Shown here one piece after another: positions 1 to 64,000 of a DNA stretch of 64,000 nt. The notes under the pieces were generated by a model. It had not been told where the DNA came from. It did not search any database and worked only from the letters and a program-made list of their open reading frames with translations. The translations under genes were made by a program, and so were the position numbers. Where the stretch lies: the NCBI GenBank assembly GCA_001871475.1, contig MNVE01000016.1, positions 133,343 through 197,342 on the forward strand, written 5' to 3'. The stretch's first letter is position 1. The number at the start of each line of letters is the position of its first letter. Source of the stretch: Candidatus Micrarchaeota archaeon CG1_02_47_40 (GTDB taxonomy: Archaea; Micrarchaeota; Micrarchaeia; Anstonellales; CG1-02-47-40).

Positions 1-148
1 GCACACCTTCCTCAAACACCACGTCAAAGGCGGAGAGGCGGTCTGTTGAAATCATGAGAAGGTTTGAGCCGTATTCGTATGTGTCGCGCACTTTTCCCTT
101 GCGGAAAAGCTTCAGTGCCAAATCGGTCTTTGTAATAATGCTTGCCAT
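1..148 (-). CDS. purC: Phosphoribosylaminoimidazolesuccinocarboxamide (SAICAR) synthase, 5' part only (runs off the window)
   Basis: Manual translation from ATG at 148: MASIITKTDLALKLFRKGKVRDTYEYGSNLLMISTDRLSAFDVVF. Contains the PurC motifs GKVRDxY and TDRLSAFD. Confidence 0.9.
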   Translation of the reverse strand, partial: MASIITKTDLALKLFRKGKVRDTYEYGSNLLMISTDRLSAFDVVFEEGV

Positions 149-192
149 ATTTCTCCCCCAAGGTTAAATGAGAATTTGATAATTAATAAATA

Positions 193-1056
193 CTACAGGC
201 AGGCTAAAAAGACACCAACCAGCCCAATTATGAAAGCTATTAGGGAGAGTTTCCTTGCCATTGAAAGGTTGTGGTGCGTGCGGGAGCGAAGCAGGCAGAG
301 TGCGATTCCCAAAACAGCGGTGTCGGCAGCCAGCACGAAAAGCATGGGAATAAGCGTGGGCTTTTTGTCAAATGAGAAGATGAGCAAGGTGGAGAGGATG
401 AACGCAAAATAGAAGAGGGAGGCTATTTTGAGGGAGTTTTCCGTGCCTATCACAAGAGGAAGCGTTTTTGAATTCCTTGCTTTTCTGTCCCCGAAAGCGT
501 CTTCTGCCGATTTTATTATCTCGCGCCCCATCCCCCCAAGGAAAGCTATTAAGGAGAGGGAAACCACTGCCGGGTGGAGTGTTGGAAACACCGCGAGGTT
601 TCCGAAAATGAACGGGATTGCCATTGAGGCTGAAATATACGCATTCCCAAGAAGGGGGAGGTCTTTGAGCCAGTAATTGTACATTATTGAGAGTGCGGCA
701 AAGCCAAGCGCTATTGCAAAGCAGACCGGGTTGAGGAAATATGCAAGAAGGATGCTTAGCGCGTATCCAAAAATTACGGTATAGATGGCCGTTTGTTTTG
801 AGATTTTCCCTCCTACAAGCGGCTTGTCAGTTCTTTTATTGAGCTTATCCGCCTTTATGTCAAGAAAATCATTTAAGGCAAAGGATGCCATTTCATGAAG
901 GAAGGGAACGAGAAGGGAGAGGATGATTACGGGTGAGAAAAGGTATACGCGCCGCAGGACTATGAATTCCGAAATCAATACTGCAAGTGCAAGCATTATT
1001 CCGTGCTCTACGCGGATTAGGCGCAGGAAGGCGTGCAGTTTTTCAGGGAATTTCAT
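193..1056 (-). CDS. UbiA-family prenyltransferase, probably digeranylgeranylglyceryl phosphate synthase
   Basis: Multi-TM protein with NDFLDIKADKLNKRTDKPLVGG and REIIKSAEDAFGD Asp-rich motifs, plus YNYWLK. ATG start at 1056 preferred over the GTG at 1071. Confidence 0.8.
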   Translation of the reverse strand: MKFPEKLHAFLRLIRVEHGIMLALAVLISEFIVLRRVYLFSPVIILSLLVPFLHEMASFALNDFLDIKADKLNKRTDKPLVGGKISKQTAIYTVIFGYALSILLAYFLNPVCFAIALGFAALSIMYNYWLKDLPLLGNAYISASMAIPFIFGNLAVFPTLHPAVVSLSLIAFLGGMGREIIKSAEDAFGDRKARNSKTLPLVIGTENSLKIASLFYFAFILSTLLIFSFDKKPTLIPMLFVLAADTAVLGIALCLLRSRTHHNLSMARKLSLIAFIIGLVGVFLACL

Positions 1057-1057
1057 A

Positions 1058-2299
1058 TTAAAAGTCACCAAGGGTGGTTTGCGAAAGTGCTTCTTCCTTT
1101 ACTTTTTTCTTTTCAAACTCTATCTTCCCGAACACCCCGTCAAAGCCCGGGGTTATTGAAAGCTCGCCTTTTTGCATCAGTATTACCGCCTCTGCAATCC
1201 TTGTGTGCGTGGCAAGCTTTAAATCCTCTTCCCCTGCATGCAAAACGGCAAATTCGCTGCCGAAATATTTTATCAGGCCCATATACTCCCCATGCACTGC
1301 CGCGGTGAATTCCCCTTTTTTGAGCACTTTTGCGATTATTTCCCGCAGGGGCACCAGTGATTCAAATGGGATGTGATTTTTTGGCACGTAACCCTCTTCC
1401 CTATCTGCCAACTCCTCCACCCTGTGCAATACCCCTATTGTAAGTGGCTTTTTGCATACAGGGCAGATATCCCCATACTTTTTGCTCTGCTTTGGAGTCA
1501 GGAGAATGTCGCAGTTGCGATGCCCGTCAGCGTGGTATTTTCCCTCTTCGGGAAAGAATTCGTACGTGCAGAGGAATTTCTTTTTGTCTTTTTCCTTTAT
1601 CGCCTGTGCGAGTGCGCCGTAAGTGAGTTCTTTCAAATCAAATATGTTCGCCTCCCTTCCGAGCTTTGCAGGGGAGTGCGCATCAGAGTTTGAAATCAGT
1701 GCGTATTTGTCAAGTGCGGAGACGCGCCAGTTCATTTTTGGATCAGAAGAGAGTCCAGTTTCCAGCGCATGTATGTGCATTTCCATATCTTCATAACATT
1801 CTTTTATTGAATCAAAACCCGAGTTTGAGCCGAATACGGAAAACCACGGGGTCCAGACGTGCGCCGGAATCACCATGTTTTTCTGCGAGATTTGCATCAC
1901 TATCTCCACAAGCTCGCTTGCTTCCATGCCGAAAGTCGGCCTTCCGTCAGCAAGAAGATTGCCCCTTTTTGCAAGCTGTTCGTTGATTTGCTTTGCAATC
2001 TCAAATGATGGGCAGAAAAGCACCTGATGCACCTTGCGCAGTTTCCCCCCCTTGTTGAAGATGTTTGAGACTTCTGCAGTAAGCATAAAGTTTACGCCGT
2101 TGTAAGTGTATATGCCATCATGAGAAGGAATGAGCTTTGCCTCAAGCTCATTAAGCCACTGCGGGTGGGTGAAATCCCCTGTGCCAAGAAGGTTTATTCC
2201 CTTTAATTTCGCCCACTCGCTCATTCCCTCTAAATTCATGTCGCGGCTTGTGGCACGGGAGTAATGCGAGTGCACGTGAAGGTCGGCGATGAGTTTCAT
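1058..2299 (-). CDS. PHP-domain nuclease, endonuclease Q (TIGR00375-like) family
   Basis: ADLHVHSHYS, GTGDFTHP, PAHVWTPWFS, ETGLSSD and SNSDAHS motifs, GKYH..GHRxC and CPVC Zn finger, C-terminal PGFDGVFG. Confidence 0.85.
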   Translation of the reverse strand: MKLIADLHVHSHYSRATSRDMNLEGMSEWAKLKGINLLGTGDFTHPQWLNELEAKLIPSHDGIYTYNGVNFMLTAEVSNIFNKGGKLRKVHQVLFCPSFEIAKQINEQLAKRGNLLADGRPTFGMEASELVEIVMQISQKNMVIPAHVWTPWFSVFGSNSGFDSIKECYEDMEMHIHALETGLSSDPKMNWRVSALDKYALISNSDAHSPAKLGREANIFDLKELTYGALAQAIKEKDKKKFLCTYEFFPEEGKYHADGHRNCDILLTPKQSKKYGDICPVCKKPLTIGVLHRVEELADREEGYVPKNHIPFESLVPLREIIAKVLKKGEFTAAVHGEYMGLIKYFGSEFAVLHAGEEDLKLATHTRIAEAVILMQKGELSITPGFDGVFGKIEFEKKKVKEEALSQTTLGDF

Positions 2300-2330
2300 T
2301 GAGAGAAATTAGTGGAAAGAAAGAATAAAA

Positions 2331-2585
2331 CTACTTCCCCTTCCTTCCCTTCTCAATTTTCCCAATCAGCGCCTCAAACTCTTCCCTTGAAACCCTTCCA
2401 TCATCAGCCAGGCACTCTTTTTTCAGATGCTCAAAGAAAAAGTCCTTTTCCGCCTGGCTCAAATCAGATTTTCCAACCTCAACCGCGAGCTTCATCAGCT
2501 CCTCCTGCCCGGCAATGAAATCCGGGGGCGCGTTTATGGAAGCGATTGCGTCAAACTTCTTTTTCAGCTCTTCAATGGAGGACAT
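2331..2585 (-). CDS. Small charged hypothetical protein (84 aa)
   Basis: C-terminal part of the 2331..3086 ORF from ATG 2585 (MSSIEELKKKF...). The longer version overlaps dys antisense. TTTATATAAA lies just upstream (~2608-2617). Confidence 0.6.
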   Translation of the reverse strand: MSSIEELKKKFDAIASINAPPDFIAGQEELMKLAVEVGKSDLSQAEKDFFFEHLKKECLADDGRVSREEFEALIGKIEKGRKGK

Positions 2586-2721
2586 ATTTAGGGATTGGAA
2601 TGGAAGGTTTATATAAAGTATGCCGCGTTTTGCTTTTGGGGTTTTGCCAAGGGGAATTTGTTTTTTACAAAAATAAATTTCCGAATATGTTTTATACTTT
2701 GCTGATGAAAAATTTCCCAGT

Positions 2722-4035
2722 ATGCAAAACGAAAAATGCGGCACGGACAGGGACCCGAAAAAATTCTGCGACGGGCATTCTGATAATTTAGAGCCCCTTG
2801 AAAGCATTGATTTGGGAAAATGCGCTGATTTTGACCAGATGCTTTCTGCCATGTCAAAAACCGCCTTTGGAGGCAGGAATTTGGGGGAGGCGGCGGAAGT
2901 GCTTTGCGCGATGGCAAAGGATAAGGACTGCCTTGGCGTTGGCACTTTCGCGGGCGCGATGTCTGTGGCAAAAATGGGCGGGCTTCTCTGCGACATGGTG
3001 GATTCGGGAATGCTTGGGGTGGTGGTTAGCACCGGCGCGCTCATGGCGCACGGCTTTGTTGAAGCAGCAGGCATGAAGCACTTCAAATATAGGTTCGGGA
3101 AAATGGATGATGGGGAGCTTTACAAAAAAGGCTATGACAGAGTATATGACACGCTTGAGCTTGAGAAAAATTTGGATGATGCGGAAGTGCTGGTTGCGGA
3201 AGTGCTGGAAGGGTTCAAGTCGCGCCAGCAGCTCTGCTCGTGGAAAATCTGCCACGCGCTTGGAAAGAGGCTCTCTGAAAACTTTTCAGGAAAGGGGATA
3301 CTAAAAAGCACCTATGAGGCAAACATTCCAGTATTCATCCCGGCTTTTACCGATTCGGAGTTTGGGTTGGACTTTGGCATTTACAGAAGAAGGCAGAGAA
3401 TGAAGGGAAAACTGCCGCTTGTATTCAACCCATACCTTGATTTGGAGCTTTATACAAAATACTGCAGGCATGCGAAAAAGCTCGGGCTTTTTACAATAGG
3501 CGGCGGAGTTCCGAGGAACTGGGCGCAGCAGGTGGGACCTTATTTGGATATTATACAGAGCAGGATAGGGGAGGGAGGGGCGCTGAAGAGATTTGATTAT
3601 GCTTTACGCATCTGCCCGGAGCCGGTGCACTGGGGCGGCTTGTCCGGCTGCACTTATTCAGAAGGGGTTTCCTGGGGGAAATTCACCCCTGAAAATGAAG
3701 GGGGAAGATTTGCAGAGGTGCTCGCTGATGCCACAATCGCCTGGCCCATTCTCCTGAAAGGAGTCTTTCAGAGGCTGCAGAAGGAGGGGGTGAAGATTCC
3801 GCTTGAAAAAAACATACAAAAATTCAAGAAGGCGAGCATGGTTGATGATAATTGGGAGCCATCACTGAAAAAGAAAGAAGAAAGGAAAGATGGGGGGAAT
3901 GCAAAGGAAGGAATTAAGGCGGGAGAAGGAAGCGGGCTGAAGGAGAATGTGGAAGTTAAGGTTGATGAGGAGAACGGCAGGCTAAAGGGAGCGGAAGCCA
4001 AAGTGAAGGAGGGAGTTGGGGAAGGAAACGAATAA
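2722..4035 (+). CDS. dys: Deoxyhypusine synthase family protein with a charged low-complexity C-terminal tail
   Basis: VVSTGA, PAFTDSEFG, IGGGVPRNW and GGLSGCTYSEGVSWGK motifs, then DATIAWP. Confidence 0.85.
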   Translation: MQNEKCGTDRDPKKFCDGHSDNLEPLESIDLGKCADFDQMLSAMSKTAFGGRNLGEAAEVLCAMAKDKDCLGVGTFAGAMSVAKMGGLLCDMVDSGMLGVVVSTGALMAHGFVEAAGMKHFKYRFGKMDDGELYKKGYDRVYDTLELEKNLDDAEVLVAEVLEGFKSRQQLCSWKICHALGKRLSENFSGKGILKSTYEANIPVFIPAFTDSEFGLDFGIYRRRQRMKGKLPLVFNPYLDLELYTKYCRHAKKLGLFTIGGGVPRNWAQQVGPYLDIIQSRIGEGGALKRFDYALRICPEPVHWGGLSGCTYSEGVSWGKFTPENEGGRFAEVLADATIAWPILLKGVFQRLQKEGVKIPLEKNIQKFKKASMVDDNWEPSLKKKEERKDGGNAKEGIKAGEGSGLKENVEVKVDEENGRLKGAEAKVKEGVGEGNE

Positions 4036-4099
4036 AAGGAGAAAGAATCTGCAGAATTGTTTGGCGAATTTTTGATTTAAGAAAAAAAGGAAATGCAAA

Positions 4100-5182
4100 A
4101 TGGCAAATATTTTTGAGCGCCTTGGGAAGGGAGAAGGAGTATTTACAGATGAGGGAAAGCTGTCCCCCGATTACGTGCCGGTTGATGTGCTGTTTCGCGA
4201 GAGGGAGGTAAGGGAATTTGCTTTTTGCCTGCAGGGGTCTGCAAGAGGGGGAAAGGGGGAGCATTTGATTGCGACGGGACCTCCGGGAACCGGTAAAACT
4301 ACATGCGCAAAGCACGTTTTGGGGCAGCTTTCCGAATACAGCAAGAAAGCCGTGCCGATTTACATAAACTGCTGGGAATTTTCAACGCGCTATGCGATAT
4401 TCGGGGAGATTGCAAACCTTCTTGGGGAGGTTCTGCCGCGAAGGGGGATTGCCTCTGATGAAATGATGGGCAGGATAGTGCAGAATCTGAAAAGGGAGAA
4501 AAAATCGCTTATCGTTGTGCTTGATGAGGCGGACAGGCTGTTTTTGGAAAAGGAAGAGGGGATTTTGTACGATTTTGCGCGCGCGCCTGAAACGAGCAGA
4601 GTGAATGTTGGCATAATTGCCATTGCAAATAATAAGGAGGTATTTGCTAGAATGGATGCGCGCATAAGAAGCTCGCTTTGCGCAAAAATGATTGAATTTT
4701 TTCCGTATTCTCCTGTGCAGCTTAAGGAAATATTGAAAGCGAGGGCGAGAGTTGCATTCTTTCCCAATGCGCTTTCGGATGAGGTGGTTGATTTGTGCGC
4801 GGGAATTGGGGCGAAGAATGGAGGGGATGCGAGAATTGCGCTTTCAGTATTGCGCGGGGCGGGAAAGGAAGCTGAACGGGAAGGGGCAAGAAAAGTAACG
4901 CTTGAGCACGTGAAACGCGCAAAGGAAGGGGTTTTGGGAGGAATTGCAAAGAGGAAATTTCCCCTGCTTGATGGGAATTTACAGAAGGTATTTGAGTTTG
5001 TTGAAAAGAAGGGGGATGTTGATTCTGTAGAGATTTATGCTCATTTTGGTGCAAAGGAGGAAAGCGAAGAGAGAAAGATAAGGAAATGGATTGCCAAATT
5101 GGAGGAGCTGGGATTTCTGGAGGGTAAGGAGTTTGTGGATGGGGAGGGAAGAGGAAGGAGGATAAGAGTGACGGGAAAGTAA
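4100..5182 (+). CDS. cdc6: Orc1/Cdc6 replication initiator
   Basis: LSPDYVP..FRERE, Walker [13 protein letters not shown], Walker B VVLDEAD, GDARIAL, C-terminal winged helix. Confidence 0.9.
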   Translation: MANIFERLGKGEGVFTDEGKLSPDYVPVDVLFREREVREFAFCLQGSARGGKGEHLIATGPPGTGKTTCAKHVLGQLSEYSKKAVPIYINCWEFSTRYAIFGEIANLLGEVLPRRGIASDEMMGRIVQNLKREKKSLIVVLDEADRLFLEKEEGILYDFARAPETSRVNVGIIAIANNKEVFARMDARIRSSLCAKMIEFFPYSPVQLKEILKARARVAFFPNALSDEVVDLCAGIGAKNGGDARIALSVLRGAGKEAEREGARKVTLEHVKRAKEGVLGGIAKRKFPLLDGNLQKVFEFVEKKGDVDSVEIYAHFGAKEESEERKIRKWIAKLEELGFLEGKEFVDGEGRGRRIRVTGK

Positions 5183-5183
5183 G

Positions 5184-5489
5184 TCAGAAATATCCAAGCC
5201 ATTTTTCGTATTCCTTGTGCGTTCCTACGAAATAAACCATTTTTGTTTTCTTCTCCTCATCAATCTGCTTGTCCTGACGGACAAGTCTTGACGCTTGCGC
5301 GTCAATTTCATAGCATAGTTTATATTGCCCTATTTCGGAAACGAAAAACGGAGCACCTTTCTTCAGATGCCTTGCGGGAATCGGCTCGCAGTGCTGGAGT
5401 ATTTTGTTCACGACTCTTTTTTTCATTGCCGTGTCAAGCTTTGAGAAATATGCGTCCCATCCCTCGTGGAATTGGATTTGGTATGCCAT
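5184..5489 (-). CDS. RelE/ParE-superfamily toxin carrying a 14-aa in-frame palindromic insertion
   Basis: MAYQIQF..WD.YF.KLD, IGQYKLCYEI...MVYFVGTH pattern. Lies directly downstream of an RHH-type antitoxin gene. Confidence 0.7.
   Translation of the reverse strand: MAYQIQFHEGWDAYFSKLDTAMKKRVVNKILQHCEPIPARHLKKGAPFFVSEIGQYKLCYEIDAQASRLVRQDKQIDEEKKTKMVYFVGTHKEYEKWLGYF
5260..5306. repeat. Palindromic element type A (two hairpins) inside the RelE-like CDS
   Basis: CTTGTCC-tgac-GGACAAG-tc-TTGACGC-ttgc-GCGTCAA with TCAAT at 5260-5264 and 5302-5306 (42-bp period). Related copies at 45364-45405 and 46595-46637 in the opposite orientation. Confidence 0.85.
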
Positions 5490-5502
5490 TGGAAAGCACC
5501 AG

Positions 5503-5784
5503 TCAAAAGGCTTCCGGGTATTTTTTCCTTACTTCATTCAGGGTGAGCGTTCTTTTTCCGCCGCTCTTCAACTCCTCCTGCATCTTTTCCATCTTTGCCA
5601 CTGCAAGCTCATCCAGAATTTCTTCGTTTGATTTTACCACGTGGTAATCTTTCCCAAGCTCAAGGATGCCTGCCCGCACAGCTTCGGCTTTGGTTTTGAA
5701 AAAGCCCGCATCCAGAAGGCGATTTAGTACCTGTTCTACCGAACCCTCAAGATGCACGAATATGCCTGACATTGGAACCACCAT
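5503..5784 (-). CDS. Ribbon-helix-helix (CopG/ParD-like) antitoxin
   Basis: IFVHL...LNRLLDAGFFKTKAEAVRAGILEL RHH pattern and a C-terminal GKRTLTLNEV tail, upstream of the toxin. Confidence 0.7.
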   Translation of the reverse strand: MVVPMSGIFVHLEGSVEQVLNRLLDAGFFKTKAEAVRAGILELGKDYHVVKSNEEILDELAVAKMEKMQEELKSGGKRTLTLNEVRKKYPEAF

Positions 5785-5870
5785 AAGATATATGCATCAA
5801 ATCAATATATAAATATATCGTTTTTATATAGGCAAACCTTTTTATACTTCAAAAATGAAACAAGTGTTTC

Positions 5871-6572
5871 ATGGATGGAACAATCATTTTGAGAATAGAA
5901 CATGCGTTGCGTGAAAAGGACGCAATTGAGAGTATAATGCGCATGGCATTCACCTATCCCCAGACGGAGTTTTCCCTCTCGGAAATGGCGCAGGGGGCAA
6001 ATGTATCAAAGAGCACCGCAAGCAGAGCGCTCCAGCAGCTTGCCCTGGCTGGATTGGTAAAAATAACTGATTTAGGGGTTGTTTGGAGGATATCTGCAAA
6101 CAGGCGCTCCCCCGTTTATATAAGGGAGAAGATAGTTTACAACCTCTCGCTGATTTACCGCTCAAACTTGGTTGATTTTCTGGCTGCGCTCTTCAAATCT
6201 CCGCGCGCGCTTGTGCTTTTTGGAAGCTTTAGGAGGGGCGAGGATGTAAAAGATTCGGATATTGACATTGCAGTGGAGCTTGATTCCTTTGGGGAGACGA
6301 AAACTGCGGAACTTTCAAAAATAGAAGGATTGAGTCAAAAGCAGGTGTCGGATATAGTAAATGTTGAAAAAGTGATTGGAAGGAAGTTTGTGCTTACCGT
6401 ATTTGATAGAAAGAATGTGGATGCCAACCTCTTCAACGGCATAGCAAACGGGATAGTGCTGAATGGTTTTCTTGAGGCGGGGAAAGAAGCGGAAAGGGAA
6501 ATGGCGGAAAAAAGGGAAGGAGTGGAAAAAATAACTCCATTCTCACAGTCGGCAGGCAGGGAATATGGATAA
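5871..6572 (+). CDS. Winged-HTH plus minimal nucleotidyltransferase (MNT) antitoxin
   Basis: SLSEMAQGANVSKSTASRALQQL HTH and LFGSFRRGEDVKDSDIDIAV (GS-x10-DxD) motif. Confidence 0.85.
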   Translation: MDGTIILRIEHALREKDAIESIMRMAFTYPQTEFSLSEMAQGANVSKSTASRALQQLALAGLVKITDLGVVWRISANRRSPVYIREKIVYNLSLIYRSNLVDFLAALFKSPRALVLFGSFRRGEDVKDSDIDIAVELDSFGETKTAELSKIEGLSQKQVSDIVNVEKVIGRKFVLTVFDRKNVDANLFNGIANGIVLNGFLEAGKEAEREMAEKREGVEKITPFSQSAGREYG

Positions 6573-6975
6573 AAAAAGAATTGAAGAGCTTGAAAATGCA
6601 GGCGAGTTGCGAAGAAGAAGCCCTGACAAGGCACGGATACGTTCCATGCTGGAAGCGGCAAAGAGAACATCGGAGTATGTGTGCCGGCTTGAAATAAACG
6701 AGGAAAGCGCTGCTGTTGTATTCCGTGAGCTTTATGAATGCTTACGGCAGATTGGTGATGCACTGCTTTGGCGTTCTGGATGGGAGCCGCTAAAGCACAC
6801 AGCAAGCATTGAAGCACTCAAAGAGGAAGTAGGGTATGTGGATTATGAAAAGCTGGACAGGTTAAGGATTATTAGAAATAATGCAAACTATAGGGGATAT
6901 TCAGTAAGCGTGCAAAACGCGCTTGAGATAAAGGAGCTTTGGGAGAAATGGGGAAGAAGGATTGCAGAGAGATAG
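6565..6975 (+). CDS. HEPN-domain protein (partner of MNT)
   Basis: Overlaps the MNT stop. All-helical, with H-x-x-x-I and RIIRNNANY (R-x4-Y type) motifs. Confidence 0.75.
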   Translation: MDKKRIEELENAGELRRRSPDKARIRSMLEAAKRTSEYVCRLEINEESAAVVFRELYECLRQIGDALLWRSGWEPLKHTASIEALKEEVGYVDYEKLDRLRIIRNNANYRGYSVSVQNALEIKELWEKWGRRIAER

Positions 6976-7149
6976 GAAAGGGATTGGAGAAGGAAGATGG
7001 CAGAGGGGGGTTGGGATTAGGGAGCTTTGGGAGAAATGGGGAAGAAGTATAGAAAAGATGGGTAGGGAAGGGGTTATAAAATATTAAAGCCGAATAATGT
7101 AGGCGGGCGATTAGATGGATTTGCCTGCGCTTATTGCTCGGTTTGGAAG

Positions 7150-10100
7150 GTGGGACTTATGACAAAAAGCATTGAATTGAAGGTCGCAGAAGCCCTCCAG
7201 CAGGATGTTGGAAGAGGTATAGTCAGGATAGACTCTCGCGCACGGGAAGCGCTTGGGGTTTCTACCGGCGATATTGTTGAATTAAAGGGGAAGAGAAGCA
7301 CCGCTGCGATAGTATGGCAGGCGCACCCGCAGGATGAGGGGATGAGCATAGTGCGCATGGACGGGTACCTGCGCCAGAATACCGGAGTCGCTTTACAGGA
7401 CAGGATAATGGTGAAAAAGGCTGAAACCGTTGAAGCGAAAAAAGTGGTGCTTGCGCCAATGCAGCCCATAAAATACTCTCCTGGTTTCGATCAGTTTGTG
7501 CTAAAGAGGTTGATTGGAAGAGCTCTCACAAAAGGGGACATGATATTTGTCGGGGTGTTTGGCACTTCCTTTCCGCTGATTGCGGCGCTTGTGCAGCCCA
7601 GCGGCATGGCAATGATAACGGACAGGACGGAATTGGTGCTAAAGGAAGAGCCGATAAAGAAAACCGGCACCGGCCTGACGCTCTCTTATGAGGATGTGGG
7701 AGGCTTGAAGGAAGAGGTGCGAAAGATAAGGGAGATGGTGGAATTGCCCATGCGCCACCCGGAGCTTTTTGAGAAATTGGGAATAGAGGCGCCAAAGGGA
7801 GTGCTCATATACGGCCCGCCCGGAACGGGAAAAACACTGCTTGCAAAAGCTGTCGCAAGCGAGTCTGAAGCGAATTTTATACACATAGGCGGACCGGAGC
7901 TTGTCAGCAAGTTCGTAGGTGAGAGCGAGGAGAAGCTAAGGCAGCTCTTCAAGGATGCCGAGGAGAACGCGCCCTCAATAATATTCATGGATGAGCTGGA
8001 TGCGATTGCCCCAAAGAGAGAGGAGGTTACGGGTGAAGTGGAAAAGAGGATGGTGAGCCAATTGCTCACTTTAATGGATGGATTGAAAGCGCGCGGGCAG
8101 GTAATAGTTATCGGAGCGACCAACCGCGTGAATTCCATAGACCCGGCGCTGCGCCGCCCGGGACGGTTTGACCGCGAGATAGAGATTGGAGTGCCTGACA
8201 GGAAGAGCAGATTGGAGATTTTACAGATACATACCCGCGGAATGCCCCTTGAGAATGATGTGAATCTTGAGGAGCTTTCCGGAATCACCCACGGCTACAC
8301 CGGCGCTGATATTTCCTCCCTGACAAAGGAGGCGGCAATGAAAACCTTGCGAAGGATACTGCCGCAGATTAATTTGGAGCAGGACACTATACCTCCGGAG
8401 ATACTTGAAAATTTGCGCGTAACAAGAGAAGATTTCTTCAACGCACTGCGCGAAATCCTTCCCTCTGCGCTGCGTGAAGTGTTCCTTGAGAGGCCGAACG
8501 TGCACTGGGGAGACATGGGCGGGATGGAGAAGGTGAAGGAGGAAATGAAGGAGGCGATAGAATTGCCCCTAAAGCGGCCCGAGATTTTCTCGAAGTTTGG
8601 CATCCGCCCGATAAAAGGAATTTTATTAGTTGGCTTGCCTGGCACGGGAAAAACGATGATTGCAAAAGCGGTTGCCACCGAAACAGAAGCGAATTTCATT
8701 TCCATAAAGGGGCCTGAAGTGCTATGCCTTGCGCCGGGCACTCCGATATTCACTGACAATTGCGGACTGCGCGAGATTTCCGAATTTTATGAGAGAATAA
8801 AAGATAAGACAACTGTTGAAAGAGCCACGGATTCGCTGGAAGTAAGAAAACTCAATGAACCGGTATTCACTTTCGGAATAGGAAAGAACGGACAGATTGA
8901 AAAAACGAAAATAGAAAGAATGCATAGAGTATTTGTTCCGAAAAGCTATGAGATTGCGCTCTCAAACGGAACTGCCCTGACCGTTTCTGAAAACCAGCCG
9001 TTTTATGCCTATGCAGACGGAGAAATTAGATGGGTGAAAACATCGGAGCTCAAAGAAGGAAGCTGGATAGCGGTGCCTGCGCAAATTCCCGCGTTTGCGA
9101 AGGAAATGACAATTGCCCCTCCTTCCGACGAGCATCTTAGAATGGTGCAGGAAAATGAGGAATTTGCAGAAATGAGAGTATTCTCTGCAAGGGAAACGGC
9201 TAGACTTCCAAAAAAACTTAGCGAGGATTTGGCTGAATTCTTAGGGTGGTTCGTGGCAGAGGGAAACATCTCAAAGGAAGGAATAAGCATTGCGAACGCA
9301 GATAAAGAGAATAAAGGAAGGATAAAGAAATTGTTTGGACTTTTTGTGCCGGCGGAAAGAATAAGGGAGTATTCGGACAAGACGGTAGTTTATTCTACTC
9401 CGCTTGTGCATTATCTTGAAGGAATATTTGAAATGTTTTTGAGGAGAAAGAAATCGGGGATTATTGGCGTTCCTTCAATAATTTTCAAATCCGACTGTAG
9501 GAGGATTGCGCGCTTCTTAAGGGGAGCTTACCTTGGCGACGGACACCTTGGAAAAACAAAGGTGGAATACGGAACGATGAGCAAAAAACTGGCGCATGGA
9601 ATCACTTATCTGCTTTCAATACTTGGAATAAAATATAGGCGATGGGAAAGAAAAGACAGAATGTGGATGATTACGATATCCGGAAAAAAAGAGATTTCCG
9701 CATTCAAATCAGCAGTGTTCGGAGAAGAAGCTGGCAAAGTAAGAAGATATTACAATGCTCGCTATCACATTCCGGATGTAAGCGCTTTGCTGCGTGAAGC
9801 AAAAAGCGCTCTGAACCTCAAGTATGATAAAGAAATTCCAGAAGGCTTGTTTGAGGGCGTGTTAAGCGGAAGAAAGAGGTGCGGATTGATAAGATTGCAA
9901 AGAATGATGAGTTATTTGGAAAAATATGCAGATGAAAAATTCAGGAAAAGCAGATGCTGCGCCTCGCTGTCTCTTATGTCAAAGGGAACCCTTGCGTGGA
10001 TTAGAGTGGAAAAAAAGACAGCGGGAGGTCAGATGTGGATGTATGATCTTGAAACGGAAAATTCAAGCTTTATCGGAGGAGAGCTTCCGACCGTGCTCCA

Positions 10101-10692
10101 CAACTCAAAATGGGTTGGAGAAAGCGAGAAAGCGGTTAGGGAGATTTTCCGCAAGGCAAGGACTGCCGCTCCCTGCATCATTTTCATAGATGAGATAGAC
10201 GCCGTAGGAAGCTGGAGGGGCGTTGCGGATGATGCAGGAGGCAGGGTGCGCGAGAGCGTCGTGAATACTTTCTTGACTGAAATGGACGGGCTTACCAATC
10301 TGAAAAACGTGGTGGTGATTGCGGCTACAAACAGGCCGGACATACTTGACCCCGGATTGCTTCGCGCAGGCAGGTTTGACAAGATAATAGAGATGACTGT
10401 GCCTGATGAGAAGACGAGGCACGAAATATTCAAGGTGCACACGAAAAAGATGCCCCTTGCAAAGGATGTGGATTTGGAGGAGCTTTCAAAGAAAACCGAG
10501 GAGAATACCGGAGCGGATATAGAAAATATCTGCAGGGAGGCAGGCATGCATGCAATACGCGAAAATCCGGAGGGCGCAAGCGTAGAAATGAAGCACTTCC
10601 TCTCCGCAATGAAGAGCATACGCCCGACAGTAACGAAGGCGCATGTTGAAAGCATGAAGAAGTTCGCAAAGCAGGACGCGATGTTCAGGTAA
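7150..10692 (+). CDS. cdc48: CDC48/VCP AAA+ ATPase precursor containing an intein
   Basis: N-domain ([10 protein letters not shown]), D1 GPPGTGKT / MDELD / [10 protein letters not shown]2 GLPGTGKT / IDEID / RAGRFD. Start may be ATG 7159. Confidence 0.95.
8725..10104 (+). mobile_element. Intein (460 aa) with LAGLIDADG homing endonuclease
   Basis: Interrupts the conserved GPEVL|SKWVGESE. Begins CLAPGT, ends VLHN followed by Ser+1. Motifs [12 protein letters not shown] and [10 protein letters not shown], and block F MYDLE. Confidence 0.95.
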
Positions 10693-10697
10693 ATTTT

Positions 10698-11294
10698 ATG
10701 AAATACGCAACAGCATCATTCATAAGCCTGGAGGAGTTCGTAAACATCGCAGTTTCGGTGGTGGCAATATCGCTTGCACTCACCTTTAACACAGCAGGCG
10801 GGCTTTCCGTAAAGCCGCCTGATTTTGTTTTTTACATGGGAGTGTTTACGCTGACAGTGGGAATCGGATTTGTTCTGCACGAGCTTGCGCACAAATTCAC
10901 CGCAATGCGATATGGCGCATGGGCGCAGTTTAGGGCGTGGCCTGCTGGCTTGCTGCTGATGCTTGGGATGGCGCTGTTTCTCCCAATAATGTTCCTTGCT
11001 CCTGGCGCAGTCTACATTTACTCCCCTTACATAAACAAAAAGCAAAATGGCATAATTTCAGTCGCAGGGCCGCTTACAAACCTTGCGCTTGTGGCGGTGT
11101 TTGGAGTGATATACGCTTTTTCATTTGGAACGGTAAGGGAGATTGCCTCCCTTGGCGCGAGCGTGAACGCTTTCCTTGCATTCTTCAACATGATTCCCAT
11201 CTTTCCTCTTGACGGCTCTAAAGTCTTGGCATGGGATTGGAGGGTGTGGCTGGCAGTAATTGCAGTGGCTTTCCTGCTTTCAGGCGGGTTTTAG
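10698..11294 (+). CDS. Site-2 protease (peptidase M50) family membrane metalloprotease
   Basis: HELAH, AGPLTN and FNMIPIFPLDG motifs in a hydrophobic protein. Confidence 0.9.
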   Translation: MKYATASFISLEEFVNIAVSVVAISLALTFNTAGGLSVKPPDFVFYMGVFTLTVGIGFVLHELAHKFTAMRYGAWAQFRAWPAGLLLMLGMALFLPIMFLAPGAVYIYSPYINKKQNGIISVAGPLTNLALVAVFGVIYAFSFGTVREIASLGASVNAFLAFFNMIPIFPLDGSKVLAWDWRVWLAVIAVAFLLSGGF

Positions 11295-11297
11295 CTT

Positions 11298-11930
11298 ATG
11301 GAAAAATCGGAAGGAGATTTTTCCAGACTTGCCTTAGAGAGCAAGCAGATGGAGGAGTTAAGAGGTGCGGAAGCTGTTTTGAAGGGGAAGAAAGTTGATG
11401 GAGAGAAGGCGCTTTGTAAAATAAGGGGGAAAAAAGGATATAGGAATGCGCTCTTGGATGCTAAGTTGCGGAAAGGAAGAACTAAAAGGGAAGCAAAATT
11501 AATGCAGAAAGCTTCTGAAGCCGGCGTTCCCTGCCCTGCTGTTTTTGGAGTGCGGGAGTTTGAAATTGATTTTTCCTTTATAGAAGGGAGATTGGCAAGC
11601 GAAATGAGGCTGGATGGAAATGCCCTGAAAGAATCTGCCAGACTTCTCTCCCTGCTTCACTCCATAAACATCATTCACGGAGATTATACCCCTGCAAACC
11701 TCATTATTGGAAAGGGAGGCAGGGTAAGCGTAATTGATTTTGGCTTGGGTTTCTTTTCGCATAAATTAGAGGATAAGGCGGTTGACGTATTTACGATGAA
11801 GCAGGCGCTTGAAGGAGGAATGGGGAAGAAATTCGTTGAGGAGTATGAAAAGTTTGGAGAGAAAGGAGTAGTTGAGAGGATGAGAGAGGTGGAGAGCAGA
11901 GCGAGATATCGGGAGAGAAAGGAGAAATGA
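11298..11930 (+). CDS. bud32: KEOPS-complex kinase Bud32
   Basis: RGAEA, K.R..KGYR...LD.KLR..RT.REA, IIHGDYTPAN, IDFGL, EDKAVD and a terminal RARY motif. Confidence 0.9.
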   Translation: MEKSEGDFSRLALESKQMEELRGAEAVLKGKKVDGEKALCKIRGKKGYRNALLDAKLRKGRTKREAKLMQKASEAGVPCPAVFGVREFEIDFSFIEGRLASEMRLDGNALKESARLLSLLHSINIIHGDYTPANLIIGKGGRVSVIDFGLGFFSHKLEDKAVDVFTMKQALEGGMGKKFVEEYEKFGEKGVVERMREVESRARYRERKEK

Positions 11931-12042
11931 TGAGGGAAGCTGGGGAGAGATAAGAAAGCTGAAAAGAAGGCAAGGTATCGGGAGAGGGGCAAAGTATTAT
12001 AAAGGAGAAAACATCTAATTATACCACGTATAACAGTAAAAG

Positions 12043-12567
12043 GTGATTTTGATGAATAGAATTTATGCAAGAAAAGTAACTTTGCCCGATGGAAGAAGCG
12101 CAGTTGCCATAAGCGGAAAGAGGGCGCCGGGCTCGCAGAAGGTAAAAAAAGGGGAATTTTTTCACGAGCTTACAAAAAGAGAAAAGGATGAAAAGAACTG
12201 GAACCTGACAGAGAAAGAAGCTGAAACAATCCGCTTTGCGGAAAAAATAGGCAAGAAATACGATTTGAGAATAACCTCTCCTGAAGTCGGAATTTTCCGC
12301 GTGGAGTTTCCTAAAGAAAGCGGAATCAGTAGCCAAAAAATGAATCCAAAGGAGCTTGCAGGTTATCTGAAGCAGTTGGAATTCCTGTTCCTGAAAGCAA
12401 TGGCAAACGAGCGAGGCTATAATCTCAAGGAAGACCCTGACGGGAACAGGTACATTGTATTTGAAGGGGAAAAAGCAATAATGTCCCTGCGCCCCGCCGA
12501 TGTTGAGAAATTCCTGCAAAGAATGGAAATGACGGCACAAGAGAGGAAAAAGGCAGGCATTGAATAG
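12043..12567 (+). CDS. Hypothetical protein (basic, soluble)
   Basis: Long ORF with typical codon usage. TATA-like TATTATAAA near 11995 and GGTGA RBS. Start probably ATG 12052. Confidence 0.65.
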   Translation: MILMNRIYARKVTLPDGRSAVAISGKRAPGSQKVKKGEFFHELTKREKDEKNWNLTEKEAETIRFAEKIGKKYDLRITSPEVGIFRVEFPKESGISSQKMNPKELAGYLKQLEFLFLKAMANERGYNLKEDPDGNRYIVFEGEKAIMSLRPADVEKFLQRMEMTAQERKKAGIE

Positions 12568-12582
12568 TTTGAGGTGGTATAA

Positions 12583-13086
12583 ATGACAGCAAAAATCACG
12601 GTTAAATTTGGCAGGTATGGAGGGACTGGGATAACTTTTCCCGTTCCAGAGTATATTGCGAGGGCGTTTGCGAAAAAAGAGCCCCTTGCGGGGGAGGCGC
12701 TCAAGAGAAGAGAGGATGTGCGCAGATTATTTAGGTGGGTGGAAAAGGGAGAGCCTGAACGGATTGTAATGAGAAAGTATAAACTTCTTGCCGGAATTGA
12801 CAAAACAGAGGAGGTTTCGGTCAGCTTTGAGATTCCGCCGGAAGCAAGACTGCGCGAAGGGCAGGAAGAGCTGACGCTCGGAAAAACAATAAAGAACAGC
12901 GAAATTACGAAGGAAGTCTTTCAAAAAGCAAAGCAGGCGAGAATTAAGGCTTACACCTTGGGCTGGAGCCCGGAGGGAATTAGGTACCATATTGCCAGGG
13001 AAGCACAAGGACCGATTATGGTGCTGACTCTGCAGGAGCTTTCCAATCTCTGCGATGCCCGAAAAAATCAGGGGGAAGCTAACTAA
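12583..13086 (+). CDS. Hypothetical protein
   Basis: GAGGTGG RBS upstream. Lies 15 bp after the previous ORF. No family recognised. Confidence 0.65.
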
Positions 13087-13204
13087 AGCTCCCCTACCCT
13101 TCTCTTCATCTTGCGCTTGAGCCTTTTCCTTCTCTTCTTTAGCCATTTCCAGCGCATTCTTCCCTTCTTTTTCCATTTTCGTGGTCTTGCACTCAAAAAA
13201 TCAC

Positions 13205-13360
13205 ACCTTAAGTTAATTTTTGTTTCTTTTGCTTATATATGAATTTTGCATATATATGATATACTTGTTTTTTCCCTTTGAATATACTGCTTAAGTTTTT
13301 TCCCTTCGGATATAAACCTTAAGTTAATACTTGTTTTTTCTCTTTTGCTTATATATGAAT
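13205..13360. repeat. AT-rich intergenic region with imperfect direct repeats
   Basis: ACCTTAAGTTAAT...CTTTTGCTTATATATGAAT at ~13205-13244 and ~13316-13360, with partial copies between. Confidence 0.7.
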
Positions 13361-13377
13361 ATAAAGGTTTGCAAGCA

Positions 13378-13944
13378 TCAGTTTTTTGAGATTGCGCCAT
13401 AAAGGGGCTTTGAAAGGAACACCTTGTTCGTTTTTCCAACCCGCTCCAGGCTCAAAATGCCCTTCTTTGCAAGGCGGGCTAACGCACGGTGAGCGCGCAG
13501 GCGCGTCATTCCCTCAAGCCTGCTTATTTCCGACTGGTATGCACTTCCCCCGCCTTTTGCAAGAAAGGAGAGTATTTTGCGCTCCTCCTCTGCAAGGAAA
13601 TTCAAGAGCATTTCCGCGGTTATCTCGCTTTCCTTCTCCTTTTGCTCTATGCGCGCGTAAAGAAGGTAGAATACAAATGCCCCTACTGCAACCCCCAAAG
13701 CAGCCATAAGGAGCATCATCTCCATGTGATAATACGCAAGAAAGTCAAACAAGCCGAATGAATAGCCGGGAGGAAGGCGGTAGGTGAATATAATGGAGAA
13801 GGAAAGAAAAAGAAAGGCGGCAATGGTGCTGACTGCAAGCGCAAGCCTCCTGTTTTGGGACATTTGGCGTAATTTAGGCATCTGCAGGGGGTTGATTTCC
13901 GTTTTTGCAGCCATTGTTTCACCAATTGATAAGTATTGTTTCAT
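13378..13944 (-). CDS. Membrane-anchored winged-HTH protein (two TM helices plus C-terminal HTH)
   Basis: Two hydrophobic segments, then FL..EERKIL..L...GG...QSEI.RL.GM.R.R.HR.L..L..KGI...ERVGKTNKV. Divergent from the copper operon. Confidence 0.75.
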   Translation of the reverse strand: MKQYLSIGETMAAKTEINPLQMPKLRQMSQNRRLALAVSTIAAFLFLSFSIIFTYRLPPGYSFGLFDFLAYYHMEMMLLMAALGVAVGAFVFYLLYARIEQKEKESEITAEMLLNFLAEEERKILSFLAKGGGSAYQSEISRLEGMTRLRAHRALARLAKKGILSLERVGKTNKVFLSKPLYGAISKN

Positions 13945-13999
13945 ACAAATGAAATAGTGAAGTTGATGGAATATTTAAAATAAACGGTTGGTGATTTGA

Positions 14000-14629
14000 A
14001 TGGGTATGGATAAGCTTTCGTTGTTTGCAGTCCTGTTTGCGCTTGCGGGAATCGTGATGATTTTCGCGCTTTCAAGCGGAATCGGGGGAAATGAAATAAT
14101 TGACAGTGCCACTGGAGGCAATACGCTTGCGGGAAGCGGGGCGGATGGCACGGGAAGCAATTCTGGCGGCGGAGGGTGCGGCGGAGTGTCTGGCGGCGGA
14201 TGCGGCTCTGCTGTTGGAGTGGGCGGCTGCGGATGCGGCGGCGGTATTGGAGGCAATACTAATGCGGGAGGCAGTGCAGACACTGGAAGCAAAGCCGATG
14301 CAGGAGGAGCTGGAAGCGGTGCGGCAGGAAGCGGCACTGGAACTGGCGCTGGAAGCGGTTCTGTACAGGATGTTTACATAAAGGCGCTTGGCAGTGGAAG
14401 GTATGATAAGGGAGAGGTGCGCGTGAAGGCAGGGGTGCCGGTGCGCTTTCATTTCAGCGCCGAGCAGAATTCAGGATGCGGCAAGCTCGTGGTGATGGAG
14501 GAATTCGGCGTGCGCCTCGTTTCCTACAATGGGGAGGAAACGGTTGCACAATTCACGCCAACGCAGAAAGGCATTTACGAGTATCACTGCGGGATGCACA
14601 TGTTTGTTGGAAGGATGATAGTTGAATAA
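14000..14629 (+). CDS. Exported cupredoxin-domain protein with a Gly/Cys-rich linker
   Basis: N-terminal signal/TM segment, GGGCG repeats, and C-terminal VKAGVPV...GC...FTP...G.YEYHCGMHM cupredoxin signature. Confidence 0.8.
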   Translation: MGMDKLSLFAVLFALAGIVMIFALSSGIGGNEIIDSATGGNTLAGSGADGTGSNSGGGGCGGVSGGGCGSAVGVGGCGCGGGIGGNTNAGGSADTGSKADAGGAGSGAAGSGTGTGAGSGSVQDVYIKALGSGRYDKGEVRVKAGVPVRFHFSAEQNSGCGKLVVMEEFGVRLVSYNGEETVAQFTPTQKGIYEYHCGMHMFVGRMIVE

Positions 14630-14749
14630 TGGAAATGAGGGGAATGGAAAGAATACAAAAAGAGGAGGGGAAGGCATAATTGGAAGAATGATAGTGGAAT
14701 AGGAAAGAATACGATTAGGGGAAACAGTTGAATAATGGAGATGGTTTGC

Positions 14750-14953
14750 ATGGAAAAAATACTGAAAATAAAAGGAATGCACTGCAAAAGCTGCGAAATG
14801 ATAGTTGCGGATGCGGTGAATGGGATAAGAGGGGCGAAAGCCATTTACGTTGACAGTGGGAAAGGGGAGATGAAAGTCAGTGTGGAAAACGAGGGGGTTG
14901 TTGAAAAGATAGCAAAGGCGGTTGCAAAGGAAGGATATTCTTTAGTAAAATAA
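14750..14953 (+). CDS. Heavy-metal-associated (HMA) copper chaperone, CopZ-like
   Basis: [11 protein letters not shown]...I..AV.KEGY HMA motif. Confidence 0.85.
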   Translation: MEKILKIKGMHCKSCEMIVADAVNGIRGAKAIYVDSGKGEMKVSVENEGVVEKIAKAVAKEGYSLVK

Positions 14954-15002
14954 TGAATAAGAAGGGGAAGGCAAATATGATAAATAAAGGAGGGGAAAGC
15001 AA

Positions 15003-15959
15003 ATGGAAAAAATACTGAAAATAAAGGGAATGCACTGCAAAAGCTGCGAAAGGGTGATTGCCGGTGCAGTGAATGAAATTGAAGGAGTGAATGCGGTGTA
15101 TGTAAGCCAGGAAAGGGGGGAGATGAAAGTCGGCATTGCAAAGGATGAGGATGTAGAAAAAATCTCAAAGGCGATTGCAAAGGGAGGGTATGAAATTATT
15201 AGAGAGGGGAAAAAAGAAGAGGAGGGAAAACAGGCAGGAGAAAGCACGCGCAGCCGCGCAAGGGATTTTTTGCTTGGGCTGTTTTCAGGGAGGGAGGGGT
15301 TTGAGATTGAAAACCGCCTTTTTGCATATGCGGCATTTTCAATCGTATCATTGCTGATTGCGCTCGTATTCTTTTACTTCACGGCATTCAACAGAATTCC
15401 GCGCTTCCTTGAAATTTATGCGCCTCTCCTCGTTTTGGCAGCCGCCGGAATACCCACAATCCTTTTTGCGTTCTTTCACGCGCAGGCATTCAGAAGAAGA
15501 GCCTCCTGCATGGGCGGGATGATGGTGGGGATGACTATTGGGATGATGGCAGGGTTTCTTTTGGGGGCGCTTGCAGGCGCGACCAATGGGATGTTTGTAG
15601 GAAGCCTTGTTGGTATGGGAGTAGGAATGCTCGTGGGATTTGAGGCGGGCAGGTGCTGCGGAGTGATGGGCGCCATGGAAGGGCTTATGGGAGGCTTGAT
15701 GGCAGGCACCATGGGCGCGATGCTGTCGGTCATGATGGTAACTGACAACCTTATACTGTTCCTCTACATCCTCTTTGCCTGCTGCCTTGCAATACTTGCA
15801 GGCATGAGTTATATGATAAGAAAGGAGCATGGGAAGATGATGCATGAGCATCTGCAAATCAGCCTTGGCGGGTTCTTTTTGATTTGCCTTGGCGCTCTGC
15901 TCTTCCTTTGCGCGATAATGATTTTCGGACCGAAAGCAGGGATAGTAATTGGTGGTTAA
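15003..15959 (+). CDS. HMA domain fused to a Met/Gly-rich multi-TM membrane domain
   Basis: N-terminal GMHCKSC HMA, similar at DNA level to 14750..14953. Then several TM segments including [16 protein letters not shown] and [23 protein letters not shown]. Confidence 0.75.
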
Positions 15960-18285
15960 GATGAAAACGATTGAAATTAAACGGAGAGGAAAGTTCTCAA
16001 GGGGGGTTGAAACCCTCAAGGGAAACACCGTGCGAGCAGGCAGGATGAAATATGTATCTACTCTGCTCTCACGGTGTTGGAGTGGAACCCCCCTTATGGG
16101 AATGAAAACCGTTGAGAATACACGAGAAATAAAAAGAACTCAGATTTCAATTTCAGGAATGCACTGCGCAAGCTGTGCGTCGCTTATTTCAAAGGCTCTG
16201 CAGAAAACGCAGGGAGTGAAAAGCGTGAATGTGAATTACGCGGCAGCGAAAGCAAGCGTTGAATTTGACGAGAAAAAAACAGATGAGAAAAAAATAATTG
16301 AGGTAATAAAGTCAAGGGGATATTCTGCTTTGGTGGGAGTTGACCACGAGCATGAGAGCCTGGTAAGGGAAAGGGAGATAATTGAATTGAGAAATTTGCT
16401 CGTATTCGCCGCGGCGCTCTCCTTGCCGGCATTTCTGCTTGGAATGTTCTTAATGGAATTCCCATACCGAAGCCTTCTTCTCTTCTTGCTTGCTACCCCT
16501 GTACAGTTTATTGCCGGAAGGGGGTTTTACCTTGGGGCGTTAAGCGCCCTGAAAAACCGCACAGCAAGCATGGATACGCTGATTGCAATAGGCACCAGCG
16601 CCGCTTACTTTTACAGCATCGCCTTTCTCTTCGGGCTTGTAGAGGAGCAATACTTTGAGACGGCAGCAGTACTTATTACCTTAGTTATTTTAGGAAAATA
16701 TCTAGAGGCGCGCGCCAAAGGCAGGACAAGCCAAGCGATACGAAAACTGATGGGGCTTGCGCCAAAACATGCGATAGTGATACGCGCAGGCAGGGAGATG
16801 AAGGTTCCCATTTCCGAAGTAAGGGTAGGTGACATCGTCTTAGTAAAGCCCGGGGAGAAAATACCTGTGGACGGCATCGTTCTTGAGGGAAAGTCGGCAG
16901 TAGATGAGAGTATGATTACCGGAGAGAGCGTGCCGGCTGACAAGTCAAAGGGGATGAAAGTTGTAGGGGCTTCCATAAACAAAAACGGGGTTTTACGCAT
17001 AAAGGCAATGAAAATAGGAAAAGACACTGTGCTTTCGCAGATAGTGAAACTGGTTGAGGAGGCGCAAGGAAGCAGGGCTGATATACAGCGGTTTGCGGAT
17101 GCGATAAGCGCGGTTTTTGTGCCGGTGGTTGTCGCCATAGCCATCCTTTCCCTGGCAGTCTGGATTATGCTTGGGCAGACCTTCTCCTTTGCCCTTCTGA
17201 CAGCAGTTTCCGTTCTTGTGATAGCCTGCCCCTGCGCACTGGGGCTTGCAACTCCGACTGCGATAATGGTAGGCACCGGGATTGGCGCGCAGAGGGGAAT
17301 TCTCATAAAAAACGCGGAAACGCTTGAGAACATGCACAAGATAAACGCGCTCATATTTGACAAGACAGGAACGATAACCGAGGGGAAGATGAATGTGACC
17401 GATTTTGTCCCTCTTGAAGGCGCGCATGATGCAACTGCGCTTTCTCTTGCGTATTCAGTAGAGGCAAACTCCGAGCACCCGCTTGCGGATGCGATTGTGA
17501 ATTACGCAAAGGGTGAAGGGGCAAAAAAACAGAAAACTTCCTCCTTTAGGGCGGTGCCCGGGCACGGGGTTGAGGCAATGGTGGGAAAAGAGCGCGTGTA
17601 TATAGGAAAGCCAAAAGGCACTCACGCAAAAGGAAAGATTGTTTCCCTCATCGCACGGCTTGAAGGGGAGGGAAAAACCGTGATGGTGCTTGAGAAAAAC
17701 GGAAAGCCGTCAGCCGTAATCGGAGTTGCGGATGTAATAAGAAAAACAAGCAGAGCGGCGGTTGCCGAACTTCAAAAGCTTGGGATATCCTCCTGGATGA
17801 TTACTGGGGATAATAAGAGGACTGCGGCTGCGATTGCACGCCTTGCAGGCATAAAAAACGTCTTTGCGCAGGTCCTCCCAAAAGACAAGGCGGAATATGT
17901 GAAGAAGCTTCAGAAAAAAGGGATGAAGGTTGCAATGGTTGGGGACGGCATAAATGATGCGCCGGCGCTTGCGCAGGCAGACATAGGAATTGCAATGGGA
18001 GGCGGAACCGACGTGGCGATTGAAACCGGCTCCGTAATCATTATGAGAAATGACCCGCTGGACGTTCCGCGCGCAATAAAGCTGGGAAGGGCGACAATAA
18101 ACAAGATAAGGCAGAATATGTTCTGGGCGCTTGTATATAATGTTGTCGGCATACCAATAGCTGCTGGTGTGCTTTATCCTTCCTTTGGGATACTGCTCTC
18201 TCCCATTATTGCGGGAGGCGCGATGGCGCTCTCAAGCGTTTCGGTGGTGGGAAACTCGCTGCTTCTTGGAAGGGAGAAACTGTAG
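15949..18285 (+). CDS. copA: Copper-translocating P1B-type ATPase
   Basis: [44 protein letters not shown] and MALSS motifs. Start uncertain (15961 or 16102) because of an inserted palindrome. Confidence 0.95.
16024..16078. repeat. Palindromic element type B (55 bp) in the 5' region of copA
   Basis: AACACCGTGCGAGCAG-N23-CTGCTCTCACGGTGTT. The same 16-nt arms and the same length occur at 45272-45326. Confidence 0.85.
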
Positions 18286-18308
18286 TTTTTTTCCTCTTCT
18301 TAGCGCGG

Positions 18309-19010
18309 TTAAGTTGGTTCAACGTCGCTTCTGATTATGAAATAATAAGATTTGTCATCTTCGGTTTCTGACTGTATCTCTATGCGATACCCTTCAATTC
18401 GCACCTTAATGTAGTTTATAATCTCCTTTGCGTTTTCTTCTGCCTTTTTGCCGATGCCGAGCAGAATTATTCCCCTTGGAATGTGAGCATCAATTTGCGT
18501 AACAATGCGCCTACCAGTATGTTCAATACTCTCCTCTGCTTTTATGAACCCGACATATTTGTCAATATTTTTTAGGCTTTCACTTATTCCTTCCTTCAAT
18601 TCGGTTTCATTCGTTGTTTTTTCAAATAATAGCCATAAATACTTGTCAATCAAGCCGTTCTGAGAAAGTTGCGCTACGTGCAACCCTCTCGTTCCGAACT
18701 TATTGCGTATTATCCTTCTGAGGTTGTCTAGCTTCTCGTAATTTTTTTCTTTTTCAAATGCCCGCAATGAAAGACCCATTTCTATCTGCAAGCGGATATC
18801 TGAATCGGAAACGTATTTTCGATACAGCTTCCAAGATGGTTTTTCTCTTTGTTTCCTAACTACTTCAATGGTTTCCTTATCCACTATAAACGCAAGTTCT
18901 CCTCGTTTAAATCGTTCTATAAAGTCTTCAAATTTTTCTTCAAAGTGCTCCATTACCGCTTTTGCCGCACCTTTAACTGTCGATGCGATAGGGTCCGGCT
19001 CTGACACCAT
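18309..19010 (-). CDS. Hypothetical protein in an AT-richer islet
   Basis: 233-aa ORF with no family recognised. Follows the 88-aa ORF by 12 bp. Confidence 0.7.
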   Translation of the reverse strand: MVSEPDPIASTVKGAAKAVMEHFEEKFEDFIERFKRGELAFIVDKETIEVVRKQREKPSWKLYRKYVSDSDIRLQIEMGLSLRAFEKEKNYEKLDNLRRIIRNKFGTRGLHVAQLSQNGLIDKYLWLLFEKTTNETELKEGISESLKNIDKYVGFIKAEESIEHTGRRIVTQIDAHIPRGIILLGIGKKAEENAKEIINYIKVRIEGYRIEIQSETEDDKSYYFIIRSDVEPT

Positions 19011-19022
19011 ATTTGCACTTCC

Positions 19023-19289
19023 TTAAATTTCTTTGTCGTATTCATCTAAATAAGCAGCTATACTTAACGGGTTGTTATCTAAAATCACCGTGCTTCCAGG
19101 AAAGATTAGCATGTTGGAGAGACTGACGTCTATTCCTACGTATTTGTCCTGTACTCTTTTTCCGCTATTATCAACTACATAACCGTCTTTGGAACCGTAA
19201 CCAAGCCGTTCAAGCAATTTTTGTTTCATAACTTCGGGTATATCCTTAAGTGAAATGTACTCCATTTTTCTCACCCTCTTAAAGAACAT
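19023..19289 (-). CDS. Small hypothetical protein
   Basis: ORF with GGGTGA RBS before ATG 19265 (likely start). Contains IFPGSTVILDNNP. Confidence 0.6.
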   Translation of the reverse strand: MFFKRVRKMEYISLKDIPEVMKQKLLERLGYGSKDGYVVDNSGKRVQDKYVGIDVSLSNMLIFPGSTVILDNNPLSIAAYLDEYDKEI

Positions 19290-19405
19290 AAATAATTGGA
19301 AAATTTAAAAACAGATAGTATTATGTTAGACAAGTATAAAATACTGTTTAGGAAAAATATCGCCAAAATATTGACATTTTCTTCTCTTTTAGCCTTCCTT
19401 CTTTT

Positions 19406-19867
19406 TCACTTCTTCCTTCTTTTCAGCATCTCCTGTATTTCTTTTTTAAACTGGTTTATGTCCCCAAAATCCCTGTAAACTGAAGCAAAGCGCACATACG
19501 CAACAGGGTCAAGCCGGTAGAGTTTTTTTGAAACAATCTCCCCTATGAATGTGCTTTTTACTTCTGTTTTTTCGCGCTTTAGCAAAGTTCGTTCAATTTC
19601 GTCTGTTAGCTTTTCTATTTTCTCAAGAGGGATGGGCCTTTTCTCGCATGCTTTTAATATTCCCCCTTTCAGCTTCCCCCGGTCAAACTTCTCCCTTCTC
19701 CCGTCTTTTTTTATTACGAAAAGCTCCACCATTTCCGCCCTTTCATAAGTGGTGAAGCGCTTTTTGCATTTCAGGCATTCCCTCCTCCTTCTTGTAATCT
19801 GCATCTCATCCGTATCCCGGGAGTCTATCACGGAGGTTTCGTCGTGGAAGCAATACGGGCATCGCAT
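19406..19867 (-). CDS. nrdR: Transcriptional repressor NrdR
   Basis: MRCPYC...VIDSR...RRRRECLKCKKRFTTYE Zn ribbon, VIKKDGRRE.FDR.KL ATP cone, and LDPVAYVRFASVYRDF. Confidence 0.95.
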   Translation of the reverse strand: MRCPYCFHDETSVIDSRDTDEMQITRRRRECLKCKKRFTTYERAEMVELFVIKKDGRREKFDRGKLKGGILKACEKRPIPLEKIEKLTDEIERTLLKREKTEVKSTFIGEIVSKKLYRLDPVAYVRFASVYRDFGDINQFKKEIQEMLKRRKK

Positions 19868-19935
19868 GTGCTAATAAGCCGTCTGAAGGTTTTTTATTCT
19901 TTGGCTGGGCAAGGGAGTGGAAGGAGGTGTGTTAG

Positions 19936-20124
19936 ATGGCTGCACCTGTTGAGGAAGGGAAGGAATACGAGGTTAGCGTGGATGCGCAGGGCTCGCGGGG
20001 GGATGGAATTGCGCATTTGGAGGGGTTCGTGATTTTTGTAAAGGGGGCAAAGGCAGGGGAGAAGGTGAAGGTGAAAATCGCCTCTGTAAAAAGGACGTTT
20101 GCTGTTGGAGAAGTGGTTAAGTAA
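19936..20124 (+). CDS. Single TRAM-domain RNA-binding protein
   Basis: APVEEG.EYEV......GDGIA..GFVIFV.GA..GEKVKVKI......FA.GEVV. Confidence 0.9.
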   Translation: MAAPVEEGKEYEVSVDAQGSRGDGIAHLEGFVIFVKGAKAGEKVKVKIASVKRTFAVGEVVK

Positions 20125-20176
20125 TCGGGAAAGACTTAGGGGAAATCGTAAAATGAGCTAGAGGAAGGTTTTTCAT

Positions 20177-21934
20177 ATGTGCGGAATAATCGGCTACGTT
20201 GGAAATCAGGATGCTTCCAAGATAATACTGGAAGGGCTGCGCACTCTTGAGTATAGAGGATATGATTCGGCAGGCATTGCTGTTTTAGGGGATGCTGGAA
20301 TAGAAATAAGGAAGGATGAAGGAAGGATAGAAGAGATAGATAAGAAAGTGAAATTCGGGAAGATGGGAGGAAATTTGGGGATAGGGCACACGAGATGGGC
20401 TACTCACGGAGTGCCAAGCAAGGCAAATGCACATCCGCATTCGGATTGCAAGGGGGAAATAGCGCTTATTCATAATGGAGTGATAGAGAATTACAGGAAG
20501 CTGAAAGAAGAACTGCTCAAAAAAGGGCATAAATTCACTTCCGAAACCGATTCGGAGGTGATTGCACACCTCATAGAGGAGGAGAAGGGAAAAACCTTTG
20601 AGGAGAGATTTCTTTCCGCACTGCAAAAATTGGAAGGCTCCTTTGCCATACTTGCAATTGCAAAGGGAGAAAAGAAAATATACGGGGCAAGAAGAAGCTC
20701 GCCGATGATTATTGGGGCGGGAAAAGAAGAGATGTTCATAGCATCCGACATACCCGCAATGCTCAAGCACACAAAGGAGTTCAAGGTTGTGGAGGAGGGG
20801 GAGATGGTTGTGCTTGGGAAGGGGGAATGCAGAATAATTGGAATTGATAATGGGAAGGAGAGGACGCGCAAAAGCTTTACAGTGAATTGGAGCGCGCAAA
20901 GCGCGAAAAAGGATGGGTATAAGCATTTCATGCTAAAGGAGATTAATGAGCAGCCAAAATGCGTGCGGGATGCTTTGGCATCGGATGTTTCTTCTGCGGC
21001 AAAACTTGTTGCTTCTTCGGATGATTTGCAGATGGTTGCATGCGGAAGCTCCTACCATTCTGCGCTTGTGTTTAAGCATTTAGTGCAGGCGGAATGCGGA
21101 AAAAAATGCGAAGTATGCATTGCTTCGGAGTATGCTTATTCTTCAGTAGTTGGCAAAAACACCTGCATTATAGCAATATCGCAGTCAGGGGAAACCGCAG
21201 ATACTATGAGTGCAGTGAGGTTTGCAAAGAAGAAAGGAGCGAGAGTGATAGGGATTACTAATGTGATTTCAAGCTCTCTTGCACGCGAGGCGGATGAATG
21301 CGTTTCCCTGAATGCAGGACCGGAAATTTCCGTGGTTGCCACGAAAACATTCATGGCGCAATTGGCAGTGCTTTACAAACTGGCTTATGAAATTGGCGGA
21401 AAAAAAGACATGATTGAAAAACTAAAGGATGTGTCGCACTCGATAGAGCTTGCCCTTACAAAGCAGGGGGAGATTGAGAAACTGGCGGAAAGTTTGCTCC
21501 AAAAGCAGAGCTTTTTCTACATAGGCAGGGGGCTTTTCTATCCGATTGCGCTTGAGGGCGCACTGAAGCTGAAAGAGATTACTTATTTGCATGCTGAAGG
21601 ATTTGCAGGCGGGGAGCTGAAGCACGGGCCGCTTTCATTGATAGAGAAAGGAGTGCCGGTGATTGCGCTTGCGCCGAATGATGAAACCGTGCACAAGATG
21701 ATTGGGAGCATAAAGGAGTGCAAAGCAAGGGGCGCGCACGTAATAAGCATAAGCGATTCGCAGGAAGTGAAAAAGGAAAGCGATGAATGCGTAATGGTTG
21801 ATGGAGTTGATGCTTCCCTTTTCCCATTCATCTCCATATGCGTTTTGCAGCTTCTTGCGTATTATATGGCTGCTAAGAAGGAGCTTGACCCGGACAAGCC
21901 GAGGAATCTTGCGAAGTCTGTGACGGTGGAGTGA
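20177..21934 (+). CDS. glmS: Glutamine-fructose-6-phosphate transaminase (isomerizing)
   Basis: MCGIIG, LEYRGYDSAG, GHTRWATHG, SQSGETAD, EGALKLKE, GELKHGP and terminal PRNLAKSVTVE. Confidence 0.97.
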   Translation: MCGIIGYVGNQDASKIILEGLRTLEYRGYDSAGIAVLGDAGIEIRKDEGRIEEIDKKVKFGKMGGNLGIGHTRWATHGVPSKANAHPHSDCKGEIALIHNGVIENYRKLKEELLKKGHKFTSETDSEVIAHLIEEEKGKTFEERFLSALQKLEGSFAILAIAKGEKKIYGARRSSPMIIGAGKEEMFIASDIPAMLKHTKEFKVVEEGEMVVLGKGECRIIGIDNGKERTRKSFTVNWSAQSAKKDGYKHFMLKEINEQPKCVRDALASDVSSAAKLVASSDDLQMVACGSSYHSALVFKHLVQAECGKKCEVCIASEYAYSSVVGKNTCIIAISQSGETADTMSAVRFAKKKGARVIGITNVISSSLAREADECVSLNAGPEISVVATKTFMAQLAVLYKLAYEIGGKKDMIEKLKDVSHSIELALTKQGEIEKLAESLLQKQSFFYIGRGLFYPIALEGALKLKEITYLHAEGFAGGELKHGPLSLIEKGVPVIALAPNDETVHKMIGSIKECKARGAHVISISDSQEVKKESDECVMVDGVDASLFPFISICVLQLLAYYMAAKKELDPDKPRNLAKSVTVE

Positions 21935-21980
21935 ATGGCTTGCAAATAGCTTTTTATATTGCTTCTCCGTATTGCAAACC

Positions 21981-22298
21981 ATGGTAAGCATAAGAAAAAC
22001 CCTCAAATGCTCCTGCGGCACCTACATGAATTTTACTTTTGAGGCGGATATGCCCATTGAGGATTTGACCGTTTCAGGCAAATGCCCCTCCTGCGGGAAA
22101 ACGGTGCAGATAAGCGTCGTTTCGATGGAAGGGGGAAGCGCTGCAGCAGGAGGAAGCGTACAGATCACTGGCACTGTTTCCGAAGCGCTGACGGAAGAGG
22201 GGAAGGGAACTGAAACGCTTGAGCTTGACAATGCGGATTATGAGAGCGTTTCAAATGAGAATGTGGAAAGCGCGCTGAATGAAATGTTTAATCAGTAG
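21981..22298 (+). CDS. Small Zn-ribbon protein with acidic tail
   Basis: CSCG and CPSCG pairs followed by an acidic C-terminus. Confidence 0.6.
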   Translation: MVSIRKTLKCSCGTYMNFTFEADMPIEDLTVSGKCPSCGKTVQISVVSMEGGSAAAGGSVQITGTVSEALTEEGKGTETLELDNADYESVSNENVESALNEMFNQ

Positions 22299-23082
22299 CT
22301 TCTTTCGCATATTTCAGCACTTCTTCAACCGATTTTATTATCTTCCCCGGCTTATACAAACCGCGTGCGCGGGAAGCGGAATGCTTGTCTGTTGAGCCGG
22401 TAAGCACGCAGAATGAGAATATTCCCAATTTATTGGAGGCAAGCATATCCGTATCCAGCCTGTCCCCTACAAAGGCAACCTCCCTTTTCTGAAAATCGTT
22501 CTCATCCAGTATATCTTCTATTAAGAAGGTTTGGGGCTTTCCTATAATTACTTCTGGGCGTTTTCCGCTTGCAGTTGCGGCTGCTTCCACCATTGCGCCT
22601 GCTCCGGGGGCAAAGCCATTCTCAAGCGGAAGAGTGGCATCCGTGTTGGTTGCAATAAAAAGAGCGCCATTTCGTATTGCGCTGGCGGCGTGCGCAAGCT
22701 TTTTGTAATCAAACTTCCTGTCAAGCCCCACAACAACCGCGTCTGCCTCTTCGCCTGTGCATATTCTCACTCCTGCCCCCCTTATCTCCCTTTTCAAGCC
22801 CGCCTCCCCCACAACAAACACTTTCCTTATTTTTTCCTGCACAAGATATTTCGCAGTTCCATAGGCAGAGGTATATATGTGTTTTTTCTTCGCATCTATT
22901 CCCATCGCCGCAAGTTTTTTTCTATACTGCCCCCTGGTCTTTGTGGCGTTGTTTGTAAGAAAGAAAATGCGGCAATTTCTCCTGCCAAGCTCGCAAAGCG
23001 CTTCTGCCGCCCCCCTAATGGGAGTGGAGCCGAGGTATAGCACCCCGTCTAAATCAAATATAAATGATGAAAATGTGCGCAT
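22288..23082 (-). CDS. HAD-superfamily subfamily IIA hydrolase (NagD-like)
   Basis: FDLDGVLY, LTNN, IATNTD, GKP and VGDRLDTD motifs. Confidence 0.9.
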   Translation of the reverse strand: MRTFSSFIFDLDGVLYLGSTPIRGAAEALCELGRRNCRIFFLTNNATKTRGQYRKKLAAMGIDAKKKHIYTSAYGTAKYLVQEKIRKVFVVGEAGLKREIRGAGVRICTGEEADAVVVGLDRKFDYKKLAHAASAIRNGALFIATNTDATLPLENGFAPGAGAMVEAAATASGKRPEVIIGKPQTFLIEDILDENDFQKREVAFVGDRLDTDMLASNKLGIFSFCVLTGSTDKHSASRARGLYKPGKIIKSVEEVLKYAKEATD

Positions 23083-23139
23083 GGCAAGGGACAAGATTGT
23101 GCTTTAGAGTTTATAAGTTTTCCTGCCCTAACTCTAAAT

Positions 23140-25134
23140 ATGGGATATGAAAATAAACTGATATGCTTCCTGTTTGCACTTTTGCTTTTTGCGGGTGCGG
23201 TTTGGCCGAATTTCATCTACAACAAGACAATAAACGGAACCGGCGCTGATTTTTCAGAAAAATATGATGTTTTTGAAAATCCTGTAGGGGTGGCTGTGAA
23301 GAACGGAACCGTTTACGTGATTGACTCTGACAGGAGCTACCTTTTCACCATGAGCGGAAATGCGATAGCTTACCGCGTTGGCGGGGAAGGAGCAGATATT
23401 TCAAGCCTCTCCTCTCCAAGGGGGTTTGCATTTGACGGGAATGACATAATAATAAGCGACAGCGGAAACAACAAGCTGAAGCGGCTGCGCTATGGCGCTG
23501 TAACAAGCTTCAACGTGCAGCTTGCAACGTCGTTTGATTCTCCGCGCGGCATCTCTTCTTACGGAAACTCCCTTTACATCGCGGACACCTCAAACGACCG
23601 CATTGTTGTTCTGAAAAAGGTGAATGATGCCTACCAGTTTGACTTTGTATTCGGAAGCAGCGGCTCCTCCGACGGGCAGTTCAATGCGCCTGCAAGCGTG
23701 TTCGCATACGATGGCAAGGTGTATGTGGCTGACAAATACAACAACAAGGTGCAGGTTTTCTCTTTAAACGGGACTTTTGAGCGGAGCATAGGCATAGGAA
23801 AGGGAGGAGTAACGCTTCTTTCTCCAAGCGGCGTTTATGTAAGTGATTTTGTATACGTTGCAGACAGCGGAAACAACCGGGTGGCAGTGTTCACAAAAAC
23901 AGGAGAGCCTGTTGAAACATTCGGCGGGCCTGCAGAAGCGGAGCACATGAAACGGTTTTCAAACCCGCAAGGGGTTTGGGTTGATTCGGGAATGCTCTAC
24001 GTTGCCGATTCTTACAAGGCTCGCGTTCAGGTATTCAAGATAAACATGAGCTCAACCAACGCGGAGGTTGAGGAAAAGATTGCCCAATTGAATGTGAAGC
24101 TTGCGGAAATTGCCTCGCTGGCTGCGTTTGCAAAAACAAATCTTGGCATTTCCACCCCTGCCTCGGCGCTTGCAACCTGCATTGACGGAGTTTCTGCAGT
24201 ATATGAGGAAATGGAATTCACGCAGGCGCTCTCAAAAGCACAAGAATGCAACGAAACGGCTGATAATGAGATTGCCGATATGAAGGCGGCAATCGTAACG
24301 GAAATCCAAAAGAGGATAGGGACGGCGCAAAGCCGGCTTGGCGGATTTGCAGATGAAAATCAAGCGCAGAAAAAAGCAGAGGTGCAGGCGCTTCTGAATT
24401 TGGCTTCTTCAAACGTAAGCGCGGGAAATTATGAAACAGCGCTTCTGAAAATAGGCGAGGCAGACAAGAAGATGGATGGGATGGGGCTTCCGGGAGGCAG
24501 CACGGAAGTGGAGGAGGAAGCTCCAACCGGAACGCAGGACGCGCAAATACTCCTTGCAAGCCTCAACGCCTTAAAAGGGCAGATTTCTTTCATAAAAGCT
24601 GAACTTTTCACTTACGGGATGTTTGATGCAGGAATTGAGAACGCACAGCTTGGCATTTCGCGTGCAGAGATATACATCAGCTCCTCGCAGGCGCAGAAGG
24701 CGGAGGCAGAGCTGAACTCCCTTGAGTCAGCGGTTGTATCTGCAAGAAAAAGCCTCAATGACAGAAAGGAAGCGGTTGCTAATGCAAGCGCGAAGATAAA
24801 TGAAACGGAAAAATACCTGCAGCAGTCGGATAGCGGCTTTTTAGTAACGCCCGACACATCAAGCGCGAAGGCGAGATTGGAGGAAGCAAAAGGGAAGCTT
24901 TACGCCGACCCCAAAGGCGCGGAAACGCTTGCGAAAGAAGCGCAGCTTCTTGCAGGGCAGGCGGAGAACGCGCTTACGCAGGTTAAGATAATTGTAGGTA
25001 TTGGAGTGCTGGCAGTGCTTGCCGGCATTGCGGTGTTTGCGCTCCTTGTCTGGTACGTCTTCAAAAAAAGGAAGGCGGCAAGGGGAAGAATCAATTCCGA
25101 GGAAAGAAAGTGGAAACCCGGGCTGAAAAGGTGA
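23140..25134 (+). CDS. Membrane-anchored surface protein: NHL beta-propeller, helical stalk, C-terminal TM
   Basis: Signal peptide, repeated P.G....YVADS.NNRV NHL units, Ala/Glu-rich helical region, TM followed by KKRK. Confidence 0.8.
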   Translation: MGYENKLICFLFALLLFAGAVWPNFIYNKTINGTGADFSEKYDVFENPVGVAVKNGTVYVIDSDRSYLFTMSGNAIAYRVGGEGADISSLSSPRGFAFDGNDIIISDSGNNKLKRLRYGAVTSFNVQLATSFDSPRGISSYGNSLYIADTSNDRIVVLKKVNDAYQFDFVFGSSGSSDGQFNAPASVFAYDGKVYVADKYNNKVQVFSLNGTFERSIGIGKGGVTLLSPSGVYVSDFVYVADSGNNRVAVFTKTGEPVETFGGPAEAEHMKRFSNPQGVWVDSGMLYVADSYKARVQVFKINMSSTNAEVEEKIAQLNVKLAEIASLAAFAKTNLGISTPASALATCIDGVSAVYEEMEFTQALSKAQECNETADNEIADMKAAIVTEIQKRIGTAQSRLGGFADENQAQKKAEVQALLNLASSNVSAGNYETALLKIGEADKKMDGMGLPGGSTEVEEEAPTGTQDAQILLASLNALKGQISFIKAELFTYGMFDAGIENAQLGISRAEIYISSSQAQKAEAELNSLESAVVSARKSLNDRKEAVANASAKINETEKYLQQSDSGFLVTPDTSSAKARLEEAKGKLYADPKGAETLAKEAQLLAGQAENALTQVKIIVGIGVLAVLAGIAVFALLVWYVFKKRKAARGRINSEERKWKPGLKR

Positions 25135-25139
25135 GTTAA

Positions 25140-26144
25140 ATGAAAAAAGTGATTATTGCTGTGCTGATTCTGGCATTCGTATTCGTGCTTGCAGGCTGCC
25201 TCTCGCGCGGCTGCACCTCGGACAAGAATTGCAAGGAATGGCAGCTGTGCGACATGGCAAAAAAGGCGTGCGTGCTGCGCGAAGGGTATTGCACTGCGGA
25301 AGCTGACTGCAATGACACGATGAAAACCTGCGATTTGGAAACCCACCTTTGCGATTACAAAAAAGACAAGTGCAGGACGGATGGGGACTGCGAGGCATGG
25401 CAGGCTTGCAGGGAAGGGGACAGCAGCTGCGTTCCGCGCCTGGGATTCTGCAACTCCGATACGATGTGCGATGGGAATTTTGAATACTGCTCCCCGCTAA
25501 AGCACAAATGCTCGCCCAAACCCGGCAACTGCCTTGACCAGTTTGACTGCGAATCCTGGCAGTTCTGCAACACGGAAGAAAAAAAATGCGCGCCCCTCTC
25601 GGGAAAATGCGCACTGGAAATAGACTGCAGAGGATGGCAGACATGCGATACGCAAAATCACACCTGTATATTGAGAGTGGGATTCTGCAATAACGATATT
25701 GACTGCCTTGACTGGCAGCAGTGCGACCAGACGCTCAAAAGATGCGTTGTGCGCCCCACAAACTGCGTTGATGACACTGCGTGCAAGGAATGGCAGGTAT
25801 GCAACCCGCAGACAAACAATTGCCAGGCAAAGAACGATTTCTGCGATGATAATGCGAACTGCGATTCCTGGGAGAACTGCGAGCCGAACACGCATTCGTG
25901 CATTCCAAGGGCGGGGTACTGCTCTGACAATTCCGTTTGCGCCCCCTGGCAGGTGTGCGATGGCACTTCTCATATGTGCGTTTTGCGCGGCGGCTACTGC
26001 GGAAAGAATTCAGATTGCAGCTACAATGAGAGGTGCGAGTTTTCAGCAGGCACAAGCCAGTACAGGTGCGTTTCAGCTGTGTGCGGAGGGGATGCGGACT
26101 GCCCCGGCTCAACCTGCGATATGGAAAGGCATGTGTGTAGATGA
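25140..26144 (+). CDS. Cys-rich repeat lipoprotein
   Basis: Lipobox-like VLAGC after a hydrophobic stretch, then about a dozen ~22-aa repeats G.C..D..C..WQ.CD.....C. Confidence 0.8.
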   Translation: MKKVIIAVLILAFVFVLAGCLSRGCTSDKNCKEWQLCDMAKKACVLREGYCTAEADCNDTMKTCDLETHLCDYKKDKCRTDGDCEAWQACREGDSSCVPRLGFCNSDTMCDGNFEYCSPLKHKCSPKPGNCLDQFDCESWQFCNTEEKKCAPLSGKCALEIDCRGWQTCDTQNHTCILRVGFCNNDIDCLDWQQCDQTLKRCVVRPTNCVDDTACKEWQVCNPQTNNCQAKNDFCDDNANCDSWENCEPNTHSCIPRAGYCSDNSVCAPWQVCDGTSHMCVLRGGYCGKNSDCSYNERCEFSAGTSQYRCVSAVCGGDADCPGSTCDMERHVCR

Positions 26145-26147
26145 AAA

Positions 26148-27464
26148 TCAGATAGACACAAACTCGCGTAAAAGTTTTTGTCCGTCTGTTGACACGTCAA
26201 AAAAAAGCCAGCGTATTTCAGGAGATGGAACATAATAACGCGCCCTGCCTTCAACTCTAGACAGCCTAATACAATTATATTGGCGAAGAGTCGTTATTGC
26301 GTTTGAGATATTTTGGGGCTTCATTCTCAGTGCTTCGGATATGAGTTTATTCGTCGTTTCTTTTTTGATGATTATTTGCCTTAAAACTTTTATTTCCGTT
26401 TGATTTAATTTTGAAACATACCGCTCCTCGGCAATTCTTCTTAAAGCCCGCCCCATTGGCACAGGAGTAAGTTTAATCGGCTTGTTCTCAACGCTTAGCG
26501 CGGTTATTGCTGTAGTAAGCGACTTAAGTATCGCCCTAACGTTGCCCGAATAAAGCTTGTAAAGCGTTTCGATTGCTTCGTCTGAGTAGGGTTTCTCCGA
26601 GGTCATTTTACCTCCTATTGACAATTCCTTGATTCGCTTGTCTAAGATGCTGCAGATATCCTGAAATGAGAAAGACTCCATGTGTACTGGAGGACCGTAG
26701 AAGATGTCATCAACACGGGGAACTTTTTGGAGCATATCCGAAACGGTCATATCTCCGACGAAAATGAAGTGGACCCCCTCGGTCTGCAAGAAATCCCGTA
26801 TTCCATTAAAGAGCTTGATAATATTTTTTTCATCTTTGTCGTTCAATAATTCAAGATTATTATAGTGAATGGTCATCCCAACATAACCTATTTTTTTGAG
26901 ATTTTCAACGATTTCCTTTAGCGTGTCTTTCATGACGAAACTGTTGAATGCGGGGGCACCGTAAGAGATGCCTTTCTCGCCGCCTACGCTTATTGTTGCG
27001 ACTCCGCCGCTAATTCCTTGGCTTGAGCCGCGATAAGTTCCAAAGTATACATCTAATTTTTCCAAAAATTCTTTGTCGAATTTATTTCGAATGCCCTTAA
27101 TGCGATTTATGCTTGTATAAACTGCTGAGAGGGTGACCTGCATAAAATCTTCCGAATTCCAGTCATGCTGAATCCCTATCTCCGCTATTGTTGTAAAGTG
27201 ATTCTTTTCGAATGCTAATGCCCGTACATAGTTCACGAATGTGGTTTTGCCTACGCCTATATTTCCATTCACAAGTATTCTGCTTTGGGAATTGTTGAGG
27301 ATAATGTTATTGATTTGTTTTATCTCTTTTTCTCTGCCGAAAAAAGTTTGTATGGATAACTCGCCTCCGAATGCCTGAAGAGGGTCTGGCGAGAAAGGAT
27401 TTCCCCTCAACCCGTAATTAGCCCATAAACCGTATTGTTCACATTCGTTAGTGTTTATAGCCAT
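26148..27464 (-). CDS. P-loop (AAA/STAND-like) ATPase with C-terminal winged HTH
   Basis: NPF..DP, FFGREKE, Walker A GNIGVGKTT, an atypical Walker B region (TIHYNNLE), SGNVR, and HTH ISEALRMKPQNISNAITTL. Confidence 0.75.
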   Translation of the reverse strand: MAINTNECEQYGLWANYGLRGNPFSPDPLQAFGGELSIQTFFGREKEIKQINNIILNNSQSRILVNGNIGVGKTTFVNYVRALAFEKNHFTTIAEIGIQHDWNSEDFMQVTLSAVYTSINRIKGIRNKFDKEFLEKLDVYFGTYRGSSQGISGGVATISVGGEKGISYGAPAFNSFVMKDTLKEIVENLKKIGYVGMTIHYNNLELLNDKDEKNIIKLFNGIRDFLQTEGVHFIFVGDMTVSDMLQKVPRVDDIFYGPPVHMESFSFQDICSILDKRIKELSIGGKMTSEKPYSDEAIETLYKLYSGNVRAILKSLTTAITALSVENKPIKLTPVPMGRALRRIAEERYVSKLNQTEIKVLRQIIIKKETTNKLISEALRMKPQNISNAITTLRQYNCIRLSRVEGRARYYVPSPEIRWLFFDVSTDGQKLLREFVSI

Positions 27465-27592
27465 AATTATCGCCTTTTGATATTATAATGGCAAATCTAT
27501 TTAAATCTTTCTTTTAACCATATGTATTGTAAAATAACATTATAATTGGTATAACCGTTTAATAAAATGAAATATGAATGCTCGTAAAAGTT

Positions 27593-28648
27593 TCATTCAG
27601 CAGGATAAGACCCCAGCACACGCAGTGATTCGGATATTCTCCTTATTTTTTTCAGCACCCTCTCCACCTTGGGCTCGCATTCGTGCCCCTCAAAATCAAC
27701 AAAGAAGAGGTATTCCCATTTCCTTCCCTTGTACGGGCGCGACTCCACCTTAAGCAGGTTTATCTTCTCCTTTGCAAACACCCCAAGAGTTTGGTAAAGT
27801 GTGCCTGGCTTGTGAGGCAGGGTGAATAAGAGGGAGGTTTTGTCTTTGCCTGTCTTTTGGCAGGGGCTCCTCCCAACGATTATAAACCTCGTTGTATTGT
27901 CCTCGTAATCGCCTATATTGCGCTTGAGCACTTCAAGACTGAAAAGCTCCGCCGCAAGCTCGCTCCCTATGCTCGCACTCTGCCTGTCCAGCTTCCTGCA
28001 GGCAGAAGCGGTGCTTGCACAATCCTGCGTTAGGAATTTGTTCCTTTCTATGAATTTTGAGCACTGCAAAAGCGCGTTTGGATGCGCGATGATTGTTTTC
28101 ACCCTGCTGTGCGCCACTCCTTTCTTCGCAAGCAGGCAGTGGCGTATGGGCAATACCAGCTCTCCGACAATGTATCCGTTTGCCCTGTACAGATTATCAA
28201 GGGTTTCCCCTACGCTGCCTCCGCTGGAGTTCTCCACAGGGACGATGATTAGGGACACTTCCCCCTCCTCAAAAGAGGCAAAAGCGGAAGAAATCGTCCT
28301 GTGCGAAATAAGCTCTGTATTTTGCCCGAAATAGCTTAATGCCGCTATGTGCGAATACGTGCCCTCGGGCCCCAAATAGCCGACACGCACCTTTTTTTGC
28401 AATCCCCTGCAGGCGGAGATGATTTGAGTGTAGATTGAGGCGACATCCCCCTTGGGCAGGAGTTTTGCCCTTGAGGAAACCTTCCTTATCACTTCCCGCT
28501 CGCGGGATGTTTGGATTACTTCGGTTTTCCCTGCCTCGCTTTTTTTCTTCCCTATCTCCTTTGCTGCTTTTGCGCGCTCATCCAAGAGAGAAACTACCTT
28601 CGCGTCTATTGCGTCTATCTTCTTTCTTTCCTTCTCAAGATTTTCCAT
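27593..28648 (-). CDS. pheA: Bifunctional chorismate mutase / prephenate dehydratase
   Basis: R..ID.ID..LL.ER CM domain, YLGPEGTYS, PVENS..GSV, NTTRF, and ACT domain ESRP...WEY.FFVD. Confidence 0.93.
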   Translation of the reverse strand: MENLEKERKKIDAIDAKVVSLLDERAKAAKEIGKKKSEAGKTEVIQTSREREVIRKVSSRAKLLPKGDVASIYTQIISACRGLQKKVRVGYLGPEGTYSHIAALSYFGQNTELISHRTISSAFASFEEGEVSLIIVPVENSSGGSVGETLDNLYRANGYIVGELVLPIRHCLLAKKGVAHSRVKTIIAHPNALLQCSKFIERNKFLTQDCASTASACRKLDRQSASIGSELAAELFSLEVLKRNIGDYEDNTTRFIIVGRSPCQKTGKDKTSLLFTLPHKPGTLYQTLGVFAKEKINLLKVESRPYKGRKWEYLFFVDFEGHECEPKVERVLKKIRRISESLRVLGSYPAE

Positions 28649-29660
28649 GCTTTTGCCCTCTTTTGCCGGCTTTTATTTTCCCTTCTGCCAGCATCCCGTC
28701 CAGTATCACGCAGGCGGCTGCCGCCCCCACTACCGGCGCGGCGCGCAGTGCAATGCAGGCATCATGCCTTCCTTCTATTTTTATTTTCGCATTCTTCTTC
28801 GTTTTCAGGTTCACGGTGTCCTGCTCTATTGCGATTGAGGCAGTGGGTTTTATTTTTACCGTAAATTCTATCGGCATTCCGGTTGAGATGCCCCCCAATA
28901 TTCCGCCTGAATTGTTTGGTCTGGCGCGCACATTCCCCTTCGCATCAAAGTAATACGCGTCGTTGTTTTGGGAGCCGTAATTTTTGGTTGAGCCGAATTC
29001 CACTCCTTTTACCGCAGGTATGCAAAACATCGCATGCGCCAGGAGCGCATCAAGCGCGCCAAAATGCGGTGTGCCTATCCCTGCAGGAACCCCCTCAATT
29101 CTGCAAAAAACCTCTCCGGAAACTGAATCCCCCTTTTCCTTTGCCTCCTGAATAATGAAAGCGAATTCTCTCTTTTCCCTGCTGCCGCCAACTCTTATTA
29201 TTTCCGAGGCGATGCTTATTCCCTTCTCAAAAAGCATTTTCTTTGCAAGCGCGCCTGCGACCATCCATCCCGCAGTAAGCCTTCCTGAAAAAATCCCCCC
29301 TCCCCGATAATCATTAAACCCCTTGTAGCGCACGTGCGCCGTATAATCAGCATGTGAGGGGCGGGGGGTGTCTTTTATTTTCTTATAAGGGGATGAATCA
29401 ACATCCTCATTCCTTATTATCGCGCAGATTGGCGCGCCGCTTGCGCGTCCCTGAAAGATGCCGGAGAGAAATTCCATCCCGTCTTTCTCATTTCTTCCTG
29501 TGGCAAGCCTGCTTGCGCCTGGCCTTCTCTTTTCAAGCTCTTTTTGTATTTCCCCTTCATTTATTTGCACTCCCGGGGGGCAGCCTTCTATGAGCACGCC
29601 TATGCATTTTCCGTGAGACTCCCCGAAAAGGGAGATGCGATAGTTTTTTCCAAGTGGCAT
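28635..29660 (-). CDS. aroC: Chorismate synthase
   Basis: FGESHG, RRPG, PRPSHAD, RGGG.FSGR.T, NNSGGILGGISTG, KPTASI and GRHDAC motifs. Confidence 0.95.
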   Translation of the reverse strand: MPLGKNYRISLFGESHGKCIGVLIEGCPPGVQINEGEIQKELEKRRPGASRLATGRNEKDGMEFLSGIFQGRASGAPICAIIRNEDVDSSPYKKIKDTPRPSHADYTAHVRYKGFNDYRGGGIFSGRLTAGWMVAGALAKKMLFEKGISIASEIIRVGGSREKREFAFIIQEAKEKGDSVSGEVFCRIEGVPAGIGTPHFGALDALLAHAMFCIPAVKGVEFGSTKNYGSQNNDAYYFDAKGNVRARPNNSGGILGGISTGMPIEFTVKIKPTASIAIEQDTVNLKTKKNAKIKIEGRHDACIALRAAPVVGAAAACVILDGMLAEGKIKAGKRGQKHGKS

Positions 29661-29750
29661 GGGATAAGTTGCACATATGCTCCTTTTTAATATTTTTTAC
29701 CCTAAAGATAAACATCTCTTGCTTAGTTTGGCAATTCGGAGGTCATTTTA

Positions 29751-30848
29751 ATGTACGAAAAAACTGATGAATTCGGCCCGGAGAAAGTAATTGAAGTGCA
29801 TGATGCAAAATCCGGCTTGCACGCTGTTTGCGTAATAGACAATACCGCAATAGGCATAGGAAAGGGAGGGATACGGCTTGTTCCGGATATTACGATTAAT
29901 GAGGTAGCTGCGCTTGCTCGCGCCATGACCTGGAAGAATGCGCTTGCGGGAATTCCGTTTGGAGGGGCGAAAAGCGGCATAAAGGCAGACCCAAAAACTG
30001 CCGATAAAGAGAAACTGATGAGGGCGTTTGCGAGTGCATTGAAATGCGTGATTCCTTCTCTTTACTGCGCAGGACCTGATATGAACACCACTGAAAGGGA
30101 GATGGGTTTTCTTGCTGATGAATTAGGGGATATGAAAGCCGCTACGGGAAAGCCTGCGAGTATGGGGGGCTTGCCGCACGAGCTTGGCTCAACCGGCTTT
30201 GGGGTGGCGCAGTCAGCATTTGAGGCATTGGCGCACAAGGAAATGGATGTGAATGGGGTGAGGATTGCCATTGAAGGATTTGGGAATGTGGGCACGTTTA
30301 CTATGAAACATTTGTGCGAAAAGGGAGCGAAAGTGATTGCTGTTTCGGATTCACGCGGAGCGGTTTATGATGAGCGCGGGCTTGATTATGATGCACTCCT
30401 GAAGGCAAAGGCGGAAAAAGGGACAGTGACTGCATACGGGAATGGGGCAAAAATTCTTGATTCTGCCTCGCTTTTCTCCCTTCAGTGCGATATGTTAATA
30501 CCTGGAGCTCGCCCGAATGTTATTACTGCTGTAAATGCGCCTTTGGTAAAGGCAAAAATAATAGTGGAGGCGGCAAACATACCGATGAGTGTTGAGGTGG
30601 AAAAATCCCTTTCCTCCCGCGGAATCCTGATGATACCTGATTTTGTGGCAAACGCAGGAGGGGTAATTTCCTCCTATGTGGAGTATATTGGAGGCAGTGA
30701 ATCCGAAATGTTCGCTATGGTGCAGGAGAAAATCACCTCAAACACGCGCCTCGTGCTGGAAAATACGATAAACAACGACACACGGGCTGCCGCGTTGAAA
30801 ATAGCAAAGGAAAGAGTAATTGGTGCAATGAATGAGAAGAAGAGCTAA
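29751..30848 (+). CDS. Glu/Leu/Phe/Val dehydrogenase (glutamate dehydrogenase-like)
   Basis: GKGGIR, MTWKNA, GGAKSG, GPDMNT, EGFGNVG, EAAN and PDFVANAGGVISS motifs. Confidence 0.9.
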   Translation: MYEKTDEFGPEKVIEVHDAKSGLHAVCVIDNTAIGIGKGGIRLVPDITINEVAALARAMTWKNALAGIPFGGAKSGIKADPKTADKEKLMRAFASALKCVIPSLYCAGPDMNTTEREMGFLADELGDMKAATGKPASMGGLPHELGSTGFGVAQSAFEALAHKEMDVNGVRIAIEGFGNVGTFTMKHLCEKGAKVIAVSDSRGAVYDERGLDYDALLKAKAEKGTVTAYGNGAKILDSASLFSLQCDMLIPGARPNVITAVNAPLVKAKIIVEAANIPMSVEVEKSLSSRGILMIPDFVANAGGVISSYVEYIGGSESEMFAMVQEKITSNTRLVLENTINNDTRAAALKIAKERVIGAMNEKKS

Positions 30849-30851
30849 TTT

Positions 30852-33791
30852 TTATATGTAGTAATTGCAGCCGTCCTCTTCTCCTCCCCCTCCTGCATTC
30901 AAATCCACTACAATCGTTTTCTCGCATATTGGGGATGCCGGATTTGCTACTCTTGCAGTATAAGTATTTGGCTGGGGATAGACGCAAACATTTTCACCAA
31001 AGCAGGAATTCCCCTCGCACGCGAGCTGATGCGTCGTATCCCCTTCATTCCCGCAGGAGAAATCTATTATTTGAGGCGGGGTGAAAAGGGAGTAGAGCAC
31101 GGACGCATCGCTGAAATCCAGCGATGGCGCCCTTGGGGAGCTTGGCAGGATTATAAAGCACGTTTGCTGTGTGGAGCTTCCCACAAGCACCTGCGTGCTG
31201 TTGAGATTGTTGGTCTCGTCTATTTCATCTATTAAATTCTGCGGGTCGGCTTCCATCTGGAGCGAATTCACTCCTATGAAATTGTCCGAAAGCTGAAAAG
31301 AATCGTAATTGTAAGTGTGCGACTCGTCCCTTGCAAGCCCGCCGGTGTAATTGAGCGTTGCGCCCCATTCCCCTCCCTGCCCGCCGCCGCTTAAGGAAGA
31401 CGCAAGGGCTGTGTTTGCCCCTGCCGGAATGTCCTGGCAGCCGATGTTTGAAACCTCAACTGTCAATGTGAATGTGTCTCCTGAAATGGGCATGATGGGG
31501 GAGTATTCATAACTGCTTATTATCAGCTCCGGTTTGTCTGTCACCTCAAAAGAATCCGAATCAACGTTGTCAAACTCGTTTGACTCGTAAATCGCATTAT
31601 TCACGTCTGCGGTGGCGGTCATCGTGTATGTGCCCTCGCCACCGATTGTGTAACTAAACAAATAATCCGGAGTTCCGCTTCCCGCAATTACCGGCTGGGT
31701 TGTCTGCTGGGAGTAGGAGGAAATCAACCCGGTGGGTTTTGCGACGGTGAATGTGCTCAAGAAAGGCGCATTCGTATCCGCCTCCCCGTCGTTTATCACA
31801 TAAAAGCCCACCTCTATCGTATCCCCAGGACAGATATATGGAGGAACATTCGCTGGAATGACCTGCGGGATGAGGTTCGGCAAATTTCCGGTTGGGGGGA
31901 TTGAAACGAAGCTGCCATCCCAGGCATTGTCATTCTCGTTGCTTTCGGAAACTTCCAGATTGCAGTCGGTAAAAACATTGACTTCGTTTTCACCTGCGGG
32001 AAGCTGGATTGGAAGGGCGAAGACGAGGGCTTGGCTTTCCCCGGACGCAAGCCCGGTTAAGTCCATCTCCTGCGTCTGGACGCTTCCTGATGGGGAAGTC
32101 AGGGTAAGGCGGGTGCAGAAAGTCTCCCCGACGTTTTCAATTCCGTTGTTTTCAACAGTCGCGGTTATCTGGGGACTCTGCCCCACCTCTGGGCTTTCCG
32201 GCAGGAGGACGCTTGTGATGCGCAGGTTTTTGCCCTGCACGAGTTGGCTTACGGTGAATGTTCCGCTCTGCTCGTTGTTGTTTTCATGGATTCCCTCTGC
32301 AATTACTCCGTTTGGCGCTGGAAGGCAGTCAGCCTTTATTCTCCACGTGTGCTCCGTTTCCGGTGCGAAATTAACAGTGTAATCAAAATCAACATCCGCC
32401 TGCGCATTTGGGGCAAGCAAAGAAGCAATTGCGAAAGCAGGGGTTTGCTGAACATCATCTATGTAAAGGCAGGTTTGAAAAGTTCCACTCGTTGCAGCAG
32501 AGCCTTGGTTTTTCACCTGCCCGTCAAAGTGAAGCGTGCTTCCCTGCGCCGGCGCGGTTGTGATGGGACCGGCATTCTGCACTATTAAGTCCGGCTGCTG
32601 GACGGGAGTGACTATCACGTTTTCAATCACAAGAGGCTGTAAGAGGGTTGGCGTTGGGATGTTTCCGCTGCAGACAATCCCGTCCGTTTCAAGCGCAAGG
32701 GAGATGGCGACGGTTCCAATGAATGCATTATTCGGGGCGGTAAGGGTTCCAGTGAATTGCTGGGAAGAGCCTGCATTTATCCAGGAGGAAGGCAAGCCTG
32801 AAAGTGAAAATGAAAAGCCGTTGTTTGCCGAAATGCCGGTAAGCCTTATCTTCCTCGGCTCGCTTGCCTGGCTGTTTATTAGGGTGAAGGTGACTGGAAT
32901 TGATGCGCCCGCATTCATGTTTACGGTTCCGGTCGGATTTGTGATTGCCGCGGTTGCGCCTACTGCCGGGTCGCGGACGTGAAGGGTGATGGAGGGAGTG
33001 TATTGGGTGGTGTGCGGAATCTGGCTTGCCGGCTGGCTTGAGATTGGAGGATTTGAATAAACGTATTTTATGAGTTCGGAAAAGGATTGTTTGTTTGCGT
33101 CTAGCGGTTCGACTATACCCTTGCAGTTGTTTGTTTGAAGTTTTGCTGTGAATTGAGGATTCGAAGGCGCGCTATAATCTTGGGTTGAGAGTGCGTTTTG
33201 AGGAAAGGTATAGATGGTAGGGCTTCCTGAAACCGATATTTCGGTACTTCCGGTGCAGATTATGCCTGCTTTTGCGGCTCCGTCCTGGCGGCTTTGAGCA
33301 TTTATGACGTAATTAACATCTCTGTTTGCATTAGTAAAAACTTGATTCGCAAGCGGGGAAACGAGCGTCTGGGGACCCACTTGGGGAAAAAAACTGTCTG
33401 TTGACTCCTGTATTTCTATGTTCGCTAGATTCGAACCCCATGATGGAGGGAATGATGAGGGCAGCCTGTTTGGTGCAACTACTGAAAAGTCATTTAAGTT
33501 GGCGACTGGCGAGTCGAGAGATTGCACTGCCTGCGCGGATATTTCTCCAGGACAGACATACGCGCCGTTTGGAAGGTCGGCTTGGGAAACCCCCGAAGAG
33601 AGCACTACCTCATCCGTTGAAACCTGAAGGGAGAGGGAATGTGCTATGTCTGCTTCGTAGGTTTCCCACACGTATCCAAGGGAACGCGAAGAGGAAAACA
33701 AAGCCGTTTCAGGTTCTATTGAGGTAGCGGCGTGCAGTGTTGCCGCGAGAAGAACAAACAGAAAAACGCCGTTAATTTTCATCAATCTCAC
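30852..33791 (-). CDS. Secreted surface protein with tandem CARDB/Ig-like domains
   Basis: Signal peptide, then repeated PDL/PNL...V.N.G...AD....I.E.NE.NN CARDB units and a Cys-containing C-terminus. Confidence 0.8.
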   Translation of the reverse strand: MRLMKINGVFLFVLLAATLHAATSIEPETALFSSSRSLGYVWETYEADIAHSLSLQVSTDEVVLSSGVSQADLPNGAYVCPGEISAQAVQSLDSPVANLNDFSVVAPNRLPSSFPPSWGSNLANIEIQESTDSFFPQVGPQTLVSPLANQVFTNANRDVNYVINAQSRQDGAAKAGIICTGSTEISVSGSPTIYTFPQNALSTQDYSAPSNPQFTAKLQTNNCKGIVEPLDANKQSFSELIKYVYSNPPISSQPASQIPHTTQYTPSITLHVRDPAVGATAAITNPTGTVNMNAGASIPVTFTLINSQASEPRKIRLTGISANNGFSFSLSGLPSSWINAGSSQQFTGTLTAPNNAFIGTVAISLALETDGIVCSGNIPTPTLLQPLVIENVIVTPVQQPDLIVQNAGPITTAPAQGSTLHFDGQVKNQGSAATSGTFQTCLYIDDVQQTPAFAIASLLAPNAQADVDFDYTVNFAPETEHTWRIKADCLPAPNGVIAEGIHENNNEQSGTFTVSQLVQGKNLRITSVLLPESPEVGQSPQITATVENNGIENVGETFCTRLTLTSPSGSVQTQEMDLTGLASGESQALVFALPIQLPAGENEVNVFTDCNLEVSESNENDNAWDGSFVSIPPTGNLPNLIPQVIPANVPPYICPGDTIEVGFYVINDGEADTNAPFLSTFTVAKPTGLISSYSQQTTQPVIAGSGTPDYLFSYTIGGEGTYTMTATADVNNAIYESNEFDNVDSDSFEVTDKPELIISSYEYSPIMPISGDTFTLTVEVSNIGCQDIPAGANTALASSLSGGGQGGEWGATLNYTGGLARDESHTYNYDSFQLSDNFIGVNSLQMEADPQNLIDEIDETNNLNSTQVLVGSSTQQTCFIILPSSPRAPSLDFSDASVLYSLFTPPQIIDFSCGNEGDTTHQLACEGNSCFGENVCVYPQPNTYTARVANPASPICEKTIVVDLNAGGGGEEDGCNYYI

Positions 33792-35332
33792 TTCACATTA
33801 AAGGTCACTCCAACCCTGAAAAGGTTTGATGACGGAAGCTCAATTCCATACTCCATGTTTGAAGGGGTTTTTATGTAGTCTGCATTCAAGCTTACTCCGT
33901 ATTTTGAGTTAAGCTCAAGTGAGAGCGATTTGTTTTTGTTATTCGGGTCAAAGCCTGCGAACATCCTTATTTTCTCAAAATGCGGAACCTTCTTTGAAAT
34001 CAGTCCAACCTCGGCAAGACGGGTGGTTTTTCCAAAGCTTTCCTGCAGAGAAAAACTGCCCGCCAATGCGATTGCAGGCACACCGAGTTTGTCTTCGGGC
34101 AGAGAATACCGCGACTGGTATTCCCCTTTGCCCGAAAGCCCATGGGAGCCTGACAGCTGGACGTTTCCAAGCCCTAATGGAAGATTTAGAGCGGAATCCA
34201 GTTTAAGACGAATATCTGCCTTGTTCTCGCGGAGATAATCGTGCCTTGCGACTACCGTGCCTGCAATGACGCCGGGCGCGTCCCAAATGAGGAAGTGGGT
34301 GCCGACGCCAACTCCGAGGCTGGAAAGAAGAGGCTGTGAAACTGTTTTTGAGGCAAAAGTGCCGTCGTCATTTCTTTCCCACTGGCGGCAACTGGAGTCG
34401 CCGAATTTTAGTTCCACGTTAAGGAAATCCTTGCCAGTCAGGTAATATTGCGTGTTCACTTCCTTAAGGAAGGCATTTCGTATCTCTTTTGCATTCGCAA
34501 GCGCCAGAAATTCCGAGCCTGCGTGTTCGGAAAGCATTTCGGATGCCTTTTTGAAATCGCCGGACTGGATGGCACTTATAAAGTCGCTCTGTGTGTGTCC
34601 GTTGGAGAGGAGTTGCCCCCACATCACATCGGAACTGCCAAGACCGCCGAGAAAAGCCGCCATCTGCCCTGAATCCTTCCCGGAAAGTCCGTCTGAGAGA
34701 AGATTCAGGAAAGCAACTCCGGTATTCATTGATGAGAAAGTAACTGTGTAGAAGAATTGTGTCGGCTGGAATTGCGGGCTGATTTGCTGCACAAAATCAG
34801 CTGAAGGGTGGAAAGAGGGAATTTCCGCAAGGGGCGGGGCTTTTATCTTGCGCAAACCGAAGGTTGCGCCTGAAGCTGTAGTCGAATTCAAGTTTTGTTT
34901 TTTTGAGAAGACGCTCCTTAAGGTGTAGGCATTGATAAGTCCGCAGGCATAGCTTGCAATGTCCTTTGTTTCCCTTTTTTCGGAAGAAGCGGTGAATTCT
35001 TCAAATGTTTTGCGGTAAACGCCCAAAAGAGCCGCCGCTTGCAGGGACTTTAGAAAGCCCTCGCTTAACGCCGTTTCCGTGAAGGGCTTTGCCTCTGCGA
35101 TGGTTTTGTAGCCGCTTTTCCCAAAAAGGAAGCGCATTGCCAAGATGGCGCTCTTTTTGTCCTCAAGATTAACCGCTTGCTTCGCGAGAAAAAGAACCGC
35201 ATCGGTGTCTGGGGCTTTTTTCAGCAGTTTGAACAGCCTTTCCGCCTCTTCCTGCTTCCGGCTGGCGATGGCTGAAAAAAACTCATCTGCAACCCCTTGG
35301 GCGTTTATTTGTTTGGGCGGCATAAACATCAC
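33788..35332 (-). CDS. Hypothetical protein: helical N-half, amphipathic beta-strand-rich C-half
   Basis: Overlaps both neighbours by 4 nt. C-terminal strands such as SLGVGVGTHF, NVQLSGSHGL, SLSLELNS, GVSLNADY and FRVGVTFNVK. Confidence 0.75.
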   Translation of the reverse strand: MMFMPPKQINAQGVADEFFSAIASRKQEEAERLFKLLKKAPDTDAVLFLAKQAVNLEDKKSAILAMRFLFGKSGYKTIAEAKPFTETALSEGFLKSLQAAALLGVYRKTFEEFTASSEKRETKDIASYACGLINAYTLRSVFSKKQNLNSTTASGATFGLRKIKAPPLAEIPSFHPSADFVQQISPQFQPTQFFYTVTFSSMNTGVAFLNLLSDGLSGKDSGQMAAFLGGLGSSDVMWGQLLSNGHTQSDFISAIQSGDFKKASEMLSEHAGSEFLALANAKEIRNAFLKEVNTQYYLTGKDFLNVELKFGDSSCRQWERNDDGTFASKTVSQPLLSSLGVGVGTHFLIWDAPGVIAGTVVARHDYLRENKADIRLKLDSALNLPLGLGNVQLSGSHGLSGKGEYQSRYSLPEDKLGVPAIALAGSFSLQESFGKTTRLAEVGLISKKVPHFEKIRMFAGFDPNNKNKSLSLELNSKYGVSLNADYIKTPSNMEYGIELPSSNLFRVGVTFNVK

Positions 35333-38300
35333 TCTCCTGAAAACACCGGTACGTAAAGCGCTGGCTTAACTGCATTCAGCGACATGCCGGATGCGAATTC
35401 TTCGTTTTTCTTTGTTCCCCAGACGATTATGCTGTTGTCTTTCTCGTATTTGCCGGCTATAAGCTCTCCTCGGAGGGAGGCGCTCGCCAGCTGGCCTTGT
35501 TGCATAAACTTCAGTTTTGATTCTTCCTCTTTCTGCTCGCCGATTTTCCCTATGTCGGAAGGCAGGATTCCGGAATAGGTGCCAATGGTTACAGGCGGCG
35601 GCGAGCCTTCTTTGCATTCCTTATACACTGCCCTGCCTCCCTTCCATTCACCATAAACCAGCTTTCCCTCCTCGTTGGTCCTTAGGATGACCCCGCCGCT
35701 TTTCCCCTCGGTATCGGTTTTTAGAATGGTTTCTCTTGGAACAGGCGTCAGCATGCCGGCTCTTTCGCCATTCAGGTCGGTCAGATAAACCGGTTCGTCT
35801 GCCTTCTCCTGCGAAAGCACGTAGTAATGCATTTTCGTTCCTTCAGGCACGAATGAGAATCTGTCATTTGCATCCGTTCGATAGGCAAACATTGAGGAAC
35901 CGGTAAAATCTATCTCTCCCTTGACATCATGTTTTGCATCCACTCCGAACTGTTTGACATCAGACGTGGTTTTGACATTGTCGTGCCGCGGAATCTGGAC
36001 TTCGTAAACATTTACGACCTCAATTATCGCTTCCTGCTGCACGGTTTGCGCATTCGGATAAAGAGTGCGGTTGCTTGCTGTCGCAGCTATTTTCACGAAG
36101 CCCTCGTTTTCTGTTGGAATTGGCACTTGCGCAGTTCCATCAGAAGAAAGCTGTGCGGGAATGTTTTCCTTTCCCTCAATGAGATTGTATACGCCGTCTT
36201 TTGCTGCGGAGAAATAGAGGGAATATTTCGCTTCTGTTGAGCTCTTTTTCTCTTCCCCAATAGGCGCGCCGGCATCTGCCGCCAGTGAAGCTTTGAGAGA
36301 TGCGCTATAATCGCTTCCGATAAGCACTTTCCCCTGCGCCTCTATCTCCATCGCCAGCGTTTCAAGAGCCTTCTTCTCAACCGCCCCTCTCTCCGGCGCA
36401 ACCCTGCTTGAAATCTGCCGCAGGGGGTTGGTCAGCTCCTTCAGCTTCGTTATCTCCGCATCATTCAAACCCAGCTCTGCCTTCTTTCCGTCAATAAACT
36501 TCCTGTTGTCATAGCCTCCGTAGAGGATTGGCTGGAGGACGTTAAGCACGCCTTCAGCTTTGTCCCCAAATTCTTCCTTAATATCTCCGACAACCTTCAC
36601 GTGCTGTGCGTCCGTTCCGAACCTTGTTGAGCCCGTGCCTGTTATGGTTACTCCTGCAGCCAGATGCGCAAGCAGTATCGCTGATGGGATTCCGCCGGTA
36701 TTCTCAAGCCCTTTAATTATTGCTGCTTTCTTAACCTCGTCTCCGTTTGCAACTTTATCAATTGCCTGCTCCAAACTTATGTCCTTATATTCATTATACT
36801 TCGCCATCACCTTGTCCGCCATTATCTTTGTATCTGTCAGCTTGTCCCCCCTGTACCGGTTATAGACAAGCCTCTCTTCTTGGCTCCATGCATCCGTTAC
36901 CTTCACCCAAGCGCCTGCCTTGTTGGCTGCCTCCTCTTCGGAGGCGAAGGTTCCAAGCTCCTTCCCGCTGACATCGTAATAATTGCCCGTTGTCCTGTGA
37001 ACGTCCTTGTAAGTGCTCCCAAACTCCGCCGCCTTCCCTTCTCCCATTCTCCCCTGCGCCCTTGCAAGCTCTGCGCAGGCAGAGGTCTGCAGCCCCCTCA
37101 TCATATATTCCATGAAAAGAAGAGTGTTGCTAACTTTGAGTTTGCTGTCTTCCTGCAAAAGCACGTCCTTGTACTGCTCCATTATGCTCTTGTTGGCTTC
37201 GTCTGCCCTGACGAACATCTGCTTTTCTTCATCATAATGGAAGGTAAGGGCAAAGCACCAGTAGAAATAGTAGTAATCCGCACTGCGGGAAAGGTAGGCT
37301 TCCGGATTTTCAAGAATCGCCTTTATGAGAAGCTCTTCCCCTGGCTTTTGGAATATTTCGGCTATGTGCGCAGGCGCATTCATTTTATCAAAGCCGACAG
37401 CAAAAGGATAACCCGAAAGATGAATCTCCGCTGAATCTGCATAAAAACCGTATTTGTCCGCTGGAACAGCCGTGCCGGTGATTTGTGCAGGGGATTCCGC
37501 CTTTGCCGTCGCTTCTTCCTGCGGGATTTCAAGCTCTCTGCCTTTGTTGTTTGTCAGCAATAGGTAGTAAATGCCCCTTTCCTCCCTGCCGGCAGCCGAA
37601 AGCCCGTATTGTGAGAGCCTCTGCAGGGTTGCCAAGTCCGCCTGCCCCCTTCCTTGTTTTGCACCATACTGAAGCTCAACTTTGCTTCTTTTTCCGTCAA
37701 GCACCTCTTGCAGGAGCCTGCGCCCCTCATCGCTCATTTTCAAGTCATTCCCAACAAGTTCGTAGGGGGTTGCCGCAGCCTTTTGAGCTTCCTCTGCAAC
37801 AGGCGGCGTTTTTTCCAAAACAGGCGTTTGACCCGCCTGGAGTTCTGGCTCTTTCTCAAGCTTTCCATAAGCCTTTGCAAATTCCTCGCCCAGCTTGTAA
37901 TCCAGAAATGCCTGCATCCTGCTGTTTATCAGGGCGTCCTGGCTTCTGCCAATCAATGCATTGCCCTCTTTTGAAAGATGATAATTTTTCAGCGCGTCCT
38001 GGACGATTTTCCTTTCATTCTCGCTCACAGGCGCAAGAAATTTCACGTAAGCGAGCTGTATTTCGTTCATCAGCTGATTTTGTTTCTCCTGCGCAAGTCC
38101 ATTGTAGAGAGCTTTGTCGGATTCATTTAGGCGCCCCGCAAAATCCGGCTTTGCGTTCTCGGTCGCGGGAAGCCCAATCAGCGCTTTTGAAAGCTCATCA
38201 TATGCTGTTTGGTAAAACTCCCTCTTATCGTTTATCCCGAAAGCGTTTGCATAGTCGCGCACCCTGTTTGCGGCGTCTGCGTCAAGCTGCGCCCCGTCAG

Positions 38301-39204
38301 GGGCGGTTAAGTAATTGCCAAACCCCCCCGCGTATGAGTAGCTGCCAAGGATGTTTGCTACCGTGCATAGCTCTATCGAGAGATAATATGCGTTCATGCC
38401 TTGCGGAGATTTTGAGAATTCCTGCGCGGCATCCTTGAGCCGGTCAGAAAACAACAGCAGGTATCTTGCAAAAGCCGCCGCTTCCCCCCTGTTGGCTTGG
38501 GGTATGCCGTTCATTCCTTGGGCATGTGCCTGGAAATCCCGAACCGCTTGGACGCCGTGGTGGCTTTTAAGGAATTCCGCGAAAAGCTGCGAATATTCCT
38601 GCCTTCGCTCAAGAAGGGAAAGCGAAGCGGAGCCTATCTTGGGACCTTCTTCCTTTTTTTCTTGCTGTGCCGCTGCTGGCTCTGCCGGCAACTTTCTTTG
38701 TTGGGAAAGAGACTGCTCTAATTGATATCTCATTTGCTGCTCTTGAGTTAGGAAAAGATTTTTTTGGAGTTCGCTTATTTTCTTTTGCTGTCCTTCAGTT
38801 TGGGTTGGCGCCAGAAAGAGGGAGTCTGTGCTTAAGGGAGGGCGTTTTTTCCCTAATCTGACTCCGAGTGGGGTTTTTTGCAGTTCCTCCTTTTGCGGAG
38901 CCTGCGGTGTTTTTTTCTTTTCTTTTGTATCTTTTATTCCGTTAAGAATTCCGAGGAGATGAAGGGTCTGCCCTTCAATCTTTATCGCCTTGTTGAACTG
39001 CCCGTCACGGAGCTGTTCGTTGAGGTCGGATATTATCTCTTTCCCCTTCTCTTGACCTAGAAGCTCCTTGAGGATGCCCTTGGACTCTTCCGTCAGGGAA
39101 TAGCTGTTAATCTGCCACTTGTTCTTTTTCAGGATGCCCTGCTCAACAAATTCTTTGAGCTTTTGCTTGTCAAGCTCCTCTGCACGCTTAACCTTCTGCT
39201 CCAA
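35329..39204 (-). CDS. Large hypothetical protein (1291 aa)
   Basis: Uninterrupted ORF with TTG start and GGTGG RBS. Charged helical N-terminal and middle parts, beta-rich last ~300 aa. No signal peptide seen. Confidence 0.8.
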   Translation of the reverse strand: MEQKVKRAEELDKQKLKEFVEQGILKKNKWQINSYSLTEESKGILKELLGQEKGKEIISDLNEQLRDGQFNKAIKIEGQTLHLLGILNGIKDTKEKKKTPQAPQKEELQKTPLGVRLGKKRPPLSTDSLFLAPTQTEGQQKKISELQKNLFLTQEQQMRYQLEQSLSQQRKLPAEPAAAQQEKKEEGPKIGSASLSLLERRQEYSQLFAEFLKSHHGVQAVRDFQAHAQGMNGIPQANRGEAAAFARYLLLFSDRLKDAAQEFSKSPQGMNAYYLSIELCTVANILGSYSYAGGFGNYLTAPDGAQLDADAANRVRDYANAFGINDKREFYQTAYDELSKALIGLPATENAKPDFAGRLNESDKALYNGLAQEKQNQLMNEIQLAYVKFLAPVSENERKIVQDALKNYHLSKEGNALIGRSQDALINSRMQAFLDYKLGEEFAKAYGKLEKEPELQAGQTPVLEKTPPVAEEAQKAAATPYELVGNDLKMSDEGRRLLQEVLDGKRSKVELQYGAKQGRGQADLATLQRLSQYGLSAAGREERGIYYLLLTNNKGRELEIPQEEATAKAESPAQITGTAVPADKYGFYADSAEIHLSGYPFAVGFDKMNAPAHIAEIFQKPGEELLIKAILENPEAYLSRSADYYYFYWCFALTFHYDEEKQMFVRADEANKSIMEQYKDVLLQEDSKLKVSNTLLFMEYMMRGLQTSACAELARAQGRMGEGKAAEFGSTYKDVHRTTGNYYDVSGKELGTFASEEEAANKAGAWVKVTDAWSQEERLVYNRYRGDKLTDTKIMADKVMAKYNEYKDISLEQAIDKVANGDEVKKAAIIKGLENTGGIPSAILLAHLAAGVTITGTGSTRFGTDAQHVKVVGDIKEEFGDKAEGVLNVLQPILYGGYDNRKFIDGKKAELGLNDAEITKLKELTNPLRQISSRVAPERGAVEKKALETLAMEIEAQGKVLIGSDYSASLKASLAADAGAPIGEEKKSSTEAKYSLYFSAAKDGVYNLIEGKENIPAQLSSDGTAQVPIPTENEGFVKIAATASNRTLYPNAQTVQQEAIIEVVNVYEVQIPRHDNVKTTSDVKQFGVDAKHDVKGEIDFTGSSMFAYRTDANDRFSFVPEGTKMHYYVLSQEKADEPVYLTDLNGERAGMLTPVPRETILKTDTEGKSGGVILRTNEEGKLVYGEWKGGRAVYKECKEGSPPPVTIGTYSGILPSDIGKIGEQKEEESKLKFMQQGQLASASLRGELIAGKYEKDNSIIVWGTKKNEEFASGMSLNAVKPALYVPVFSGE

Positions 39205-39256
39205 ATAACCACCAATTCTAACGCATATTCTCTCTTTTTTCCTTTAAAAGCCTTTG

Positions 39257-40408
39257 TTACAGCATTTCAACTCCCGGCAGCTTCTCCCCGGAGAGAAAGG
39301 CAATGAGAGCCTTTCCCGCTGTGGAGATATAGGAGATTTTTGCCTTGCCTATGCCGAATTTATCTATTGCGGAAATAGTGTGCCCCCCTCCGGCAAGGGA
39401 GAAGGAAGTGGAGGCAGCAATTGCTTTCAGAATTTCTCTTGTCCCCGCCTCAAAGGACTTCTCTTCATAAATGCCAACAGGACCATTTATGACAACCGTT
39501 CTCGCGTTTTTTAGTATTCCCTTCCATTCTGCAAGCGTCTTTTTGCCTATATCCCCTATGCTCGCGCTTGCGGGCAGTTTTCCCGCCGGGCATTCTTTTC
39601 TTTTTCCTTTTTCCGCGTACGCAACGTCGATAGGCATTTGTATCTTCTTATTATATTTCACGAGCAGTTCCTTCGCTTTCGGGAGCAGCGCGGTATAGCC
39701 TTTCTCCTTTAGGTATTTCTCTCCTGCGCCTATGCTTGTGCCAGAAGCCAAGAGAAACATACTCCCCAAAACCCCCCCGCATAAGGCATAATCCATCTTT
39801 CCCTCTTTCAGCCAGTGCCCCATCATCGCAAGGGAGTCTTCGGGCTTTGCGCCTCCAAGAATGAATACGCATGGGTGGGAGGGATGCTTTACCTTCCCAA
39901 GAGCTTCCATTTCTTCCTGCATAACTCTTCCTGCAAAAGCAGGCTTGGAAGAAAAACCCACGACAGATGCTTGCGCGCGGTGCGAAACTGAAAAGCCGTC
40001 CATCACAAAAACATCGCAGAGCGGAAGGAGAGAGGTTATCTCCTTTTCATCCTCCAAAAAGCGCACATTTTCCAAGAGGAGTATTTCCCCTTCCCGCAAT
40101 CCGTTAATCGCTTTCTTTGCCCTCTCTCCGCAAACATCATTTATGAATAAGACGGGTTTGCCTATTTCTTTTTCCAAATATCCTGCATGGGCTTTCAGAG
40201 ATACGCAATCCGCATCTCCTTTCCTCCCCTGATGTGCAAGCACTATTACTCTTGCTCCCTTATCAGCCAACTCGCGCAGGGTTTTTGCATGCGCACTTAC
40301 CCTCGGAGACTTCTCTATTTTTCCGGTTTTCTCATCAAACGGGGAGTTTATATCCACTCTGACAAAGGTTCTTTTTCCCCTAAAATCAAAATCAGAAAGG
40401 GTTTTCAT
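39257..40408 (-). CDS. pgk: Phosphoglycerate kinase
   Basis: VRVDINSP, AHQGR, LLENVRF, SHRAQAS, LGGAK, NGPVG, GGGHT and YISTAGKA. Start at ATG 40408. Confidence 0.95.
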   Translation of the reverse strand: MKTLSDFDFRGKRTFVRVDINSPFDEKTGKIEKSPRVSAHAKTLRELADKGARVIVLAHQGRKGDADCVSLKAHAGYLEKEIGKPVLFINDVCGERAKKAINGLREGEILLLENVRFLEDEKEITSLLPLCDVFVMDGFSVSHRAQASVVGFSSKPAFAGRVMQEEMEALGKVKHPSHPCVFILGGAKPEDSLAMMGHWLKEGKMDYALCGGVLGSMFLLASGTSIGAGEKYLKEKGYTALLPKAKELLVKYNKKIQMPIDVAYAEKGKRKECPAGKLPASASIGDIGKKTLAEWKGILKNARTVVINGPVGIYEEKSFEAGTREILKAIAASTSFSLAGGGHTISAIDKFGIGKAKISYISTAGKALIAFLSGEKLPGVEML

Positions 40409-40472
40409 GGGGGAATAGGGGAGGGAAAAGGATAAATACGTTATCCGTATAATGCTGACGGGGGGATGTTTT

Positions 40473-40715
40473 ATGAGAGGGCAAATATCCGCTGAAGTGC
40501 TGATTCTGCTCGTAGTCATCATAGGGGTAGTCATAATAGTGGCAAGCCAATTGCTGCAAACCGCAGGCACTGCCGCGAATAAAATAGATGAAAAAACGGG
40601 AGAGCTTTTTGAAAAGACCGGTGAAGGGGCATTGGGAGGGGCGCAGGGGGAATACTGCGATGAAACGCTTCACTGCAAGGAGAGCTTGAGCTGCACGGAA
40701 AATATCTGCAGTTGA
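40473..40715 (+). CDS. Class III signal-peptide (pilin-like) protein
   Basis: MRG|QISAE followed by a hydrophobic helix (Glu at +5), with a small four-Cys C-terminal module. Confidence 0.8.
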   Translation: MRGQISAEVLILLVVIIGVVIIVASQLLQTAGTAANKIDEKTGELFEKTGEGALGGAQGEYCDETLHCKESLSCTENICS

Positions 40716-40720
40716 GTGTT

Positions 40721-41104
40721 ATGCAAAAGGGGCAGCTTTCCCTTGAGTTTCTTCTCCTTCTTCTGCTATTTCTTTGCCTTATTTCCATCTCCTTTTTTGC
40801 ATTGACAAAAACAAAGGGATTTGTTGAGGCGGAGCTTGAGAAAAAAGAGATGAAAAAGATGCTTTTGGGAATTTCCTCTGAAGCGGAATTTGTCTGCGCA
40901 CTTGGAGAGGGGAATGTGCAGATTGTAAAGGGGAAATTGAACGGCTTTTCGCTTGAGAAGGAAGGGGAAATTTTAAGAATAATGAAAGGAGATGCTCAAT
41001 TTGAGGAAAAGATGCCCTGCGCATTTTACTTTGAGGAAGGAGAGTATGGAGGAAGCGTGCTTGTTGCATATGAGGATGGAGCCGTGCGAATAAGGAAGAG
41101 TTAA
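40721..41104 (+). CDS. Class III signal-peptide (pilin-like) protein
   Basis: MQKG|QLSLEFLLLLLLF prepilin-type N-terminus. Confidence 0.8.
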   Translation: MQKGQLSLEFLLLLLLFLCLISISFFALTKTKGFVEAELEKKEMKKMLLGISSEAEFVCALGEGNVQIVKGKLNGFSLEKEGEILRIMKGDAQFEEKMPCAFYFEEGEYGGSVLVAYEDGAVRIRKS

Positions 41105-41130
41105 ATACTCCGTGCTGGCAAAATCCCTCC

Positions 41131-41421
41131 ATGACTATTTACTTAGAGGTAATCACCTCTCCAAACTGCCCGCATTCGCCCCGCGCCGTGAGGCTTGCCC
41201 AAAACGTGCTGAAGGAGATGCATGGGGTTGCGTTTCAGGAGGTCAGCATGATAACCAGCCAGGGGATGCAGATAGCGCAGGCATACGGAGTTAATGCAAC
41301 GCCTGCGATAGTGCTCAATGGAAGAATTTCCTTTGTCGGGGTGCCTGCAAAGAAGGTTTTGCAGAAGATGCTGGATGAGGAGTTAAAGAAGGAAACGGAA
41401 AAAAACAGCTATTTCTTCTGA
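41131..41421 (+). CDS. Thioredoxin/glutaredoxin-like protein (CxxS)
   Basis: TSPNCPHSP, YGVNATPAIVLNG and FVGVP motifs. Confidence 0.85.
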   Translation: MTIYLEVITSPNCPHSPRAVRLAQNVLKEMHGVAFQEVSMITSQGMQIAQAYGVNATPAIVLNGRISFVGVPAKKVLQKMLDEELKKETEKNSYFF

Positions 41422-41425
41422 AAGC

Positions 41426-42190
41426 TTATATTTTGCCTTTTGGCAGGCGCGAATCCAAAAATGGGAAGACCTCTTCCCATGCGGGTTTGTTTTTTGTCAG
41501 CATATCAAGCGAATTCCAACTTTTCGCCTGCTGATTGATTTTTTTGCGAATATCGCCCCAGTCTGGAATTTCTTTGCATAATGCCATTTTCTGCCTGACG
41601 ATTTCAGGCTCCAAATTTGCGCCTTTTTGCAGAAGAAAGTGCAAGTCATAAACATCCCGCACCTGATTCCGCTGCCATATTGCACGGATTTTTTCTGCTG
41701 CGATTTCTTCCAATTGCATTATGGGCAGAACATAGGAAAGCATATCGGAATAAATCGGCTTTATAGCCAGTGCCTGCGCTGGCATCAGCAAATCCTTTCT
41801 TAATGAAAGGTCAAAGCGCACGGAGCATTTTGAGCGGCTGCTGCCGTCAAAGAGCACTCCTTCTATTAAGAATCTGCCCGATGCTCCGTCTCCAAACGGA
41901 TTGGGCGCCCTTGCAAGCTCGCAACGGTATCCCTGACTTTCCAGCCATTCGGCAGCTTCGTCAAAAACTTTCAGCCGGTGTTCGTTTTCCACGCGCTCGC
42001 AGAAATCAAGGTCCTCGGAAAACCGTTGCAGCCCGTATGCCTTCTGCAGAGCCGTGCCTCCCTTGAAAACAAGCGAAGTTGTTTTTGATGCGATGAAGAG
42101 AAGCAGGAGATGCTGGAAATAATCCTTCTCCTGCTGATTAAGATTGAAGCCTGTGCGCAGTTTGTATCCCTCAAGCTCTTTTCTGTCCAT
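41426..42190 (-). CDS. AbiEii-family nucleotidyltransferase toxin (type IV TA)
   Basis: EKDY, FKGGTAL..YGLQRFSEDLDF, AEKIRA and RD.YDL motifs. Confidence 0.9.
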   Translation of the reverse strand: MDRKELEGYKLRTGFNLNQQEKDYFQHLLLLFIASKTTSLVFKGGTALQKAYGLQRFSEDLDFCERVENEHRLKVFDEAAEWLESQGYRCELARAPNPFGDGASGRFLIEGVLFDGSSRSKCSVRFDLSLRKDLLMPAQALAIKPIYSDMLSYVLPIMQLEEIAAEKIRAIWQRNQVRDVYDLHFLLQKGANLEPEIVRQKMALCKEIPDWGDIRKKINQQAKSWNSLDMLTKNKPAWEEVFPFLDSRLPKGKI

Positions 42191-42785
42191 TAAACCGCCT
42201 CCTAAAGCGAATGAATCTTCTCAATGCGCTTTTATTTTGGTAAAGCCTGACAAAATTCTCAACTGCCCTTAAATTAAACCTGCTCGCTCTCCTGAAATAG
42301 GCTGCCGCCGATTCTGTTTCCTCATCACCAGCCAAATCAGGTCTTGCTATGCAGTCTGCAATCGCTTTCTCCCTTCCTGCAACGAAATATTTTTTACTGC
42401 CTGCTTTTGCGGGATGGAACCCTCCGAATGCCCGCGCAGGAGTGCGATGAAAGGTTATTTCATAATTTGCAAATTTTACAGCTCTTGCGGATGCGGCGGC
42501 GGCAACTTGCACCTGCACGGGTATCTGCGTGCCCGCCCCATGAAGGATGAGCGCGCTCAAAAAAGAGATATATGAAGGTCTGATAATCGCAGTTGCGACA
42601 GCTTCTGCCGATTCGCCCGCAAGCGCGTAAAGCCCGTTTTTTATTCTGCAAAGAACCCCGGAAGAGCAAAGGCGGCTTGCAAGCACATACGGCGAATTCG
42701 TGCCTGCAATAAGCCCAAGCATTTTTGTTGAGTATACTGGATTGTCAAGCTCGCGGAGCTTCTCCACCAATTCAAATCTATTCAT
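42171..42785 (-). CDS. AbiEi-family antitoxin / transcriptional regulator
   Basis: RIKNGLY, PSYISF.SAL..HG..TQIP and EKAIAD motifs. Overlaps AbiEii by 20 nt. Confidence 0.85.
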   Translation of the reverse strand: MNRFELVEKLRELDNPVYSTKMLGLIAGTNSPYVLASRLCSSGVLCRIKNGLYALAGESAEAVATAIIRPSYISFLSALILHGAGTQIPVQVQVAAAASARAVKFANYEITFHRTPARAFGGFHPAKAGSKKYFVAGREKAIADCIARPDLAGDEETESAAAYFRRASRFNLRAVENFVRLYQNKSALRRFIRFRRRFNGQKRA

Positions 42786-42835
42786 GGATGTGCTTTGCAG
42801 GGAAAAGGATATAAATATATGCATTCTAACTTCAA

Positions 42836-42859
42836 TTTCTTAACAAAAATGTTAAGAAA
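42836..42859. promoter_or_regulatory. Inverted repeat upstream of abiEi, candidate autoregulatory operator
   Basis: TTTCTTAACA-aaaa-TGTTAAGAAA, a perfect 10-bp inverted repeat. AbiEi proteins are known to bind promoter inverted repeats. It could instead be the taw1 terminator. Confidence 0.45.
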
Positions 42860-42870
42860 CTGCAAACAAA

Positions 42871-43896
42871 TTAGACTTTCAGGAATCTGCCTTTTTGCGC
42901 TTTTTTATCCCTGCAAAGCAATGCCACTCTGCTTATTGGGTGTTCGTCCGTGTAAAGATAACCCGTTAATTTTGCAAGATTCTGCGCATACTCCCATATC
43001 TCCTGCATGGAAAGCATATCTCCCAATGCCAGCCCGCGCTTTTCCCTTCCCTTTCCCACGTGCATGTAGCTTTTTACCTCTACAAACATCGGGCGCGCGA
43101 TGGCAATTTGCTTTGCATAACCGTCAATGCCCCCCATATTCAAGCTTCTCACTAAAGTCATCCTCAAAACTGTGCGCGTTCCCTCCCGTATTCTCTTTCC
43201 GCCCATAAGCTGAAGAGATTTGCAGTAATTTTCCCAAAGGGAAGGAGTTTGAGGGCGGCAGGTTTGCAAATAAATCTCTTTGTTTGGGGCTGCCATTGAA
43301 ATGTAAAGTTGGGTTGGAAGAGAAGAAAGGGCTTGGAGGGCTTGCGGAGTGGTGCCGTTAGTTACGAGGAATGTGGTTAAGCCTCGTTTATGGAATTCGC
43401 CTATCAACTCTCCAAGATACGGATATAGAGTAGGTTCGCCCGTTAGTGAGAGCGCTATATGCTTTGGGGAGCGGGATTCTTCGCACAGTTTCGCGGTTGT
43501 TTTTTCATTCCCCCCGTAGCCGGAAACTATGTCCTTTTGCGCTTTGAGAAGCCCTTCTGCTATTTCTTGAGGAGAATCCCACTTGAAGCTGGCAGTAGGC
43601 ATCTCTTCAAATTTCTCCTTCGCCTCCGGCATTATCCTCCAGCAGAATTTACAAGCATGGTTGCAGAAAAGAAGAACTGGGGTGCACTGCACGCACCTGT
43701 GCGAGCTTATTCCATAGAATTTGTGCTTGTAGCAGAATTCCCCTCCCCTTAAGCACTCGCGCAGCCACATGCACCTCTTGTTTGCGGAGTGAGTTCCCAC
43801 TATGTGATATCCCTGCGAGCAAAGCTCGCTGAAAACTTCTGGCGGAATGGTTTTTGGGCAGGCGGGTTTTTGTCCCATATAGGAATATTTGCGCAA
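42871..43896 (-). CDS. taw1: 4-demethylwyosine synthase (radical SAM)
   Basis: HSANKRCMW, CYKHKFYGI.SHRCVQCTP, CNHACKFCWR, SLTGEPTLYP and VEVKSYMHVG motifs. Start may be ATG 43878. Confidence 0.93.
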   Translation of the reverse strand: MRKYSYMGQKPACPKTIPPEVFSELCSQGYHIVGTHSANKRCMWLRECLRGGEFCYKHKFYGISSHRCVQCTPVLLFCNHACKFCWRIMPEAKEKFEEMPTASFKWDSPQEIAEGLLKAQKDIVSGYGGNEKTTAKLCEESRSPKHIALSLTGEPTLYPYLGELIGEFHKRGLTTFLVTNGTTPQALQALSSLPTQLYISMAAPNKEIYLQTCRPQTPSLWENYCKSLQLMGGKRIREGTRTVLRMTLVRSLNMGGIDGYAKQIAIARPMFVEVKSYMHVGKGREKRGLALGDMLSMQEIWEYAQNLAKLTGYLYTDEHPISRVALLCRDKKAQKGRFLKV

Positions 43897-43945
43897 ATCA
43901 ACCTTTTTATGCTGATGGAGGCATAATATCCAGTACTTGATTTTT

Positions 43946-45124
43946 ATGGCAGTCCAAATAGATATAGACAGGAAAACCTGCGAAATTACCTGCGCTCACC
44001 CTGAAAGCGTTTCTTCACTTGTGAATGGGCATTATGGAATTATGAAGAAAGGGGTGATTTACCTCTATCCCGAAGAAGCGCTCTACTTGGCGGATATCCG
44101 GAATGCAAAATGCTACGACAAGGCAGGAAATGTTTTTCACTTCAATGATTTGGCTTCCCTTTTCCCGCAAAAAAAGCTCATGGCAAGGTATTTTACTTTC
44201 AAGGATTGGAGGGACAGGGGATTGATTGCCCGCCCGGCGCATGAATTGCCTGCAGGGGTGAATTTCGGCAGAAACCCCGTAAAAAAATACCCCAAAGGAA
44301 AATTCCAGATGGACCGCTATTCCCTGCACGGGGCGTTTTACGAGGATGATTTGGTATGCATAATAGATGATTCGGCTGTCGCAAAGGATTTGTATGAGCG
44401 CTACTGGCTTGGGCAGTTTGCCTCTTACAAAGCCGAGCAGAGGGGCAATATTGGCAAATTGGATATGTATGAAACGCTGTTTATGGTGAGAAACTGCCGC
44501 CTCTCAATAAGGGGGGCGGATGAGAAGAAATTGATGAGCGAGGCGAAGAAGAGGAGGAAGGACTTCCCAGCCCTTTACGAGGTGTATGAGGACTGGAGGA
44601 TTAGGGGGTTTGTGCTGAAGACGGGTTTTAAGTTTGGCACGCACTTTCGCTTGTACTTTCCTGGGGCTTCCCCCACGAGGAATACGGATGAGTGGATACA
44701 TTCAAAGCATGTAATACATGTGTTCCCGCGCAATAGCAGGCTGCTCATTTCGGAATGGGCGCGTGCAATACGCGTTGCGCATTCGGTGAAGAAAACATTC
44801 ATACTTGCAATTCCGGGAAAAGAGGAGAAGTGGGAGGGGAAATTGGAAGTTGATTTGGATTTTGCGCTTTACCACCGCAAAGGCGGGGATATAGAAAACC
44901 CCAAGGATGGAAAGCCCAAATACCTTATGCTTTCTCTCTCGGAAGAGGAGGAGATTGGGGGAGCGGAGCTTGCAAAGGCGATTGTGAAATGCAAGGAGGT
45001 CGGGCTTGAGCTTCTGCTTGCGATTGCGGATAGGGAAACTTCGGTTACTTATTATTTGATAAAAAGGATTGAACTGCCGGGAAGCAATTATGAGTATTAT
45101 GAGATAGAATGGGTGCAGCCGTAA
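43946..45124 (+). CDS. endA: tRNA-intron endonuclease, probably three-unit epsilon2 type
   Basis: L.PEEALYL, VYEDWR.RGFVLKTGFKFGTHFRLY, HSKHVIHV, RAIRVAHSVKK and terminal YYEIEWVQP. ~390 aa. Confidence 0.9.
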   Translation: MAVQIDIDRKTCEITCAHPESVSSLVNGHYGIMKKGVIYLYPEEALYLADIRNAKCYDKAGNVFHFNDLASLFPQKKLMARYFTFKDWRDRGLIARPAHELPAGVNFGRNPVKKYPKGKFQMDRYSLHGAFYEDDLVCIIDDSAVAKDLYERYWLGQFASYKAEQRGNIGKLDMYETLFMVRNCRLSIRGADEKKLMSEAKKRRKDFPALYEVYEDWRIRGFVLKTGFKFGTHFRLYFPGASPTRNTDEWIHSKHVIHVFPRNSRLLISEWARAIRVAHSVKKTFILAIPGKEEKWEGKLEVDLDFALYHRKGGDIENPKDGKPKYLMLSLSEEEEIGGAELAKAIVKCKEVGLELLLAIADRETSVTYYLIKRIELPGSNYEYYEIEWVQP

Positions 45125-45130
45125 GGAACC

Positions 45131-45413
45131 TTTGACGCTTGTGCGTCAAAATTTGAACGCTCCCGCGTTCAACCCTACGGTTTGAGTGTGCTTCGCACAC
45201 ACGCTGTCCTTCGGACACCTATTGACAACTCACGTTGCCAACTGCCCAACAGCTACGCTGTTGGTTTCTCAAACACCGTGCGAGCAGAGTAGATGCAATT
45301 CTCATCCCGACTGCTCTCACGGTGTTCACCCGTTTGAAGACGAAGTCTTCAAATTTTGCCCGATTGACGCTGAAGGCGTCAAGACTTGTCCGAAGGACAA
45401 GCAGAAGGGCAAA
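45131..45413. repeat. Array of about nine hairpins including type A and type B palindromic elements
   Basis: Stems at 45131-45150, 45153-45172, 45186-45200, 45205-45217, 45246-45264, 45272-45326, 45333-45353, 45364-45382 and 45385-45401. Confidence 0.85.
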
Positions 45414-45446
45414 TGTTTCCCTTTTTATTAGCCCGCGATTTTCTAT

Positions 45447-45509
45447 TGCATTTTGTCAAAAAAAGTTTCAAAATGCACTACATTTTGGCGAAAATATTTT
45501 CAAAATGCA
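45447..45509. repeat. Two tandem palindromic units, 32-bp period
   Basis: TGCATTTTG-N13-CAAAATGCA and TACATTTTG-N13-CAAAATGCA. A related unit lies at ~47562-47588. Confidence 0.7.
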
Positions 45510-45600
45510 AATTTTAAGGATTGACCGCCAGTGCCTGTTTTCTTGCAGAACGATTTTTGGCGAATATTGTTCCCGCGCAGAACAATTTCGTGAGGTGTGT

Positions 45601-45758
45601 TTGTTCGGAGTTTGAGCTGAAATTCACTCTTTTTGGTCGGATTTCCGAACAGAAATATGCGTTTTTGGCTCTCTCCTTATTTACGAGGATATTTTTCTTT
45701 GCTTTTTTGTTCGAAGTTTGAGCTGGAATTGAGTGTTTTTGGTCGGATTTCCGAACAA
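45601..45758 (+). repeat. Left copy of a ~160-bp imperfect direct repeat flanking the AbiE pair
   Basis: Two TTGTTCG(G/A)AGTTTGAGCTG...GGATTTCCGAAC units separated by GCGTTTTTGGCTCTCTCCTTATTTACGAGG...TTTTCTTTGCTTTTTT. Confidence 0.85.
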
Positions 45759-45843
45759 AACCGAGGATGAATTCTTCTTTTAAATGAGCGTTGAAGTTAT
45801 CAAAAATGATAACTTTAAATACTTTTTGGAAGAATATATTATC

Positions 45844-46506
45844 ATGAATGATACGGAATGGCTCAAGAAACATCCCACAATAAGGCTGGCGGATATAGAG
45901 AGAAGATGCAAAAGCCATAACTACGCCAAGCTCTTTGCGCACAGAATGCAAAAAAAAGGGATTTTGCATAAAGCAGCAAGAGGAATTTATTCCGCTTCTG
46001 AAGAAGTATTTGCAGTCGCATCAAACATTCATTATCCGAGCTATGTTTCTTTTTTGTCCGCTTCCTATTTATACGGCTTTACCGAAACGATACCCCGCAT
46101 AGTTTCCATTGCAGCGGCAAAAAAATACAGCAAAATAGAGTTCAAAGGGTATACGATAGAATTCGTTCGGATGAAGGAGCTCTGGGGTTATAAAAACGAG
46201 AACGGGGTGTTTTTGGCAGAGCCTGAAAAACTGCTGATAGACGCATTCCTAAAGCCAAAAAGCATGGGGAATTTTGAGGAAATCGAAAGGCTCTTTGGAG
46301 GCTCTTTGGAGATAAATGCTGAAAAACTCAAAACCTACCTAAAAAAAACCAATTCAGACAGAGTATACAGGTGCGTCGGGTATATGCTGGAAAAGCACAG
46401 AAAAATAGACATATCGCGCCTTATGCGCATTGATAGGAACTATTATGAGCTGAATCCGTTTGAAAGCGGCGCGGGTATAAACAGAAAATGGAGGCTTAAG
46501 GTATGA
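45844..46506 (+). CDS. AbiEi-family antitoxin / transcriptional regulator
   Basis: ARGIY, PSYVSFLSA..YGFTETIP and AEPEKLLID motifs. ATG 45844 follows a TTTAAATA TATA-like box. Confidence 0.85.
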   Translation: MNDTEWLKKHPTIRLADIERRCKSHNYAKLFAHRMQKKGILHKAARGIYSASEEVFAVASNIHYPSYVSFLSASYLYGFTETIPRIVSIAAAKKYSKIEFKGYTIEFVRMKELWGYKNENGVFLAEPEKLLIDAFLKPKSMGNFEEIERLFGGSLEINAEKLKTYLKKTNSDRVYRCVGYMLEKHRKIDISRLMRIDRNYYELNPFESGAGINRKWRLKV

Positions 46507-46508
46507 AA

Positions 46509-46700
46509 AATCGCATTGCGATTGGAGACGATGGATATGGTTGTATTGTTTAGTCTCCAAAACATGACGCTGCAGTGTCATGCAGATTTTTCAGTTGACG
46601 CCAGGGGCATCAAGACTTGCTCAACAGAGCAAGCAGAAATTGACCGGAGGTTTGACGGCGAAGCCGTCAAATTTTGACACCTCCGGTGTCAAAGGTCAAT
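46509..46700. repeat. Hairpin cluster, including a type A element, between abiEi and abiEii
   Basis: Stems at 46509-46523, 46522-46560, 46563-46582, 46595-46613, 46616-46633, 46651-46671 and 46673-46693. ATTGACC/GGTCAAT encloses the last two. Confidence 0.85.
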
Positions 46701-46703
46701 AAG

Positions 46704-47450
46704 ATGAACACAAAAGAGCTTGGGGAGTATGCCCGTCTGCGGGGCTTGAACTTAGGGCAGGCTGAAAAGGATTATTACCAAAATATACTCCTTTTTCTGC
46801 TCTACGGCAGTGTCTCAAAAGAACTTGTCTTCAAGGGAGGAACAGCCCTCTCAAAATGTTATGGATTAAACAGATTTTCAGAGGATCTTGATTTTACAGT
46901 TCTGGAGGAAAGGGATTTCATTATTATTCTGGAAAAGGGGCTTGGGGAATTTGGCATTCTTCACATGGTAAAGGAGGAGAAAACGGCTGCCCAAAGCAAA
47001 AAATACAGGCTTAAGGTGCAGGGCCCTCTTTACAGAGGGCTTGAGAGAACGCTCTGCTCAATAACGCTTGATTTCAGCTTTAGGGAGAAGGTGCTTTCCC
47101 CTCCGCTTATCAAAACCATCGGGCATCATATGGATATAATACCGGTTTTTGACGTTTATGTTATGAGCCAGAACGAGATATTGGCGGAGAAGATAAGGGC
47201 GCTTCTTGCAAGAAAATCCGCAAGGGATTTGTATGACATTGTTTTTTTATTAAGAAACGGGGCGGTTGTTGATGAGAAAATGATAAGGCAGAAGCTTGCG
47301 CTGTGCGGAATGGAATTTGACAGAAAAACATTCATTTCAAGATGCGGTTTGCTTGAGGGGATATGGGAAAGCGAGCTTAAATCGCTTGTGAAGAATGTCC
47401 CTTCCTTTAAGGAGTATGTTGGAATGGTGAAGGGGAAGGTTGAGAGATAG
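46704..47450 (+). CDS. AbiEii-family nucleotidyltransferase toxin (type IV TA)
   Basis: AEKDY, FKGGTALSKCYGLNRFSEDLDF, AEKIRA and RDLYD motifs. Confidence 0.9.
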   Translation: MNTKELGEYARLRGLNLGQAEKDYYQNILLFLLYGSVSKELVFKGGTALSKCYGLNRFSEDLDFTVLEERDFIIILEKGLGEFGILHMVKEEKTAAQSKKYRLKVQGPLYRGLERTLCSITLDFSFREKVLSPPLIKTIGHHMDIIPVFDVYVMSQNEILAEKIRALLARKSARDLYDIVFLLRNGAVVDEKMIRQKLALCGMEFDRKTFISRCGLLEGIWESELKSLVKNVPSFKEYVGMVKGKVER

Positions 47451-47603
47451 AGAAGAGGGGGATTGAGGGAGAGAGGCGGGTAAGGGGTATCGTTGGGACA
47501 GTAGTGAAGGAGGGAATGAAAGAATAGAGATTGATGAGAAGAATTGGCGCAGGGAGATAAGGATTTGGCGAAAAAAGTTTCAAAATGCGCATTTTTTCAG
47601 GAT

Positions 47604-47763
47604 TTGATCGGAGTTTGAGCCAATTTTAAGTGTTTTTGGGGGGGATTTCCGAACGAAAATAGGCGTTTTTGGCTCTCTCCTTATTTACGAGGGGAGTTTT
47701 CTTTGCTTTTTTGTTCGGAGTTTGAGCTGGAATTAGAGGGGATTTTGGACGGAAGTCCGAACG
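47604..47763 (+). repeat. Right copy of the ~160-bp imperfect direct repeat
   Basis: Same two-unit architecture and the identical core GCGTTTTTGGCTCTCTCCTTATTTACGAGG as 45601-45758. Confidence 0.85.
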
Positions 47764-47896
47764 AATTATGCTGGAGGGGCTTATTTTGCCGAATTTTAGG
47801 GGAAATTGGCGCGGGGGGCAAGGAAGGAGGAGGGAGTGAAGCTGATTTTGAAGTTTGAGGAGAGGGGAAAAGAAGCGGGCGTAAGGAAAATGGTTT

Positions 47897-50800
47897 TCAG
47901 AAGGAACGGGTGATTTTCCCATATATGAAGTAATCGTTCTTCTTTGTCGGTTCGTATATCCATTCATCAACAACACCAAATCCGAAGTAGCCTGGCTTTC
48001 CGACGATGCTGCCGATTACTCCAAATTCGCCCTGGGCGGTTGCAGAGCGGATTTGCTCGTATTGGGAAAGACCGAGTCCAAGGCATGCCCTAAACTGTCC
48101 AAAGTATTTTTCACCTTTGAAGCCGCCAGTATAAAGCGGCGCACCTTCATCTTCGCCGTATCCTGCCTGCTTCGTGAAATTGAGCATGTAATTGTAAGTC
48201 CTGCCTGCGTGGGTAAAAGTTACCTTCCAAAGGTCTGAATCCACATAAACCCCATTAACCATAATCGGACCCCAGGCAACCCCCCCCTCTGTGGCAATGC
48301 CTCCTTTGCCTATTGGGGAGTTCGGCGGGAGTTTTTCCGCAAAAAGAAGCAGTTTGAAGTTGTCAAGCTTCCAGATGGCGCCCACACCAAGGTTTGTATT
48401 TTTCAGTTTTTCATCCTCCCCAAGGTCAAAACTGGCGACTACAGAGAAATTATCTTTCAAATCAATCATCGTTGAAACGATGTTCCTTTTCTTTCCGCCT
48501 TCAACTCCGGGTGTTTGGGAAAATGAGAGCATCATGCCCGGCGTTCCATCCTCGCTCCTTATTTTCATTGTGAAATCGCGTATGCTGCCTCCTGCAAGCT
48601 GATTGAGAAGGGAGTAATTATCAGCCCCCATGAATGATGATTTCATCGCTTCAGAAACTGTGTAGAGCGCGGCTTTCTTTTCTACCTCAGTTGAGGCAGG
48701 AGTGTTTAAAACTTCCTGATATGCGCCATATGCACTCTTCAGGGCAGTTAAGTCAAGGTTTTGGGGCACGAAAAGCGAGTATGCGCTGTTCTGCGACGGG
48801 TCTGACCAATTTGCCATAACTTCCATGTCTGCAGTTCCAAGCTTGGTTTGGAGATTTGTGGTGTAGCGGTTGTAGCCCTCTTCGTACTTTCTGTATTGAC
48901 TGCGCATTGTCGTTGCGAGATATTTTCCTTCAAATCCTCCAACGAAAGAGTCAAGCTTTTGCCCTTCGCCCGTCTGGGTTTCATCAACGCGCCATGACCC
49001 AAATCCATATCCTCTTGCAAGAAGCCCTGTCTCTCCTTTCTGGCGGGTGTATTCGCCGCTTTGATATCCTATATTCGCCCCTCCAAAGTGCGAATTGCCA
49101 TTATGATCGCTTAGCGCGATTGTAGCGGCAAGTATGCGCTCGTTTTCAAACTCCTTTCTCGCGGAAGTTGATGCTATTCCTATCTGGTTTTGCGCGCCCT
49201 GCGCGAGTTCGCCCTCAACCTTGCTTATGGTTTCCATGTCGCCATAATTTTGCTGAAAAATGTTTCCGGTGCCTGTGCCGGTAAGGTTGCTAAGCTTGTT
49301 CTCGTTTAGAGTATACCAGCCTATTTTCACTTCGTATTTTTCGCCTGATGCCTGCACGGCTTCGGCGCGCTCCCTTTGAACGGTTTGCGCATTGATTCCG
49401 GCAAACTTGATGCTTTTCCCAAGCGCATCGCTTCCAAGCGCAGCATAGAAGCCAGTATGAGTGCCTGCAACATTCTCCTGCCCTAAAGGAACATCATAAA
49501 TTCTCTGCTGGATGCCTACGCTTCCCTGAAACGCGCCTTCATCATATGAGCCAATGCGGGAGAATATGTTTCCTACCTTTTCAATGGAATCCTGTGATGT
49601 AGTATAAAGCGCTTTTCTGACATCGTCTGTCAAAATGAGTTCAACCCAAGTCGTGCCTGCCATGCGCCAATAGACGTGCAAATCATCCATGTAATTGCTT
49701 GTTTCGCTTGTTTGGGCTTGCGAGCCGGTGCTGTGCCAGTCATAATGCATAAGCAGGGAGGATTGGGCATACGGCGAGCTGTTGAGCTGTGCCACAACAT
49801 TTTCGTTGACTGCCTTGTATGACTGGGATTCCTGCTGTGTTGCCTGTAAATTGTATTGAAGATTTCTGATGAGCGCGCCGCCTATGAGCGGCAGTTTGCT
49901 ATTTTGTATTTCAGCGTATGCCTGCTGATTTGTTGAATCTGTGCCTGCATTTTCAGAGGTGGTTGAGATTACGCCTCCGCTTGCGTTTGAGAGGGGGTTT
50001 ATGGAGTTCCAAACTCCTTCTCCAGTTATTCCTTTGTGTTGTGCATTATCAAACGTGTTGCCTCCTGCAAGCGTGCCGTCTAATGAACCGACTCCGCCCA
50101 TTCTCGGAAAACCCCTTCCAAGCGCCCCCTCAAGAGACTCGTCAAGGGCGCGCTGTGCGAACGTTATGTCTGTGTAGTACTCCCTTTCAAGCCCTCTTAA
50201 GAAGAGCCTTGCAAATCCATCCCGCGTCCATTGCCTGTTCTTGAAAGAGTAAAGCTCCCTGCGGCTCTCCTCAAGCTGATAGGGCATCGAGCTTTGGAAT
50301 GTCTGCCCGATTGTGGTTATTGGGTATGGCTCGTCAAATGGTCCGAATAAATGCCTTCCGAATTGGTCGCGCAAAAACCCGAAAACGTTGTCATAAGGCG
50401 AAATCAGATATTCATTAATTCCGGTTATTGCCGATGGCTTTATGTAAATAATTCCCTTGTCGCTGACACCTATCTGTTCATTGGTGAAATTCGCGACAAA
50501 ATTATCCGTATTCAGGTCGTATTGCGCCATGCTTGAGAAAAAGGCGCCAAGCTTTGCTTTCTTTTCCTCTTGGGTGCCCGGATATCCGTAAACGGTCATT
50601 GCATACTCTGCGGTTGAATTGAGTATTTGCAGCCTTGTGGAGTAATCAACCACTGAAATGTCCGGGAATATTTTTTTAAGCAATTTCTCCTGCCCCATAA
50701 GCTCGTGCATTACGGCATTTGATTTTCCCTTATTGGCAGAAAATAGGTCGCGCAGGGGATTTGCACCGTAAATTGAGTTTGAGATTTCATTTATGCCCGT

Positions 50801-52210
50801 ATCTATAGAGAAGGCCGCATTTGCCATGCTGACACTTCCTGTTGCATTCTGTTCGGGATTTTGGAGTATGCCCCAAATCTGGTTCTGGTTTTGGCTAAGC
50901 CAGTCAAGCCCCTGCGTTATGTGCGTAATGCCGCTCATGTCTGCGCCGCCAACATTCATGCCTGCAAGAAGCTGTTGTTTGTAATCAAGAAGCCTGCCAA
51001 GGATTGGGATGAGCTGCATATTAAAAACGTTTTGCGAAAGGCCGTTTGCAGAGCCAAAAAGATTATTCAGATTTGTATATTCCGTCCTGAAAGCCGCTAG
51101 ATATTGCACTGCAGATTCATAGGCAGGCGTCGCATTCAGGTTTAACTGGGAGATTGGCAGTTCTTTGTTGTTTATCAGGCTTATTCCCTTTAGGATTGTT
51201 TCCATATTGTATACTGAACGCCTGTAAAGATACGCCGCTTCCGGTCCGTTTAAGTTGAATACTTGGTCGGGCAGGACGTTCACTGCTGCAAAGCCGGAAA
51301 CCAGCTCATCTGCCGCCGAGGAATTTTTCTGCCTTGCCCTTTCAAGGTTTCCCTTTATCGCGCCTTCTTCAAGAAGTGCGTTTGCAAGTGATTTATACTG
51401 CTCAAGAATGCCTGCATTCTTTCTGATGCCTTGCGTGTTTATGCCGTGTGCAGTTAGGGTTTTGTCGTAGGCGGACATGTCCGGACCATAAACTGCCTTT
51501 ATTGCAAATTCTGCTGCGGCAGGGATTATCAGAAATTTTCCAGCAGCATCCTTCTTTTCAACATCGTCCAGTTTTCCAATCATTTTTTTTATTGCTTCCT
51601 CGTCGCCCATATAATTGAAAATGTATTCCCTTGTGGCATAATCAACTGCGTTTATAAGTGAAACGCATTTTGCGGCATCCCTTGAGAATGCCTGCAGGGA
51701 TTGCCCAATAATTATATTGCTGTTTTTGAGAAGCTCCAATTCCGTTGCGTCATCCCTAATATTGCTGTGTTTGTCGTCCCATTGCTTGCAGAGGGAGTCA
51801 AAACTCTGCAAGTCGTCCCAGTTTGAATAGTTGATTATCTGCATTGTCAGGTTGAAAAAATCTTTCTTAAGCCCAAGCGTATGAAGCGTCTGGTCAAATT
51901 CATTTTTACCTTCTGTTGGGGTGTATTGTGTGTCGTTGTAGACTTTTTTTGGAGTTGAAACGAGAATATCGCTTTTTGGCAGTTGTGTTGGTGGTTCCCC
52001 GGCTTTCTGTAGAAGATTTTCAAGATTTCGCATATATGCAAGCGCCTTGGCTTGCTCATTTGATTTGTATGCACTTTGAAGATTTCTCAATTCCGCCAAA
52101 AGAGAGGGATATCGCTCGGTGCCTTTAAAGGCATCTACCCTCGTTTGAAACTCCTCTATTTGCCTTGGTTCGATGGAAAGTTGCAGGCTGCCCATAATTA
52201 ACACTCTCAC
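47897..52210 (-). CDS. Very large hypothetical protein (1437 aa): helical N-half, beta-barrel-like C-half
   Basis: Uninterrupted ORF overlapping the upstream stop. The C-half is Gly/Thr/Gln/aromatic-rich with alternating strands and ends YFIYGKITRSF. Start may be ATG 52195. Confidence 0.8.
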   Translation of the reverse strand: MRVLIMGSLQLSIEPRQIEEFQTRVDAFKGTERYPSLLAELRNLQSAYKSNEQAKALAYMRNLENLLQKAGEPPTQLPKSDILVSTPKKVYNDTQYTPTEGKNEFDQTLHTLGLKKDFFNLTMQIINYSNWDDLQSFDSLCKQWDDKHSNIRDDATELELLKNSNIIIGQSLQAFSRDAAKCVSLINAVDYATREYIFNYMGDEEAIKKMIGKLDDVEKKDAAGKFLIIPAAAEFAIKAVYGPDMSAYDKTLTAHGINTQGIRKNAGILEQYKSLANALLEEGAIKGNLERARQKNSSAADELVSGFAAVNVLPDQVFNLNGPEAAYLYRRSVYNMETILKGISLINNKELPISQLNLNATPAYESAVQYLAAFRTEYTNLNNLFGSANGLSQNVFNMQLIPILGRLLDYKQQLLAGMNVGGADMSGITHITQGLDWLSQNQNQIWGILQNPEQNATGSVSMANAAFSIDTGINEISNSIYGANPLRDLFSANKGKSNAVMHELMGQEKLLKKIFPDISVVDYSTRLQILNSTAEYAMTVYGYPGTQEEKKAKLGAFFSSMAQYDLNTDNFVANFTNEQIGVSDKGIIYIKPSAITGINEYLISPYDNVFGFLRDQFGRHLFGPFDEPYPITTIGQTFQSSMPYQLEESRRELYSFKNRQWTRDGFARLFLRGLEREYYTDITFAQRALDESLEGALGRGFPRMGGVGSLDGTLAGGNTFDNAQHKGITGEGVWNSINPLSNASGGVISTTSENAGTDSTNQQAYAEIQNSKLPLIGGALIRNLQYNLQATQQESQSYKAVNENVVAQLNSSPYAQSSLLMHYDWHSTGSQAQTSETSNYMDDLHVYWRMAGTTWVELILTDDVRKALYTTSQDSIEKVGNIFSRIGSYDEGAFQGSVGIQQRIYDVPLGQENVAGTHTGFYAALGSDALGKSIKFAGINAQTVQRERAEAVQASGEKYEVKIGWYTLNENKLSNLTGTGTGNIFQQNYGDMETISKVEGELAQGAQNQIGIASTSARKEFENERILAATIALSDHNGNSHFGGANIGYQSGEYTRQKGETGLLARGYGFGSWRVDETQTGEGQKLDSFVGGFEGKYLATTMRSQYRKYEEGYNRYTTNLQTKLGTADMEVMANWSDPSQNSAYSLFVPQNLDLTALKSAYGAYQEVLNTPASTEVEKKAALYTVSEAMKSSFMGADNYSLLNQLAGGSIRDFTMKIRSEDGTPGMMLSFSQTPGVEGGKKRNIVSTMIDLKDNFSVVASFDLGEDEKLKNTNLGVGAIWKLDNFKLLLFAEKLPPNSPIGKGGIATEGGVAWGPIMVNGVYVDSDLWKVTFTHAGRTYNYMLNFTKQAGYGEDEGAPLYTGGFKGEKYFGQFRACLGLGLSQYEQIRSATAQGEFGVIGSIVGKPGYFGFGVVDEWIYEPTKKNDYFIYGKITRSF

Positions 52211-54324
52211 TTAAGCGTTTGGAGATAGAGTATCCTGTTGCTATCGGTTGTAAAGGTATTGAGATCGGTTGCGATTTGAATGAACTCATTTTCGTTGCGA
52301 CTTAATCCGCTAAGTTTAGTTTCAAGCTCGGGAGATATTGAAAGATTCAGTGTGTTCTTCACGAAACCAACCAAATCCGCGCTGCTTTTCACTTCCTCCG
52401 CCTTAATCGGCGCTTGGGCTGGCGTTTCCTCCACCTGCGCTTTTACTGACACTGATTCAGGCAACTCTTCTACCTCCGAATTTTCTTCAGCACTTGTGCC
52501 CGACACGCTAACCTCAAACTCCAGCAGTCCGGCGTCTTTGTAGGCTTCGCTGGCTTTCACTATCTTGTAGGCTTCTTTCAGGCGTTCAGATGAAGACTCA
52601 AGTTCAATAAGTTCGACATACTTGCTTTTAATTGCCTCAAAAAATTCCTTATTTTCAAGCATATGCCGAATCATCTCGGGATTTATCTTCTGGTATTCTT
52701 CACTGCCCATATTGCAGGCTGTAAGGAAATTCTTTAGAGTTTCGGCGTTTTTATCTATCTCTTCTTTCTTCCCTGACTGGAAGTTCTCTTTCAGGTTCCC
52801 TGCACGGTCATTTGCAATTTGACTGATAACATTCCTTAAAGTCACTTTATTGCCGTCTGCGTTCTTGAAAAGAGTGTCGTCTATGTTTCCGGCGCTTATC
52901 CTGCCTGCCTCCTCTTTTGCGTTTGCAAGAAGCTTCTCTTTGTTTTTTGCGTCCTGGCTGATGAGGCTTTTCAGAGTTGTCTCAAGGGTTGCATCAGTTA
53001 TTTCGTATTTGCCGGTTCCCTTCCCATTTTTCTTTATTTCCTTGGCAATTCCGGCAAACTCGGCGCACGCAAGATAGAGTTTCTTATCGTCTTTGTTCGT
53101 CACGTTCGCAAGCCCTGCAAGGTATGCCGACTGCGCCTCGGTTGAGGGCTCAACGAAGAGGGTGTTGTTAGTGCGGTAAGTAATGAGGATTTGGAGAAGC
53201 TCGGAGGAAGCAAATGAGCGCTCGGGTGCGCTGTTGAGAGCGGAGACTGTTGTTTTTCTTCCATTGATGTATAGAGCCGGCTCCTGCAAGCTGATTGCGC
53301 TTGCGATTGCGTTTTTTGCTTGGCTGACGATGGCGTTGATGGTGGAGATGATTGCTTCCCCATTTGGTATGGGTGCTTCGGATTGCACTTCAGTGACATC
53401 AGGCTTTTTCTCAACCGGCTCGTAGTTTCCCTTTATTCCGGTTAATATGTCTGTCCACTTGTCTTTCCATTTCTGCGTTGTCGCAAGAGAGTTCAGGAGC
53501 TCGCTTTGAACGCCCCCATCCTTGTCAAACATCTTCTCAAGCATCGCATCTGCGGTTTCCGCCTTCAGCCCGTCAGCTATTGTTTTTGCCTTCGGATATC
53601 CCTTTGCGGTGAAAAGCGCGAAAAGCTCCCTGAAAAGAAGGGTTTGTTTTTCATCAAGCAGAGTGTTTGCATCCTTTTTTTGCAGATAGCCGACAAACTC
53701 GCTTCTCTTGTGCTTTGTCCTGTCTATAAGCCCGTTCTCAAACATCCATCTTAAAGCAAAGAACGCGCCTTCCTTCATCATCTTCTGCTTCAGGTCGGCT
53801 CCGGTTATGTCCTTGCCCTCTGCCGAGTAGGTGCTGCTGTCTTTTATCTTTTCTTCGGTCGCGGTGTTGAAGAAAGGAATATTGCCAAGAAGGACTTTTT
53901 TGTCGGCTTCTGAAATCAGCTTATTGTATATTGGGCTGAAAACGCCGTCTATGTGAGTGTATGAGAGCGTTTTGGCGGCTGCCGGTGTTGCCGCGTTTTC
54001 AGTTGCAGTAATTCTGTTCAAATCCGCAATGAAATCGTCTACTTTAGAATAATTCTTGTCAGTGCCAGTAAATCCGAAATGGGAAAGATACATGCGCTTC
54101 AAAGAGTTGCCGGAAGTGCGGCAGATATTCCAAGTTGAGTCTATTTTTTGAGTTTTAATGTAATCTAAAGCTTCAACTGCTGTTTCAGCTGCGTTTGTTT
54201 TATTCGGTGGGTTTTCTTTGAGGCAAGTTATTATGCTGTTGCGAAATTTTGCGAGTTCCTTCTCCTGCTCTTGGGAAACCACAGTTTTTTTCAACTGCAA
54301 CTCAAATAAAAACACCATGTTCAT
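52207..54324 (-). CDS. Large hypothetical protein (705 aa), predicted all-helical and charged
   Basis: Uninterrupted ORF with GGAGG RBS. Lys/Glu/Ala-rich, no TM or signal peptide seen. Confidence 0.8.
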   Translation of the reverse strand: MNMVFLFELQLKKTVVSQEQEKELAKFRNSIITCLKENPPNKTNAAETAVEALDYIKTQKIDSTWNICRTSGNSLKRMYLSHFGFTGTDKNYSKVDDFIADLNRITATENAATPAAAKTLSYTHIDGVFSPIYNKLISEADKKVLLGNIPFFNTATEEKIKDSSTYSAEGKDITGADLKQKMMKEGAFFALRWMFENGLIDRTKHKRSEFVGYLQKKDANTLLDEKQTLLFRELFALFTAKGYPKAKTIADGLKAETADAMLEKMFDKDGGVQSELLNSLATTQKWKDKWTDILTGIKGNYEPVEKKPDVTEVQSEAPIPNGEAIISTINAIVSQAKNAIASAISLQEPALYINGRKTTVSALNSAPERSFASSELLQILITYRTNNTLFVEPSTEAQSAYLAGLANVTNKDDKKLYLACAEFAGIAKEIKKNGKGTGKYEITDATLETTLKSLISQDAKNKEKLLANAKEEAGRISAGNIDDTLFKNADGNKVTLRNVISQIANDRAGNLKENFQSGKKEEIDKNAETLKNFLTACNMGSEEYQKINPEMIRHMLENKEFFEAIKSKYVELIELESSSERLKEAYKIVKASEAYKDAGLLEFEVSVSGTSAEENSEVEELPESVSVKAQVEETPAQAPIKAEEVKSSADLVGFVKNTLNLSISPELETKLSGLSRNENEFIQIATDLNTFTTDSNRILYLQTLK

Positions 54325-54337
54325 CAGCCTCCTTAAA

Positions 54338-56410
54338 TCATTTTAAAGTTTCTTCTATCGCGGCGTCAAAATCATCTTTATTCTTTATGGAATTTTTCTT
54401 CTTTTTTAACTCCTCTGCCAAAGCTTCTCTTAAGTCGTTTATGCTGTTGTTGGGGTGCCTTTTTTGCAGTGTGCCGTCAAACTCGCCTTTTTCCACGTCT
54501 GAAAGGGCGGCATCAAAGCTGAAGGTCGTGTCCTGCGCTGCCGGTTGCAGGAATTTTTTCAGCTCCTCTCCAAGAATTTTTTGTTTTGTGGAGTCGGTTA
54601 TCTCTTCAAACCGTAAATTCAAGCTGTCTTTTAGGGCTTGCATCTTCGTGCTGTCGCCTCCGAGTATTTCGTATGGGGTGGTAATAATTTTCACCGTGCC
54701 CCCAGGGGCTTTTTCCCAGTTGATAGGTGTATTTCCTATTTGAACTATCCAGTCTTTGGTGACAGATTTTTTGGCTTCGTTTAGTGCTTCATCCTGTTTT
54801 TTCTGCTTTTCCAGCTGCTGCTTCGTTTGTTCTTCCTGCGCTTTTTGTGCCGCTTCGTTCGCTTCGTGCTTTTGGGCGGATTTTTGCGCAGTAGAATTAA
54901 AGTAGAATTTTCTTGGGAGGACCGATTCTGCGGCAAAGGCGGGTTGGCGCGCCCAAAGTTTCGCGTCTGCCAGCAATGGCTTTGCCACACGAATGGCCCC
55001 TTCACCGATAACGCCTCCAAGGTAAGCAGGTGAGTATGCCGCCCCTATCCCGATATTTGCCAGCTTTGTTTGCCCCGCCATATGCTCCACCCTATGTTCA
55101 TCTACCCACTTAAGTGGAGAAACTCCTTTTGGTTTCCATTTTCTAAGCCGGACTCCCAAGCCCTTGATTTTCTTAGTGCTGGTTGCTATTGCTTTTCCAG
55201 CTCCCTCGTTGAGGAGTTGTGATGCTGTTTTTTCTCCGATTTCACTGCCTGCGTTTCCAATTACATTTTTTCCTGCGCCCATGGCGATGTCATACTCGTC
55301 AACAACCTTCAGCGATACTCCATTTTCCCCGAATTCCAGAGATAATTTAGCATTCGGATTGCGGCGCAATTTGCGAGAAACCTCCAAAGCAACGGTTTCC
55401 ATATCCTTTACGAAAGAATTGTAAACCTCCCTAAGCTCGGGATTACTGAAAAGAGTTTTTCCTTTTCCCTCTAAAAGAACCGTCGCGCCTCCGGCAGTTA
55501 CTTCCCTTCCTGTTTTGGTGGAAACGTCAATGGCTGTCTTTTCTACTGCTTGGTTGAACTCATCCACATGCTGTTTTAGGAACTTCGCAGTTGCGTCCTC
55601 AATTTCCTCCCGAGTTATGGCTCCTCCTTTGTTTTTTATCAGCGCAAACAAATCTTCTGCAGTCGCATTCTTGACGTAATCAATAGGATTTGTGTTCTTT
55701 AGGATGTATTTAGGTGCGTTTAGCGCAAAATCGCTGTAAGCTTGGGAGAGCGCCCTCCTTGCCGCTTGGGAGGTTATGGCATCCGCCATCATCTTCTCGG
55801 CTTGTTTGGCGCTTAACTCACCTGCGGCTTTCACGGCTTCGGCTTCCGTTGCCGTTTGGATAAGCTTCGTTTCAGCAACGCTTTTTGTGACTGGGTTGCC
55901 GGCTGCCAGTTTTACTGCGAGATCGGCACTTTTTATAGCATTACTCTCACTTCTTTCCAAAACTGCGCGCTTGACAAGCTCCTTGCTTGGCGGCATAAAT
56001 CCCTCCTCCAGTGCCACCTGCGCAAGCGGTTTTACTGCTCGTTCTGCGACTTGCCTTCCAAGTTTTTTTTCTGCTTCTTTGGCGGTGTCTTCAATCATCT
56101 TCTTGGCTACCTTTACAGCTATTGGGCGCAGCGCCATTGCCTCCGCCTTGAGCATAATCCCGACAGGAGGGTATAACAGTGCGGCATCACCTACAAGAGA
56201 GATTGCAAAAGCACTTGCCATGATTCCTGCCGCCCCCCACTGTCCGCGTGCGGTGTAACATATTCCGTCTTTGAATGCTATGGCTGTGCCGGTTATGGGG
56301 AGCCACTCAAGCGCCTTCTCGGTCTGTGTTTTCCCCTTTTCAGGGTTTATCCAACTTCCAGTAATCAGCTTATCCCAATTACTCGGCTTTTCTTGTTGAG
56401 TTTGAGTCAT
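54338..56410 (-). CDS. Hypothetical protein (690 aa) with an N-terminal pre-toxin-TG-like hydrophobic hairpin
   Basis: LEWLPITGTAIAFKDG....RGQWGAAG...AFAISLVGD...PPVG..LKA, then an Ala/Lys/Glu-rich helical region. TAATG coupling to the upstream gene. Confidence 0.75.
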   Translation of the reverse strand: MTQTQQEKPSNWDKLITGSWINPEKGKTQTEKALEWLPITGTAIAFKDGICYTARGQWGAAGIMASAFAISLVGDAALLYPPVGIMLKAEAMALRPIAVKVAKKMIEDTAKEAEKKLGRQVAERAVKPLAQVALEEGFMPPSKELVKRAVLERSESNAIKSADLAVKLAAGNPVTKSVAETKLIQTATEAEAVKAAGELSAKQAEKMMADAITSQAARRALSQAYSDFALNAPKYILKNTNPIDYVKNATAEDLFALIKNKGGAITREEIEDATAKFLKQHVDEFNQAVEKTAIDVSTKTGREVTAGGATVLLEGKGKTLFSNPELREVYNSFVKDMETVALEVSRKLRRNPNAKLSLEFGENGVSLKVVDEYDIAMGAGKNVIGNAGSEIGEKTASQLLNEGAGKAIATSTKKIKGLGVRLRKWKPKGVSPLKWVDEHRVEHMAGQTKLANIGIGAAYSPAYLGGVIGEGAIRVAKPLLADAKLWARQPAFAAESVLPRKFYFNSTAQKSAQKHEANEAAQKAQEEQTKQQLEKQKKQDEALNEAKKSVTKDWIVQIGNTPINWEKAPGGTVKIITTPYEILGGDSTKMQALKDSLNLRFEEITDSTKQKILGEELKKFLQPAAQDTTFSFDAALSDVEKGEFDGTLQKRHPNNSINDLREALAEELKKKKNSIKNKDDFDAAIEETLK

Positions 56411-56895
56411 TATTCCACCCCTCTAGCATAGCTTACAAAACTCTCTGCAGCTTCTTTTCCCCTATGTTCATTAAGCCAATTTTGAATGTGTGTAAAATTT
56501 GCCTTGTATTCTTTATTTCCGTCTATTTCCATTTTGAATTTCGGGGATTTTTCATACATGGCATAAACAAGGACAGAATAAACTGTGGCTACGTTTGCTG
56601 ATTCAGCAAGAAGCGCATTTTTCTCCTCCTCGCTCTTTGCAGATGAATAGCGGTTTTGGAGGTCGCGCACATAATTTATTGCAAGCGCATTTGAGAACCA
56701 ATCAGAATACTTCATTATTTTCAGTATTTCTTCCGGGTTTGTTATTTCCTTTGACTTATCAAACAGTATTTTCTTCCCCTCAAGAGTAACAGCTTCAATG
56801 AACTGCGCCTTCTTATCCAATTTCAGCTTCGGGACTATTCCCTTTAATGAAACTTTCACCATGTTTTTTTGAGGTTTATCCGCCAAGTAAATCAC
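56410..56895 (-). CDS. Hypothetical protein (161 aa), first gene of the large-protein operon
   Basis: ORF downstream of a TTTATAAATA box (~56929-56938, minus strand). Its stop overlaps the next ATG. Start uncertain. Confidence 0.7.
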   Translation of the reverse strand: MIYLADKPQKNMVKVSLKGIVPKLKLDKKAQFIEAVTLEGKKILFDKSKEITNPEEILKIMKYSDWFSNALAINYVRDLQNRYSSAKSEEEKNALLAESANVATVYSVLVYAMYEKSPKFKMEIDGNKEYKANFTHIQNWLNEHRGKEAAESFVSYARGVE

Positions 56896-56969
56896 CTCTC
56901 GTTTGTATGAAGAAAATAGGATTATTCTTATTTATAAATCCATATGTAGTATTTTGGGGGAGATAATGG

Positions 56970-57503
56970 TTATTCCGCCTCCTTTAACGCCTTTCCCACT
57001 TCCTTCCCAAACGCATACGCCGACTTTGGCCCGTTTGCAGTGATTATTCTCCCGTCCCTCTCCACATCGCGGGAAGTAAAAAGCGCGCCTGCCTCTTTTA
57101 GCATGGAAATGGTTTTCTCATCTGCAAAACCAGTTACATTTCTGTTTTTTGCCAAATTCGCAGCAGCAAGTATTCGTGGGGCTATGCATATCGCTCCAAT
57201 CGCCAGCCCGCTCTTATAACTCTCCTGCGCAAGCTCAATCAATCCTTTATTCTGTGCAAAGCCAAACTCTTCAAAGCCCCCTCCCCCAACGAAAATTATG
57301 GCGGAATAATCGGAAACTTTTACCTCGTCGCTACTCAAATTCACCTCTATCTCCCTTCCAAGCGCCCCTACTGCGTTCCCTTTTTTCGTGCTTGCAACTT
57401 CAGAAACAAAGCCTTCTTCATCCAGCGCCCGCACAGTCTCAAAGAGCTCCTCATCTCTGAAATTGCGCGGAGCGATTATGAAAAGAACCTTTTTTTCCTG
57501 CAT
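56970..57503 (-). CDS. DJ-1/PfpI family protein
   Basis: F.DEE, IIFVGGGG, GAICIAP and DGRIITANGP motifs. Confidence 0.9.
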   Translation of the reverse strand: MQEKKVLFIIAPRNFRDEELFETVRALDEEGFVSEVASTKKGNAVGALGREIEVNLSSDEVKVSDYSAIIFVGGGGFEEFGFAQNKGLIELAQESYKSGLAIGAICIAPRILAAANLAKNRNVTGFADEKTISMLKEAGALFTSRDVERDGRIITANGPKSAYAFGKEVGKALKEAE

Positions 57504-57607
57504 GAAAACACCTCATTCTTTTGGATGCGTTAGCTTCGCCAAGACACAAATGTTTCGTTTTGTTAGAACATTTAGAGCTAAAATGTTCTAGTATATTAGA
57601 ACAGTTC

Positions 57608-59362
57608 TTACTCCTCTTCCTTGTAGTTGTAATACTCTCCTTTCTCTTTTTGCTTTCGGTCCATCACCGAATCCGGCTTGTTTATTCTCGGCCTTCCCGT
57701 ATCCTTATCCCTTCTCATTGTAACATTCATGGAGCGCAGGAAGGAGTTCATTCCCTCTTTTTTCTTCTTGGGTGCGGGTGCGTGCCCGCGCACGGAAGAT
57801 TCGCCCTCAAATACCATTAAGCGGGAAGAGATGGAATCAAGCAGGACAACGTCGTGGTCTATTACGAATGCGCTGGAAGAGGAGTTTTCCACCAGACTGC
57901 GCAGCAAATGGGAGAAATGCAGGCGCTGCTCCACATCCAAAAAAGCAGAAGGCTCGTCCAGAAGGTATAAATCCGCCTCTTGGGAGAGGCAGAATGTAAT
58001 GGCAACCCTTTGCAGCTCCCCTCCTGAAAGATGCACAATCTTCCTTTCAAGCAGTGGGGCAATCCCTAACCTTCTCTTTGCCTCCTCAAAAAATGCCGAG
58101 TTCAGCTTGCGCGAGGAGAAGAATTCCCCTACTGTGTCATTCCCGCCTGCCTTTATGTACTGTGGCTTGTAGGAGAGGGTGATTTTTGGAAGGGATGCAC
58201 CATTATCAGCTTTCTCCACTCCTGCGAGCATTTTCACAAACAGCGTTTTTCCTATTGCATTTTTTCCAGCAATGCCTATTATTTCCCCTTCCCTTATCTC
58301 CCCTTCTTCAGAGGAGAATGAGAAGCCTGGAAATTTTTTGGAGAAGGCAGGATAGGAAAGCTTTGTTCGGCTTTTCCTCTCCCCTTCGGAGGTTTGCGAG
58401 AAGTTTATTTCAGTTTCCCTAAAGCGCAGATTCTCATCCTTTAAGTATCCCTGCAAATACTCGTTTATGCCGCTTCGCGCATTCTTTGCCCCTGAAACAA
58501 CCCCGTATGCGTTCTCCTCCCCGAAAAATACATACACGTAATCCGAGAGGTAATCAAGCACTGCCAAATCGTGCTCCACCACCATCACCTGCTTTTTTTC
58601 AGACAGTTCCTTTAGCGCAAGCGCGCAAGCCAATCTTTGCTCTATATCTAGGTAGGAGGCAGGCTCGTCAAAGTAATACACGTCCGCATCGCGCAGGCAG
58701 GCGGCGGCGATTGCGACTCTCTGCAGCTCCCCGCCTGAAAGGGTGGAAACGTCCTTTTCAAGCACTTCGGAGAGGGAAAATTTCTTTACCGCTTCCTCAA
58801 AAGCGCCCCTCTCATCCACTTTTTTCAGGAGCGGTTTCACCTTTCCCTTTATTGTATCGGGTATTTTATCCACATTCTGGGGCTTGTAGGAAATGCTTTT
58901 TGAAGGGGAGGAGAGGAAGTTTTTGAGGGCGATGCCAAGAGAAGAAGGAAGAAGGGTTTTTCCTTTCTCCTTATAATTTCCGAAATTAGGCGTAATGCTT
59001 CCCGAAAGTATTTTCAGCGCGGTTGATTTTCCTATCCCATTTTTGCCTATCAGTCCCGTTACTCCCTTTTGCGGAAGGGGCAAGTTGTACAGGCGGAAGG
59101 AATTTACTCCATACTGGTGAAGAAGCGTGCCGGTTTCCTGCGCAAGGTTGATTATTTTTATGCATTTGACAGGGCATTTTTTTGGGCAGATTCCGCAGCC
59201 CGTGCAGAGGATTTCGGAAATGACTGGGAAGCCGTCCTCCCCTACTTTAATGGTTTCATCGCCCATCTTCACGCCTGGGCAGACGTTCATGCACACGTAG
59301 CCGCATTTCTTGTTCGTGCAGAGGGAGCGGTCTATTATTGCGATGCGTTTTGTTTTTTTCAT
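57608..59362 (-). CDS. Ribosome recycling ATPase ABCE1/RLI
   Basis: N-terminal FeS domain (C...KC...C...CP and CTGCGICPKKCP), two ABC domains with LSGGELQR, and RPRINK..S..DRKQK..GEYY. Confidence 0.95.
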   Translation of the reverse strand: MKKTKRIAIIDRSLCTNKKCGYVCMNVCPGVKMGDETIKVGEDGFPVISEILCTGCGICPKKCPVKCIKIINLAQETGTLLHQYGVNSFRLYNLPLPQKGVTGLIGKNGIGKSTALKILSGSITPNFGNYKEKGKTLLPSSLGIALKNFLSSPSKSISYKPQNVDKIPDTIKGKVKPLLKKVDERGAFEEAVKKFSLSEVLEKDVSTLSGGELQRVAIAAACLRDADVYYFDEPASYLDIEQRLACALALKELSEKKQVMVVEHDLAVLDYLSDYVYVFFGEENAYGVVSGAKNARSGINEYLQGYLKDENLRFRETEINFSQTSEGERKSRTKLSYPAFSKKFPGFSFSSEEGEIREGEIIGIAGKNAIGKTLFVKMLAGVEKADNGASLPKITLSYKPQYIKAGGNDTVGEFFSSRKLNSAFFEEAKRRLGIAPLLERKIVHLSGGELQRVAITFCLSQEADLYLLDEPSAFLDVEQRLHFSHLLRSLVENSSSSAFVIDHDVVLLDSISSRLMVFEGESSVRGHAPAPKKKKEGMNSFLRSMNVTMRRDKDTGRPRINKPDSVMDRKQKEKGEYYNYKEEE

Positions 59363-59438
59363 GGGAAAAACCCTTTGAGGTAAGGTATTCGCGTTTTTGT
59401 TTAAATAGTTAAGCGGGGGGGAATTTTGCGGAGGTTTA

Positions 59439-59531
59439 GTTAACATTTTTGTGAAAATTGTTAAGTCAGGTTAACAGTTTTTTGGATTTTGTTAAGTTGA
59501 GTTAATAGTTTTTGGGATTTTGTTAAGTTAA
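59439..59531. repeat. Three tandem 31-bp palindromic repeats
   Basis: GTTAACAtttttgtgaaaatTGTTAAGtcag / GTTAACAgttttttggatttTGTTAAGttga / GTTAATAgtttttgggatttTGTTAAGttaa. Confidence 0.85.
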
Positions 59532-59695
59532 AGCGCTATTCTCCTCAAAACGACCTTTTTGTCCCTTCCTTCGTCCAAAATTTCAACCGAAACGTATTCG
59601 CCCTGCTTCCAGCCCAAAATCTTTGCCTCCTGCGATAAAAAGACGGCGATTCCCTCTCCTACTTTTGAAAGCTTCTTGACGCTTTTTTGAGCCAT
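59528..59695 (-). CDS. AbrB/MazE-like small DNA-binding protein
   Basis: KKLSKVGEGIAVFLSQEAKILGWKQGEYVSVE swapped-hairpin pattern. Confidence 0.7.
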   Translation of the reverse strand: MAQKSVKKLSKVGEGIAVFLSQEAKILGWKQGEYVSVEILDEGRDKKVVLRRIAL

Positions 59696-59781
59696 GAATA
59701 AGGGATTATAGATTATTGAATTTAAACAAGCTATATAATTTATATAGGTTATGTATAAACAATAAAGCAAGAGGTGGGGGA

Positions 59782-60360
59782 ATGAGAGGGATTTTTATTT
59801 TATTGGTGATGGGCGTTCTTCTGCTGGCGACTTTTGGTTGCGTTCAAGTAGATACAAAACACGACATAAAGACAGATGGTACGGATTACACCGTTCTCAA
59901 AATTTACAAAACTGGACTACTGATGGCAGGCATCAACTGTGAATCATTCAAATCTATGGCAAGAAGTTATTCTGCAAATTTGACTCAAGAACAACTAGAT
60001 AAGATAGAAAATATGCCTTGTAGAGAAACAGATTCAGCAATCTTCTTAGAAGGCAGCATATCGCTTAATGAAAATGACAACCTGAAAGAGACAGAAAGAA
60101 ACGGTAAGACTTATTTCAGATTTGAAGAGGAGGCCAACCCCGTTATGGAAACTACTGTCAAAATGCCGAGCAAAGTTATATCGCATAATGGGCAGGTTGT
60201 AGATGATTATACTGTGATTTTCCTGCGTGGAGATGTTGGTTTGTTTGATACTGGAAAAAAAATCCGATATGTAGAAGCCGAAAAACCGTCAAATTCATGC
60301 TGTTTGCCATTAATCATAATCGGTTTTGCATCTACGTTTGTTTTTCTAAGGAAAAATTAA
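59782..60360 (+). CDS. Putative lipoprotein with a C-terminal membrane anchor (LppM-like resemblance)
   Basis: Lipobox-like TFGC, V.MP.KVISHNG motif, ends CCLPLIIIGFASTFVFLRKN. Confidence 0.65.
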   Translation: MRGIFILLVMGVLLLATFGCVQVDTKHDIKTDGTDYTVLKIYKTGLLMAGINCESFKSMARSYSANLTQEQLDKIENMPCRETDSAIFLEGSISLNENDNLKETERNGKTYFRFEEEANPVMETTVKMPSKVISHNGQVVDDYTVIFLRGDVGLFDTGKKIRYVEAEKPSNSCCLPLIIIGFASTFVFLRKN

Positions 60361-60389
60361 ACTGTTCGTAAGCAAAAGAGGTGGTTTAA

Positions 60390-60656
60390 ATGAATGGCGT
60401 TTTGTTTGTTTTAGCGTTTATTGCACTGCTTGGTTGCAGTGGACTTTTTTCCACGCCGAAATATCTATCTGAAAATGCAACTGTTTCTAAGTCAGAAGCC
60501 TTGCATTATTGCAAATCAAAGGTAGAGGAATGCACGGATGTGCCGACACTTGTCACGGCTTACAAGTCAGGTTGTGACATAACATATCAAAATACTGGAG
60601 AAAATGCTGGTACAAAAAAACTAATAGGGTATGCCAACTCTTTGTGCAAAGAATAA
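60390..60656 (+). CDS. Small Cys-containing lipoprotein
   Basis: GAGGTGG RBS, LLGC lipobox and four further Cys. Confidence 0.65.
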   Translation: MNGVLFVLAFIALLGCSGLFSTPKYLSENATVSKSEALHYCKSKVEECTDVPTLVTAYKSGCDITYQNTGENAGTKKLIGYANSLCKE

Positions 60657-60661
60657 GATAT

Positions 60662-61849
60662 TCAATACAAAAACCCCGCCAGATAAAGCGGAATCCTCCT
60701 CTCCTCAAATGTTATGCCCTCCTCAAAAATAAAGTCCGGGTTCTGCCTGAAATTCTTTGAGCTTCCGCCTATCTCAATTTTCTTCCCGCCAAAGAGGAAA
60801 TCCGGGGTTTTCTCCCCTCTTTTTCCCTTCAGGTAGCAGGTCTTTTCAGCATGGGAAACGAAAAATTCCTCGCGCAGCGAGCCTGCGTCGGGAGAAACCG
60901 ACAGTGAGGAGCAGATGAAGTGCCGCAGGGGCGGCGCAAGGTAAAGCTTCGGCTCCTTTCTTGCCGCTGCCTTGCCGCAGGGAAGGACTCGTAAAACCAC
61001 GCCGATTTTCACAAGGCAGTCTATGGCGCTTATTACCGAAGGTTTTGAAAGTGAAACCTTTGAGGCAAGGGAGGAATAGCTTGCCTCTCCTGGAGGGGAA
61101 AGGGCGATTCGCTGAATGAGTTTGTAAAGCTCCTGCTCCGTCGCAACCTCAATCCCGCGCAAGTAAGCCATGTCCATCCTTATGGTCTTGTCAAGGGCGC
61201 TTTCAACCGCCTTATAGAAAAACTGCTCGTCGGAAGAAGGATAAAGCAATCCTCCCAATCTGCAATATTCCGCAAAAAAAGCCGCCGTGGAACTTGTTTT
61301 TTCTATAATCTCTTTTCTCTTTTGAAAATCGAACAATTCCGCTTGAGGTATTGCTTCGTGCGGCATTCCTTTTTTTATTGCAAGATATTCGCGGAAGGAA
61401 AGGGGGTTGAGCTTGTAAATGAGCGCCCTGCGCGAGAGGTCCGCCCCTCCACGTATCTCAAGCGCGGATGAGCCTGAAAAGAAAACCCTGGCAAGCCCTT
61501 CATCATACGCGGTTTTGAGGCTTTCTTTCCATTCCTTTTTGTAATGTATTTCATCTATGAAGAGATTTTTGTAGCCCCGCTCGGAGCAGAATCTTATAAG
61601 CTCGTATAAATCCTCTCCTGCAAGGTAATGCGCGTCTGCAGAGAGGTATAGGGGATTTTGCGCCTTTCCGGCAAGCTGTAAGAGAAGCACTGTCTTTCCT
61701 ATCCCCCGAAGCCCGCATACTCCGCAGAAGAAGCCTTCAGGCACCCTGGCAAGAGTATTGTAAAGGTATCGTTTGTGTGGGTATTTCACAGCTTCGTTTA
61801 TCAGGTTGCGGCTGTTAATCAGCACTCTTGAGAAAAGAGCTTCGTCCAT
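60662..61849 (-). CDS. AAA_14 / DUF4143-type ATPase with winged helix and PD-(D/E)xK-like tail
   Basis: GLRGIGKT, LFIDEIH, FSGSS, LNPLSFREYL, KLYL, LREEFF and PDF....IEIGG motifs. Confidence 0.85.
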   Translation of the reverse strand: MDEALFSRVLINSRNLINEAVKYPHKRYLYNTLARVPEGFFCGVCGLRGIGKTVLLLQLAGKAQNPLYLSADAHYLAGEDLYELIRFCSERGYKNLFIDEIHYKKEWKESLKTAYDEGLARVFFSGSSALEIRGGADLSRRALIYKLNPLSFREYLAIKKGMPHEAIPQAELFDFQKRKEIIEKTSSTAAFFAEYCRLGGLLYPSSDEQFFYKAVESALDKTIRMDMAYLRGIEVATEQELYKLIQRIALSPPGEASYSSLASKVSLSKPSVISAIDCLVKIGVVLRVLPCGKAAARKEPKLYLAPPLRHFICSSLSVSPDAGSLREEFFVSHAEKTCYLKGKRGEKTPDFLFGGKKIEIGGSSKNFRQNPDFIFEEGITFEERRIPLYLAGFLY

Positions 61850-61888
61850 GCTTTTCTTTTGCAAGCGAGAGTATTTAAATGTTGCGTT

Positions 61889-62017
61889 TTGTAAAGCAGA
61901 CTTAACAAAATGTCAGCATATTGTAAAGCAGAATTGACAAAATGAAGGAAAGGAGTGCTGATTGTAAAGTAGAGCTTACAAAATGCAGGCTTATTGTAAA
62001 GCAGGCTTGACAAATTG
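61889..62017. repeat. Four 24-bp imperfect palindromic repeats upstream of the AAA ATPase gene
   Basis: TTGTAAAGcaga.ttgACAAAATG consensus starting at 61889, 61921, 61962 and 61994 (periods 32, 41, 32). Confidence 0.85.
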
Positions 62018-62019
62018 CA

Positions 62020-63057
62020 TTACCGTATCTTGAACCTTAGAATTGCCGCCAGCCCGCTAAAGCCGGCTAATTTCTCGCCAGGAGGGGTTTCCTCGGAGAA
62101 GATGTGCAATTTTGCGCCTGCCTTTTCCGCCCCCTCAACTATTTTTTCAACATCCTTTCTTTTGCGCAAAACGGAATCCAACACAAGTAAATCGGAAATG
62201 GCAGAGTATTCTATTGCTTTTTTAACATCCTCAACGCCCCAGGCTGCCAGCCCCTTCTCCCTTGCAACGTATTCGGTGAATTTTTCTATTAACTGCGACT
62301 GCAGTTCTATCTCGTTTTCCTGCGCAATTTTTGCAACTGTTCCTCTTGCCAGCAGTTCGGAAATGCCGCTTCTCTCCGCATAGGAAACGGAATCAAATGT
62401 TATGCGTTTCAGCAGTTGCGGCGCCTTCATGGAAATAAACTTTTTTATATTATCTTTTGTAAATCCCGGCCCTGCGATGATTATTTTCTCTGCTTTTGCC
62501 TTTTCCAGCAATGCCATGATATTTCCATAATACTCGCTTTGTTTTTGGGAAAATTTTTCATCCCTTTTGGAAGCCCTGCTTTCTATTTCCACGCCCCAGG
62601 AGATGCCTATTCCGGTAAGGGTTGCAAAAAGCGCCTTCTCATCATCAAGCACAAGCATTTCCACTTTGGGCTTTTTTGACTCGCGCACCGCTTTCTTTAA
62701 TCTCTCTATTTGGTAATTCTTCCACTCCTTTTTTATTGAGAAGGGAAAGCCCGTCTCCACATCAATTGTGTGGTATTGCCCCCTCTGCACGTATTCTTCA
62801 GGGGTGCCGGAGATGATTTTTCCGGTAATGCGCAGTCTGTTTAATTCCTGCGAGAACTCTATTTTCTCCGCTTCAAGCTCTATATCTACCATTACCTTCT
62901 GCCCTGCGTCGTTCTCCGAGGGCTTCCAGCGCCTCCATGTCTTTGAGAGGATATGGTCGGGGCTAACAAGGACTCGCTCTATATGGTAGAGGTCTTCTGT
63001 GTTTTCGGGAATGAGTTTCAGTATCCCTTCCCTGAGGTTGGTTTTCAGTATTTTCAT
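62020..63057 (-). CDS. pelA: mRNA surveillance protein pelota
   Basis: PENTEDLYH, RLRITGKI, GQYHT, IAGPGFTK, and C-terminal GEKLAGFSGLAAILRF. Confidence 0.95.
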   Translation of the reverse strand: MKILKTNLREGILKLIPENTEDLYHIERVLVSPDHILSKTWRRWKPSENDAGQKVMVDIELEAEKIEFSQELNRLRITGKIISGTPEEYVQRGQYHTIDVETGFPFSIKKEWKNYQIERLKKAVRESKKPKVEMLVLDDEKALFATLTGIGISWGVEIESRASKRDEKFSQKQSEYYGNIMALLEKAKAEKIIIAGPGFTKDNIKKFISMKAPQLLKRITFDSVSYAERSGISELLARGTVAKIAQENEIELQSQLIEKFTEYVAREKGLAAWGVEDVKKAIEYSAISDLLVLDSVLRKRKDVEKIVEGAEKAGAKLHIFSEETPPGEKLAGFSGLAAILRFKIR

Positions 63058-63494
63058 AGGAATTGCACTTTGAGTCTTTTTTCTATTTCACTGAAGAATT
63101 TTTCCGCAGTTTCTATCGCGCTTTTTGCCTCATATTCTGAAATTGAGCCTGCCTTCTCATAAACTGAAATGTGCCGCTTCTTCCTCATCTGCTCGAAAAG
63201 CCTTGTTTCGTTTGGAAGTTTTGCGCCTAATTTTACCTCTGCGTATTCCACTGCCGTTTTGTGCGGCTCATCCCCTTTTGCGGCGTAACCCTCCGCAAAC
63301 ATGAGCGCCCTTGTTGATTGCAGCATTGCATTGTATGCGACTGAAAAAGCCCAGTCGCAGTCCTCTGAAAGCAGCTTCTTGGCGGTTTTTATGTCCCTTT
63401 TGGCAGCAGTTAGGCATTCCTGTGCCTGCTGTAAATCTGGCTTTATCTGCCTTGCCTTGTTCTCACGAAGCAAATCGCTTAAATTCATCCTCAT
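63054..63494 (-). CDS. HEPN-domain protein
   Basis: A..DI.TA, WAFSVAYNAML...RAL...GY, H...V and RKKRHISVY (R-x4-Y) motifs. Confidence 0.85.
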   Translation of the reverse strand: MRMNLSDLLRENKARQIKPDLQQAQECLTAAKRDIKTAKKLLSEDCDWAFSVAYNAMLQSTRALMFAEGYAAKGDEPHKTAVEYAEVKLGAKLPNETRLFEQMRKKRHISVYEKAGSISEYEAKSAIETAEKFFSEIEKRLKVQFL

Positions 63495-64000
63495 CGCCTA
63501 TCAGCATTATTTTTTTATCTGCAAGCACCCTGCGCAAAAAACCCTCCTTCTTTCTCCGGAGGAATTCCGCCGATGGGTAGATGGAGTAGTTTATTTCCCT
63601 AGCTGTTTTTCTTTCTATCTTTTGCACGAGGCGGCTTATTTCATCCATTTTCGCATCGCCTATAATCATTAAATCTATGTCGCTTTTCGCCCCCTCGTCG
63701 CCTCTTGCTGCCGAGCCGTATATAAACGCAAAATGCGCACCGCCGATTTTTGCAAACTCATCCACAAGCTGGCTTCCAAGCCCTTCCGTTTTGAGAATTA
63801 TGCGTCTTAATTCCTCATAAAGCGGGTTCTGCCTGTTTGCGGAGTAATAAATGAGGTTGCCTTCCCTTCTGGTTACTAAAAAGCCTCCTTCCTGGAGATT
63901 TTTCAGTTCTGCCCAAACCTCATTAGTCTGCGCAGAGAGCGCCCTTGCAAGAGAGCGCGCGTAAAAACTGCCGTGCGGATTCGTAAAGAAAACAGATAGG
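63463..64000 (-). CDS. Winged-HTH plus MNT antitoxin, 5' end outside the window
   Basis: Frame is open to the window edge (LSVFFTNP..FYARSLAR...ELKNL..GFL..RREGNLIYY). Contains IYGSAARG....SDIDL. Confidence 0.85.
   Translation of the reverse strand, partial: LSVFFTNPHGSFYARSLARALSAQTNEVWAELKNLQEGGFLVTRREGNLIYYSANRQNPLYEELRRIILKTEGLGSQLVDEFAKIGGAHFAFIYGSAARGDEGAKSDIDLMIIGDAKMDEISRLVQKIERKTAREINYSIYPSAEFLRRKKEGFLRRVLADKKIMLIGDEDEFKRFAS

Follow-up and report, generated by a model that had tools for sequence, protein, structure and literature searches.

An in-frame palindromic insert in a Micrarchaeota RelE toxin gene and the double-hairpin repeat family to which it belongs

A RelE-type toxin gene of Candidatus Micrarchaeota archaeon CG1_02_47_40 carries within its coding sequence a 42-nt palindromic segment that keeps the reading frame. 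The gene lies in a 64,000-nucleotide stretch of contig MNVE01000016.1 (C11:133343-197342; the window, to which all coordinates refer unless a contig is named before the number). What is this segment, and how could it have come to lie inside a gene?

The insert and its host gene

The host gene (5184..5489, minus strand) encodes a protein of 101 aa that was identified as a RelE-fold toxin by profile, fold and homologue matches. A protein search found 14 homologues, each of 85–90 aa, and their alignment with the window protein showed a single 14-column gap at the insert in all 14, so that homologues without the insert do exist, as originally predicted. The alignment profile of the homologues matched RelE of T. 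thermophilus (2khe, E 2.6e-5) and of E. coli, and 2khe was also the top Foldseek match (E 5.8e-5) of the AlphaFold2 model of the insert-bearing protein. Fold and sequence profile thus both place the protein in the RelE/ParE toxin superfamily. In the model (mean pLDDT 73.6) the fold was kept, pLDDT fell below 50 at residues 64–78 only, and the insert was located in the turn joining strands 56–63 and 82–90. The 42 nt are predicted to be translated, and the 14 added residues are predicted to form a disordered beta-turn extension, that is, a tolerated surface loop. Residue 58, in the YRL motif, is a lysine where 13 of the 14 homologues have arginine, a position that in E. coli RelE is held by a catalytic arginine. 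Judging from these residues, the toxin may be weakened by K58, and tolerance of the insert may reflect that. A 93-aa ORF upstream (5503..5784, minus strand; no convincing Pfam match) is likely the antitoxin, given its position and the gene order.

The element itself adds 14 codons and occupies 5264..5305 on the minus strand according to sequence, homologue alignment and model match, its exact junctions being reconstructed from homologues of 45–67% identity. Letters, coordinates and the in-frame gain of 14 aa were all recovered as originally predicted. Read along the coding (minus) strand, it starts with hairpin A (5288..5305), a 7-bp stem with a GCAA loop of a TTGAC...GTCAA type common to about 10 copies in the source genome, followed by a GA spacer (5286-5287), hairpin B (5268-5285; CTTG...CAAG, 7-bp stem) and a CAGA foot (5264-5267). 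The GA, hairpin B and CAGA make up a constant module (5264..5287, minus strand), which corresponds to invariant alignment columns that were partly fixed by the search pattern. Directly 3' of the element lies the host sequence TTGATG (5258..5263, minus strand), the target, with which the 3' arm of hairpin A is also able to pair over 6 bp (one G-T); the target is identical to the first 6 nt of the element at 5 of 6 positions. Because the arm of hairpin A pairs with the target in this way, ATTGA occurs twice in the gene, at 5302-5306 and 5260-5264. A covariance model of the repeat matched this copy, which was in its training set, at 5256-5295 (E 5e-11).

The whole stretch was found in one contig, with no difference, in 4 of 4 runs (two of them possible sources), and the insert is not an assembly artefact. 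The runs carrying this DNA are groundwater metagenomes. No empty-site joint skipping the element was found in the contigs, which lose rare variants, of eight runs (four whole and four partial carriers), and no close relative with an empty RelE site was found.

A structured repeat family in Micrarchaeota

The covariance model, built from 35 copies, gave four strong matches within the window. Both intergenic copies claimed originally, at 45364-45405 and 46595-46637, proved real. The former is the core of a longer copy (45355..45413, plus strand) whose outer stem closes a three-way junction, and the latter (46595..46637, plus strand) is followed by further A-type hairpins. The ORF upstream of the former resembles, we presume, a tRNA-splicing endonuclease, and the ORFs flanking the latter are taken to be an AbiE-like pair. 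The fourth copy (11299..11349, plus strand), missed originally, is a 51-nt in-frame element at the start codon of a Bud32-like kinase gene, where ATGGA is repeated; if the first ATG is used, it adds a 17-aa N-terminal extension relative to the orthologues.

In the source genome (1.15 Mb, 16 contigs, 93% complete) the model gave 54 matches, 45 of them at E<0.01, a number that counts arrays repeated at contig ends. Perfect adjacent double hairpins numbered 61 in this genome and 1–2 in each of three block shuffles; the plain pattern matched 25 times and its reversed-pattern control 0 times. A survey of the order covered 150 genomes and scored 44 candidates in each; 53 genomes had a match at E≤0.05 and 27 had a best match at E<1e-5, and 13 of these 27 lie outside the training set. 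Copy numbers reached at least 20 in G008, 18 in G016, 10 in G228, 9 in G248 and 9 in G317, while G001, the sole genome of the source genome's family in the survey, had no element. This patchy spread across the order fits a mobile repeat. The proposed scan yielded dozens more copies in the source genome and in other genomes of the order, and the idea of a lineage-restricted mobile palindrome family is supported. In a genome scan, exact-pattern matches with the full grammar occurred in Micrarchaeota records only; the non-Micrarchaeota pattern matches (9 of 14) lack this grammar, look like chance and were rejected. A metagenome scan gave seven matches, all corresponding to places in the source genome. 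Among viral contigs, for which 80 of at least 120 loci were covered, five had stems ≥7 and none had the flank grammar. Rfam gave 0 matches above the gathering score in the window, and no description of the repeat in Micrarchaeota was found in a literature search that covered few subscription papers. The RelE insert is very probably an inserted mobile repeat.

The constant part of the family is GA, a hairpin opening with CTTG and closing with CAAG, and NNGA. Its four invariant stem pairs were set by the search pattern and are uninformative, but the first variable pair forms in all 35 alignment rows, by five different pair types, which bears out the claim that structure rather than exact sequence is conserved. 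The fixed two-hairpin unit of the original prediction did not hold, for only GA, hairpin B and NNGA are constant. Hairpin A is interchangeable: it may be of the TTGAC type, an A-run type, a type with GA facing GA, or have arms derived from the host target. A typical unit is 42–51 nt long with a core of 24 nt, and its ends (TTGA... and ...CAGA) are not inverted repeats. Units are nested within each other and form three-way junctions such as that at 45355-45413; they also form tandem arrays of 47-nt and 64-nt units at tRNA gene ends. The 47-nt array is found with one tRNA-Glu gene, at its 5' end, and the 64-nt array with another, at its 3' end. Both break the assembly (C15 3' end with C7 3' end; C10 3' end with C1 5' end), and their repeated host sequence is that of the acceptor stem.

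About 92% of the source genome is coding by a crude ORF call, yet most copies are non-coding, as expected if only frame-keeping insertions in loops or at termini survive. Further in-frame copies add 16 aa to a P-type ATPase relative to G001 (15 aa relative to six other orthologues) and 32 aa to a 224-aa gene relative to its G035 orthologue. A 536-aa ORF on C13 holds a putative fifth in-frame copy. A copy also lies at the start of a giant ORF of 4572 aa (C15:88368-102086, minus strand).

Target pairing, probable folding of one strand and possible mobilisation

The pairing seen in the RelE gene recurs in the family. Complementarity of at least 3 bp between the flank before GA and that after NNGA was found in 13 of 32 distinct copies of the source genome, with a mean of 1.2 and a maximum of 7 over 5000 permutations; in other genomes it was found in 6 of 20 copies (0.4 expected), and in further copies in 22 of 57 (2.6 expected). 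The 14 of 69 loci without a copy under the strict grammar were excluded from these counts, and the Bud32 copy was added by hand. Among 41 copies outside model training, pairing of at least 4 bp was found in 11 (0.8 expected; maximum 4 of 500) and a repeat score of at least 8 in 13 (1.2 expected). Direct flank pairing was lacking in 19 of the 32 copies of the source genome (<3 bp) and in 30 of the 41 independent copies (<4 bp), and many non-pairing copies sit within larger branched palindromes or have decayed. Template switches that perfect the palindrome could also have created flank pairing once the element was in place. The general form of a copy is a host sequence X, a loop, the reverse complement of the start of X, the module, and X again. 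Direct repeats are 4–31 bp long where present (0–31 bp overall), with long cases of 21, 23, 26, 28 and 31 bp, and among the repeated sequences are the starts and ends of host genes and the ends of tRNAs. The ATTGA repeat noticed originally is thus present, but as one case of general arm–target pairing and not as a fixed-length target duplication.

At several loci the two X copies have diverged. At the MetRS end (L036, C1:182340-182460) the element lies between two diverged copies of the gene end, which show 5, 3 and 9 differences at first, second and third codon positions, hinting, in this one case, at a swapped gene end. Compared with G001, the two copies show 12 and 14 differences. At L028, L033, L027 and L333, too, the element is flanked by diverged copies of the end or the start of a gene; cases here are an Asn/Asp-tRNA synthetase end (in two genomes) and the start of a small basic protein. 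Diverged copies of this kind suggest that gene ends may be replaced around the element.

The structure is biased to one strand. Of 89 copies, 46 had a C-GNA-G loop on the GA strand and none had the reverse complement of this loop, a bias that is partly circular for copies outside the source genome, since the pattern and model that found them were rich in GAA loops. In the hairpin-A stems, GA stood opposite GA in 17 and TC opposite GA in 4. In single-stranded DNA, GNA triloops and sheared GA pairs show unusual stability. Relative to transcription, 9 of 37 copies were sense, 8 antisense and 20 ambiguous, and the copies inside tRNA introns were antisense. Loops on one strand and GA/GA mismatches, whatever the transcription, point to folded single-stranded DNA.

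Taken together, we favour, with a probability of roughly 0.6, a non-autonomous element of folded single-stranded DNA whose insertion site is chosen by pairing between its arm and the target, the RelE copy being a tolerated, translated loop. The module would fold on the GA strand while its upstream arm pairs with target X, a pairing that would fix the joint at the 5' edge of X. A nick at that edge, or a free 3' end there, would be followed by strand transfer, or by fold-back or template-switch synthesis, leaving X, loop, reverse complement of X, module and X. Where a ready-made hairpin A is carried along, as in RelE, the shared core would be 4–6 bp; a hairpin A rebuilt from host DNA would give a long repeat, and re-entry at one site would produce tandem arrays. 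A copy in a gene would survive if it is a multiple of three nucleotides long and lies in a loop or at a terminus. The most likely actor would be a host replication or repair activity, or a structure-specific nuclease acting in trans.

Other explanations account for part of the same evidence. The family could be an ordinary REP/REPIN or a miniature element derived from IS200/IS605, moved by a Y1 HUH transposase (TnpA/RAYT) that cuts at a fixed short word; its REP-like size and hairpins, its BIME-like tandem arrays and the multi-copy IS200-like TnpA of the source genome, split over contig ends, agree with this. On the opposite strand, moreover, TCAA precedes the RelE copy and TCAA also forms its end, the topology expected of an IS200/IS605 insertion. 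We nevertheless regard it as unlikely, since the word after the module varies freely and repeats of up to 31 bp are unlike peel-and-paste transposition. Nor do Y1 genes, found in 41 of the 150 genomes, go with the element. A full-length strong element was found within 1.5 kb of them at 0 of 33 loci (30 in the order and 3 in the source genome; best E 0.019), and the Y1 genes, like the several TnpA copies of the source genome, carry their own IS200-type ends. No Y1 gene was found in G008 (at least 20 copies; 7 contigs, 92% complete) or G016 (at least 18 copies; 85%), whereas G012 had 14 Y1 matches and no element. The proposed RAYT/TnpA link was looked for and not found, and no REPtron was seen. 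An empty unit resembling an integron cassette, its folded strand serving as an attC-like site for a tyrosine recombinase, is improbable. The order of X, reverse complement of X, spacer, stem with variable tip, spacer and X matches the topology of attC and cassette, tyrosine recombinases are present in 4 of 5 other copy-rich genomes, and most differences between the MetRS copies of X fall on third codon positions, as they would after exchange for a foreign gene end. Against these points, there is no conserved GTT/AAC core, no gene cargo was seen, and no tyrosine recombinase scored over the cut-off in the source genome or in G016.

Quite improbable, too, is a role in RNA, either as a kink-turn-like motif or as an intron that a broad-specificity archaeal splicing endonuclease cuts from the mRNA, giving a normal RelE. 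With GA opposite NNGA between two helices, the module resembles a kink-turn in geometry; copies are also frequent in tRNA introns, and the splicing endonuclease of Micrarchaeum is described as having broad specificity (PMC3239211). Yet both orientations occur, with the tRNA-intron copies antisense, and tandem G.A pairs with a 3-nt bulge on the transcribed strand were not found, the bulge being 2 nt. Inspection and folding showed no bulge-helix-bulge at the RelE junctions, and the coding inserts that were measured (42, 48 and 51 nt, and about 32 codons) all preserve the frame, in line with translation. It is highly improbable that the hairpins arose in place by slippage or palindrome correction, by chance or by misassembly, with no mobile unit, even though part of the insert was clearly copied from local DNA at many sites. 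This view is largely refuted by the constant module, which is not of host origin and is found again at dozens of unrelated places across many genomes; the excess of double hairpins over shuffles and of pattern matches over the reversed control, and the agreement of independent assemblies, also speak against it.

Apart from Y1 enzymes, reverse transcriptase was not found in the source genome, G008 or G016 and was present in 3 of 5 other copy-rich genomes. IS110 was found in 0 of 5 copy-rich genomes, and so was Y2 transposase, a negative made uninformative by a positive control that gave no match either. GIY-YIG gave one long-ORF match each in three of five genomes, the element-free G001 included. 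No RAYT/REPtron, IS110, reverse transcriptase or integrase common to all copy-rich genomes was found; as these genomes are all incomplete (84–93%), such negatives mean not found rather than absent. A short reverse transcriptase-like gene (open frame of about 240 aa) was seen in three copy-rich genomes of one family (f9), at G228:C11:673-1092, G248:C2:18553-18969 and G317:C24:7173-7592. The IS200-like TnpA of the source genome stands alone with hairpin ends and breaks contigs at the ends of C4, C9, C10, C15, C5 and C13, and its close relatives occur across the order.

Relation to known repeats, tRNA introns and further window features

The likeness to Rickettsia palindromic elements (RPE) drawn originally is well founded, since here too a multi-copy palindrome lies in frame in unrelated genes. 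RPE, the Wolbachia WPE and a repeat of M. jannaschii are palindromic repeats with in-frame insertions (PMC2229807, PMC10969869, PMC2996958), so that such insertions have already been described in an archaeon (PMC2996958). Like these, according to the descriptions compared, the family is multi-copy, mostly intergenic, in frame at loops and found inside RNA genes, and has no cognate transposase shown. RPE are described as 105–146 bp long with terminal inverted repeats, neither of which applies here; the present family has instead a 24-nt constant core, a first hairpin that is interchangeable and pairs with the target, and units nested recursively. The mitochondrial double-hairpin elements (DHE) of chytrids and fission yeasts are likewise short, with two hairpins side by side, lie between genes or within genes for structural RNAs, and are described as putatively mobile with no known enzyme (PMC10085805). 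By that description, the present family differs in its location (an archaeal chromosome), its moderate GC, its arm that pairs with the target and its direct repeats of variable length. Yersinia YPAL/RU-2 elements resemble it in variable target duplications at or beside dyad symmetry (3–26 bp for YPAL, 4–31 bp here), and YPAL also lacks terminal inverted repeats (PMC2229807). YPAL is described as intergenic and about 168 bp long (PMC2229807), in contrast to a 24-nt core and a 42–51-nt unit, and the dyad here appears to be part of the insertion or built by it.

REP, BIME and REPIN share with the family a hairpin of 20–40 nt, a short unpaired foot, tandem arrays and some intragenic copies (PMC3733652). 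Compared with the REP-RAYT systems described there, its feet are GA and NNGA rather than a GTAG/CGTC tag, no REPtron was found and Y1 genes are uncorrelated with it. Relative to DDE MITEs, it has neither terminal inverted repeats nor a target duplication of fixed length (0–31 bp). Integron attC sites have two helices, an unpaired asymmetric spacer, a variable tip, a one-strand structure and an outer helix completed by the next sequence. The family has this layout and lacks the GTT/AAC core, integrase and gene cargo. It works like RPE/WPE, DHE and YPAL and is a member of none, being set apart by their descriptions. New here are the rule of arm–target pairing, the strand bias, the order-wide survey and the negative enzyme tests. 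No enzyme is known to move RPE-, DHE- or YPAL-like repeats; with the many junctions in many genomes and the measurable rule of the present family (arm pairing, variable repeat, one-strand structure), the mechanism becomes testable. In a reduced DPANN genome, the family also illustrates how peptide loops are predicted to arise.

Inserts of this kind mislead gene callers and tRNA predictors; ARAGORN reported only 16 tRNAs in the source genome. In 14 of its tRNA genes, a T-loop insert of 50–160 nt starts with the same G-run/C-run palindrome, for example at C1:105922 (minus), C5:36043 (plus), C6:11424 (minus), C9:63653 (minus), C11:21172 (minus), C11:124753 (plus) and C15:137488 (plus). Five of these 14 inserts also hold the double-hairpin element, antisense, and the G-run/C-run palindrome occurs outside tRNAs too, for example at C13:31137, C15:228810 and C11:74019. 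The finding of the element inside tRNA introns is relevant to the arrival of introns in archaea, called an open question in a 2026 preprint on Asgard tRNAs (10.64898/2026.10.13.758758). A wider reading, possible but doubtful, is that the family represents a class of self-guided, enzyme-orphan mobile DNA: a 24-nt single-stranded adapter with an arm-programmed target, rewritable from host DNA, that may enter genes, swap gene ends and, with a sister palindrome, build T-loop introns in at least 14 tRNA genes of the source genome. If true, the self-guided adapter would be a DNA route for intron gain in archaea.

Several other features of the window and its genome were observed. A 1180-aa CDC48-like ORF (7150-10692) has, by eye, an apparent intein-like insert in its second ATPase domain, and a 1437-aa ORF (47897-52210, minus strand) belongs to no obvious family. 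Pairs resembling nucleotidyltransferase-type toxin–antitoxin systems lie at 5871-6975, 41426-42824 and 45784-47450 (HTH-nucleotidyltransferase by Pfam), and two of them are presumably AbiE-like. In the source genome, a CRISPR-like repeat array lies at contig ends (C12 3' end and C16 5' end).

Follow-up and report, generated by a model that had tools for sequence, protein, structure and literature searches.

A recurrent four-gene cassette of Micrarchaeota: a candidate exported conduit with a predicted beta-barrel subunit

A four-gene operon of Candidatus Micrarchaeota archaeon CG1_02_47_40 encodes, from its promoter-proximal end, a small helical protein (D), a protein in which a hydrophobic hairpin is conserved (C), a hypervariable spacer protein (B) and a giant protein with a predicted outer-membrane-type barrel (A). 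In the operon and its counterparts in other Micrarchaeota the gene order recurs, D is coupled to the hairpin gene, B and A show mosaic turnover and a common tag is present at the start of many of the proteins. Tentatively, and with somewhat less than an even chance of being right, these features may be read as those of a fast-evolving conduit or translocon that is exported to a target cell, which would probably be a bacterium with two membranes.

The operon and its gene boundaries

The operon lies on the minus strand of the window (the whole stretch of 64,000 nucleotides that was analysed). As open reading frames, D lies at 56410-56895, C at 54338-56410, B at 52207-54324 and A at 47897-52210. 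These four frames of 161, 690, 705 and 1437 aa, their junctions and a TATA box upstream of them (TTTATAAATA, 56929..56938, minus strand; a putative promoter element recognised in the sequence) are confirmed, with refinement of two of the starts. Initiation of D is probably at TTG 56886, since the GTG at 56895 falls within D's own GAGGTGA ribosome site; the TTG start gives 158 aa (56410..56886, minus strand) in place of 161 aa and agrees with database record P0012. For A the more probable start is ATG 52195, which gives 1432 aa (47897..52195, minus strand) in place of the 1437 aa from GTG 52210 and agrees with record P0006. D and C meet in TAATG, a 1-nt overlap, and a 13-bp gap with AAGGAGG inside it separates C from B. 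With A starting at GTG 52210 the B/A junction is GTGA, a 4-nt overlap, which the move to ATG 52195 turns into an 11-nt gap.

Each of the four genes is single-copy in the source genome (G000; 1.15 Mb, 93% complete), where the operon is flanked by a DJ-1/PfpI gene and an AbiEi/AbiEii pair. The idea that it is a foreign island is unsupported, its codon index being within percentiles 6–69 of the genome. Searches against Pfam, PHROG, NCBIfam and PDB sequences, with single proteins and with profiles, gave no match over cut-off for the four proteins, and a signal-peptide-like N-terminus is absent from all four, in agreement with the first-pass annotation, which had described them as lacking signal peptides and recognisable enzyme motifs. 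A hydrophobic stretch is present in C only (residues 59–87). The four had also been called orphans. This holds with respect to named families and not otherwise, as homologues, and the gene order itself, are present in other Micrarchaeota.

Gene order in other Micrarchaeota

D is the most conserved gene of the cassette. It is present in 17 Micrarchaeota genomes: 12 of the 401 sampled across the phylum with its profile (the source genome and one genome of another order included) and five of the ten checked singly (positive in G409, G411, G412, G413 and G414, negative in G046, G001, G225, G415 and G229). D, C, spacer and giant can be seen to follow one another in the source genome, G031, G273 (two loci), G028, G320, G339 (a genome of another Micrarchaeota order), G411, G412 and the metagenome locus L052. 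In G031, which belongs to another family, a D homologue of 36% identity is followed by genes of 1125, 807 and 1621 aa. Conservation of the gene order in related genomes had been put forward as a check on the initial proposal of a contact or delivery apparatus, and it is indeed retained in other families as well as in a second Micrarchaeota order.

Irregular arrangements also occur. The plain four-gene form is absent from G027, G358 and G022, and contig ends interrupt the cassette in G016, G043, G234, G409, G414 and at one locus of G413. Downstream cassette genes are found without D in G046 (the hairpin gene) and in G225 (spacer and giant alone, in the corresponding slot), and the closest relative, G001, has no match for D, hairpin or A. 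In the genus g14 the cassette occupies a fixed chromosomal slot with housekeeping genes on either side.

The cassettes are mosaic, with crossovers within genes, and it is B and A that turn over. By BLAST the giants of G031 and G273 match over their first 169 residues only (47%), and the B protein of L052 matches the B of G273 at its front and the B of G225 at its end. Mosaic cassettes with intragenic crossovers are the pattern expected of proteins under conflict. For the window's own B (705 aa, 52207..54324, minus strand), no homology to the B proteins of relatives was detected; it appears to occupy a hypervariable slot, in which the B proteins may act as interchangeable spacers.

The giant protein and its predicted barrel

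A consists of an N-half that is conserved among its homologues and a strand-rich C-half. Full-length homologues are those of G031 (the one match among 60 relatives), P0016, P0018, P0019 and P0020. The A profile matched three of 176 genomes of the order, nine proteins, A itself among them, came out of an exhaustive profile search over 1.84 billion representatives, and a word-index search returned the window's own A alone. Comparison with hhalign connects A to the giant of G273 (97.6%, E 3.5e-12). Profile comparison also gives a weak link to a second family of giants, those of G225, G412, G028, G046 and L052 (72.5%, E 3.3e-5), which spans the strands and an inserted hairpin, and no detectable homology between A and the giant of G339.

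The structural model of A (10 sequences) begins at residue 638 and runs to residue 1437. Its mean pLDDT is 47.6 and its pTM 0.40, values of 57–87 being confined to model residues ~520–800, i.e. the last 280. In the C-half, ~23 antiparallel strands with short turns are predicted from residue 1013 onwards, with a helical hairpin inserted at residues ~1138–1198. This low-confidence model puts the predicted outer-membrane-type beta-barrel of 23 strands at residues ~1013–1437 (47900..49174, minus strand). Among the 50 matches listed in a VIA search with the model, 49 are outer-membrane or organellar barrels (best matches Z 11–12; top match MOMP, Z 11.8, rmsd 5.4, 228 aligned), the rmsd of the model to its matches being ~4–8 Å. 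Foldseek finds ushers, TonB receptors, porins and VDAC, at E ~1e-4 to 4e-3 and with poor geometry, while the Atlas lead for A is OMP_b-brl (score 0.90, 16% of cluster members). A search of BFVD gave poor-geometry matches and a phage-borne porin only. The beta-barrel-like half already suspected in the first-pass annotation is supported by this model, in that outer-membrane barrels are what it matches best.

A difference of at least 0.2 between the two faces is seen in the alignment for 18 of the 23 A strands (a count for which the better face was picked, without a null). A beta-signal-like C-terminus is encoded by eight of 15 late genes in the cassettes of relatives but by none of the 17 middle ones, and among source-genome ORFs the count is 20 of 497; the window's A has a C-terminal Phe, yet fails the strict pattern by one residue (Arg at −3). 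An alternation score for barrel strands was dropped, since helical membrane proteins ranked highest by it. Omp85 (PF01103) was found in none of five genomes, in a search that was positive for seven of 14 controls and that very divergent factors could escape. The C-half of A is predicted from the model to be an outer-membrane-type barrel, and a large soluble sheet might fit as well.

The start tag and a second unit in the window

Many of the cassette genes of relatives start with M-F-(L/I/V)-F-Q, with no signal peptide there. The tag is kept at the protein level and a ribosome site often precedes it; that it is instead a DNA element is rejected, because its synonymous codons vary. The coding pattern has 368 matches in 127 of the 176 genomes of the order. 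There are 153 matches in 42 genomes of family f6, versus 28 for a reversed control, and in families f13, f14 and f17 the tag is near background. Of 25 matches within 20 regions taken from five genomes rich in the tag, a biased sample, 21 start ORFs of 145–1429 aa, and two of these 21 have a Pfam domain over cut-off. Both strict matches in the source genome fall outside gene starts, and worn forms of the tag are confined there to B (MVFLFELQ, 54295..54318, minus strand) and to a 742-aa gene on C15; the window's A, C and D are without it. The giant of G339 has a signal-peptide-like start in its place. The tag may be an address label for export. A role of D as its general reader was considered and rejected, as the tag abounds in genomes that gave no D match.

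A link had been suggested between the operon and a three-gene unit elsewhere in the window (30852..39204, minus strand), which encodes a 1291-aa orphan, a 514-aa protein with a barrel-type end and a 979-aa secreted CARDB protein with a hydrophobic N-terminus. There is no sequence homology between the two. However, counterparts of the unit in relatives also begin with this tag and have an end of the barrel type, and in G046 and G028 a homologue-like copy of the neighbouring kinase gene (which we take to be PGK) is followed by a gene that starts with the tag. Such a link would then be indirect, one of common tag and design.

Whose envelope?

A peptidoglycan-binding-like motif, DGxxGxxT, is present in three of 39 cassette proteins (the spacers of G339 and G320 and a late gene of G358), versus one of 497 ORFs of the source genome, but the pattern was written after two of the three had been seen, and G320 is the sole fresh match. 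Against PF01471 (cut-off 23 bits) the G339 copy reaches 25.7 bits in one search, and the whole G339 protein 20.6 bits in a second. The window's B is without the motif. Outside the operon, the source genome encodes a PG_binding_1 protein (C15:116500-117852, 41.8 bits), in which a lytic-transglycosylase-like motif was spotted by eye and not confirmed. In the available portions of two papers, other DPANN archaea are reported to have peptidoglycan hydrolases and traits of predators (PMC12352652, PMC9723730), and in that of a third the putative hosts of Micrarchaeota are archaea, with some orders perhaps depending less on hosts (PMC12892359). The type of barrel favours a bacterial target, as do the lack of an Omp85 match and the peptidoglycan motifs scattered among the cassettes.

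The archaeon's own envelope has to be considered as the site of action. A would then be a barrel or sheet of the outer layer, tethered by B and C in the manner of the envelope tethers SlpA and OmpM, and its fast variation would serve to escape viruses or to match partners. Barrel-type giants at other loci, including the slot that corresponds to 30852-39204, beside a secreted CARDB protein, would suit this arrangement, as would the SlpA-containing complex 8agd among the Foldseek rows for the A model (E 5.9e-4) and the 15 N-glycosylation sequons of A (1.0 per 100 residues). D, however, is patchy (12 of 401 genomes), unlike a core envelope gene, the window's genes lack signal peptides, and no Omp85 was found. 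Moreover, peptidoglycan-binding motifs would, to our knowledge, have no substrate in an archaeon's own wall. The ARM-1 envelope can be cited on both sides, as in the available part of its description it shows a 21-nm barrel-like docking structure and yet its outer layer is an S-layer (PMC11329633). On balance this reading of the cassette, the main rival, is judged somewhat unlikely.

The small protein and the hairpin

The helical core of D (residues 54–157) is modelled as all-helical at pLDDT >90. Fold searches with it against PDB and BFVD found nothing above background; the best PDB match (Z 5.7, rmsd 4.0, 86 aligned) falls within the background of helical proteins, and no TPR fold of the chaperone type stands out from it. 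None of 14 D sequences matches an NCBIfam model of the SycD/LcrH chaperone family, and a word-index search with D returned four D proteins. Complex prediction for D (48–161) with the C hairpin (20–115) scored 0.10 against a mark of 0.32, and counts neither way. D is a candidate partner or chaperone of C.

In most cases the gene that follows D encodes a conserved hydrophobic hairpin. In the window's C (690 aa, 54338..56410, minus strand) the hairpin module is N-terminal (residues ~19–126; 56033..56356, minus strand; consensus ALExxPxxGT..DA...G...D in alignment A6) and is followed by a variable region rich in Ala, Lys and Gly. The hairpin profile matched 11 of 176 genomes of the order, and in all 11 D is directly upstream. 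G409, G411 and G412 were found through the hairpin first and then tested for D, with three positives out of three (G414, whose locus is that of profile member L055, does not count as an independent case). Ten of the 18 genes after D were used in the profile; among the eight held out, four are matched at E 2e-13 to 2e-3, one weakly, and three are missed. There is no match for the gene after D in G031, G320, G016 (cut) or G413 and a weak one in G273b, the missed G031 gene being homologous to a member of the profile. A word-index search with the hairpin returned five proteins, all known from this analysis, and an Atlas structure search with C gave TM ≤0.19 by query (C model pTM 0.27). C is a candidate membrane-inserting subunit.

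The hairpin had been likened to that of pre-toxin TG proteins. It is indeed conserved and tied to D, but it is not PT-TG by Pfam, with PF14449 matching none of 12 hairpin sequences and reaching cut-off in none of five genomes. The Atlas lead in that direction scores 0.84, below the bar of 0.9. If the operon were nevertheless a polymorphic toxin locus directed at competitors, C would be pore-forming or toxin-carrying, D would confer immunity, and B and A would serve as carrier or display, in line with the freely varying C-termini of C proteins, with the three hairpin paralogues and second D within one stretch of G022, and with the additional D that stands alone in G413. Immunity genes usually vary alongside the toxin and lie after its gene, whereas D is the most conserved gene and is upstream, and no known toxin domain was found among 49 cassette and tagged proteins, nor in 17 scanned against NCBIfam, which leaves a toxin locus decidedly unlikely. 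Very improbable is a domesticated viral ejection module, comparable to the internal proteins with which short-tailed phages form an envelope-spanning tunnel, since a similar size ladder and layout (small, ~700, ~700 and ~1400 aa, no signal peptides) and Atlas feature matches of C mostly to viral clusters (all <0.9) are opposed by the lack of a PHROG match, of a D relative in viral contigs (scanned with a single D protein), of a hairpin match in phage tblastn and of anything convincing in BFVD, as well as by the fixed slot among housekeeping genes in g14 and codon use close to the genome's own. More generally, sequence and structure searches returned no S-layer, viral or housekeeping match; such a match had been set as telling against the initial proposal. 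That proposal is supported in part, its chaperone, translocator and stalk being putative roles.

How the conduit might work

In the exported conduit that is preferred here, D would escort C before export, the hairpin of C would enter a membrane, B would span the gap and A would form the outer pore at the target envelope. Export would proceed without a signal peptide, the tag providing the address, and the four proteins may assemble into one structure at the target cell. As a speculation, the machinery with which the target cell assembles its barrels might assist the folding of A there.

Counted in favour of the conduit are the recurrence of the gene order, the tie between D and the hairpin gene, the barrel matches, the beta-signal-like C-termini, the missing Omp85, the peptidoglycan motifs, the protein-level tag and the mosaic cassettes. 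Counted against it are the poor barrel model, the failure of A to satisfy the strict C-terminal pattern, the reservations on the peptidoglycan motif given above, its lack in B included, the tag missing on C, D and A, the misses of the hairpin profile, the irregular cassettes and the lack of a cassette in G001, together with the dissimilarity of the G339 giant to A, the fact that no export machine was identified, and the archaeal hosts in print. A bolder form of the proposal, in which some Micrarchaeota would attack or feed on two-membrane bacteria by tag-keyed non-Sec export of a self-assembling trans-envelope conduit, with a giant barrel folded by the victim's assembly machinery, a spacer gripping peptidoglycan and an inner-membrane hairpin escorted by D, is considered unlikely.

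By what means DPANN archaea make contact with other cells and tap them is still an open question; even for structures that have been imaged, the available part of one account leaves the proteins unidentified (PMC11329633). The cassette offers testable candidates in the form of a marker (the 158-aa D), a hairpin module and a predicted barrel, and the start tag flags further candidate substrates genome-wide. Were the target bacterial, a route of a Micrarchaeota archaeon to a bacterial cell would be shown; were the barrel the cell's own, the picture of archaeal envelopes would change. Attack on bacteria, if true, would mean an undescribed cross-domain delivery system and outer-membrane-type barrels in archaea.

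Comparison with known systems

In the literature covered (titles and abstract openings, few subscription journals) no such cassette and no Micrarchaeota beta-barrel protein was described. The parts of the cassette fit no family tested. Several known systems nevertheless resemble it in part.

Like the barrels of outer membranes (porins, TonB-dependent receptors, ushers, VDAC/Tom40), A is predicted to be a meander of ~23 strands, in most of which one face would be the more hydrophobic, and has a C-terminal aromatic residue. It differs from them in its low identity (~5–12%, with no Pfam or PDB sequence match), in its 1000-residue N-terminal part and inserted helical hairpin, in having no signal peptide and in coming from an archaeon, in whose genome no Omp85 was found. 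We know of no outer-membrane-type barrel in archaea.

With the type III translocon operons (sicA-sipBCD, lcrH-yopBD) the cassette may share, by analogy, a small helical gene directly before the gene for a hairpin protein, and uncleaved N-terminal signals and co-translated genes have possible parallels in it. It differs in that D has no chaperone-family match and no fold above Z 5.7, and in the inclusion of a barrel; no injectisome is known to us in archaea. The ejection proteins of podophages (T7 gp14-16, P22 gp7/20/16) are likewise a signal-less set, in the present case proposed to span a two-membrane envelope, and peptidoglycan-directed modules are present in some copies of the cassette. Unlike them the cassette is chromosomal, is without viral homologues in the searches made, and uses a predicted beta-barrel.

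PT-TG (PF14449) toxins have in common with C a hydrophobic Pro-Gly hairpin, Gly/Lys-rich sequence and a variable C-terminus; the C hairpin differs in being unmatched by Pfam, and a toxin domain was not found. Moreover, PT-TG is proposed, in the portion of the paper available, to be a cleavage site and not a translocator (PMC13483458).

The contact structures of DPANN archaea (ARM-1/AS-7 nanotubes and docking barrel, ARMAN needles) have proteins that are unidentified in the accessible parts of their descriptions (PMC11329633, PMC6349945), and the first of these descriptions, in the same part, has the ARM-1 nanotubes coming from the host, a difference from the cassette proposed here (PMC11329633). 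The tag of the cassette is close to background frequency in several further Micrarchaeota families. What it shares with these structures is the biological question of how such a cell makes contact with another.

The start tag and its possible cargo

Proteins headed by the M-F-x-F-Q start motif, a putative export label, include one with a Por_Secre_tail domain (L070:1184-2686; 35.2 bits) and another with a GNAT domain (L076:6225-8765; 21.7 bits), so the putative cargo headed by this tag is varied. Other than the operon's gene B, the sole clear carrier in the source genome, G000, is a 742-aa orphan beginning MLIFQ (C15:34742-36970, minus strand), which is a candidate for such cargo. On contig C8 of the relative G046, two divergent tagged genes that share one short spacer (L075:4893-7340 and L075:7530 onward) occupy the slot held in relatives by D, the small helical first gene.

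Cassette variants, and a peptidoglycan-binding protein elsewhere in the genome

The cassette (D, hairpin gene, spacer, giant) takes several forms in relatives. Three hairpin paralogues are arrayed with a D copy on either side in locus L024 (G022:C47:1-7223), and an additional D-hairpin pair in that genome is on C168. The spacer gene of G273:C17 has TPR repeats (L023:10420-13602); other spacer copies differ. Two late cassette genes of G358:C42 (L029:2071-4130) feature C-terminal paired IPIVG/IPILG hairpins, and one of the two has a peptidoglycan-binding-like motif.

A PG_binding_1 protein of ~420-450 aa (domain 41.8 bits), with no evident signal peptide, is encoded in the source genome at C15:116500-117852 (minus strand; L100:2501-3853). 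A transglycosylase-like motif spotted in it by eye was unconfirmed by Pfam and PDB searches.

Other genes

DUF87 ATPase matches in G000 number five, including a 4596-aa open frame on C15 (near 89142, minus strand). In the window, all on the plus strand, are a CDC48-type AAA ATPase (7150-10692) whose LAGLIDADG domains are probably an intein, a 664-aa NHL-repeat beta-propeller protein (23140-25134) with a possible coiled-coil tail, and, convergent with the operon's end, an AbiEi/AbiEii pair (45784-47450), a type IV toxin-antitoxin.
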